14,363 nt of DNA, from the IMG/VR virus record IMGVR_UViG_2681813233_000009. The stretch is one strand, 5' to 3'. A program made the translations under genes and the position numbers. The first letter of the stretch is position 1. Each line of letters starts with the position of its first letter. Below the pieces are notes generated by a model, which saw only the letters and a program-made list of their open reading frames with translations, did not search any database and was not told the origin of the DNA. The stretch is from a virus. Taxonomy: Duplodnaviria > Heunggongvirae > Uroviricota > Caudoviricetes. This document shows positions 1 to 14,363 of the stretch, one piece after another.

Positions 1-20
1 TCTGGATAATGCCAGCGTAG
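1..20. repeat. attL-side copy of att core (direct repeat; may extend left of the window)
   Basis: Identical to 14033-14052; sequences diverge immediately 3' of ...gcgtag (tcgtggcg here versus ggaagtca at the right copy). Confidence 0.7.
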
Positions 21-107
21 TCGTGGCGATTATCCTCATATAAATCAAAAGATTATTGCTCCTTTTCGTCCCGTATTGTTCAGCCGTAACACATTGAGGC
101 TCTCCAA

Positions 108-1463
108 ATGGGACACAAAACCATACGCCACACCATTAAACGTAACGGAATCTATTACGTTCGCTTCCGTCTGCCTGATAACAAGTTTTTCCGTAAGTCT
201 TTAGAGACTGACAGCCACACCCAGGCGCAGTTGCTCATGTCTTTTGCTTCTCCTGTAATCCCTCTGGTTCAACGTGGAACCATTCACCCGGATCAGTTTT
301 GTCAACGTCTTTCTGATTTCAGCAACCGCTTAAAGCAACAGAATGAACACTGGCTGGTTCAACAATTTCTCAGTGATGAACGGCGCAATCTTCAGCCGAT
401 AGTTGTTCAGGAATACCGCGAGGTTGTTGCGCCTTCAGAAGATGAGGAAGAACAAACAGAAGCACAGTCAAAGGATGTGTTAACACTGGCTGGCGCTTGG
501 AATATGTACAAAAAGGAAAAAGCCCAAAACTGGACGAAGGCAATTTCACAGGCCAATGAGCGCTTTATGGAAGTCATGTTCATTGTCGTGGGTGCATCTA
601 AAGATGTAACCACGATTACCAAGCAAGACATTAAACAGGTAATGGAGGTTGTTGAAAACTTGCCTAAGCGTGTTGTACAGCCTTACCGTTCGATGACGGT
701 TCAGCAACTGATCGAGTGTGATGATGTTCCGCCTGAAGATTTGGTTGGCGCTGAGTCTATCCACAAGCATTTGAAGATTTACAAATCGTTGTTTAAAACC
801 TTCCTGACAGACAATAAAGATATTCTGGAGAAGTCTCCGACTGATGGAGTGGTCGCCTCACCATCTAAAGCAAGGTTTGGTGCATATAGCGCAGCAGAAA
901 TGAGAAAGTTTGTGGGGTGGGCGCTCAAGCAGCCTGACGGGTGGCAGAAGTGGATCACTTTGCTGTTGGCGTACACGGGAGCCAGAAGAGGGGAGATCGC
1001 CAAGCTGGAGAAATCACAGATCAAATTTGATGAAGATAGCCAGCGGCACTATCTCCTGATCGCGGAAGGAGGGCAGGGTAAAACCGAGAACGCTACAAGG
1101 CAGGTGGCGATCCATCCCAAACTCATCGAGTGGGGGTTCCTCGAATTTGTAAATCGCCAATGGAAAGAGAAAATCTTCTCGCCTGTGTCGGGTAAGAACA
1201 TGCCGAAGATCGGCAAAGTTTTAGCCGATGTCCGCGATCAGCTTGGTATTCCGTACCTTGATGATTATGGGCAGCGGCGGCTAGTTCACAGTTTCCGGCA
1301 TACCATGATTTCAACCTGTTTAGCAGGCTGGGTTGGTAATCTGGCACACCTGCAACAGGTGGTAGGCCATGAGAAAAGCGGTTCAGGGATCACTAGACGC
1401 TACCTACACACGTTCCCTTTATCAACGATCTGTTATGTGATTGATGGGTTGGGTTGGGAATAG
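108..1463 (+). CDS. int: Tyrosine site-specific integrase (phage integrase family), 451 aa
   Basis: ATG at 108 with GAGG 8 nt upstream; C-terminal catalytic motifs readable in the translation: ...TGARRGEIAKL... (Arg), HSFRHT (His-x-x-Arg), VGHEKSG (His), TRRYLH (Tyr nucleophile); sits next to the att repeat. Confidence 0.9.
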   Translation: MGHKTIRHTIKRNGIYYVRFRLPDNKFFRKSLETDSHTQAQLLMSFASPVIPLVQRGTIHPDQFCQRLSDFSNRLKQQNEHWLVQQFLSDERRNLQPIVVQEYREVVAPSEDEEEQTEAQSKDVLTLAGAWNMYKKEKAQNWTKAISQANERFMEVMFIVVGASKDVTTITKQDIKQVMEVVENLPKRVVQPYRSMTVQQLIECDDVPPEDLVGAESIHKHLKIYKSLFKTFLTDNKDILEKSPTDGVVASPSKARFGAYSAAEMRKFVGWALKQPDGWQKWITLLLAYTGARRGEIAKLEKSQIKFDEDSQRHYLLIAEGGQGKTENATRQVAIHPKLIEWGFLEFVNRQWKEKIFSPVSGKNMPKIGKVLADVRDQLGIPYLDDYGQRRLVHSFRHTMISTCLAGWVGNLAHLQQVVGHEKSGSGITRRYLHTFPLSTICYVIDGLGWE

Positions 1464-1523
1464 CTGTTTATTAATAAAAGAAAAGCATTAGAAATATTTC
1501 CTTTAGTAAGTTTTTGGGTATCA

Positions 1524-1544
1524 TTCGCCCCGTAATGGGGCGAA
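1524..1544. terminator. Hairpin between the convergent int and cargo genes (possible weak bidirectional terminator)
   Basis: 8-bp stem ttcgcccc/ggggcgaa (1524-1531 with 1537-1544), loop gtaat; no clear U-tract on either strand, so function is uncertain. Confidence 0.3.
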
Positions 1545-1555
1545 ATCAAAACTAG

Positions 1556-2578
1556 CTATTCGGAAGTGACTTGGCTTTGCTTTTTTATCGTTCTGGTTTT
1601 CAACATTTCAATCTGGCCAGCTTCGGTTAATGACCAGAAAGTATTCATGCTGCCATTGGTGGTTTTTAAATATTCAATTTTTATCAAACCATATGCCCTA
1701 AATTGCACTCCTATCGTTTTAAGGTCTTGAGAAGATACTTTTGCTGATGTGCCTCCCTTGCCTGCGACCTTTTGAGCGCTTTTGGCAATTGTGTATGATA
1801 CGCTTGATTCAGTATAATATTGAGTGAGATAGGGGGAGATTGAGTGAAAAATATCCTTCCATTTCATTTTCACGGACCAGTGTTTTGTTCCACCGGGATC
1901 ATACCCGATTCGAGGAAAGGTGGACTCACATCTAAATTCAAAATCATCATCAAAGTCAGCCAGATCCAGATCAAGTGTTTGACTAAGATTACTTGTGGCC
2001 TTGGCTAGTTCACTTTTTAACCATTCATTCTCTTTTTGTAAATCAACCATAGCCCGTAAATCAGTTTCAGAAGACGTTAGGTTGGCTCTTACCCATCCGA
2101 TTGCTGGATAAGTTTTCATCGTTTTACTCATACTTAAAGCAACCAACCCGGGTAAATCTTTGGCTGTTGCCCATGTTTTCCTGAGACGATTGGTTGAGGC
2201 CTTCTCTATAAATGCAGCTAGCTTCTCTCTGAGTTCAGAATCTTTTTCAGATTTGGCTAAAGGTAGATTTTCCGGATTCTCATGTACCAAAACAACGACG
2301 CGTAAACCTTTTGAAACTGCGTAATCGAATTCCTTTTCCGTGTAACTTAAACCATCTTCCGCGACAGAGCCATAACGACCACCAATGATCAGCAGATAAT
2401 AATCACAGTCATCAATTACTTTTTTTATGAACTCCCATTGGCCTTCATCGATTGCTGGGAACAACTCCATGCCTGCTGGAATGCAATCCATTTCCATCAG
2501 AGTTTGTATGACGTGTTTTCGTTCTTCTTCTAAATCCGTAAAAGTTGAACTTACGAAAACCTGGTAACGTTTATCCAT
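1556..2578 (-). CDS. Cargo protein, 340 aa, with N-terminal DUF4062-like motif ([16 protein letters not shown]); candidate defense or abortive-infection protein
   Basis: ATG at 2576-2578 (minus) with AAGGGA RBS; uninterrupted 340-codon ORF; visibly more AT-rich than neighbouring genes; N-terminal FVSSTF-DL-EER motif matches my recollection of the DUF4062 family; central coiled-coil-like segment ([28 protein letters not shown]). Domain assignment not verified by HMM. Confidence 0.8.
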
Positions 2579-2584
2579 TTTTAT

Positions 2585-2616
2585 CCCTTAAAAGAGGAAG
2601 GGGCATTAGCCCCTTC
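2585..2616 (-). terminator. Putative intrinsic terminator or attenuator between the small Cys-rich ORF and the cargo gene
   Basis: 8-bp GC-rich stem gaaggggc/gccccttc (2597-2604 with 2609-2616), loop atta; on the minus-strand RNA it is followed by CCUCUUUU, which overlaps the RBS of the downstream cargo gene. Confidence 0.4.
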
Positions 2617-2624
2617 ATTCAACA

Positions 2625-2891
2625 TTAACCAGCGTGACGGTAGGATTCACGCACACCATCACGATAACCATCAGCGAACGCTGCTTGAGGACTTTTGTGG
2701 CGAACGGTTCCCGCCTGGCTATCAGGTAAGGCGGCTAAGTCTACCCAAACCTGACCCGTGCGAGCCAAGCCAGCGCGGTAACCCTGATCGTAAGCGCAGC
2801 CGCAACATTTATGGCGACCTTCACCACCTTGATCGTGAGGTAAGCTGATGAAAAGAGTATTGTAACGGTGTGACTGTTTACAAATGGTCAT
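2625..2891 (-). CDS. Small Cys-rich hypothetical protein, 88 aa (MTICKQSHRYNTLFISLPHDQGGEGRHKCCGCAYDQGY...)
   Basis: Internal ATG at 2889-2891 (minus) preceded by a strong AAGGAG RBS at 6-nt spacing; the longer track ORF (to 3014) has no RBS. GC-richer than the adjacent cargo gene. No family recognised. Confidence 0.5.
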   Translation of the reverse strand: MTICKQSHRYNTLFISLPHDQGGEGRHKCCGCAYDQGYRAGLARTGQVWVDLAALPDSQAGTVRHKSPQAAFADGYRDGVRESYRHAG

Positions 2892-3571
2892 GCAATGCTC
2901 CTTATGAGCGTTCATTTTAAGGTTTACATGATCCTCTTTGCCTGGCACAATCAAGCCGTCAGAAATGAAGGCAAGGCTAAGATTCATACGAGTTTGGCGA
3001 CTCCTATTGGTCATGCTTTGTAAGCCGGGTTCGTGAAAATGAATCCGGTTTTTTTATGCCTAAAAATCAGGCATGGCACTACATGTGGGGGTGGTCAATC
3101 AATGGTGGCCCCACATAGACGATATTCTAGTGATGATTCTTTTCTGCACAAGGGTTGATTTTGACGTTAAATTGAGGTTGTGAAAGGGTAAAAATGCAAA
3201 ACCCTGCACAGCATAAGGCTTGGAAGACATGTCAATGATTAAGAAAAAAAAATCAAAATTTGATCGAGTGCTGATTTCTTCAACGGGAGGTCAGAATTGC
3301 GCGACATGATGTCGCGTAATCTTTATAAGAATAATGAATGGCATTAGTCGTTTTTGATGGTCTCTTGTAACATATAGTTAACATATAGATGTTCGTGAAG
3401 GGAGAAAGGCGCGAAAGGTAAATGTTATCTGGATAGTCTACCAATGCCTGTACCAGTACGAAAAGAGCGCTAATCATACCGAACTTAATCTCATAAAGGT
3501 TTTCACGAGAGCGAAGGACGTTAACGCTAGATTGCGAAACGAAACATTTCATTCTCTTCAATCTTTGGGTA

Positions 3572-3610
3572 ATAAAAAAGGCTGACCCGTTAAGGTCAGC
3601 CTTCTTAAAA
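3572..3610 (-). terminator. Rho-independent terminator ending the minus-strand capsid operon (bidirectional-looking)
   Basis: 8-bp stem ggctgacc/ggtcagcc (3580-3587 with 3594-3601), loop cgttaa; A-run 3572-3579 on plus (U-run after the stem on the minus RNA); ttctt follows on the plus strand. Confidence 0.6.
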
Positions 3611-3622
3611 TCAATGTGTTAC

Positions 3623-3811
3623 TTACTTCTTTTGACGCTGTTTAGCGATCATAACGTTAAGCGCGTATTCAAAACCGTGTTGCGATTCCAAACGGCTAAA
3701 CGTCACGTTACACAGGCCCAACTCTCTACACAGTGCTTTACGGTTTACGACCTCCGCCGCGCCAGATACATAGACTTGACCAGCGCCGGGGATATTGATT
3801 GAAACTTTCAT
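3623..3811 (-). CDS. Hypothetical small protein, 62 aa, last gene of the capsid operon
   Basis: ATG at 3809-3811 (minus) with GAGGTG upstream; co-directional with the capsid gene and followed by the terminator at 3572-3610. The overlapping plus-strand ORF 3614-3802 lacks this context. Confidence 0.45.
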   Translation of the reverse strand: MKVSINIPGAGQVYVSGAAEVVNRKALCRELGLCNVTFSRLESQHGFEYALNVMIAKQRQKK

Positions 3812-3903
3812 GTGTCACCTCAAAAATAAAAGTAAAAATGAATATAACCGGAAGAGATAACCCCCAGCCGATACCCAAAGGGCGCGACCGGGGGCATTCT
3901 CTA

Positions 3904-4923
3904 TTACTTCAGCTTGACGTTCAGCATGTAGTTCGGGCGCAGGTTCAGAGGAATGAAGCTCGCCTCTTGGTGAACGGTCACCATGCCGTAACGGTCAGTC
4001 ATTACTTTTTGGTAGTAAGGGCTGATCACACCTTTAGCGGAGATATCCTGATTACGTGAAGCCGGGCCGCGTACCAGTTTGAACGGGTTACGATCCGCTG
4101 CACTGAACTTTGGAACGAACAGGCCGGAACCTGCCGCGATTTCGTAGCGGTCATCGTCCGCCAGAATGAAAGTAATGTTGCCAATGCTGAAGGAGTCATA
4201 ACCCGCAGTGTTAACCGGGATCAGAGCGCCTTTTGCAGCCTCCGCCACTTTGTTGGTGATCAGGCTGGTTACTTCTGGGTGGCTCGCCAGAACGTCATAC
4301 AGATCCGGGGAGCAGAAGCAATAGAAGCGGTCCAGATAGGAGCGGCTCGCGCCGTACTCTTTAACCAACATGCGGCGAATCTTCGCAAGCTGTGCATAGA
4401 CGTTAGCGCCTGCTGAACCGTCGAGGTCGAAACTCAGCGGAGCAGTACCAAACACAGCGTTAAAATCTACGTCGCCGTCATCCGTTTTAGCCGCTTTCGC
4501 TTCCTGCTTGAACAGGGCGCGGGCCAGTGTGCTTTCAACTGTTTCCAGATGATAGTTACGCATACGGATAGCTTTATCAGCAATAACAGATGTGATCGCC
4601 TGAGCCTGATCCGGGTTAGCCGGGCTTACCAGGCCTTGCCAGTCAGCGGTTTTTACATCCGCCTCAGTGGCATAGTGTGGGATCTCCTGGTTACGCAGGA
4701 TGGTTTTATCCATCATGATCGCGTTAACTTCGGTGCCATAGCGGGCAACCTGCTCCAGTTCACTAACCTGAGTTTCCACAATATCCACAATCTGGGCGTT
4801 TGGAGTGGTTGAGTTAACATCGGAGAAGATACCCAGATCAGAGATCAGGTAATTACCTGCTGGTTGATCTTTGATCGCCGCTACAGTGTCCAGCTTTTCA
4901 AACTGTTTAAAATCAATAGCCAT
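3904..4923 (-). CDS. Putative phage major capsid protein, 339 aa (family not verified)
   Basis: ATG at 4921-4923 (minus), AGGAA RBS; starts 12 bp after the stop of the upstream small gene (small-gene/capsid-gene arrangement as in lambda D-E); A/D/S/T-rich composition typical of virion proteins. Capsid assignment is by context and gestalt, not by alignment. Confidence 0.6.
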   Translation of the reverse strand: MAIDFKQFEKLDTVAAIKDQPAGNYLISDLGIFSDVNSTTPNAQIVDIVETQVSELEQVARYGTEVNAIMMDKTILRNQEIPHYATEADVKTADWQGLVSPANPDQAQAITSVIADKAIRMRNYHLETVESTLARALFKQEAKAAKTDDGDVDFNAVFGTAPLSFDLDGSAGANVYAQLAKIRRMLVKEYGASRSYLDRFYCFCSPDLYDVLASHPEVTSLITNKVAEAAKGALIPVNTAGYDSFSIGNITFILADDDRYEIAAGSGLFVPKFSAADRNPFKLVRGPASRNQDISAKGVISPYYQKVMTDRYGMVTVHQEASFIPLNLRPNYMLNVKLK

Positions 4924-4935
4924 TGTGTGATTTCC

Positions 4936-5307
4936 TTATGCTTTGAAGTAATCGGCGTTGATAGCCAGGCGAATATCACCGGAGGCTGTCAGCGCTTCCA
5001 GTGCGGCTTTTTTGCTCGCGGCGTCTTTAGCACGTAGGGCAAAATCGGTAATCACAACATGGCGATCCACGATAACCAGCGTTTTAGTCTTGCCATCGGC
5101 GGACATATTGGAAAGGTTAATGATCGGCTTGCCAGCTTCAGCGGCGGCGGAGTCGAACAGGGCAAAAGTTTTGCTGTCCAGAATATCGCCACAGTAGACG
5201 TCAGCCGGGAGGCTTGGGGCGGTTACTTCGGTGCGGTCAAACAGGCTGGAGGCGTAGTTGACGATTACGTCACCTTGCGTTACCGGGTAGCGCTCGGAAG
5301 TTTTCAT
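4936..5307 (-). CDS. Putative head decoration or capsid-associated protein, 123 aa
   Basis: ATG at 5305-5307 (minus) with AAGGAAAA RBS; the track ORF extends to 5451 but lacks an RBS there; tightly coupled (12 bp) to the downstream capsid gene. Confidence 0.5.
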   Translation of the reverse strand: MKTSERYPVTQGDVIVNYASSLFDRTEVTAPSLPADVYCGDILDSKTFALFDSAAAEAGKPIINLSNMSADGKTKTLVIVDRHVVITDFALRAKDAASKKAALEALTASGDIRLAINADYFKA

Positions 5308-5437
5308 AAAGGTTTTCCTTATGGAGGGTTTTAGACGTGGAGAGAGTCCACAGGATGATCCGGCGTTGCACCGAATATAAGGACCGCCACAGAGGACAAT
5401 CCGAATTGTTGGAAGATGGGAGGCCGTGGATTGAATA

Positions 5438-5467
5438 GAAGAGGGCGGCATCCGCGCCGCCCTTTCT
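5438..5467 (-). terminator. GC hairpin with flanking U-rich tracts upstream of the capsid operon (possible leader terminator)
   Basis: 7-bp stem gggcggc/gccgccc (5443-5449 with 5456-5462), loop atccgc; tttct follows on plus, and tcttctatt follows on the minus RNA; lies about 135 bp upstream of the decoration-gene start. Confidence 0.4.
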
Positions 5468-6551
5468 AATCTGGCTCTCTCTCACCCTCGCGGGTGGGGA
5501 AGGATATTTATCCTTTTGTGTGGATACTTGCCGCCCCTGGTGGCGTCACGTCGAATAGCACCAACCTTTTGGCAAATACCCACAAAAAAGAACCCGGCTG
5601 GAGGAACCGGGGTGGACAATGTAACTTACTGTATGATCACTTGTTTTCCTGTGTAGCCTCAGAGCCTTACATGATTTGCTTTCATGGTTCAGCAAAGAAG
5701 CCACAGAGGAAAACGGGCACCCTGAACGCGCCCGGAAACCATCGACGCAAATCAATAGTTTATCGTTGAGACCAGGTAACCAGCCCGGCCCAACTGTGAC
5801 CCCGTGGAGGGTCGATACAATTGAAGGAGATTCGCTTGTATTCTGAAGAGCCGCAGTTAGCGACGCTTTAGAATAGGGCCTGTGGCGCAAGCACTATGAT
5901 TAGAGGCGTTTTGAATCGTAGGAGTGAAACAATCGGCGGAACTTGAGGAGAGGACCGCACACAAAGCATTCTGGCAAGTGGAGTTGAAAGAACACTTTGG
6001 GTGAGGGCCGGGGCGGGGGAGAAGCCGCCCGGCTCACTCAGTACAGATCCTAATTGCACACGTTGCGACTCTGTACAGGTGGGGGGCGTGACAAGCTGCA
6101 AAACGGTAATTTCGATATCCTCGCCACACCCCACACCATGTATATTAGTTTAACACGAATGATTATCATTTGCAATAAAAATTAATTGCATTGTGTTGAG
6201 TCTTATGATATTGGCGGCCACACACGTGACGGATCAGATCTGCATTAATTTTTATTAGTGAGTGGTCTGACTCAGGGAGGGCTATGTGTCCCAAAAGACA
6301 CACGAAGTAATAATAGATATATAAGACCTCGCTACGCTCGCCCTCCGGGTCCGTCTTATTGATCTTATATAATAACTTCATTCAATAACTAATTGTTTTC
6401 ACAATTAATCATTTCATTCGTTATTATATGATCTTAAAACCTTCTCGCCCTTTGGGCTTACCAGGTTTTAGGCCGGGGCCTATTTCCCCACAATGTAGAG
6501 TCTCGCCTGTGTGGCTCATCTCCCGGGGGGCATTTTGAAACAAGGGTGTAC

Positions 6552-6612
6552 TGACAAAATGTCACAACGTGTTATGACAGATTGGCACAACGTGTTATGA
6601 CAAAATGTCACA
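6552..6612. promoter_or_regulatory. Cluster of dyad-symmetric repeats (operator- or iteron-like)
   Basis: 17-mer cacaacgtgttatgaca occurs twice (6563-6579 and 6586-6602), 6 bp apart; 15-mer tgacaaaatgtcaca occurs twice (6552-6566 and 6598-6612); each unit is itself a near-palindrome (TGACA-aaa-TGTCA; TGTCAcAACG/tGTTaTGACA). Confidence 0.5.
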
Positions 6613-7052
6613 TAATAAGATAAGTATATAAAACACCCTTAAAAGACAAACACCTAGGGCCAGGTCAAGATCTTAAAGAGATTGAGGGTGAATTATTGAT
6701 TGAACAATCAAGAGATCAGACTCTTTAGGAAAGAGCCTTACAGGCTCGCCTCCCTTTTGGGGCAATCGCAGAAACAGAAACCGCAACGCGGTTTTCTTTT
6801 CTGCTCTTTGGGAACACCGGAACGATGTGAAGGTGACATCTGGGCGGCGGGGTGGGGTGCCCGGCGCGGAGTGATACACAGTACAGAACCACAACCCACA
6901 GGAACCAACCTAAACGCGCCTCTGTGGCGCTCTCTCATATGCAGACACGGAAACACCTTATAAACACCCTGCGCCTCACTGAGAGCGTTACAGCGGCTTT
7001 CTATGCCTCTAGCACAATAAACAACTGAGCGCAAGATAAATCAAGAAAGTTG

Positions 7053-7081
7053 TTGCGAATCATTGTCAAATAGTGTAAAAT
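7053..7081 (+). promoter_or_regulatory. Candidate sigma70 promoter for the plus-strand operon
   Basis: TTGCGA (7053-7058), 17-bp spacer, TAAAAT (7076-7081), about 75 bp upstream of the ATG at 7156. Read by eye only. Confidence 0.3.
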
Positions 7082-7155
7082 AGATACTGTGATGAGGTAT
7101 TTATTCGAATATATAGATCCCCATCATACTATAACAAACATGAAAGGAGATTGCA

Positions 7156-7581
7156 ATGAGTATTTACCTCGATGTTGAAAAAATGGTTGAACGTGTCGAT
7201 CAGCGTGACCTGACCCGTAAGACCCTGACAGAAACCCGTAGCCGAATGAAAGCCGCCGGACGTATGGGAGAAGTTGAAGCGATTACGCAGGCCCTTGAAA
7301 TGACCAAATCAAAAGCATCCGGCGTCATGCGACAGTCTCAACGTATCGCTGCAAAGATCACCGAGATGGACGCAGAGAAAGCACTTGAAGTTAAAGCAGC
7401 CGTTTCGCTGTTCGCTTCCAAGTCTACAGACATGCAAGCCTCCATTGTGCTGGCGTTCCAATCCCTCTTTGAGGCTAAAGGCGTCCCGATGGAATACGAC
7501 GAAGTGATGGCTTTTATCATGCTGCAAGCGGCGGATCAGTTTGAGCGTATCACCGGAGAGTTGCCCGTTATCGTTCACTAA
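7156..7581 (+). CDS. Hypothetical protein, 141 aa
   Basis: ATG with AAAGGAGA RBS; first gene of a co-directional, tightly packed gene string; no family recognised. Confidence 0.7.
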   Translation: MSIYLDVEKMVERVDQRDLTRKTLTETRSRMKAAGRMGEVEAITQALEMTKSKASGVMRQSQRIAAKITEMDAEKALEVKAAVSLFASKSTDMQASIVLAFQSLFEAKGVPMEYDEVMAFIMLQAADQFERITGELPVIVH

Positions 7582-7610
7582 TTATTCATTTACTTTTTGG
7601 AGAGGAAACA

Positions 7611-7862
7611 ATGAGCAAATATCAGCCGTATGTTGATTTGAGTGATTCCCCTGTGTTGTCGGCGTATGCACAGCAGACGATCAACCAGTTGGACCCAACC
7701 CTGTACGATGACATTTACGAAATGTTGAAGCAGGTTAGTCCCTCCAAGTTGGTGACGATTGGCAACCCGGCGATCACCGCCCCGGCGTCATGGTGGGGTG
7801 ATTGGTTCGGCCTCAACCTCACCGCTGAAGACATCGCAGAATTACAGGAGATTGATCTCTAA
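7611..7862 (+). CDS. Hypothetical protein, 83 aa
   Basis: ATG at 7611 with GGAGAGGA RBS; its stop overlaps the next start (TAATG). Confidence 0.65.
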   Translation: MSKYQPYVDLSDSPVLSAYAQQTINQLDPTLYDDIYEMLKQVSPSKLVTIGNPAITAPASWWGDWFGLNLTAEDIAELQEIDL

Positions 7863-8041
7863 TGCAGATTGAATTTTCCCCCGAAGTGGCGGATCAGCTT
7901 TTTGAGTTGGCCCGCACAAGGAAGCACGGCTCCGCCTACGCAATCGTAAGAAAAGCAGTTAAGCAGTATTTGGATTCAGTTGAAGCTATTAACCCTGTTG
8001 AAGAGGATTTAACCCATGACCGCAGCACCCGCAGCAAGTAA
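7862..8041 (+). CDS. Small ribbon-helix-helix-like DNA-binding protein, 59 aa (absent from the ORF track)
   Basis: ATG at 7862-7864 overlapping the upstream stop (TAATG); translation MQIEFSPEVADQLFELARTRKHGSAYAIVRKAVKQYLDSVEAINPVEEDLTHDRSTRSK has an RHH-like strand-helix-Gly-helix pattern; overlaps the next gene by 26 nt in another frame. Confidence 0.5.
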   Translation: MQIEFSPEVADQLFELARTRKHGSAYAIVRKAVKQYLDSVEAINPVEEDLTHDRSTRSK

Positions 8042-8681
8042 GCCGTTTACCGCAATCCCGCATGACCTTGCGGACATTGAACAGATCAGCGGTAAGGCGT
8101 TTACCATGAACATGGTTTACACCTACAGCCTGATCAAATCCTTCCAGGACAATGGGCAAACGGCTTATTTCTCACAGGAGCTTTTGGCCCGTCGCCTGGG
8201 GGCATCCATCCGCAGCGTGATCCGCCTCCTGGCGGAGATGGTGGAAATGGGATTGATCAATAGTACCGGGCGCGTGGGTGGCAAGACCTGCCATTACACA
8301 GTTAACCCGATCACCCCGGAAATGGTGGGAACCCCTGAAGCCGCCAAACCTGAAGTAACCAAACCAACCGCAGCACCCCAACCCGTGGAGACCGTAGAGA
8401 ATGCAGGAAGTAACCAGCCTGGAATTGTTAAGTGTGGATCTGAAAGCGTACATAGAAGCCGCCCGGCGTCGTCTGGAGTTGCTCCTGTGGACCACAGCGG
8501 GGGCGCTGTTCGTCCCGCTCCTGTCCCTGTGCCAGTAGAGCAGGGGGCCGCAAACGATGATTTACGTAACCCTGTTATTAATTATGTGGCTGGCTCTAAT
8601 GTGATGATGGTCAACGGTTTGCCTGTTGAATATCTGGAGCCAGAAGAAAGCGGCATTGATCAGTTTGGTGATGCCTTCTAA
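8016..8681 (+). CDS. Putative winged-helix DNA-binding protein, 221 aa (replication initiator or regulator candidate)
   Basis: ATG with GAGGA upstream; HTH/winged-helix-like segment FSQELLARRLGASIRSVIRLLAEMVEMGLINSTGRVGG; Pro/Ala-rich linker and acidic C-terminal tail (EPEESGIDQFGDAF). Confidence 0.7.
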   Translation: MTAAPAASKPFTAIPHDLADIEQISGKAFTMNMVYTYSLIKSFQDNGQTAYFSQELLARRLGASIRSVIRLLAEMVEMGLINSTGRVGGKTCHYTVNPITPEMVGTPEAAKPEVTKPTAAPQPVETVENAGSNQPGIVKCGSESVHRSRPASSGVAPVDHSGGAVRPAPVPVPVEQGAANDDLRNPVINYVAGSNVMMVNGLPVEYLEPEESGIDQFGDAF

Positions 8682-8757
8682 AAATCTGCGATTGATTTCC
8701 CACTAATAACACTCTACACAAAACCCCCGCCGTTTACAACCCTTTGGAGATTCTCGC

Positions 8758-9324
8758 ATGAATAACTTTATCACTACTAAATTCAACGCCTTAACCTCCG
8801 AAGAGGAAGCCGCAGTAAATGCACTGGCGGAGAAATTAGCAGCAAACAAGCCCCGTCGGATTATGGATGAGAGCCATTTGACCCCGGATCAAATCCTGAA
8901 GATCAAGCGGGCCTGTATTCAGGGCCACAGCGCTAAAGCCATCCAAGCGGCCTTTAACGTGTCGCTGGCTTACGTCCTGAGAGTAAAGCGCTCCCACAAC
9001 CCTAAGAAGTACCAGAAGACCCCGCTCACCTTGCCAGAAAAGGCAGTGTTGGCCCAGCAGATGGACGCCGATAATTTGAGCTTGGATAAAATGGCGGAAC
9101 TTCTGGGGATCAACAGTAAGATGGTTTCCCTACTTCTTACCCAACCTTCACCCCGTTACCTGGTGGAGCAAATGCTCCCGTATGACCAAGTTTTACAGAA
9201 CCTCCGCAGCGCCCGCTACGTGGAAAGCCCTGTATACAAAAAAGGGACGAGTATGCGCCGTGTGCGACTGATCGTTTCTGAAGCTCGTCAGCAGGCCCGC
9301 CAGGCAATCATTAAATCCCGGTAA
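8758..9324 (+). CDS. Putative HTH-containing protein, 188 aa
   Basis: ATG with GGAGA RBS 8 nt upstream; two HTH-like segments (LTPDQILKIKRACIQGHSAKAIQAAFNVSLAYVLRVK; LSLDKMAELLGINSKMVSLLL). Function unverified. Confidence 0.65.
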   Translation: MNNFITTKFNALTSEEEAAVNALAEKLAANKPRRIMDESHLTPDQILKIKRACIQGHSAKAIQAAFNVSLAYVLRVKRSHNPKKYQKTPLTLPEKAVLAQQMDADNLSLDKMAELLGINSKMVSLLLTQPSPRYLVEQMLPYDQVLQNLRSARYVESPVYKKGTSMRRVRLIVSEARQQARQAIIKSR

Positions 9325-9495
9325 TTATGTCCAACCCAACGGAATGGGACCTAAAGGATTACTTAGGTTCCAAACTGGTTAAGCGTCAGACAAGACTCTC
9401 TAACTTTCTCGCCCCCTTCCTCTATATCCCCTTTAAGCCCGCTTCCCTCCTCCTGTGGGTAGTGGTAATCACTTTCATTATAAGGACTCTCTCAA

Positions 9496-9870
9496 ATGCA
9501 CCCCTTTGAACTACTGAAACGCCAGCTTGACGAAATGGCGAAATCCCGCCAGGTAGAGCAGGCCCAAGAGGAAGCCGCCGCCCGTGAACTCCGCAAGGCA
9601 CAGGCCGATCTCTCCCTGGACGAGGCTATTGCTCTGTACGGTACACAGTTGGAAGCCTCCACCGATGCAGCAGACAGCGCCCAGAAGGGCCGCGCCATTA
9701 AGAGCCGGGGAATTGCTCTGTGTCACAAGGATCAGGGATTCAGCGCCAACGGTCGCCCTGTGTCTCTCCTGACCAAATCAGCAGATCTGCCAGCAGGTCA
9801 CCGCCGGGTAATCATCAACAAAGCAGCAGGGCGCACCCTGAAGGCTATCAATCTGGAAGGGGCTGAATAA
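9496..9870 (+). CDS. Hypothetical protein, 124 aa, translationally coupled to the tape-measure-like gene
   Basis: ATG at 9496 with AAGGA RBS; its stop overlaps the next ATG (TAATG at 9868-9872). Confidence 0.6.
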   Translation: MHPFELLKRQLDEMAKSRQVEQAQEEAAARELRKAQADLSLDEAIALYGTQLEASTDAADSAQKGRAIKSRGIALCHKDQGFSANGRPVSLLTKSADLPAGHRRVIINKAAGRTLKAINLEGAE

Positions 9871-11990
9871 TGAGCGGTAACGTCATCATCACGAAGACCG
9901 TAAACAGAACTACGTTCACCACGGACGGGGCCAGCTATAAGAAGACGGTTGACCGTATCAAACAGGTGGGGAAAGAGTGGGATAAAGTCTCCTCTAAAAT
10001 GAAGCCTCTACGGATGAAATTTGAGGAAAACGCCTACACCAAGATCCGCCGGAAACAGCAGGACGCCACCGCAAAAGCAGCACTGGCAGAAGCCAAAGCC
10101 AAAGCCGCAGCGGAAGCCAAAGCGGCAAAAGCCCAACTAGCAGCGGAGCGTAAACTCCAGACAATCCGCGCTAAAGCTATTCGCTTTAATACCGCAGCGG
10201 CTAACGCCAACGTTACCCCGGCCCAACGTGCTGGACACCTCCAGGAGTTTGGACAGCTTACGCGCCAGTATCACGCCGGGTCTATGGCATTACAGGAATA
10301 TAACGCCCGTGTGTCACGCCTTCAGCAAACCATGCGCCAACAAGGCCGGGTAGGCATGAGGGGAGCCACAATTCCCGTAACCGCCAAAGTAAACAAACTG
10401 GATACCTCCATGATCGAGGGTGCAGGCGGGGCGATCACAATTGCCGCCACTGTGGCACTCTCCGGCAAGATCATGACTACCGGACAGGATTTTGAATCCG
10501 CTATGTCTGGTCTTACAGCGATCACCGGTTCCACAGAAAAAGCCGGGAAAGAGTTTGATTATCTTCGTGAACAGTCCAACCGTCTGGGGCTGGACCTTCT
10601 GAAAACTTCAAAAGACTATACGCAGTTTGCCGCCGCTGTTGGGGACAAACTCCCTAAAGACCAGATGCGATCCATCTTTGAGGGTGCTTCAGAGTGGGGC
10701 CTTGTTACTGGTGCATCCGCAGATGAGCAATCACGTGCGTTAAAGGCCCTTAACCAGATGATGTCTAAGGGTACGGTCATGAGTGAAGAACTTAAAGGCC
10801 AGTTGTCCGAGGCTCTCCCCGGCTCTGTGGGTCTGTTCGTTAAAGCCCTTAACGACATGAAAGGCGTTACCAACCTGACCGAGCAAGATTTGTTTAAGCT
10901 GATGGAAGACGGGAAGCTGTTCTCTAAGGACATCCTCCCACATGTGGCTAAACAGATGAAGGAAGCGGCCCGGCAGGGTGGCGCACTTGATAAGGCGATG
11001 AAGTCCAACCGGGCATCATGGCAGCGCCTCAATACCAGTATGCAGAACGCTATGAATGTGTTTTTCACTTCTGGCTTCGGTAACTCCCTTACCAACGCTT
11101 TCGACTCAATCAGCGCCGCTATTGACGGATCTGGTGGAGCCTTTGAGATGTTCGGGCATATCGCCGGGAAAATCGTTGAAGGTGCCACAGATGCGTTTAC
11201 AGAGTTGCATGACACTGTGATCCTGACCTTCCGCATTATTGAGTATTACGCCGCCAAAATGGGGATCAGTGGGGAGCAGCTCAAAGCCTGGGGAGAAATG
11301 GCAGCATATGCCGCCGGGGTGGCTCTGTTCGCTGGCTCTGTTTACAAGTTGGGCGGGGCTTTCAAGTGGGTCCTCACCATGCTGAACCCTCTTACCAAGT
11401 TGTTGGGAGTCATGAAGGGGATCGCCGCTATTGGTGGCATTGAGGCCGCTTCTGAAGCTCTGAGCGACGGTAAGCCAGGTAAAGACGGCCAGCCGGGCAA
11501 ACCGGGAACCCCATCAAAGAACACCAAGCCGATCGGCGCGGGCCGTGGCGTTAACTTTGGCCTCCCGGCTATTATCGCCGCTGTATCTCTGAATGACCGC
11601 CTTGATCAGATTCAGGCAGACCCGGAAGCGTTTAAGCGAAAGGTACAGGAGAATAATGATCGGCCTACGCTGTGGACTGACATCATGGAAGCATTCTCCG
11701 GCAGTTGGTACGAAAAGCAGCAGAACGCAAACCAGCAGGCAGCACAGACCGCAGCACTCGATCAGACTGTTCGTGTTGCTGTTCCAACCTTCATCCCTCC
11801 AACCACAGCGACGGTTACAGGTGGCTACGGTAATCCACTGATGACGCCGCCAGCGTGGCTAAACCAGCCGCTAAACGTGAGCGTTAATGTGAAGGTGCAA
11901 GATGGACAGGTGAAAAACCTTGTGCAATCTGAGATTGAACGTAATGAACAGGCGGCATTTAACATGCTGATGCAGGGCGGGCCAAACTAA
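9870..11990 (+). CDS. Phage tail tape-measure-like protein, 706 aa
   Basis: N-terminal Ala/Lys-rich coiled-coil (AKAALAEAKAKAAAEAKAAKAQLAAERKL); central segment LKGQLSEALPGSVGLFVKALNDMKGVTNLTEQDLFKLMEDGKLFSKDILPHVAKQMKEAAR resembles the conserved tape-measure motif as I recall it; hydrophobic Gly/Ala-rich segments; collagen-like GKPGKDGQPGKPGTP; followed by a terminator. Confidence 0.8.
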   Translation: MSGNVIITKTVNRTTFTTDGASYKKTVDRIKQVGKEWDKVSSKMKPLRMKFEENAYTKIRRKQQDATAKAALAEAKAKAAAEAKAAKAQLAAERKLQTIRAKAIRFNTAAANANVTPAQRAGHLQEFGQLTRQYHAGSMALQEYNARVSRLQQTMRQQGRVGMRGATIPVTAKVNKLDTSMIEGAGGAITIAATVALSGKIMTTGQDFESAMSGLTAITGSTEKAGKEFDYLREQSNRLGLDLLKTSKDYTQFAAAVGDKLPKDQMRSIFEGASEWGLVTGASADEQSRALKALNQMMSKGTVMSEELKGQLSEALPGSVGLFVKALNDMKGVTNLTEQDLFKLMEDGKLFSKDILPHVAKQMKEAARQGGALDKAMKSNRASWQRLNTSMQNAMNVFFTSGFGNSLTNAFDSISAAIDGSGGAFEMFGHIAGKIVEGATDAFTELHDTVILTFRIIEYYAAKMGISGEQLKAWGEMAAYAAGVALFAGSVYKLGGAFKWVLTMLNPLTKLLGVMKGIAAIGGIEAASEALSDGKPGKDGQPGKPGTPSKNTKPIGAGRGVNFGLPAIIAAVSLNDRLDQIQADPEAFKRKVQENNDRPTLWTDIMEAFSGSWYEKQQNANQQAAQTAALDQTVRVAVPTFIPPTTATVTGGYGNPLMTPPAWLNQPLNVSVNVKVQDGQVKNLVQSEIERNEQAAFNMLMQGGPN

Positions 11991-12004
11991 CCGCCAATAT
12001 AATA

Positions 12005-12031
12005 AAGGCTCCCCTAGTGGGAGCCTTTTCT
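12005..12031 (+). terminator. Rho-independent terminator after the tape-measure-like gene
   Basis: 7-bp stem ggctccc/gggagcc (12006-12012 with 12018-12024), loop ctagt, followed by ttttctctttt. Confidence 0.6.
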
Positions 12032-12060
12032 CTTTTATACATTTCTAATGTCCTGGCTTT

Positions 12061-12627
12061 TCATAACAGATCCGCTATTGAATATTTATCACTAAAATCA
12101 TCTACTTTGCGTTGTGTGGCCCCAATGTAATGAAGCGTACTGGATAACGATTTGTGCCCTAATGCTTTACTAATTACAGCTATATCCTCCCCATTGTCAT
12201 AACCAATCGTTGGTTTACTCTTCCTCATGCTGTGGGTCGAAAGATTCAGCCCCAGCTTTTCCCCGGCGTAGCTAATTTCCTCATGCAATTTGGAGCGGCT
12301 CACAGGTTTTCCCTTGCTCCTGTGGCTGTCCAACTGTAAGAGGTACACATTATCAGGGTTAGCCTCTCTCCGGGCCGCTATGATGCGTTTAGCGGTATCG
12401 GTAAGCCTCACCCGGACAGATTCACCCGTTTTCTGTTGGGACAGGACAAGGTGATCGCCTTTGATGTCGGCATAACGGATAGAGCGCAGATCCGACACCC
12501 TCAGCATTAATTCATAACCCAATAACCAGGCGTCACGGTACAGCGTCAGCCCCTTGCCCTGTTTGAGTAGCTCAACTGCTACCGCTTTCACTTCCTGAAC
12601 TGATTTACAGCCCTCTACGAAATTCAT
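12061..12627 (-). CDS. Small tyrosine recombinase, catalytic domain only (FimB/FimE-sized), 188 aa
   Basis: ATG at 12625-12627 (minus) with GGAGAG RBS; the track ORF begins at an upstream TTG without an RBS; motifs LRVSDLRSIRYADI (Arg), HSMRKS (His-x-x-Arg), LGHKSLSSTLHY (His and Tyr). Confidence 0.8.
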   Translation of the reverse strand: MNFVEGCKSVQEVKAVAVELLKQGKGLTLYRDAWLLGYELMLRVSDLRSIRYADIKGDHLVLSQQKTGESVRVRLTDTAKRIIAARREANPDNVYLLQLDSHRSKGKPVSRSKLHEEISYAGEKLGLNLSTHSMRKSKPTIGYDNGEDIAVISKALGHKSLSSTLHYIGATQRKVDDFSDKYSIADLL

Positions 12628-13020
12628 TCTGTACTCTCCAGAACCTAACTGTGATAAATTTTTGATCAAAAACAAGCACTTGTAAACGACAAAAATTATT
12701 AATTTTAAGTTGTGTCTTTTTAGTGAATTAAATCGGGTTTAATCGCGTTTAATGGCAGAGTAATGACCCGGCAGGGGAGGTAATGGGCTGTTTATGTGGG
12801 TAAAAGATGGTTGCTTAATGTACTATTACCACAAGACGGGTAAGGTGATTTGACTCCCTCAGTTCCTTTAAGCTACTGTATTTATGGGAAATTAATTATT
12901 GTTTCTTTATGGTGTTGCCTGGCAAATTTTCAGTTTACCCTCAAGAAAAATCCCCATCTTTTTTATTCTCCACATGAGAATAAATTTTGTTTGCAAATAT
13001 CACTCATTCTCAACTCCAGT

Positions 13021-13199
13021 CGGGGCGAAAGCCTTCGCCCCTTAAAGGGCCTTTGTAGGCTCGCTCTCTGTATGCGCCTGTGGCGCTACCACTCTCAACC
13101 CTGTGGGTTTGTATGGCTTGCCACAAGATAACGCGCCACAGGCGCACAGGGGAGGCGGACGCCTCCTGGGTGGCCCGGCTGGGCCACTGGTCCACAGGG
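13021..13199. other. GC-rich structured non-coding segment (multiple hairpins and a paired palindrome)
   Basis: Hairpin ggggcgaa/ttcgcccc (13022-13041); palindromes gcgcctgtggcgc (13074-13086) and its exact reverse complement gcgccacaggcgc (13133-13145); hairpins ggaggcg..cgcctcc and ggccc..gggcc (13150-13185); the only ORFs here lack RBS and context. Confidence 0.35.
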
Positions 13200-13588
13200 T
13201 AAAAGGACAGAATGGTATTGTGTTGTTATTAAGTTGTTGAGATTAAAGGGATGTCTTAGGGGGGACTGTAGTGGAGGAAGGTTGGGCAGGGTTTAATCAG
13301 AATGCAGGTCACTCGGCAGGGAGTGCCCTTAGATATTTGGCGAAAATACACGTGACCCCCCAGGGCCTCAGGTTGAAGGGCCTAGCAACAATATCCAAAC
13401 TCCCGGATATTTTCCCACCCAACTGGAAGGAATCCGCCCCTATTTTCTGTTCGTGTATAAGTTAGGCTGAGGGAGGCTTGCCAATGTACACCCCCTGGAT
13501 TTGGTGATCTGTTAAGTTATTGATTTTGATCGATTTTAGATCAATCATCCGTTGCCGGGATTACCCCCACCCAGACGGATGGCACACA

Positions 13589-13771
13589 ATGAATAACGAT
13601 AAAGCAAACCACCCTAAACACTTCCAATACTTGGGCCGCATGGTCACTGTTTACCCTACATACATCATTATTGACGGTATCAAGATTAGCCGTTCCCGTC
13701 TTTCCTTTGCATTCCAATTGGAATTGGCAAAAGCACTTCGACTGCATGAAGAAAGCGTATGCAGAAAATAG
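13589..13771 (+). CDS. Hypothetical small protein, 60 aa (alternative TTG start at 13520 gives 83 aa)
   Basis: ATG at 13589 with a weak GGA-containing RBS; followed by a strong terminator; no family recognised. Confidence 0.35.
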   Translation: MNNDKANHPKHFQYLGRMVTVYPTYIIIDGIKISRSRLSFAFQLELAKALRLHEESVCRK

Positions 13772-13807
13772 ATTTCATTTAAATCTTCACGACTGAATAA
13801 TTTACTT

Positions 13808-13832
13808 AAGCCGCCTTATGGGCGGTTTTTTT
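13808..13832 (+). terminator. Rho-independent terminator
   Basis: Stem ccgcc/ggcgg (13811-13815 with 13821-13825), loop ttatg, followed by a 7-T run (13826-13832). Confidence 0.6.
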
Positions 13833-13981
13833 GTGCCTGCCATTTATCTGTGGGTCACAACGTGAGACACAAACTGGGACACAGAGGATTTTTTAGGGTT
13901 GAGTCTTTGGCTTCCCGCTGGCATGATCCAGAACAGGGATTAACGGGACGTTAATCGCAAGCTTTTGATTTTGTTTTATTT

Positions 13982-14106
13982 GACTCGGGGTGCCCTTCTG
14001 CGTGAAGGCTGAGAAATACCCGTATCACCTGATCTGGATAATGCCAGCGTAGGGAAGTCACGGACCACCAGGTCATTGCTTCTTCACGTTATGGCAGGAG
14101 CAAACT
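13982..14106 (+). promoter_or_regulatory. TPP (THI-box) riboswitch of thiM: aptamer plus expression platform
   Basis: Sequence gactcggggtgcccttctgcgtgaaggctgagaaatacccgtatcacctgatctggataatgccagcgtagggaag matches the E. coli thiM TPP aptamer as I recall it (including the conserved CUGAGA element); it runs into the thiM RBS (aggag at 14096-14100). Confidence 0.9.
14033..14052. repeat. attR-side copy of att core, lying inside the TPP aptamer
   Basis: Identical to positions 1-20. Confidence 0.7.
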
Positions 14107-14363
14107 ATGCAAGTCGACCTGCTGAGTTCAGCGCAATCTGCGCACGCGTTACACCTTTTTCACCAACATTCCCCTCTTGTGCACTGCATGACCAATGATG
14201 TGGTGCAAACCTTTACCGCCAATACCTTGCTGGCGCTCGGTGCATCGCCAGCGATGGTTATCGAAACCGAAGAGGCCAGTCAGTTTGCGGCTATCGCCAG
14301 TGCCTTGTTGATTAACGTTGGCACACTGACGCAGCCACGCGCTCAGGCGATGCGTGCTGCCGT
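14107..14363 (+). CDS. thiM: Hydroxyethylthiazole kinase ThiM, N-terminal part (runs off the window)
   Basis: ATG at 14107 after aggag RBS; translation [85 protein letters not shown] matches E. coli ThiM as I recall it. Confidence 0.9.

What the first reader, a model, noticed from the sequence alone, without database searches (positions are those of the whole stretch)
9870..11990. Tape-measure-like protein without any other tail genes, with a collagen-like motif
The 706-aa protein has the look of a tail tape measure (coiled coil, conserved central motif, hydrophobic Gly-rich segments), yet no tail tube, chaperone pair with frameshift, baseplate or fibre genes accompany it, and it is preceded by DNA-binding proteins. 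It may be a remnant, or a stand-alone tape measure that alters helper-phage tail length or DNA entry; the GKPGKDGQPGKPGTP repeat is unusual.
Basis: partly seen in the sequence, partly recalled or inferred. Interest (0 to 1): 0.5.

Follow-up and report, generated by a model that had tools for sequence, protein, structure and literature searches.

The report
Phage satellite with its own tape-measure
The 706-residue protein is a real, intact phage tail tape-measure protein carried by a small integrated element that also encodes its own capsid protein but no tail, portal or packaging genes. This is the gene set expected of a phage "satellite" that borrows the rest of the virus particle from a large lytic helper phage and slots in its own, shorter tail ruler.

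Summary
The ORF at 9870-11990 is real and is a true tape-measure protein (TMP). It scores above the curated cut-offs of PF20155 and TIGR02675. It is colinear end to end with the structurally solved TMP of Pectobacterium phage phiTE (PDB 9cuy), but about 105 residues shorter.

It is not a prophage remnant. The window is a ~14 kb element bounded by att repeats in the thiM TPP riboswitch. The same gene order recurs in E. coli, Pectobacterium, Serratia, Citrobacter koseri and Pantoea loci:
- decoration-like gene and major capsid gene
- a ~2 kb non-coding stretch
- regulators and a replication-initiator-like HTH protein
- a 113-167 aa protein followed by the TMP
- a short recombinase

The TMP is full length in all but one of the fully examined loci and is under purifying selection (dN/dS 0.11-0.25). 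Its only relatives inside complete tail modules are TMPs of virulent ~140-150 kb Vequintavirinae myoviruses, at 28-38% identity.

The gene just upstream (9496-9870) carries the N-terminal motif of the same phages' scaffold-position head protein.

Best reading: an apparently undescribed satellite family of Vequintavirinae-like helpers that builds chimeric tails with its own TMP, as shown experimentally for Vibrio PLEs (Nature 2026).

The "collagen-like" motif is a short, poorly conserved linker.

The parts
1..20 (.). attL (partial): the right-hand 20 nt of a direct repeat that is 71 nt long where the left flank can be read (L001/L002); the window starts inside it
   Evidence: Exact repeat of 14033-14052. 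In relatives L001/L002 the full 71-nt copy of window 13982-14052 lies at the left island border next to rcnR.
108..1463 (+). Large tyrosine integrase (451 aa)
   Evidence: PF00589 30 bits (cut-off 27.1); phrog_1 integrase E 2.9e-28. It sits at one end of the element in the family members whose ends were captured.
1556..3014 (-). Variable cargo: DUF4062 protein (1556-2578) and a 129-aa phrog_3941 protein (2625-3014)
   Evidence: PF13271 E 1.7e-30. The same slot holds an AAA_15/OLD-like 'ATP-dependent nuclease' in L001, L002 and L005. No PADLOC hit.
3623..3811 (-). Conserved 62-aa ORF directly downstream of the capsid gene
   Evidence: A 59-63 aa gene sits at this position in L006, L007, L014-L018, L025 and L026. 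No family hit.
3904..4923 (-). The element's own major capsid protein (339 aa, protein-E type)
   Evidence: PF03864 61 bits (cut-off 22.9) over residues 15-333 of 339. dN/dS 0.13-0.17. 22% identity to phage UPEC06 MCP (pairwise E 3e-7). Best PDB match 9zbi_A belongs to the same capsid clade as the phiTE and phi92 capsid proteins.
4936..5307 (-). Head-decoration-like protein (123 aa as annotated in relatives; a longer ORF runs to 5451)
   Evidence: Weak PF02924 HDPD hit E 2e-4, below cut-off; phrog_2680 head decoration E 0.008. Same position (directly upstream of the MCP gene) as the decoration gene of Vequintavirinae. Codon periodicity of substitutions.
5308..7155 (.). Conserved non-coding stretch: minus-strand promoter block (about 6128-6188), structured minus-strand leader with terminator-like hairpins (about 5340-6100), and iteron-like repeats
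   Evidence: A gene-less 1.7-2.2 kb gap here in all twelve family loci whose gene tables were read, except that L026 has one 160-aa call inside it. No codon periodicity. Consensus folding stronger on the minus strand. Promoter block shown.
6546..6612 (.). Three 21-nt iteron/operator-like repeats spaced 23 nt apart
   Evidence: This is the least conserved part of the gap across the family, while the initiator-like HTH gene has the highest dN/dS.
7156..9324 (+). Rightward operon, proximal part: p141, p83, p59, HTH_36/replication-initiator-like protein (8016-8681), DNA-binding-like p188 (8758-9324)
   Evidence: PF13730 E 1.5e-8; phrog_391/270/428 replication initiation; phrog_664 DNA binding. The p141-like, small-ORF and initiator-like/HTH genes keep their order across the family; a p188-like gene (162-189 aa) is present in some members only.
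9496..9870 (+). p124: an N-terminal long helix, then a motif (res 63-121) copied from the N-terminus of the helper-type scaffold-position head protein (PF26210 / phrog_2970). Stop overlaps the TMP start.
   Evidence: 54% identity to residues 7-64 of the UPEC06 364-aa protein (E 3e-16). phrog_2970 E 1e-15. The precomputed PF26210 hit is on family homologues of p124 (L005-L007 and all P0121-series clusters), not on the window protein itself. The motif holds most of the invariant columns in 32 family members. AF2: helix 3-62 at pLDDT ~90, motif at pLDDT ~55.
9870..11990 (+). Tape-measure protein (706 aa), the finding
   Evidence: E 1.8e-83 to PDB 9cuy_W, which is the phiTE TMP. Colinear with the phiTE TMP: N-terminal 50 residues 56% identical, last 6 residues 5/6 identical, net 105 residues shorter. 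dN/dS 0.11-0.25.
11469..11513 (+). GKPGKDGQPGKPGTP linker inside the TMP (the 'collagen-like' motif)
   Evidence: Sequence; poor conservation; predicted coil.
12004..12028 (.). Bidirectional intrinsic-terminator-like hairpin ending the TMP operon
   Evidence: 10-bp stem with 6 G-C pairs and T-runs on both strands, 14 nt after the TMP stop.
12061..12675 (-). Short tyrosine recombinase (188 aa in relatives; 204 aa from the TTG start)
   Evidence: PF00589 61 bits; phrog_216. Next to the TMP in all eleven family loci whose sequence extends past the TMP gene, though its orientation varies. Most conserved gene of the element (98-99% aa identity).
13982..14052 (.). attR: the 71-nt repeat, lying inside the thiM TPP riboswitch (13976-14072)

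Best explanation
The window is an integrated, helper-dependent phage satellite of about 14 kb, a member of a conserved Enterobacterales family. It encodes its own small-capsid shell (major capsid protein plus a decoration-like protein) and a replication/regulation module. It also carries two proteins derived from Vequintavirinae-type virulent myoviruses: p124, which carries the N-terminal motif of the helper's scaffold-position head protein, and a tape-measure protein.

Proposed mechanism (inferred, not shown here). During infection by a compatible rV5/phiTE-like helper, the satellite TMP replaces the helper TMP as the core on which helper baseplate hub, tube and sheath assemble.
- Its conserved C-terminus docks into the helper hub and puncturing device.
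- Its conserved N-terminus sits at the head-proximal end.
- Because it is about 105 residues shorter, tails should be roughly 13-16 nm shorter.
- These chimeric tails join satellite capsids that have taken up the helper portal, possibly recruited through p124.

Shown here: TMP family membership, colinearity with a solved TMP, satellite-like context, purifying selection, the family-wide architecture, and the Vequintavirinae affinity of both proteins.

Inferred: helper identity, incorporation into tails, the tail-length effect, and the role of p124.
For: (1) True TMP: PF20155 and TIGR02675 above cut-off, phrog_5255 E 2.7e-104. E 1.8e-83 to PDB 9cuy_W, which is exactly the phiTE TMP.

(2) End-to-end colinearity with the phiTE and UPEC06 TMPs (811 and 807 aa). 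Against phiTE, residues 1-50 are 56% identical and the C-terminal tip FNML(M/I)QGGPN is conserved (the last 6 residues are 5/6 identical). Nearly all of the length difference comes from deletions in the N-proximal region, after island residues 46-129. In phiTE the C-terminal fragment is buried in the hub/puncturing complex (PMC11972413).

(3) Mobile-element context: att repeats, integrase, a variable cargo slot, iterons plus an initiator-like HTH protein, its own MCP (PF03864) and a decoration-like gene. No portal, terminase or tail genes.

(4) The same architecture occurs in E. coli, Pectobacterium, Serratia, C. koseri, Pantoea and metagenome loci, at different att sites. Family TMPs are 686-718 aa, against 807-811 aa in the two phage TMPs compared.

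(5) Purifying selection: dN/dS 0.11-0.25 at dS 0.39-0.61.

(6) Relatives inside complete tail modules are only in virulent Vequintavirinae-type phages, at 28-38% identity. Of all window ORFs, only p124 and the TMP hit these phages at E <= 0.01 in tblastn. Two further hits came from shadow ORFs antisense to the TMP gene, which merely mirror TMP conservation.

(7) The p124 motif is 54-82% identical to the N-terminus of the protein encoded between prohead protease and decoration/MCP genes in those phages. It is translationally coupled to the TMP gene.

(8) Precedent: PLEs encode TMPs that are selectively built into PLE virions with ICP1 tail parts. The PLE11 TMP is 95 aa shorter than the helper's and gives tails 10 nm shorter. 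Putative tmp genes were also noted in other putative satellites (PMC12987554). EPIP satellites also carry a TMP (PMC12822802).
Against: - No experiment links this element to any phage.
- Identity to every sequenced phage TMP is only 28-38%, so compatibility with a particular helper is inferred.
- Unlike PLE, no tail assembly chaperone or hub protein was found in the element.
- No small terminase or recognisable pac/cos site was identified.
- The TMP lies in the operon with regulators and the replication protein, not with the capsid genes.
- A sister element in Pantoea cypripedii has MCP, decoration-like and PF26210 genes but no TMP. The TMP is therefore not essential to the wider lifestyle.
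- In complete E. coli genomes the p124-TMP segment (9496-11990) was found in only 23 of 5426, and more than half of those copies are truncated, with an IS4-family transposase annotated at the same locus.
- A helper-type promoter motif was not significantly enriched in the window.
Confidence: 0.55

Rival explanations
1. Interference-only decoy. The TMP is not used to build satellite particles. It acts as a dominant-negative competitor that captures helper hubs, tube and sheath into wrong-length or dead-end tails. This lowers the helper burst, so the element would be a defence function.
For: - The conserved termini that would dock to helper parts serve a decoy equally well.
- Tail assembly and TMPs are known targets of defences: Tab (PMC10884400) and Rta (PMC12987554).
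- The element carries a variable defence-like cargo slot.
- No chaperone or hub gene accompanies the TMP.
Against: - The element also keeps its own capsid and decoration genes under purifying selection, which only makes sense if particles are made. Such particles need tails.
- In the one tested system, satellite TMPs are incorporated into satellite virions.
- This rival is not exclusive with the best explanation.
Confidence: 0.2
2. Deletion remnant of a prophage tail module, with no present function.
For: - Only one tail gene is present.
- Truncated copies, with an IS4-family transposase annotated at the same locus, exist in E. coli. One Serratia copy is split by an IS.
Against: - Full-length gene with dN/dS 0.11-0.25 at dS up to 0.6.
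- The same tail-less architecture in about five genera and at different att sites.
- No relative at intermediate identity sits in a complete tail module. The tail-module relatives belong to virulent, non-integrating phages at 28-38% identity.
Confidence: 0.04
3. A TMP-derived protein with a role other than tail ruler. Examples would be a DNA-entry or pilot protein that changes the route of genome delivery or evades superinfection exclusion without changing tail assembly, or an effector of a contractile injection system.
For: - TMPs take part in genome injection and are targets of exclusion systems (HK97 work cited in PMC11364771).
- TMP-related CIS effectors are reported (title and abstract start of PMC13277306; not read).
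- The region between the TMP_3 domain and the C-terminal helix (about residues 560-650) varies most within the family.
Against: - It is colinear over the whole length with a bona fide tail TMP, including both docking termini.
- No CIS genes are nearby.
- Any DNA-entry role would still require incorporation into a tail.
Confidence: 0.12
4. An autonomous miniature tailed phage.
For: It has its own capsid, decoration and TMP genes plus a replication module.
Against: No portal, terminase, protease, tube, sheath, baseplate, fibre or lysis gene was found in 14 kb. All ORFs of about 59 aa or more in the conserved core (3623-12675) were scanned. The remaining 1.8 kb is non-coding.
Confidence: 0.02

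Closest known systems
[quoted passage not shown]
   Same: An integrated satellite of a large virulent myovirus that encodes its own TMP, shorter than the helper's (PLE11: 95 aa shorter; here about 105 aa shorter than the phiTE/UPEC06 TMPs). In PLE the satellite TMP is built into satellite virions with helper tube, sheath and baseplate.
   Different: - Different hosts (Enterobacterales against Vibrio) and a different inferred helper lineage (Vequintavirinae-like against ICP1).
- PLEs are described as hijacking and remodelling ICP1 coat proteins into small capsids (abstract of PMC10945586), whereas this element has its own MCP and decoration-like gene.
- PLE also encodes a chaperone and a hub protein, which were not found here.
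- No sequence comparison with PLE proteins could be made.
Tape-measure protein of Pectobacterium phage phiTE (Certrevirus, Vequintavirinae; PDB 9cuy/9mjn; PMC11972413)
   Same: Same family and the same order of segments from the first to the last residue. The N-terminal 50 residues, the TMP_3 core and the C-terminal tip are conserved.
   Different: - 34% identity overall and 105 residues shorter.
- The deletions lie in the N-proximal region after island residues 46-129; they span and extend beyond the phiTE residues 60-180 that the authors map to the six-fold bundle near the connector.
- It lies in a tail-less chromosomal island rather than between the chaperone and baseplate genes of a 142 kb virulent phage.
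[quoted passage not shown]
   Same: A satellite that makes its own capsid and relies on a helper for tails. [quoted passage not shown]
   Different: As I recall their definition, cf-PICIs encode a complete capsid and packaging set: portal, protease, connectors and terminase. None of these was found here.
EPIP satellites of Mycolicibacterium (bioRxiv 2025, PMC12822802)
   Same: Satellites reported with a major capsid protein and a TMP, and with tails of a different length from the helper's.
   Different: Actinobacterial. They have a serine integrase, a small terminase and head-tail adaptors. Their helper is a temperate siphovirus-type phage and their tails are longer, not shorter. No sequence relation was tested.
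P4-like satellites of E. coli
   Same: A ~11-14 kb integrated enterobacterial satellite with an integrase, a variable defence-cargo hotspot and a helper myovirus.
   Different: By my recollection, P4 has no capsid gene (it resizes the P2 capsid with Sid and Psu) and no TMP. No Psu, Sid, Delta or primase family was hit here.

Membership tests
Phage tail tape-measure proteins (PF20155 TMP_3 / TIGR02675) | Profile match above the curated cut-off | tested here: met
   PF20155 93.1 bits against a cut-off of 41. TIGR02675 39.5 bits against 21.35. 17 PHROG families annotated as TMP, best E 2.7e-104.
Phage tail tape-measure proteins (PF20155 TMP_3 / TIGR02675) | Full-length colinearity with a TMP whose place in a tail is structurally shown | tested here: met
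   E 1.8e-83 to 9cuy_W, which is the phiTE TMP. The alignment runs from residue 2 to the last residue.
Phage tail tape-measure proteins (PF20155 TMP_3 / TIGR02675) | Encoded within a tail module (after the chaperone genes, before hub/baseplate genes) | tested here: not met
   No tail gene in the window or in the twelve family loci whose gene order was read.
Phage tail tape-measure proteins (PF20155 TMP_3 / TIGR02675) | Sits in the tail lumen and sets tail length | not testable with these tools
   Needs electron microscopy and mass spectrometry of particles. AF2 predicts a mostly helical protein, at low confidence.
Phage satellite (general) | Integrated element with att sites and an integrase, lacking a full virion gene set but carrying some morphogenesis genes | tested here: met
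Phage satellite (general) | Mobilised and packaged only in the presence of a helper phage | not testable with these tools
   IMG/VR copies are predicted viral regions, not proof of packaging. The ~13.5 kb contigs are explained by assembly breaks at the att repeats.
cf-PICI | Encodes its own portal, protease, head-tail connectors and terminase in addition to the MCP | tested here: not met
   Only an MCP and a decoration-like gene were found; no hit to portal, terminase or protease families.
P4-like satellites | Psu, Sid, Delta and an alpha primase-helicase | tested here: not met
   No such Pfam or PHROG hits in any ORF.
PLE | Homology to the PLE core genes (large serine recombinase, RepA, TcaP and so on) and ICP1 as helper | not tested
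The integrase here is a tyrosine recombinase and the hosts are Enterobacterales, so membership is unlikely. The resemblance is functional.
Collagen-like triple-helix repeat | A long, conserved run of G-X-Y triplets | tested here: not met
   Five triplets at most. Among 120 TMPs compared, 37 have 5, 11 have 4, 70 have 3 and 2 have 2. The run is out of register in the main sister clade and is predicted as coil.

The most novel reading that the evidence does not exclude
This would be an undescribed family of Enterobacterales satellites that parasitise virulent Vequintavirinae (rV5/phiTE-like) myoviruses, working in three steps.
1. It builds a small capsid from its own major capsid and decoration proteins.
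2. It recruits the helper's portal (or protease) through p124, a mimic of the helper scaffold's N-terminus.
3. It swaps in a tape measure about 105 residues shorter. This gives chimeric, shorter-tailed particles and possibly immunity to a satellite-encoded inhibitor of the helper's own TMP, as with Rta in PLE11.

If so, it would give E. coli a tractable PLE-like system.
Probability: 0.35. Interest if true: 0.8.

Novelty: new variant of a known kind. Interest (0 to 1): 0.62.

Why it matters
Satellite-encoded tape measures were demonstrated only recently, and only in Vibrio cholerae PLEs. Why satellites rebuild tails is still open.

This family would extend the phenomenon to E. coli, Enterobacter, Cronobacter, Klebsiella, Citrobacter, Serratia, Pectobacterium and Pantoea. 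It would also extend it to a group of virulent phages (Vequintavirinae) that are widely isolated for therapy and biocontrol, where a resident satellite could reduce phage efficacy or spread its cargo genes.

It combines features not reported together:
- its own capsid genes;
- no portal or terminase;
- a mimic of the helper scaffold's N-terminus;
- a shortened TMP.

The solved phiTE virion gives a structural frame for testing docking of the satellite TMP.

Tried and rejected
1. **Contig length as evidence of excision.** Many TMP-bearing contigs are about 13.4-14.4 kb. I rejected this as evidence of excised circles: L005, read in full, is a chromosomal piece running from inside the integrase to the thiM side, so the lengths are more simply explained by assembly breaks at or near the 71-nt att repeats.
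2. **IMG/VR hits.** By their identifiers, at least two of the four come from isolate-genome predictions. None is proof of packaging.
3. **Recalled promoter motifs.** The rV5-type motif CTAAATAcCcc (from memory) occurs only twice in UPEC06 and never in the window. TATAAATA is also absent from the window.
4. **De novo helper promoter motif.** GTGNTAAAATA occurs 6 times in UPEC06 against 0.68 expected, 4 of them upstream of structural genes. In the window there are only 2 one-mismatch hits against 1.04 expected, which is not significant. One hit lies in the conserved promoter block, but that block also reads as an ordinary sigma-70 promoter.
5. **Invertase idea.** Inverted repeat I4 (11489-11507 / 13164-13182) pairs the collagen-motif DNA with a site beyond the short recombinase. 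It is 84% complementary, and by hand-check of the coordinates the minus-strand ORF beyond it is out of frame. I treated it as chance.
6. **p124 as the protein upstream of the phiTE TMP.** There is no similarity to phiTE_227. The match is to the head-module protein instead.
7. **PF26210 in the local Pfam copy.** It gave no hit. The assignment rests on precomputed annotations of family homologues and on PHROG and BLAST results for the window protein.
8. **Rfam on the non-coding stretch.** Nothing significant.
9. **PADLOC on cargo and core proteins.** No hits.
10. **AF2 of the TMP.** Mean pLDDT 39, so no fold search was run. AF2 of p124 was confident only for the N-terminal helix.
11. **L004 (Enterobacter sp. 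EA-1).** It has no long ORFs, probably a frameshift-rich assembly. It was used only for DNA colinearity.
12. **Decoration-like protein against the UPEC06 decoration protein.** No detectable similarity.


Full report
**1. The observation**

The ORF 9870-11990 (+) encodes 706 residues. It matches PF20155 TMP_3 at 93.1 bits (cut-off 41; residues 200-396) and TIGR02675 at 39.5 bits (cut-off 21.35). It also matches 17 PHROG families annotated as tail-length tape measure, the best being phrog_5255 at E 2.7e-104 over residues 59-706.

The descriptive features hold up:
- Residues 61-115 are 75% A/K/E/Q/R.
- AF2 predicts helices at 20-111 and 117-157. Only the central domain reaches moderate confidence (pLDDT 56-76); the model as a whole has mean pLDDT 39.
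- Moderately hydrophobic Gly/Ala-rich stretches lie at 177-206, 471-532 and 554-578, with a maximum Kyte-Doolittle 19-residue mean of 1.32.
- GKPGKDGQPGKPGTP is encoded at 11469-11513.

No ORF in the window hits a tube, sheath, chaperone, baseplate, fibre, portal or terminase family. A bidirectional terminator-like hairpin (12004-12028) follows the stop codon.

**2. What the window is**

The first 20 nt of the window repeat exactly at 14033-14052. In related E. coli islands, a second copy of window 13982-14052 (71 nt) lies at the left border. So attR lies inside the thiM TPP riboswitch (13976-14072), and the window begins inside attL.

Related islands sit between rcnR and thiM in E. coli SCU-316 and H2. 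The element carries, in order:
- a large tyrosine integrase;
- a variable cargo slot, holding a DUF4062 protein here, an AAA_15/OLD-like nuclease in relatives, and RelA_SpoT elsewhere;
- a protein-E-type major capsid protein (PF03864, 61 bits, nearly full length) with a decoration-like gene directly upstream;
- a ~1.8 kb non-coding stretch;
- a rightward operon of small proteins, an HTH_36/replication-initiator-like protein and a DNA-binding-like protein, then p124 and the TMP;
- a short tyrosine recombinase.

**3. Is it a remnant?**

No, for four reasons.
- Against the E. coli relatives L001 and L002, the TMP is full length (704 and 711 aa). Its dN/dS is 0.11-0.25 at dS 0.39-0.61, and the MCP gives 0.13-0.17.
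- The same gene order, with a TMP of 686-718 aa, occurs in Pectobacterium odoriferum (L003), Serratia (L015), Citrobacter koseri (L016), Pantoea (L025, L026) and several metagenome contigs. Some are integrated at a different site, near yciO/rluB.
- TMP clusters at 74-95% identity are named from Enterobacter, Cronobacter, Klebsiella aerogenes, Citrobacter, Yokenella, Pluralibacter, Kluyvera, Pectobacterium and E. coli.
- Decay does occur. One Serratia copy is split by an IS. In 5426 complete E. coli genomes, only 23 carry p124-TMP DNA, 3 of them at 80% coverage or more by megablast, and more than half are truncated, with an IS4-family transposase annotated at the same locus.

**4. Where the TMP comes from**

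In 50,697 phage records, the only matches covering 80% or more of the protein are TMPs of ~140-150 kb myoviruses of the Vequintavirinae type, at 28-30% identity. These include Serratia ChuuTotoro and Kashira and E. coli UPEC06, W70 and A73. Matches covering 55-62% at 36-38% identity are Certrevirus-type phages (CR3, CR8, phiTE, PBES 02).

The island TMP aligns with the phiTE TMP (811 aa) from residue 2 to the very last residue:
- The N-terminal 50 residues are 56% identical.
- The TMP_3 core is 46-48% identical.
- The last six residues are 5/6 identical, within the conserved tip FNML(M/I)QGGPN.
- The net 105-residue difference arises almost entirely from deletions after island residues 46-129.

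PDB 9cuy_W, hit at E 1.8e-83, is exactly the phiTE TMP. In the phiTE virion, the C-terminal TMP fragment is buried in the hub and puncturing complex. Residues ~60-180 form a six-stranded bundle near the connector, and the tail is ~1020 Å long (PMC11972413).

So the island protein keeps both docking ends and loses ruler length. Linear scaling predicts tails about 13-16 nm shorter (inference).

In the phage, the gene lies between the chaperone and baseplate genes. These phages are described as lytic (phiTE; PMC11972413), so a degraded prophage of this lineage is not a likely source.

**5. The gene in front**

The stop codon of p124 (9496-9870) overlaps the TMP start codon (TAATG).

Its residues 63-121 are 54% identical (E 3e-16) to residues 7-64 of a 364-aa UPEC06 protein, and up to 82% identical over 33 residues to homologues in 226 phage records. 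That phage protein (phrog_2970, PF26210 'Phage_phiTE_211') is encoded between the prohead protease (Peptidase_S78_2) and the decoration and MCP genes. This is the usual position of a scaffold gene. In phage CB7 virions it is detected only weakly, with 3 peptides and 14% coverage (PMC7344957).

In 32 island homologues, most of the invariant columns fall in this motif: KSRGIA..QG..AN.R...LL.K. AF2 gives a confident N-terminal helix (3-62) and a low-confidence motif region.

Of all window ORFs, only p124 and the TMP hit Vequintavirinae genomes at E <= 0.01 in tblastn. Two further hits came from shadow ORFs antisense to the TMP gene. The island MCP is a distant member of the same capsid clade: 22% identical to the UPEC06 MCP (E 3e-7).

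I infer that p124 links satellite capsid assembly to a helper head component, either portal or protease. This is a hypothesis.

**6. A sister element without a TMP**

Pantoea cypripedii carries two related elements side by side. The second has an MCP (26% identical to the window's), a decoration-like gene and a PF26210 protein (35% identical), but no TMP.

So p124-type proteins go with the capsid genes, and the TMP is an accessory of one branch.

**7. Comparison with what is known**

- Mathur, Boyd et al. (Nature 2026, PMC12987554) showed that PLEs encode TMPs, plus a chaperone and a hub protein, that are selectively built into PLE virions with ICP1 tail parts.
- The PLE11 TMP is 95 aa shorter than the helper's and gives tails 10 nm shorter. 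It lets PLE11 escape its own anti-TMP protein Rta.
- They also noted putative tmp genes in PLE-like elements and in some cf-PICIs.
- EPIP satellites of Mycolicibacterium also carry a TMP.
- TMPs are targets of the defence proteins Tab and Rta.

The present family resembles PLE in logic but differs in several respects:
- It lives in Enterobacterales.
- It uses a tyrosine integrase.
- It has its own MCP and decoration-like gene.
- It has no detectable chaperone or hub gene.
- It has a scaffold-motif protein.

It fails the cf-PICI definition (no portal, terminase or protease) and the P4 definition. Full-text searches for Vequintavirinae or rV5 together with satellite found no description of it. 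The library is incomplete, so prior description cannot be excluded.

**8. The collagen-like motif**

The run is five G-X-Y triplets at most. Triplet-sized indels occur within the close clade, the register is lost in the ~76-78% identity clade, and the phage TMPs have a G/A/T linker there. AF2 predicts coil. I read it as a flexible low-complexity linker, not a collagen helix.

**9. Verdict**

The 'remnant' reading is rejected.

The 'stand-alone tape measure working with a helper' reading is the best explanation (about 0.55), resting on inference from homology, context and the PLE precedent. An interference-only role is the main rival.

Novelty: a new variant of a known kind.

Noticed in passing
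window 5308-7155 (and the equivalent stretch in L001-L003, L005-L007, L014-L018, L025-L026): A 1.7-2.2 kb gene-less stretch separates the capsid genes from the rightward operon in all twelve family loci whose gene tables were read, although L026 has one 160-aa call inside it. Substitutions there show no codon periodicity, while the MCP and decoration genes do. Consensus folding is stronger on the minus strand across about 5340-6100 (z -4 to -10 against column shuffles). That region includes a long hairpin (about 5505-5585) with a few compensatory changes and several terminator-like hairpins. It may be a structured leader or antitermination region of the capsid operon, or a long non-coding RNA.
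   Followed up: partly
window 6128-6188, minus strand: This is the most conserved block of the non-coding stretch. It reads as a sigma-70-type promoter (TTGCAA, 17 nt, TAAACT with TGT upstream) pointing at the capsid operon. Its spacer holds the palindrome AATGATAATCATT, which matches 14 of 19 positions of the Fur-box consensus as I recall it. Three family members have ATTCGTGTTAAAATA here, identical to a promoter-like site upstream of a tail gene in phage UPEC06. The similarity is not statistically supported.
   Followed up: partly
window 6546-6612: Three 21-nt repeats (GTGTnnTGACAnAnTGnCACA) spaced 23 nt apart. This is the least conserved part of the non-coding stretch across the family, while the initiator-like HTH gene (8016-8681) has the highest dN/dS (0.32-0.52). 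That pattern fits origin iterons co-varying with their initiator.
   Followed up: partly
window 12052-13253: The short tyrosine recombinase plus about 580 nt of non-coding DNA beside it is 93% identical to the Pectobacterium island, whereas the rest of the element is about 80% identical. The recombinase is 98-99% identical in protein among the E. coli islands. The reason for this extra conservation, and the role of a second recombinase, are unexplained.
   Followed up: no
window 13976-14072 and 1-20: The element integrates inside the thiM TPP riboswitch. The 71-nt att repeat duplicates the 3' part of the riboswitch, so the riboswitch next to thiM stays intact (Rfam 74.8 bits).
   Followed up: partly
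window 1556-3014; L001 5628-7076; L016 14414-15526: This is a variable cargo slot, typical of satellite defence hotspots. It holds a DUF4062 protein plus a phrog_3941 protein here, an AAA_15/OLD-like ATP-dependent nuclease in other E. coli islands, and a RelA_SpoT protein in C. koseri. None of the window's cargo proteins hits PADLOC.
   Followed up: partly
L025 13071-20118 (Pantoea cypripedii CP024768): A second, more distant element lies in tandem with a typical family member. It has MCP, decoration-like and PF26210 genes all on one strand and no tape measure, so it is a TMP-less sister family.
   Followed up: partly
window 10616-11236, minus strand: A 206-aa antisense ORF lies inside the TMP gene. 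Its tblastn hits to phages fall on the strand opposite the phage TMP genes. It is therefore a shadow of TMP conservation, not a gene.
   Followed up: yes
L014 10776-14036; E. coli genomes H93-H105: Decayed copies exist. The Serratia TMP is split by an IS (DDE_Tnp_1). Twelve or more complete E. coli genomes keep only the last ~25% of the TMP gene, with an IS4-family transposase annotated at the same locus.
   Followed up: partly

Follow-up and report, generated by a model that had tools for sequence, protein, structure and literature searches.

The small tyrosine recombinase gene of a phage-satellite-like element and a 31-bp palindrome situated upstream of it may together form a self-contained module for resolution or cyclisation, with the 188-aa gene product acting as an active Xer-like recombinase. 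We put the probability of this reading, which is deduced from comparative sequence analysis, at about 0.5. The element measures 14 kb, is inserted in the E. coli thiM riboswitch and lies within the window, that is the whole stretch of 14,363 nucleotides analyzed here, the features of which are collected in Table 1. The original prediction had left the choice between a DNA inversion or phase-variation switch and a dedicated excision or resolution function. The comparative evidence appears to favor a dedicated resolution function, and a compact module resembling Cre/lox or Xer/dif fits better than an inversion switch.

Table 1. Positions of the recombinase gene, the candidate site and neighboring features in the window.
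Feature	Position	Strand	Basis and remarks
attL copy of the 20-bp direct repeat TCTGGATAATGCCAGCGTAG	1-20	+	Direct-repeat search
Small tyrosine recombinase gene, 188 aa, catalytic domain only	12061-12627	-	PF00589; R-K-H-R-H-Y; XerA-like fold; family length 180-195 aa
Promoter-like site of the recombinase gene, TTTACA-17-AAAAAT	12658-12686	-	Consensus scan; conserved in Cronobacter and Serratia
Split half-sites resembling core-site arms: GTAAACGACAA (12682-12692, overlaps -35) and AAAAGACACAAC (12709-12720)	12682-12720	-	Sequence reading
10-bp-phased ATTWAAY repeats	12727-12754		3-4 copies kept in Serratia and Cronobacter; conserved non-coding island
Cluster of perfect GC-rich hairpins/palindromes	13022-13187		13022-13041, 13044-13054, 13073-13146, 13151-13166, 13170-13187
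31-bp palindromic candidate recombination site, TAAAAGGACAGAAT-GGT-ATTGTGTTGTTATT	13200-13230		Gene-linked across the family; arms co-vary; single-copy
Two RAAATATCY boxes (13331-13339 and 13405-13413), 74 nt apart	13331-13413	-	Far side of the core site; paired in Cronobacter and Serratia with 73-75 nt spacing
Promoter/operator region of the 60-aa ORF, three GATC sites	13506-13588	+	Shares an 18-nt inverted repeat with the recombinase promoter
60-aa ORF	13589-13771	+	Followed by an intrinsic terminator at 13808-13828
attR copy of the 20-bp repeat	14033-14052	+	Within the thiM TPP riboswitch (13976-14072)

In the mechanical list of open reading frames the recombinase frame extends over 12061-12675 on the minus strand; the ATG at 12627, which is preceded by GGAGAG, leads to a protein of 188 aa, and this is also the CDS length annotated in relatives. 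The protein matches PF00589 over residues 33-170 (E = 1.2e-16, 61.4 bits, cut-off 27.1), aligns with the catalytic halves only of XerA and XerD (chain residues ~125-280) and yields an AF2 model (pLDDT 86.9, pTM 0.83) for which Foldseek reports XerA (5hxy), lambda Int, XerH and Cre as top matches with a probability of 1.00. These results agree with the original description of a second, small, catalytic-domain-only tyrosine recombinase. The two-domain architecture of Xer proteins (core-binding plus catalytic domain, ~280-360 aa) is not present, and scores with the equivalog models for XerA, XerC, XerD and XerS amount to 22-50 bits at cut-offs of 220-335. Loss of the catalytic Tyr or Arg, which had been named as a possible sign of an inactive fragment, is not observed. 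Since R43, K66, H132, R135, H158 and Y167 are all invariant and occur in conserved order in an alignment of 19 homologues, the recombinase is, as judged from its sequence, intact. The short length is the norm of the family, because nearly all of the best 150 cluster representatives comprise 180-195 aa and align with the 188-aa protein from end to end. At least 163 clusters (50% identity) match the recombinase at E ≤ 1e-10, and the family diverges to ~30% identity with the catalytic residues kept. No PADLOC defense-system model matched the recombinase or its neighbors, and literature searches retrieved no description of this family of small recombinases.

The candidate site is composed of 14-bp arms around a 3-bp center (13214-13216), with an inner 17-mer at 13207-13223. 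At ~50 homologous loci a cognate palindrome (ACASAAT-N3-ATTSTGT or a clade-specific equivalent) precedes the start codon by ~100 bp; these loci stem from Pseudomonas, Stutzerimonas, Vibrio/Shewanella-type and Erwinia/Pectobacterium sequences as well as from cyanobacterial, Chloroflexi, Methylococcales, Bacteroidota and Pirellulaceae MAGs, and on a Macrococcus plasmid the same palindrome motif is found at -128. Palindromes with a match of at least 10/12 occur between -330 and -60 in 40 of 72 loci, as compared to 14% of background windows (p = 3e-16). The core sites are clade-specific (e.g. CTAATTAACAGAAT versus CAAGTTCCCAAATT), and left and right arms agree at 11.2 of 14 positions within a locus and at 6.4 of 14 between loci (maximum of 2000 shuffles, 7.5). 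This agreement within but not between loci indicates that the site co-evolves with the protein. The site in the window is the least symmetrical of the family (9/14 arm positions, inner arms 6/7). No clear upstream palindrome accompanies the homologues of Vibrio plasmid p48/10 and phage BtCS33.

The palindrome is present once in the window, as a single copy in each of 28 E. coli genomes and as the only copy in 52 of the 53 family loci; searches of 5426 E. coli genomes (outside the element) and of 50,697 phage records revealed no further copy. Its distance to the ATG amounts to 588 nt here, to 585-594 nt in Serratia and to about -750 in Cronobacter, and the fact that it is kept so far from the gene argues against a purely promoter-proximal operator. 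We infer that the palindrome serves for crossover and not for binding alone. Host XerCD was considered as the enzyme acting on the 31-bp site and set aside, as the arms match E. coli dif poorly by eye.

In line with the original prediction, the 960 bases upstream of the recombinase (12628-13588) contain only short overlapping mechanical ORFs, and tblastx comparison of E. coli, Cronobacter and Serratia gave no frame-specific conservation that would point to a hidden protein gene in these 0.9 kb. An Rfam search with gathering and E-value thresholds returned only the thiM TPP riboswitch and nothing credible in 12560-13900. The direct repeats atcgggtttaat and atcgcgtttaat (12731-12754) that had been noted earlier exist and form part of the conserved ATTWAAY array. 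The paired GC palindromes TGCGCCTGTGGCGC (13073-13086) and GCGCCACAGGCGCA (13133-13146) are likewise real and 100% complementary. The assumption of functional non-coding DNA beside the recombinase is sustained; the repeats and palindromes flagged at the time, however, are probably not the recombination site, for which the comparison of homologous loci suggests 13200-13230 instead.

The hairpin cluster is found only in this element. It folds far better than shuffled sequences on both strands (z = -6.1 and -4.8), and its core (13080-13199) is conserved to the same degree as coding sequence, with invariant stems (~13073-13187) and changes confined to the loops and the interior of the long hairpin. 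The counterparts in Serratia are not significantly structured (z = -2.0 and -1.6), and a conserved RNA structure was rejected. Within the E. coli/Cronobacter clade the stems are invariant and offer no covariation to test. If the family should turn out to be a class of minimal Cre/lox-like systems, the cluster could serve as a new accessory element or as a regulatory RNA tied to the synapse, by analogy with Rcd from cer. The conserved RAAATATCY boxes lie 120 and 195 nt from the core site on one side, and the hairpin cluster and the extra half-sites lie on the other; boxes and hairpins may act as accessory sequences that flank the core, of the kind that imposes resolution selectivity in cer/psi and the Tn4430 IRS, the boxes as accessory sites. 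The most conserved non-coding stretch is 13520-13599, at the promoter/operator region of the 60-aa ORF, which has no family match and is absent from the Serratia relatives. The motif CTGTGGCGC was discarded as a shared protein site: it has four exact copies, all of them non-coding, and its enrichment is marginal when one mismatch is allowed (9 observed, 2.7 expected; a count of 9 is reached in one of 200 shuffles). When IMG/VR was scanned with two conserved motifs, only chance matches emerged. In strain 11PC a deletion joins the recombinase gene to the hairpin cluster, and this is a microhomology deletion and not a site-specific event.

The promoter-like site of the recombinase gene is overlapped by the palindrome TTTTTGATCAAAAA (12659-12672), which contains a GATC (Dam) site, and both may have a regulatory role. 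At the place equivalent to the half-sites over this promoter Serratia has AATAAATACACAAG, and in Pseudomonas relatives half-sites are present at -46 and -12. Such an arrangement bears the possibility of autoregulation.

According to the mechanism proposed, the palindrome at 13200-13230 would be the cognate site of the 188-aa Xer-like recombinase, and the two would work as a module of one recombinase and one site, comparable to XerS/difSL, Cre/loxP and TnpI/IRS. As each copy of the element has one site, the only substrates are two element copies. The reaction would yield monomer circles from dimeric or concatemeric forms of the element, be it excised, replicating or injected; alternatively, a packaged multimer could be cyclised. 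Binding of the half-sites over its own promoter would make the recombinase autoregulated, and through the GATC palindrome its expression might be coupled to replication. Resolution or cyclisation would then be the biological role. We count in favor of the module that 14+3+14 = 31 bp matches the size and layout of known core sites, that the recombinase gene is kept whichever integrase the element uses, that conservation breaks sharply at the center of the site and that homologues reside on circular replicons. We count against it that a catalytic-domain-only enzyme devoid of a core-binding domain must grip 14-bp arms alone, that it is not obvious why a satellite, once integrated, should need dimer resolution of the plasmid type and that the upstream palindrome also looks like an autoregulatory operator.

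This last resemblance leads to an alternative that we consider unlikely, namely that the protein is mainly a DNA-binding regulator with a recombinase fold, which binds the palindrome and the promoter half-sites and controls its own gene, the 60-aa gene or induction without any recombination. A precedent is MrpR (YopR) of SPbeta, a protein with a tyrosine-recombinase fold that has lost recombinase activity and represses via repeated elements (PMC10516654). Half-sites that overlap the -35 here and the ribosome-binding site in Pseudomonas relatives would suit a regulator, and a palindrome ~100 bp upstream is compatible with an operator or activator site. Invariance of six catalytic residues at ~30% identity, on the other hand, would be unexpected if catalysis were dispensable; moreover, the full palindrome is retained 588 nt from the gene in this clade, and 31 bp with 14-bp arms correspond to the size of a recombination core rather than to that of a typical operator.

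Less probable still is a second integration or exchange system, which would join the element to a replicon with the same site (helper phage, plasmid or other satellite) or let elements exchange the DNA that flanks the site on one side. Conservation between the window and Cronobacter breaks sharply at the center of the site, with an identity of 64% over 45 nt of the far flank and of 97% over 150 nt of the flank facing the gene, and strain SCU-316 is a mosaic in that its far flank resembles Cronobacter and its near flank E. coli. Both observations are consistent with exchange, but a precise crossover at the site in SCU-316 was rejected as the boundary lies ~30 nt from the center and not exactly on it. 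The module is also far more conserved between genera than the rest of the element, amino acid identities being 77-79% for the recombinase, 28% for the capsid protein and 32-57% for the tape-measure-like protein; against this stands the lack of any second copy of the site in the E. coli genomes and phage records mentioned above.

The inversion switch of the original prediction, in which a FimB/FimE-like invertase would invert either the entire module or a part of the 0.9 kb of non-coding DNA that bears a promoter or has a regulatory role, is very improbable in view of the single cognate site per element and of the uniform orientation in assemblies, all 27 E. coli genomes with full coverage, 10 further contigs and 3 Cronobacter contigs being collinear. 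Although the protein falls into the size class of FimB and FimE, it reaches only 24.9 and 18.8 bits with the respective NCBIfam models (NF007370 and NF007371; cut-offs 221 and 222). No significant inverted repeats link 12000-13600 with 5400-7100, the two regions for which such a search had been proposed, and the single 16-mer that these regions have in common is no more than chance would give. The best local inverted repeat (12664-12681/13514-13531, 18 nt, 83%) brackets 832 nt but is missing from the Serratia relatives, which lack the 60-aa gene. Relative to the tape-measure-like gene, the module of non-coding DNA and recombinase gene is inverted in Serratia and Stutzerimonas as compared to E. 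coli and Cronobacter; however, the ends of this intergeneric inversion are devoid of repeats. One distant relative (L020) speaks for an invertase in having two sites, which flank a pilin-like ORF.

The element encodes a gpE-like capsid protein, a gpD-like protein, an HTH_36 Rep-like protein, phiTE_211, TMP_3 and the small recombinase. The latter is a core gene of a family of elements with capsid, tape-measure-like and Rep-like genes, in which the integrase varies (tyrosine integrases of 451, 542-554 and 388 aa, a large serine integrase of 583 aa and a DUF6538-tyrosine integrase of 495 aa). Literature searches retrieved no description of the element, the phage database contained no similar DNA, and the family is apparently undescribed. 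Homologues of the recombinase also reside on plasmids, in temperate phages of Firmicutes and in Streptococcus satellites, all of which are circular replicons. On the 12-kb Macrococcus plasmid no recombinase other than the homologue is annotated within the 10.7 kb examined.

As a tentative and rather doubtful generalization, the proteins could make up a hitherto unrecognized, phylum-spanning class of minimal (~185 aa) tyrosine recombinases that recombine a gene-adjacent 31-bp palindrome without a core-binding domain and perhaps without a host factor. They would then represent the smallest self-contained Cre/lox-like systems and would provide a core life-cycle function, concatemer resolution or cyclisation, to undescribed satellites encoding capsid and tape-measure proteins and to many phages and satellites of Gram-positive bacteria. 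If the module works as proposed, a large uncharacterized family would comprise site-specific tyrosine recombinases shorter than any known so far, all of them provided with a ready-made, clade-specific 31-bp target. This would bear on site recognition and synapsis by a catalytic domain alone and would offer orthogonal, very compact recombinase/site pairs for genome engineering. The 'second integrase' that annotations list for many temperate phages, satellites and plasmids would likewise acquire a function. Our findings furthermore draw attention to an apparently undescribed family of satellite-like elements that integrate inside a TPP riboswitch and rebuild it.

Among known proteins, FimB and FimE (MrpI, RecV-type) are alike in having ~190-200 aa and essentially only a catalytic domain, but they act on two short inverted repeats around a promoter segment and occur in both orientations in assemblies, neither of which was found here. 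MrpR shares the recombinase fold, the binding of repeated DNA elements and the location on an element with a separate (serine) integrase; it differs by the loss of the recombinase function, whereas every catalytic residue is conserved in the 188-aa protein. The phrog_216 'integrases', which are second small recombinases of Bacillus and Streptococcus temperate phages and of Streptococcus satellites, have the same size and align over the full length with ~30% identity. In the Bacillus phages examined the gene differs in following an ArpU-type late regulator; an upstream palindrome was not detected in two phrog_216 examples, and literature searches yielded no functional study of these recombinases. 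The satellite Javan591 resembles the element in having its integrase and its small recombinase at opposite ends.

XerS/difSL of streptococci and lactococci and XerH/difH are similar in that one Xer-like recombinase is linked to an adjacent imperfect palindrome of ~31 bp. The difSL site comprises 31 bp and lies beside xerS, the product of which has 356 aa, as 'a single module' (PMC5357621). Linkage to an imperfect palindrome (~28-31 bp for Xer/dif modules, XerA/dif included) is equally found for the present family, at ~100 bp upstream in ~50 relatives and at 588 bp in the element studied, and Xer proteins are the best matches of the 188-aa recombinase in sequence and structure. XerS possesses core-binding and catalytic domains. 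It depends on FtsK and is a chromosomal system of the terminus, whereas the 188-aa recombinase is found on mobile elements and consists of the catalytic domain only. In the IRS of Tn4430, symmetrical IR1 and IR2 motifs are separated by a 4-bp spacer, cleavage is staggered by 6 bp, and additional TnpI-binding accessory motifs impose resolution (PMC2847244). The element described here likewise has inverted motifs with a very short asymmetric spacer (3 bp, compared to 4 bp in Tn4430) at a site beside the recombinase gene, and the predicted half-sites may correspond to the additional TnpI-binding motifs near the IRS. They differ in lying 490-530 nt from the core and in overlapping the promoter; TnpI itself is full-length and resolves transposition cointegrates, while no transposase is present here.

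Cre/loxP of P1 is comparable as a mobile-element recombinase with one simple palindromic site per genome. In P1 the system cyclises injected DNA and resolves plasmid dimers. Cre has 343 aa and two domains, loxP has a layout of 13+8+13 bp, and a specific sequence relationship between Cre and the 188-aa recombinase is not detectable beyond the superfamily. The expression of cre is reportedly influenced by Dam methylation, and in this respect the GATC palindrome in the promoter of the 188-aa recombinase gene constitutes a further likeness.

The small recombinase is, as the original prediction had it, a 188-aa protein; its ORF starts from an ATG at 12627, and it matches PF00589 (E = 1.2e-16) and phrog_216 'integrase' (8e-29). 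Its description as a catalytic-domain-only enzyme holds, XerA and XerD aligning with it only over their C-terminal catalytic halves; the AlphaFold model (pLDDT 86.9) comes nearest to XerA, the lambda Int catalytic domain, XerH and Cre. An inactive fragment had been considered as well. This is not so, because none of the six catalytic residues (R43, K66, H132, R135, H158 and Y167) varies across 19 aligned homologues, the most distant at ~30% identity. An exhaustive, profile-free search over 1.84 billion representatives yielded 163 clusters at E ≤ 1e-10; among the 150 clusters listed, nearly all are 180-195 aa long and align end to end, and the catalytic-domain-only architecture is, judged by sequence, the norm for the family. 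Close homologues (76-98% identity) are confined to E. coli, Cronobacter and Serratia and always reside within the same element type. Plasmid homologues comprise 410 PLSDB records at E ≤ 1e-8, including ~80-kb Vibrio plasmids and one small Macrococcus plasmid, and further homologues are present in Bacillus and Streptococcus temperate phages and in Streptococcus satellites, which carry the integrase at one terminus and the small recombinase at the opposite one. At Vibrio, Shewanella and Psychromonas loci (including the marine gammaproteobacterial locus L026), the gene and its palindrome occur in a recurrent cluster of RadC, DUF2787, DUF2787, recombinase and an NlpC/LRAT-like gene with YagK/YfjJ on the other strand; such a composition is characteristic of accessory regions in islands or ICEs.

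The window is a ~14-kb integrative element within the E. coli chromosome. Its ends are marked by a perfect 20-bp direct repeat, TCTGGATAATGCCAGCGTAG (copies 1-20 and 14033-14052), and its right end leads into thiM with the TPP riboswitch (Rfam RF00059, 13976-14072, 74.8 bits), the right copy of the repeat (attR) falling inside the Rfam match. In E. coli strain 90-1 a homologous element sits between rcnR and thiM, with a second, slightly sub-threshold TPP aptamer (53.3 bits, L001:1106-1202) at its left junction. Given two TPP aptamers and an att repeat inside the riboswitch, it follows that the element integrates within the thiM TPP riboswitch aptamer and provides a replacement 5' half; presumably, it also places a promoter upstream of thiM. 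In the literature we found no description of a riboswitch serving as att site in such a manner. Of 5426 complete E. coli genomes, 5425 gave flank-only matches, and just 37 contain the right-hand part of the element. Most E. coli carriers (e.g. H36-H53) have only a right-hand remnant truncated by IS4, in which the small recombinase survives along with the non-coding DNA and the 60-aa ORF. In strain 11PC an extra microhomology deletion of 646 bp brings 12498, in the recombinase gene, next to 13145, in the hairpin cluster.

Features of the element and of the non-coding DNA upstream of the small recombinase
Feature	Coordinates	Strand	Order from recombinase gene
451-aa tyrosine integrase	108-1463		
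DUF4062 cargo gene	1556-2578		
Major capsid protein, lambda gpE-like	3904-4923		
Weak gpD-like protein	4936-5451		
ORF-poor DNA, ~1.7 kb, with three 21-nt iterons	5450-7150		
HTH_36/replication-initiator-like protein	8016-8681		
TMP_3 'tape measure' protein, 706 aa	9870-11990		
Small recombinase	12061-12627	-	
Non-coding DNA, 0.96 kb	12628-13588		
RBS and promoter-like site TTTACA-17-AAAAAT	12686-12658		1st
Conserved palindrome TTTTTGATCAAAAA with Dam site, overlapping promoter-like site	12659-12672		
Split half-sites	12682-12720		2nd
Three 10-bp-phased ATTWAAY repeats	12727-12754		3rd
AT-rich stretch, ~250 nt, poorly conserved			4th
Perfect GC hairpin cluster	13022-13187		5th
Core site (31-bp palindrome)	13200-13230		6th
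Variable stretch with two conserved RAAATATCY boxes	13331-13339, 13405-13413		7th
GATC-rich promoter region of 60-aa gene			8th
60-aa ORF	13589-13771		

To judge by its gene set (gpE-like capsid, gpD-like, HTH_36 Rep-like, phiTE_211, TMP_3 and small recombinase), the host element looks like a representative of an undescribed satellite-like family, of which the small recombinase is a core gene. Gene order runs from capsid, gpD-like, ~2 kb of non-coding DNA, small genes and HTH_36 to a 188-aa gene, phiTE_211, TMP_3 and the small recombinase with its ~0.9-1 kb of non-coding DNA. The family has two large ORF-poor regions and interchangeable integrases: a large serine recombinase of 583 aa in the Cronobacter relative, tyrosine integrases of 542-554 aa or 388 aa in Serratia, and, in a smaller element from Stutzerimonas, a tyrosine integrase of the DUF6538 type; this element apparently lacks the capsid gene and still keeps the order Rep-like, TMP_3, small recombinase. 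The cargo slot varies as well (DUF4062 in the window, an ATP-dependent nuclease in strain 90-1). Identity between E. coli and Serratia amounts to 77-79% for the small recombinase, 28% for the capsid protein and 32-57% for TMP_3. No publication on this family of recombinases, on its site or on the host element turned up in the literature. The iterons of the second ORF-poor region are spaced by 23 nt (6546-6612), and the region also contains GGGCGGCGGGGT (6842-6853), which we take to be similar to the lambda cohesive-end sequence GGGCGGCGACCT; this DNA may be an ori and cos region.

The ORF-poor DNA upstream of the small recombinase comprises 960 bases in which no ORF is conserved across genera, and the direct repeats (12731-12754) and GC palindromes (13073-13146) reported for it are both present. 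The ATTWAAY repeats number 3-4 copies in Serratia. The pair of RAAATATCY boxes (73-75 nt apart; ~120 and 195 nt away from the core site) is embedded in variable DNA and is conserved in E. coli, in Cronobacter and in three types of Serratia element. The best-conserved non-coding stretch (13520-13599) lies in the promoter region of the 60-aa gene, whose divergent promoter (13506-13545) contains three GATC sites inside 37 nt. The recombinase and 60-aa ORF promoters, both with GATC sites, have an 18-nt inverted repeat in common, which suggests joint, perhaps methylation-sensitive, control.

The hairpin cluster has a core (13080-13199) conserved to the same degree as coding sequence: the minor-state fraction is 0.02-0.03 there versus 0.08-0.20 in adjacent DNA. 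The stems (~13073-13187) are invariant, changes being confined to the loops and the interior of the long hairpin. These changes include loop flips such as TC to GA (13158-13159). Flips of this kind between close relatives, also ACA versus TGT (~9470-9490 in family loci L005/L007), reverse the loop and leave a perfect palindrome intact; they are the signature of template switching within DNA hairpins. The cluster is found in this element alone, matched no Rfam family and folds equally well on both strands; its Serratia counterparts are GC-rich without significant structure. It may be accessory DNA belonging to the recombination locus, a terminator/insulator set or an RNA.

The inner motif of the core site, ACASAAT-N3-ATTSTGT, has exactly one copy in the window (13207-13223); it recurs in Cronobacter and in Serratia, at a distance of 585-755 nt upstream from the small recombinase. 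Pseudomonas/Stutzerimonas relatives (~40% identity) share this inner motif in a CTAATTAACAGAAT-ACT-ATTGTGTAAATTAG-like sequence ~100-125 bp upstream of the start codon, and a 12-kb Macrococcus plasmid has AAGTAACACAAT-ATAA-ATTATGTTACAT at -128. A palindrome of at least 10/12 lies within -330 to -60 at 40 of 72 usable loci; the rate among background windows is 14% (p = 3e-16). A 14+3+14 template gives scores of 10/14 or better at 53 loci, and the centres of nearly all of these lie near -100, or near -190 if the protein match starts at residue 32. The arms differ by clade (CTAATTAACAGAAT, CTAAGTAACACAAT, CTACTTCACACAAT, CAAGTTCCCAAATT, CTGCTTCCCATATT, CTCAAATCTCCCAC), and they match each other at a mean of 11.2/14 within a locus versus 6.4/14 between loci (maximum of 2000 shuffles, 7.5). 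The site is single within ±10 kb at 52 of the 53 loci; all 28 matching E. coli genomes have one core site each, and no copy was found in the phage collection.

From these sequence patterns we argue that the palindrome would be a site of crossover and not an operator alone: all catalytic residues are conserved; the enterobacterial clade has retained the palindrome, shifted ~490 bp away from the promoter, while separate half-sites remain over it (12682-12692, overlapping the -35, and 12709-12720), an arrangement repeated in Serratia and Pseudomonas; and conservation changes abruptly at the palindrome centre. Between the window and Cronobacter, ~85% identical element-wide, identity is 64% on the far side (45 nt) versus 97% on the gene side (150 nt), and E. 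coli elements differ in mosaic fashion in the far flank. Because there is one site per element, the possible reactions would be limited to those between element copies, namely resolving dimers or concatemers, or cyclising a packaged multimer. That homologues are spread over plasmids, temperate phages and satellites agrees with such a role. Resolution or cyclisation at the palindrome is the mechanism that we infer, with a probability of about 0.5.

The inversion or phase-variation switch put forward as a possibility in the original prediction was not supported. Among the sequences compared, neither E. coli nor Cronobacter showed an orientation variant: in 27 E. coli genomes a single collinear piece spans 80% or more of 11900-14000, and ten more non-redundant isolate and metagenome contigs (94-97% identity) as well as the Cronobacter locus are likewise collinear. 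Nor did inverted repeats lend support. None above chance was found between 12000-13600 and 5400-7150, and the best pair bracketing the non-coding DNA (12664-12681/13514-13531, 18 nt, 83%) is located in the two divergent promoter regions and has no counterpart in Serratia, which is without the 60-aa gene. The module, i.e. the gene with its non-coding DNA, is oriented as TMP_3 in Serratia and Stutzerimonas and inverted in E. coli and Cronobacter, and no repeats were found at the ends of this intergeneric inversion. The sole locus among the 53 with two cognate-type sites, 1.57 kb apart, is that of Ectothiorhodospira marina (L020:4030-5626), where they flank a type IV pilin-like ORF (4456-4884, minus strand) beside the small recombinase; this enzyme might invert or excise the pilin cassette. 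Judged by model score (about one tenth of the family cut-offs), site arrangement and the absence of orientation polymorphism, the small recombinase is not a FimB/FimE-type invertase.

In its proposed function the module may be likened to the single-recombinase systems Xer/dif, Cre/lox or TnpI/IRS. The 31-bp site of xerS/difSL forms 'a single module' (PMC5357621), and here, too, a 31-bp imperfect palindrome adjoins a Xer-like recombinase gene. This arrangement also shares its architecture with the Tn4430 IRS core, which consists of symmetrical IR1/IR2 motifs with a 4-bp spacer and cleavages 6 bp apart, additional TnpI-binding motifs of the IRS acting as accessory sequences (PMC2847244). The small recombinase belongs to none of the curated Xer families, however: it has no core-binding domain and fails all equivalog models. 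In contrast to MrpR-type recombinase-fold repressors it has kept its active site.

Follow-up and report, generated by a model that had tools for sequence, protein, structure and literature searches.

A conserved array of GC-rich palindromes adjoins a dif-like site near a small tyrosine recombinase gene in an enterobacterial island

We analysed a stretch of 14,363 nucleotides (IMG/VR virus record IMGVR_UViG_2681813233_000009; hereafter the window), a segment of the E. coli chromosome in which a ~14-kb island occupies the interval between rcnR and thiM. E. coli genomes free of the island matched the window only from position 13982 onwards, at 100% identity. Of 5426 complete E. coli genomes, 28 carried the island, and the same island was also found in Pectobacterium, Kosakonia, Cronobacter and several metagenomes. 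Its genes encode an integrase of 451 aa, a variable cargo (a DUF4062 protein in the window, an ATP-dependent nuclease in strain SCU-316), a lambda-E-type capsid protein, a decoration-like protein, a replication-initiator-like HTH protein and a TMP_3 'tape measure' protein of 706 aa. Because it encodes capsid and decoration proteins, the island looks like a phage satellite; no terminase could be recognised in it. Towards its right end lie a gene for a small tyrosine recombinase of 188 aa on the minus strand (12061-12627) and, nearest to that end, an ORF of 60 aa on the plus strand (13589-13771). A family search with the 60-aa ORF and the other small ORFs gave no match.

The recombinase and the 60-aa ORF are separated by a non-coding block of about 950-960 bp that carries several conserved motifs. 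The promoter regions of the two genes mirror each other (12664-12681 against 13514-13531) and point outward from the 830 bp of non-coding DNA between them. Within this block, at 13021-13199, sits a dense array of GC-rich palindromes, which the initial annotation had correctly placed between the small recombinase and an attR-proximal ORF, the one of 60 aa. The G+C content of the array is 0.648, compared with 0.361 in its left flank and 0.484 in the island.

The recombinase consists of a tyrosine-recombinase catalytic domain on its own; it has neither a core-binding nor an arm-binding domain. Its catalytic residues (R43, H132-x-x-R135, H158 and Y167) were invariant across an alignment of 15 sequences, and some 42 residues precede the first catalytic arginine, R43. 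Residues 38-175 aligned to positions 122-259 of the 263 positions in the XerA model. The best matches among NCBIfam models were XerA, XerC and XerD. By score the protein qualifies as none of XerC, XerD, XerS, XerH and XerA: all family scores fell far under their cut-offs (XerA, 50.2 bits where 220 are required; XerC, 37.4 where 335 are). The closest solved structure was that of a XerC-like protein, and there were weak NCBIfam matches to invertase subfamilies (E 1e-5 and 9e-4). No relaxase model appeared among the NCBIfam matches, and BLASTP detected no similarity to TcpM (E 0.17). An ORF for an MpsB-like partner was absent from the window; small ORFs coupled to the recombinase gene in Serratia and Cronobacter were considered for this part and rejected, having no domain match and no counterpart in the window. 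Homologues of the recombinase also occur on plasmids, namely in Macrococcus, where the plasmid has its own MOB_P relaxase, and in Vibrio and Alteromonas, where the plasmids were typed as non-mobilisable.

At least five stable stem-loops within about 180 bp had been reported from inspection of the array, and we recovered them as three perfect hairpins of 7-8 bp, one hairpin of 6 bp and a perfect 14-nt inverted repeat. Reading from the recombinase side, hairpin 1 (13022-13041) is a perfect 8-bp GC-rich palindrome, GGGGCGAA-AGCC-TTCGCCCC, and hairpin 2 (13047-13062) has a 6-bp stem, GGGCCT-TTGT-AGGCTC, with one G.T pair in the window. The inverted repeat follows, formed by TGCGCCTGTGGCGC at 13073-13086 and GCGCCACAGGCGCA at 13133-13146 with 46 nt between them, and this spacer itself contains two small palindromes, AACCC-TGT-GGGTT (13097-13109) and CTTG-CCA-CAAG (13117-13127). 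Hairpin 4 (13151-13166) is a perfect 7-bp palindrome, GGAGGCG-GA-CGCCTCC, as is hairpin 5 (13170-13187), GTGGCCC-GGCT-GGGCCAC, the hairpin nearest to the core site described below. The two mutually complementary 13-mers of the initial annotation are present as the arms of the inverted repeat, with the refinement that each is itself a palindrome (GCGCC-TGT-GGCGC and GCGCC-ACA-GGCGC), the two lying 60 bp apart, centre to centre, within 13073-13146. The arms can equally be read as one palindrome that occurs twice with its centre flipped. On both strands, all five hairpins lack a T-run after the stem.

The array, which the initial annotation had judged far more structured than a typical intergenic spacer, also proved to fold far better than shuffled sequence. 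With RNA parameters, the plus strand folded at -101.6 kcal/mol (z -4.58) and the minus strand at -100.3 kcal/mol (z -5.36), and with DNA parameters the z values for the two strands were -4.88 and -6.32; each strand beat all 200 dinucleotide shuffles under either set of parameters (z -4.6 to -6.3). Counting perfect hairpins whose stem has 6 bp or more, none of 2000 dinucleotide shuffles equalled the observed number. The pentamer CACAG/CTGTG occurred five times in the array against 0.54 expected, a count that was likewise reached in 0 of 2000 shuffles. Elsewhere in the island, a search for repeats of the array gave only matches of 9-11 nt, and the 13/14-bp palindrome has near copies at 5876-5888 and 6916-6930.

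Beyond hairpin 5, and starting about 11-12 nt to the right of the array, we found a quasi-palindrome at 13200-13230, TAAAAGGACAGAAT-GGT-ATTGTGTTGTTATT, whose arms resemble the XerD arm of dif (TTATGTTAAAT). A 17-mer in it, GACAGAATGGTATTGTG (13206-13222), matched DNA upstream of Pseudomonas genes for remote homologues of the recombinase (~40% protein identity). The Pseudomonas layout is CTAATTAACAGAAT-nnn-ATTGTGTAAATTAG, followed by two more half-sites across the -10 region and the ribosome-binding site. When we scanned 56 distant loci for the best 11+11 palindrome within 230 nt upstream of the gene, 33 of them had a palindrome with arms of 11-14 nt that started 111-129 nt before the ATG; the distance from the site to the gene of these remote homologues is about 114 nt. 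The sequence of the arms co-varied with the clade of the recombinase (Pseudomonas, Idiomarina, Methylococcales and plasmids): the arms read AAGTTCCCAAA..TTTGGGAAC in Idiomarina and TAAGTAACACAA..TTGTGTTACTTAG in Methylococcales, and the core reads TTAAGTAACACAAT-ATAA-ATTATGTTACATGA on the Macrococcus plasmid and CTAATTGCTAAAA-GCAC-GTTTTAGCAATAAG on the Alteromonas plasmid. Arms that follow the clade at a fixed distance from the gene behave as those of a recombinase core site.

Between islands, the arms of the core were kept and its central triplet differed (GGT, CAC, CCC, ACT or ACA). Homology between islands was lost just to the right of the core, at about 13253, and regained near 13466. This previously unannotated core is thus a candidate target of the small tyrosine recombinase, which would presumably bind its arms and cut between them. 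The initial annotation had offered a recombination site as one identity for the hairpin cluster itself. A genuine core-type site does exist here, and it adjoins the hairpins rather than consisting of them. A second sequence resembling the core arms, TAAAAAGACACAAC, lies on the minus strand at 12709-12722, near the recombinase promoter and ~85-95 nt upstream of the start codon, with counterparts in Serratia and in the metagenomic locus L118 (AATAAATACACAAG and AATAAAGACATAAC); by its likeness to the core arms it may be a half-site. Beside the core of the Macrococcus and Alteromonas plasmids stands a simple hairpin that resembles a terminator.

To describe how the array has evolved, we collected 16 distinct variants of 13005-13245 from four genera and aligned the 14 distinct variants of 13011-13205. 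Mean column identity across the array was 96% in these 14 variants, which come from E. coli, Pectobacterium, Kosakonia and Cronobacter, compared with ~80% in the flanking AT-rich DNA as judged by eye from the window and two E. coli islands. Variable columns made up 19% of the stems, 60% of the hairpin loops and 42% of the linkers; the unpaired 46-nt spacer and the linkers were conserved far above the flanks. The stem of hairpin 1 was unchanged in 13 of the 14 variants, and its AGCC loop was inverted to GGCT in one variant (L094) and read ATTC in Cronobacter. Similarly, the GGAC centre of hairpin 4 was inverted to GTCC in two variants (L001 and L004). Hairpin 2 had been lost through a 14-nt deletion in three Cronobacter-type islands (L086, L088 and L089) and is therefore dispensable.

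Covariance analysis, which had been put forward as a check on the hairpins as RNA, gave no support for them: RNAalifold found compensatory changes in 0 of 57 predicted pairs, a weak test given that the 14 distinct variants are only ~4% diverged. Changes on one side of a stem kept a G.U or G.T pair in five cases when read on the plus strand and in one case on the minus strand, and one-sided changes that broke the pair were about as frequent as those that kept it. This mild excess of G.U-compatible changes on the plus strand would be compatible with a transcript or with a single-stranded form of the DNA.

Related islands in Serratia, whose recombinase is 77-79% identical, carried a GC-rich palindrome array of ~190 bp on the recombinase side of the core. 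This array lies 16 nt from the core, in the same place as the E. coli type, and the two sequences cannot be aligned. The CACAG/CTGTG pentamer was again enriched, with three to four copies in the Serratia arrays against ~0.3 expected, and GC-rich palindromes centred on ACA/TGT are the one thing common to both array types. In one Serratia island (L090), the centre of one palindrome is flipped relative to two others (L085 and L117), and the long-range pairing is rewired as a result; what is conserved as a unit is therefore the local palindrome rather than a single fold of the whole array. In L085, the strand that corresponds to the plus strand folded at z -3.1 to -3.4, and the other strand at z -2.1 to -2.5. 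A third type of Serratia island (L091) is GC-rich beside the core, yet this DNA folded no better than its shuffles (z 0.65 and -0.10).

The array was absent from several further loci. The metagenomic locus L118, with a recombinase 79% identical, has the core and no array, and the relatives in Pseudomonas, Idiomarina and plasmids have the core and extra half-sites, with no array and no room for one. The recombinase family in general therefore does not need the array, which is a lineage-specific addition to a widespread module of core plus recombinase.

A small RNA gene was the other identity that the initial annotation had proposed for the hairpins, and searches for such a gene returned nothing in its favour. 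In the whole window, the thiM TPP riboswitch was the only Rfam 15 family to pass its gathering score; between 12600 and 13900, the best matches up to E 10 scored 16-20 bits against gathering scores of 41-100, and the Serratia counterpart had no Rfam match. We found no tRNA or tmRNA genes. A covariance model built from the E. coli type recovered nothing but fragments (E 7.8-9.1) from 85 other loci and did not recover the Serratia array. A sigma-70 promoter scan of 12500-13900 gave no site on the plus strand and none upstream of the array on the minus strand; the three promoter-like matches in the non-coding block all lie to the left of the array, on the minus strand, and face the recombinase gene. 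The same scan called no terminator-like site past the array; the sole such call within it, on the minus strand, is the local fold of the palindromic arm at 13133-13146. Taken with the absence of compensatory pairs and of a long-range helix common to the Serratia variants, the small RNA claim gained no positive support.

Several other identities were considered and rejected. The array is not a dispersed genomic repeat of the REP, BIME or MITE kind, as each of the 28 E. coli genomes (of 5426) that contain it has it at a single place, invariably the rcnR-thiM island, and no phage or plasmid DNA matched it. Coding was ruled out for the overlapping ORFs by the 14-nt deletion and by 1-nt indels among the variants. 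The lambda cosN and P2/P4 cos sequences are not found in or near the array. A guide function of the bridge-RNA kind had been suggested by a 9-nt complementarity between 13098-13106 and 13192-13200, which is lost when the sequence next to the core varies. A fim-like invertible switch would need a second core, and the 17-mer occurs once in the window even when three mismatches are allowed; moreover, all E. coli-type loci recovered had a single orientation.

Among characterised systems, the closest likeness is to the origin of transfer of SGI1, a 125-bp array of inverted repeats near mpsA with 60% G+C in a backbone of 44% (PMC6414798). Both arrays consist of short perfect or imperfect inverted repeats and are richer in G+C than their element, the one described here being 178 bp long with 65% against 48%. 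Both lie a few hundred bp from a gene of tyrosine-recombinase type, in an integrative island with an integrase besides, and both are more conserved than their surroundings, SGI1 oriT being 95-100% conserved (PMC6414798). A transcript of 650-700 nt spans the GC-rich oriT of SGI1, and transfer requires its 3' part, which is encoded between oriT and mpsA (PMC9299015). The differences concern the enzyme and the site: MpsA is much longer (its catalytic tyrosine is Y319) and needs MpsB, whereas the recombinase here has 188 aa and no partner ORF in the window, and no dif-like palindrome has been reported for SGI1. Furthermore, the island here has capsid genes and no conjugation-related ones.

MobK of pIGRK and TcpM of pCW3 are recombinase-like relaxases that lack core-binding and arm-binding domains, as does the recombinase here; MobK has its catalytic tyrosine at Y179 and its oriT in the upstream intergenic region (PMC8152469). 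In both cases the cis site is upstream of the gene and contains several inverted repeats and a G-rich element, and in pCW3 three consecutive hairpins lie directly upstream of tcpM. Those sites are located right at the promoter; here, AT-rich DNA of ~390 nt intervenes. The known members of the MOB_M class are barely similar to each other (PMC8152469), and MOB_M proteins have recently been reported as abundant in chromosomal islands beside integrases, often being annotated as integrases themselves (bioRxiv 10.64898/2026.01.13.699239). The CONJscan profile for this class has a cut-off score of 84 (bioRxiv 10.64898/2026.01.13.699239). The recombinase here, an orphan catalytic domain with its catalytic residues conserved, is at most a candidate member of the class, and the inverted-repeat array and palindrome in the non-coding DNA upstream of its gene could act as an origin of transfer.

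The core described here has two inverted arms that flank a short variable centre, as do the sites of Xer-type systems (XerS/difSL, XerH/difH, XerA/dif, and TnpI/IRS of Tn4430). It is linked to the recombinase and in most relatives lies just upstream of the gene. All of the Xer-type enzymes have a core-binding domain, which is missing here. In cer and psi, one flank of the core is an accessory arm of ~180 bp, at which PepA binds together with ArgR or ArcA; array and core here have a similar layout. The accessory arms of cer and psi are not known to be GC-rich hairpin arrays. A further difference is that the array here is missing in most relatives. FimB and FimE are alike in size (~200 aa) and in their short N-terminus; they differ in that no second, inverted core exists in the window and E. 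coli-type loci have one orientation.

The array is real, conserved and previously undescribed, and among known kinds of element it is best filed with structured cis-acting arms beside tyrosine-recombinase sites. We tentatively interpret it as a cis-acting DNA arm of the recombinase's site, a reading to which we give somewhat less than even probability when its two versions, set out below, are taken together. A DNA element is favoured because the array abuts the core and the Serratia array, of different sequence, is in the same place; because stems, spacer and linkers are all strongly conserved; and because the stems are perfect palindromes that tolerate flips of their loops. It is favoured, too, because the CACAG-centred palindromic motif is common to two arrays that cannot be aligned, and because transcription signals and covariation were not found. 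For these reasons the array is more likely to be a DNA arm of the core site than a small RNA gene. Against this reading stand the absence of an array from L118 and the distant relatives, the lack of structure in L091 and the ~5:1 bias towards G.U pairs, which also fits an RNA.

In the mechanism that we envisage, a dimer of the recombinase would bind both arms of the core and cut beside the variable central triplet. The 178-bp array, next to the ACAGAAT arm, would provide structure or accessory binding sites: its palindromes could extrude as hairpins in unwound or single-stranded DNA, or could bind a symmetric protein. Because the palindromes differ from one another, a single binding protein does not explain all of them. 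An arm on one side of the core would give the reaction polarity and selectivity. What these genomes show directly is the hairpins with their conservation, and the core with its link to the recombinase family; binding, cleavage and a part for the hairpins in the reaction are inferred.

The first version of this reading takes array and core together as an oriT-like site, comparable to those near mpsA in SGI1 and upstream of mobK and tcpM, at which the recombinase-like enzyme would nick one strand. A conjugative oriT is unexpected in this setting because the island looks like a phage satellite with capsid and decoration genes. In the second version, the array would serve as an accessory arm at a site that resolves multimers of the replicating island. 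There is some evidence for a resolution role with a dif-like site, in that it is hinted at by the plasmid-borne homologues and by the capsid genes of the island. The two versions fit about equally well, and we divide our confidence roughly evenly between them.

Other explanations of the array deserve weight. It might encode a structured non-coding RNA, or the functional domain of one, on the plus strand from the recombinase side towards the core; a cofactor comparable to the sgm-sRNA of SGI1, a checkpoint RNA such as the Rcd of cer, or an unrelated satellite sRNA would be examples. We regard this as rather unlikely, although a number of observations agree with it: the plus strand folds very stably, every stem has its own sequence (as expected if pairing alone matters), stems vary less than loops, and G.U pairs are kept mostly on the plus strand, with the matching strand of Serratia L085 mildly favoured as well. 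The SGI1 transcript that crosses oriT (PMC9299015) offers a precedent. However, neither Rfam up to E 10 nor the promoter and terminator scan gave a signal for a plus-strand transcript, none of the 57 pairs was compensated, and the covariance model stayed confined to a nearly identical set of sequences. Loop inversions are tolerated, Cronobacter has dispensed with hairpin 2, the Serratia variants do not keep the long-range helix, and the two segments of the 9-nt complementarity do not co-vary.

It is also unlikely, to our minds, that the array is passive, that is, a transcription barrier, an insulator, a stabiliser of RNA ends, or palindromic debris kept perfect by template switching, and in each case lacks a specific partner. 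Such a barrier would suit the outward-facing, mirror-image promoter regions of the recombinase and the 60-aa ORF. A hairpin with the stem of hairpin 1 also lies at 1524-1545, between the convergent int and DUF4062 genes, where a terminator would be expected, and the terminator-like hairpin that flanks the core in the Macrococcus and Alteromonas plasmids is of the same tenor. Frequent loop flips mark the palindromes as mutationally active, and the array is missing from L118 and the distant relatives. Terminators, however, do not agree with five hairpins that all lack a T-run on both strands, and neutral debris does not agree with a spacer and linkers conserved far above the flanks. Drift is likewise a poor explanation both for the CACAG-centred motif in two unalignable arrays and for the constant placement relative to the core in the E. 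coli and Serratia types. More improbable still is that the array serves the satellite's replication or packaging, whether as a site of single-strand initiation or primosome assembly or as part of a cos/pac region. Both single strands do fold strongly with DNA parameters, replication-initiator-like and capsid genes are present, and the array lies inside a ~950-bp non-coding block with several conserved motifs. Since no terminase is recognisable, the island must also carry a cis signal for a helper somewhere. Yet neither the known cos sequences nor any phage or plasmid record resembles the array, nothing ties it to the replication genes, and the iteron-like repeats at 6546-6612 are better candidates for an origin.

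A more speculative reading, which we consider very improbable, is that the array, alone or with its RNA, substitutes for the missing core-binding domain of the recombinase: DNA hairpins, or a transcript like the sgm-sRNA, would fold beside the core and there recruit and orient the enzyme. If so, this would be a new kind of transfer or recombination origin, located on a satellite that encodes a capsid, and the element could spread both in phage particles and by a route that the recombinase initiates. In Gammaproteobacteria and Firmicutes, small tyrosine recombinases comprising just a catalytic domain are common among islands, plasmids and phages, where they are routinely labelled 'integrase'. 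The present locus assigns a defined core to one such recombinase, with a conserved structured arm adjoining it in enterobacterial satellites. If that arm matters, it would either link these enzymes to tyrosine-recombinase-like relaxases and their GC-rich origins or represent a new type of accessory arm for resolution sites. Either outcome would help to predict how poorly understood, defence-carrying islands replicate and spread.

Two further observations concern the DNA around the array. In E. coli 11PC, a 650-bp deletion ends in the array; its junction has CAC microhomology, and the deletion resembles an ordinary one rather than a site-specific event. In the non-coding DNA on the far side of the core, two direct GATATTT motifs on the plus strand (13332-13338 and 13406-13412) are present in all enterobacterial types of the island.

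We found that positions 1-20 of the window are identical, base for base, to positions 14033-14052, which lie inside the aptamer (13976-14072) of the thiM thiamine pyrophosphate (TPP) riboswitch. The match of island-free E. coli genomes to the window started only at 13982. Taking the 20-base repeat together with this late start of the match, the thiM TPP riboswitch appears to be the integration target of the island, with insertion inside it, and the island appears to have brought a replacement copy of the 5' part of the riboswitch. A riboswitch is an unusual island target compared with tRNA genes.

At the right end of the island, two promoter regions, that of the small tyrosine recombinase (12664-12681) and that of the 60-aa open reading frame (ORF) (13514-13531), were mirror-image homologues, being 83% complementary over 18 nt. 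Each contained a GATC-containing palindrome, and together they bracketed an 830-bp non-coding block. In L118, a metagenomic relative, the recombinase flanked the core (the dif-like quasi-palindrome) on the side occupied in the window by the 60-aa ORF, as though the non-coding block had been inverted relative to the window. We also compared the orientation of the block comprising the GATATTT motifs, core, hairpins, AT-rich DNA and recombinase. In the Serratia islands (L085, L090 and L091), this whole block was opposite to that in the window relative to the gene encoding the TMP_3 tape-measure domain, and the integrase was at the other island end. The two direct GATATTT motifs (13332-13338 and 13406-13412) lie across the core from the hairpin array; every enterobacterial island type examined had the motif, despite replacement of the surrounding sequence between variants.

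A family of tyrosine recombinases with only a catalytic domain, approximately 184-197 aa long, was widely distributed among islands of Gammaproteobacteria and plasmids of Firmicutes and Vibrio (loci L008-L084, L121 and L122). The palindromic dif-like site of this family was at a fixed distance of approximately 114 nt upstream of the gene (window counterpart, 13200-13230), its arms co-varied with the recombinase protein clade across these loci, and additional half-sites overlapped the -10 region and the ribosome-binding site. An ORF of 74-87 aa overlapped the recombinase stop codon in Cronobacter, Serratia and one metagenomic relative (L087 6591-6854, L091 3564-3791, L092 3564-3788 and L118 1000-1227), and this overlap suggests translational coupling of the two genes. 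The overlapping ORF had no domain match and no counterpart in the window. One strain, E. coli 11PC, carried a deletion of approximately 650 bp with one end inside the recombinase gene and the other midway through the hairpin array (L003 8990-9010, corresponding to window positions from about 12498 to 13145), with CAC microhomology at the deletion junction.

Palindromes were also present elsewhere in the island. The central region contained near copies of the GCGCCTGTGGCGC palindrome (5876-5888 and 6916-6930), namely GGGCCTGTGGCGC and GCGCC-TCTGT-GGCGC, and CCTGTGGCGC occurred three times in the window, compared with 0.03 occurrences expected. A hairpin at 1524-1545 had the same stem sequence as hp1, the 8-bp hairpin of the array, TTCGCCCCG....GGGGCGAAA, and fell in the gap separating the integrase gene from the convergent DUF4062 gene, a location at which one would expect a bidirectional terminator. 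The capsid and replication modules are separated by a large non-coding region, and three tandem 21-23-nt repeats (GTGTTATGACAAAATGTCACA) in it, at 6546-6612, are candidates for island iterons or operators.

Capsid genes were present in the island, and no island ORF scanned matched a portal, terminase or tail-tube family. A tape-measure domain formed the N-terminal part of a 706-aa protein (9870-11990), whose gene adjoined the replication genes and which was conserved in every island of this family. The islands of the window and E. coli SCU-316 were syntenic apart from the integrase-adjacent slot, which encoded a DUF4062 protein in the window (1556-2578) and an ATP-dependent nuclease in SCU-316 (L004 3008-4456); the slot appears to be a hotspot of variable cargo or defence genes.

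Follow-up and report, generated by a model that had tools for sequence, protein, structure and literature searches.

A genomic island in the thiM riboswitch aptamer probably drives thiMD from its own promoter through a chimeric TPP riboswitch

Introduction

Integrative elements that target tRNA or tmRNA genes, such as P4, P22, HP1 and many genomic islands, carry a replacement segment for the gene that they enter, and the choice of sublocation within such genes reportedly follows rules set out by K. P. Williams in 2002. Phage 21 and e14 integrate into icd and bring a substitute 3' end with them. The attB of phage phiEf11 lies inside ffs, the gene for 4.5S RNA, and has a core of 27 nt according to the published account of this site that we draw on (PMC12540744).

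Here we describe a locus in which an island of ~14 kb is inserted inside the TPP riboswitch aptamer that precedes thiM. The analysis starts from a stretch of DNA of 14,363 nucleotides, henceforth the window, read as a whole. Literature searches combining thiM or the riboswitch with integrases or islands returned no description of this attachment site. A supplementary table of a survey of E. coli defence islands gives 'rcnR-thiM' as the location of a type IV restriction island (PMC10121019), and the word 'riboswitch' and related terms are absent from the main text of that survey. The attachment site of the island lies in the thiM aptamer, and we consider it likely that, once the island is integrated, thiMD is transcribed from a promoter that the island supplies, by way of a TPP riboswitch that is chimeric yet complete.

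Results

The window begins within one att copy, continues with the integrase gene of the island and runs off inside thiM, whose ATG is at 14108. Its two ends are laid out as follows:

1-20, plus strand: attL copy, the final 20 bp of a 71-bp att block (a repeat of 14033-14052; full attL copies elsewhere are preceded by the native promoter)
21-107, plus strand: left (P') arm and int leader (sequence reading; conserved across 32 distinct attL arms)
~23-35, left arm: inverted half-site CTGGCGATTATCC, facing the core sequence GGATAATGCCAG (sequence reading)
43-55, left arm: match to the IHF consensus, AATCAAAAGATTA, a putative binding site
108-1463, plus strand: int, a tyrosine integrase of 451 aa (Pfam PF00589; PHROG 1 integrase), 87 nt downstream of the truncated attL aptamer and co-oriented with it
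14108-14363, plus strand, running off the window: thiM 5' part, for hydroxyethylthiazole kinase (every matching genome has the thiM annotation here)

The island is phage-related, and its other ORFs encode, among others, a DUF4062 protein, a major capsid protein, a decoration-like protein, a replication-initiator-like HTH protein, a tape-measure-like protein of 706 aa and a second, short tyrosine recombinase, and a co-oriented ORF at 13520-13771 is the upstream neighbour of the right arm. When the island ORFs were checked against the gene set of phage satellites, no terminase, portal or primase was recognised among them; searches of a phage collection, by integrase and by entire island, produced no useful match, and PADLOC recognised no known defence protein in the four island ORFs submitted to it. 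The island is assigned to no satellite family, be it PICI, capsid-forming PICI or P4-like.

The junction on the thiM side can be read directly from genome alignments. A megablast search with positions 13600-14363 as the query matched 5,425 of 5,426 complete E. coli genomes, and all but 28 of these align solely from query base 383, which is window position 13982, with 96-99.7% identity. From 13982 on, the window has host-type sequence that is 99.7% identical to K-12-type genomes. At this junction K-12-type DNA reads ...caaccaaacGACTCGGGG versus ...ttttatttGACTCGGGG in the window, and the K-12-derived strain DH1 (L002, 1490-1509) reads ...cgcaaccaaacGACTCGGGG versus ...gttttatttGACTCGGGG in the window. 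The original prediction for this DNA, made from the letters of the window, had compared it with a K-12 leader sequence and had placed the end of identity near 13982. That leader sequence matches DH1 exactly, and the junction is exact as well, ~5,400 E. coli genomes aligning only rightwards of 13982.

Window positions 1-20 are an exact direct repeat of 14033-14052. This is the repeat around which the original prediction had built its crossover, and it is real but forms the tail of a longer att block of 71 bp, 13982-14052: it appears as 20 bp because the window begins inside the attL copy, and related genomes show attL and attR in full. Strain SCU-316 (L003, NZ_CP054371.1) has an arm that is 100% identical to that of the window over 13780-13985; in this strain and others, attL consists of native rcnR-thiM intergenic DNA that runs into GACTCGGGG...GCGTAG (71 bp) and on into the left arm and int, and attR consists of the right arm, the same 71 bp and then GGAAGTCACGG... 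leading to thiM. Several properties of target-restoring elements are thus found together: the site is empty in K-12-type genomes, a direct repeat stands at both junctions, the integrase gene adjoins one of them, and the element-borne segment restores the target and bears polymorphisms of its own. The architecture of the junction is not a product of chance, since the same right arm is present in 36 E. coli genomes, always adjoining thiM, and the arrangement is found again in over 15 further Enterobacterales genera.

Among 20 integrase relatives from Enterobacterales (58-96% identity), 19, at 64-96% identity, are located ~90 nt downstream of a TPP aptamer core, in Enterobacter, Citrobacter, Klebsiella, Pantoea, Rahnella, Buttiauxella, Lelliottia, Kosakonia and other genera; one MAG locus (L017) departs from this and has an inverted core copy only. 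The integrase relatives at ~30% identity, from marine gammaproteobacteria, have no TPP core nearby, and the target is therefore specific to the enterobacterial clade. Within this clade the element probably moves between genera, since the arm in Enterobacter cloacae M-7 is identical to that of the window over the stretch compared and both occupied and empty sites exist. Tandem arrays occur in three loci (L012, L028 and L048). In two further loci (L019 and L016), arms of the window's type stand directly after host-like genes.

The att block and its surroundings divide the aptamer into parts of different origin:

13976-14072, plus strand: complete chimeric TPP aptamer of thiM (Rfam RF00059, 74.8 bits versus a threshold of 54.3, model positions 1-105)
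13982-14026, plus strand: element-borne 5' part of the aptamer (P1 5' strand, P2, P3, CUGAGA junction, P2 3' strand and most of J2-4)
14027-14052, plus strand: probable strand-exchange region (att core), ACCTGATCTGGATAATGCCAGCGTAG (attL and attR are the same here in every examined E. coli genome with both junctions)
14053-14107, plus strand: host-derived P1 3' strand and expression platform with the ribosome-binding site (K-12 identity)

The position of the exchange can be narrowed by markers that distinguish the two junctions. Both are present in seven of the examined E. coli genomes, all with the window's arm type (L001, L003, L004, L006, L007, L008 and L012), and in all seven attL has the host sequence (...CTTCTGCGTGAAGG...CGTATCACC...), with attR variants such as CTTCTTTGTG, CTTCTTAAATG, CTTCTTCGTTG, TATTACC and TACCACC. 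Because attR differs from attL only at block positions 17-21 and 44-45, corresponding to window positions 13998-14002 and 14025-14026, strand exchange most likely takes place within the final 26 bp of the block, 14027-14052. Exchange in these last 26 bp means that the first 45 nt of the attR aptamer and everything upstream of them are island DNA. The claim that the element had brought in the sequence to the left of the crossover, and with it the 5' half of the aptamer, is upheld by these markers, which occur in attR alone next to a host-type attL in the seven genomes. The attR block of the window itself is identical to the host sequence throughout, and the window on its own therefore sets the boundary only at 13982. 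One attL copy (L011) contains an element-type base, and exchange or gene conversion further left therefore happens at times.

By sequence reading, the 26-bp core is the quasi-palindromic DNA of the P4-P5 hairpin, CCTGATCTGG-ATAATG-CCAGCGTAGG. Its use would resemble that of anticodon or T-arm DNA by integrases that target tRNA genes.

Integration at this position separates thiM from its native promoter. In MG1655 the distance from the thiM start codon to the start site is 150 nt in a Cappable-seq comparison table (PMC10469882), and Bastet et al. number the thiM AUG +151 to +153 and describe a mutant U152A (PMC5499598). The native +1 corresponds to position 1476 of L002, 25 nt upstream of the junction and 7 nt after the TACCAT of TTTACA-17-TACCAT. 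Being 150 nt before the ATG and just past this promoter, the native start lies upstream of the junction, and integration leaves both the native promoter and its start site at attL, ~14 kb from thiM and facing int, as the original prediction had implied. We also considered that P1 might be restored at attL, which would put a functional aptamer before int, and rejected this: no variant restores both P4 and P1, and the attL copies score 53-62 bits, so TPP control of int is unlikely.

At attR, by contrast with these copies, the aptamer is complete. The CUGAGA junction and the ACCUGAUCUGGAUAAUGCCAGCG motif are both present, and P1 closes across the joint between island and host, UGACU pairing with AGUCA. 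The chimeric aptamer scores higher than the native K-12 aptamer (71.2 bits) because P1 has one extra U-A pair, T13981 replacing C. The element-borne 5' part is identical to the E. coli sequence in the window. Seven other loci, spread over six named genera and an unclassified Enterobacteriaceae MAG, have hybrid aptamers with scores of 73.5-77.7 bits; attL or internal aptamer copies reach 53.3-62.4 bits or stay below the threshold, and some are visibly degenerate. All of the 32 distinct element-borne 5' halves keep CUGAGA, and they keep the P2 strands too, bar three singletons with one changed base each, in the P2 3' strand or the proximal P3. Variation among the 32 falls mainly in distal P3, where changes are usually paired, in the junction after CUGAGA and in J2-4. 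From its sequence, the chimeric riboswitch is predicted to bind TPP, and TPP sensing is probably kept.

This conservation bears on the possibility that integration silences or strongly lowers thiMD, the half-aptamer being kept only for the sequence identity that the integrase needs. thiM is a dispensable salvage gene, which speaks for such a scenario, but thiD is required for making thiamine de novo. For the integrase the 26-bp core is enough, because attL and attR differ left of it, yet the 45 element-borne nt keep every TPP-binding motif across the 32 variants, with P3 changes that are mainly paired. Moreover, the thiM-proximal copies stay above 73 bits while the distal copies decay, and O157:H7 EDL933 transcribes thiM from island-derived DNA, as detailed below. 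We regard silencing as extremely improbable and favour continued transcription of thiMD, from a promoter within the island.

The DNA from which such transcription would start is the right arm, where ~150 bp of non-coding DNA extend between a terminator-like hairpin and the thiM side of the island. We distinguish the following features:

13808-13835, plus strand: intrinsic-terminator-like hairpin and T run (terminator scan; 9-bp stem with 5 GC pairs, then TTTTTGT)
13851-13883, plus strand: three direct repeats TG(G/A)G(T/A)CACA with 12-bp spacing (sequence reading)
13899-13927, plus strand: candidate thiMD promoter TTGAGT-17-TGgCATGAT (-35 at 13899-13904; TG at 13919-13920; -10 CATGAT at 13922-13927)
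13909-13935, minus strand: degenerate copy, in inverted orientation, of the P4-P5 core of the aptamer, with GGGAA added (reverse complement CCCTGTTCTGGATCATGCCAGCGGGAA; minus-strand pattern match and core comparison)
13938-13956, plus strand: hairpin GAUUAACG-GGA-CGUUAAUC, predicted 5' end of an element-initiated thiM leader
13958-13970, minus strand: match to the IHF consensus, AATCAAAAGCTTG = WATCAANNNNTTR (sequence reading)

Some of these features point to recombination. Repeat triplets comparable to that at 13851-13883 were found in other arms, and the repeats are probably arm-type sites of the integrase. Together with the IHF-like match, in which the specified positions are conserved and the four N positions are variable in alignment A1, they would complete a typical attP arm. 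The inverted core copy is probably an accessory integrase site; its block, 13909-13935, is nearly invariant in alignment A1 and contains the -10-like hexamer of the candidate promoter.

Promoters were scored with a weight matrix over the 200 nt that precede P1, taking as background the best score per 206 nt. TTGAGT-17-CATGAT is the top sigma-70-like site with 9.7 bits (94th percentile), compared with 10.2 bits for the native thiM promoter and 3.7 bits for the runner-up in the window's arm, and the top site is at the same place in 13 of 13 arms of the window's type that were scanned. Transcription from it is predicted to start at ~13933-13935, which gives a 5'UTR of ~174 nt. Genomes scanned with the integrase and metagenomes scanned for a pattern together gave 91 distinct arms of the window's type, and in nearly all of them a -35-like hexamer lies 17 bp from a -10-like hexamer at the same distance from P1; L110 is one arm that breaks the 17-bp spacing. 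In a sub-family of arms, a 3-bp insertion turns the -10 into TACTAT and the -35, TTTACA, lies 3 bp closer, so that the spacing stays at 17 and 9/12 positions match the consensus.

The overlap of these two sets of features raises the possibility that the right arm is purely recombination machinery, that TTGAGT-17-CATGAT is a by-product of it and that the real thiM start lies elsewhere in the arm. Indeed, CATTAT/CATGAT is the reverse complement of the aptamer loop ATAATG, and the fact that the -10 is conserved does not speak independently for a promoter because the hexamer sits inside the inverted core copy and was possibly kept for recombination. We have withdrawn the conservation of CATGAT/CATTAT from the argument for this reason and count only the position of the -35 and the spacing. 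It also fits the by-product account that in many relatives the same site scores an unremarkable ~7.3 bits, the 71st percentile of the background, and that a strict consensus scan of 13400-14363 (at least 9/12 matches) found no promoter, the site in the window having 8/12 matches plus the TG. However, no other site in the 200 nt of the window exceeds 3.7 bits, the -35-like hexamer is not part of the pseudo-core and shifts together with the -10, by 3 bp, in the sub-family, and a hairpin of RNA type follows 3-5 nt past the predicted start, as in the native leader. We therefore consider it unlikely that the site is a mere by-product, and return to the candidate promoter.

The start of the hairpin, 3-5 nt after the predicted transcription start, matches the place of the 5'-terminal hairpin in the native leader, and on inspection the native leader of Enterobacter is built likewise. 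It folds independently of the aptamer and is fully paired in 26 of 35 haplotypes. Across the 91 arms, pair 68-77 is C-G in 62 sequences and U-A in 25, and one-sided changes in five hairpin pairs give G.U on the thiM-sense strand, where the other strand would have A.C. The compensatory change between C-G and U-A and the restriction of one-sided changes to G.U argue for transcription toward thiM that starts between the terminator and 13936. This covariation is no more than suggestive, coming from few independent events in related sequences. A role of the hairpin and the U-rich tract (13938-13981) as a terminator or attenuator was considered and set aside as improbable, because the U run begins 6 nt past a weak, A/U-rich stem. 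We infer that the site at 13899-13927 is an active thiM promoter with a transcript start at ~13934.

A transcript could also reach thiMD by read-through from island genes, for example from the co-oriented ORF that ends at 13771, with an arm that has no promoter of its own; terminators are seldom fully efficient. However, a good terminator-like hairpin (13808-13835) lies between this ORF and the arm and may end element transcription there, and two related arms examined (L005 and L007) have such a hairpin of their own in this place. In three others (L008, L009 and EDL933) the nearest gene upstream of the arm is divergent, so that read-through is impossible. Furthermore, a read-through RNA would include the inverted core, which is complementary to P4-P5 over ~20/22 nt and may compete with folding of the aptamer. 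These points make read-through very improbable as the source of thiMD mRNA, and a promoter within the arm remains our preferred reading.

Mapped transcription starts come from a second island family that uses the same core and a related integrase and carries different cargo (GmrSD and others; GmrSD as in L009). Its right arm differs from that of the window; among the examined examples from E. coli, this arm matches the host sequence as far as caaccaaac. This second arm type is present in 566 of the 5,426 complete E. coli genomes. In O157:H7, a remnant of 2.3 kb is left between rcnR and thiM, without integrase, without attL and with a single core copy. The native thiM promoter is absent in EDL933, as seen in L158, which is identical to it, and the gene next upstream is the divergent one mentioned above. 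Cappable-seq places the thiM starts of EDL933 at 137, 148 and 201 nt before the ATG (PMC10469882, Table S5). Mapped on the EDL933 sequence, all three fall in island-derived DNA, and the start at 148 nt is 6 nt after the TAAGCT of a conserved TTGCAT-17-TAAGCT. Since the starts are in island-derived DNA and the native promoter is gone, an island-derived promoter drives thiM in that lineage. By analogy, this supports the principle of an island-borne thiM promoter, in the second arm family only. The broader claim of the original prediction, that integration rewires thiM transcription and keeps TPP sensing, is well supported by indirect argument, with mapped starts that belong to the second arm family (EDL933) only.

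Discussion

We propose that the integrase would exchange strands in the DNA of the P4-P5 hairpin, 14027-14052, with cleavage predicted to flank ATAATG at 14039-14044, and that the attP would hold, to the left of the core, 45 nt that duplicate the 5' part of the aptamer. Integration puts the native promoter, leader and 5' half of the aptamer at attL, pointing into int. At attR, thiM is then preceded, in this order, by the terminator, the arm-type repeats, the sigma-70-like promoter, the hairpin, the IHF-like site and the half-aptamer of the island, the last of these joined to the 3' half and expression platform of the host. Transcription of thiMD from the island promoter would keep thiamine regulation and avoid a polar knock-out of thiD.

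A more far-reaching reading, which we hold to be doubtful, would see here a widespread family of riboswitch-targeting islands of Enterobacterales with a portable cassette of promoter, hairpin and half-aptamer, so that thiMD would be transcribed from island-derived promoters in roughly a tenth of E. coli, including O157:H7, and the control of thiMD would possibly be coupled with that of the island. An inverted integrase site overlaps the -10, so that thiMD could be modulated when the integrase binds; at attL, the native promoter with the truncated TPP aptamer reads into int, and signals of the thiamine genes could feed integrase expression and island stability.

The locus extends the rule that islands target structured RNA genes and repair the damage, and here the repair must include a promoter. 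It also provides a natural chimeric riboswitch, whose 5' half comes from a mobile element and whose 3' half and expression platform come from the host, and the at least 32 variants of the element-borne 5' half form a ready test set for the tolerance of the thiM switch to variation in the aptamer. The leader and promoter of thiM differ between strains for a reason that is invisible in annotation. With island arms in 566 plus 36 genomes, and O157:H7 lacking the native promoter, promoter and leader data from K-12 are therefore not transferable to such strains. The 26-bp core might furthermore offer a conserved landing site throughout the Enterobacterales to engineering that uses integrases.

Compared with the native E. 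coli thiM riboswitch (PMC5499598), the window is identical from 13982 on, and host DNA supplies both the expression platform and the Rho-dependent region of early thiM, whereas ~48 nt of island leader take the place of the promoter and of the initial 25 nt of the native leader, and P1 gains one U-A pair. The 'rcnR-thiM' island of the defence-island survey (PMC10121019) is at the same chromosomal position and belongs to the second island family, with GmrSD cargo as in L009; in the supplementary table, it bears a label from its flanking genes only, with 'None' as its type of mobile element, and it is not a numbered hotspot.

Among the described systems, the thiM island resembles the elements that target tRNA and tmRNA genes. 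Like these, it has a tyrosine integrase beside one junction and a core on the symmetric DNA of an RNA stem-loop, its identity block is far longer than the crossover region and restores the interrupted RNA, and its site is empty in most strains and accommodates tandem arrays. Like phage 21 and e14 at icd, it brings along a replacement, here probably functional, for what it displaces from its target, marked by polymorphisms of the element, but the icd case concerns protein-coding 3' ends and involves neither a promoter replacement nor an RNA structure. Like phiEf11 at ffs, it integrates into a structured non-coding RNA other than tRNA, although ffs is a stand-alone RNA gene and not a riboswitch, and a promoter substitution is not among the features described for that site in the account cited above. 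Unlike the elements in tRNA and tmRNA genes, the thiM island targets a cis-regulatory aptamer in an mRNA leader rather than an RNA gene, and its native target promoter ends up facing int. It also replaces the 5' part of its target, and the promoter must therefore come from the element, which supplies a promoter and leader instead of a 3' end and terminator. What sets it apart from the elements that restore tRNA, tmRNA or icd targets is the riboswitch as a target and a 5' replacement that includes the promoter.

Island arms in front of thiM

The native thiM promoter is gone in E. coli O157:H7, both in strain 3384 (locus L158, 3910-6190) and in EDL933 (L160, 7268-9546). There, the interval between rcnR and thiM is occupied by 2.3 kb left over from the second island family, the related islands that share the att core but carry a different right arm. 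The thiM start sites from published Cappable-seq, located 137, 148 and 201 nt upstream of the ATG, map to the arm of this O157:H7 remnant. Inspection of complete E. coli genomes revealed the second arm type in 566 of 5,426.

The right arm of the window holds a further copy of the att core in the opposite orientation:

13909-13935, minus strand: att-core copy, inverted and degenerate, together with the host-side GGGAA; reverse complement CCCTGTTCTGGATCATGCCAGCGGGAA

This block is also present in the 91 related arms of alignment A1, while in the second arm family the inverted copy is limited to TGCCAGCgTAGGGgAA. It is possibly an accessory site for the integrase and, if transcribed, would yield RNA antisense to P4-P5 of the aptamer.

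At two related loci (L019, 9728-9850; L016, 9750-9845), we found window-like arms, with promoter-like site, inverted core copy and hairpin, directly 3' of host-like genes and ahead of attL; the L016 hairpin has a different stem of 10 bp with two G.U pairs. Either these arms are remnants of older islands, or the window's arm type descended from the native thiM leader of some genus.

The integrase gene behind the native thiM promoter

At attL, the native thiM promoter is followed by its leader, by an aptamer whose P1 has no 3' strand, and then by int (L003, 1441-1660; L004; L006-L009; window 1-107), with the int ATG 87 nt downstream of the att block. It is plausible that the thiM promoter transcribes int at this junction. 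By contrast, control of int by TPP looks unlikely, because the attL aptamers reach just 53-62 bits.

Tandem arrays and unusual junctions

Tandem arrays were seen at three loci (L012, 3780-3850; L028, 9840-9915; L048, 9920-9990), in each of which the right arm of an island or remnant leads into the att block and then into the integrase arm of the next island. Aptamer copies internal to such arrays are frequently degenerate.

Two junctions depart from the usual arrangement. The attL copy of L011 (9840-9909) combines a host-type P3 loop with a T of the element type at position 45 of the block, in a genome where an IS3 destroyed attR. This mixture may reflect exchange or gene conversion that sometimes extends leftward past the 26-bp core, or a polymorphism of the host. 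In L052 (IMG/VR contig IMGVR_UViG_2529293239_000005, approximately 6230-6410, minus strand), a window-type arm and 5' half-aptamer run into unrelated T-rich DNA after ...CCCGTAT, and no att core is found at the joint. The cause could be a deletion, rearrangement of the element or an artefact of assembly.

Gene content of the island

The following features were noted in the body of the island:

6546-6612: intergenic 21-nt unit, three times at 23-bp spacing (GTGTACTGACAAAATGTCACA and variants)
12061-12675, minus strand: second, short tyrosine recombinase (204 aa), near the window's right end
1556-3014: cargo 3' of int, DUF4062 and a 129-aa protein

The 21-nt units look like island iterons or operators. 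The short recombinase is kept even where island copies are strongly decayed (L001, L004 and L012). The slot immediately 3' of int holds variable cargo: L003 and L006 each have an 'ATP-dependent nuclease' there, and L009 has GmrSD. It looks like a slot for defence genes, although PADLOC detected none in the version carried by the window.

The proteins encoded by the 14-kb island include a major capsid protein, one that resembles a decoration protein, and a tape-measure-like protein of 706 aa (3904-5451 and 9870-11990). None of its genes could be recognised as coding for a terminase, portal or primase, and a search of the phage collection found no DNA match to the island. It appears to fit none of the described satellite families.
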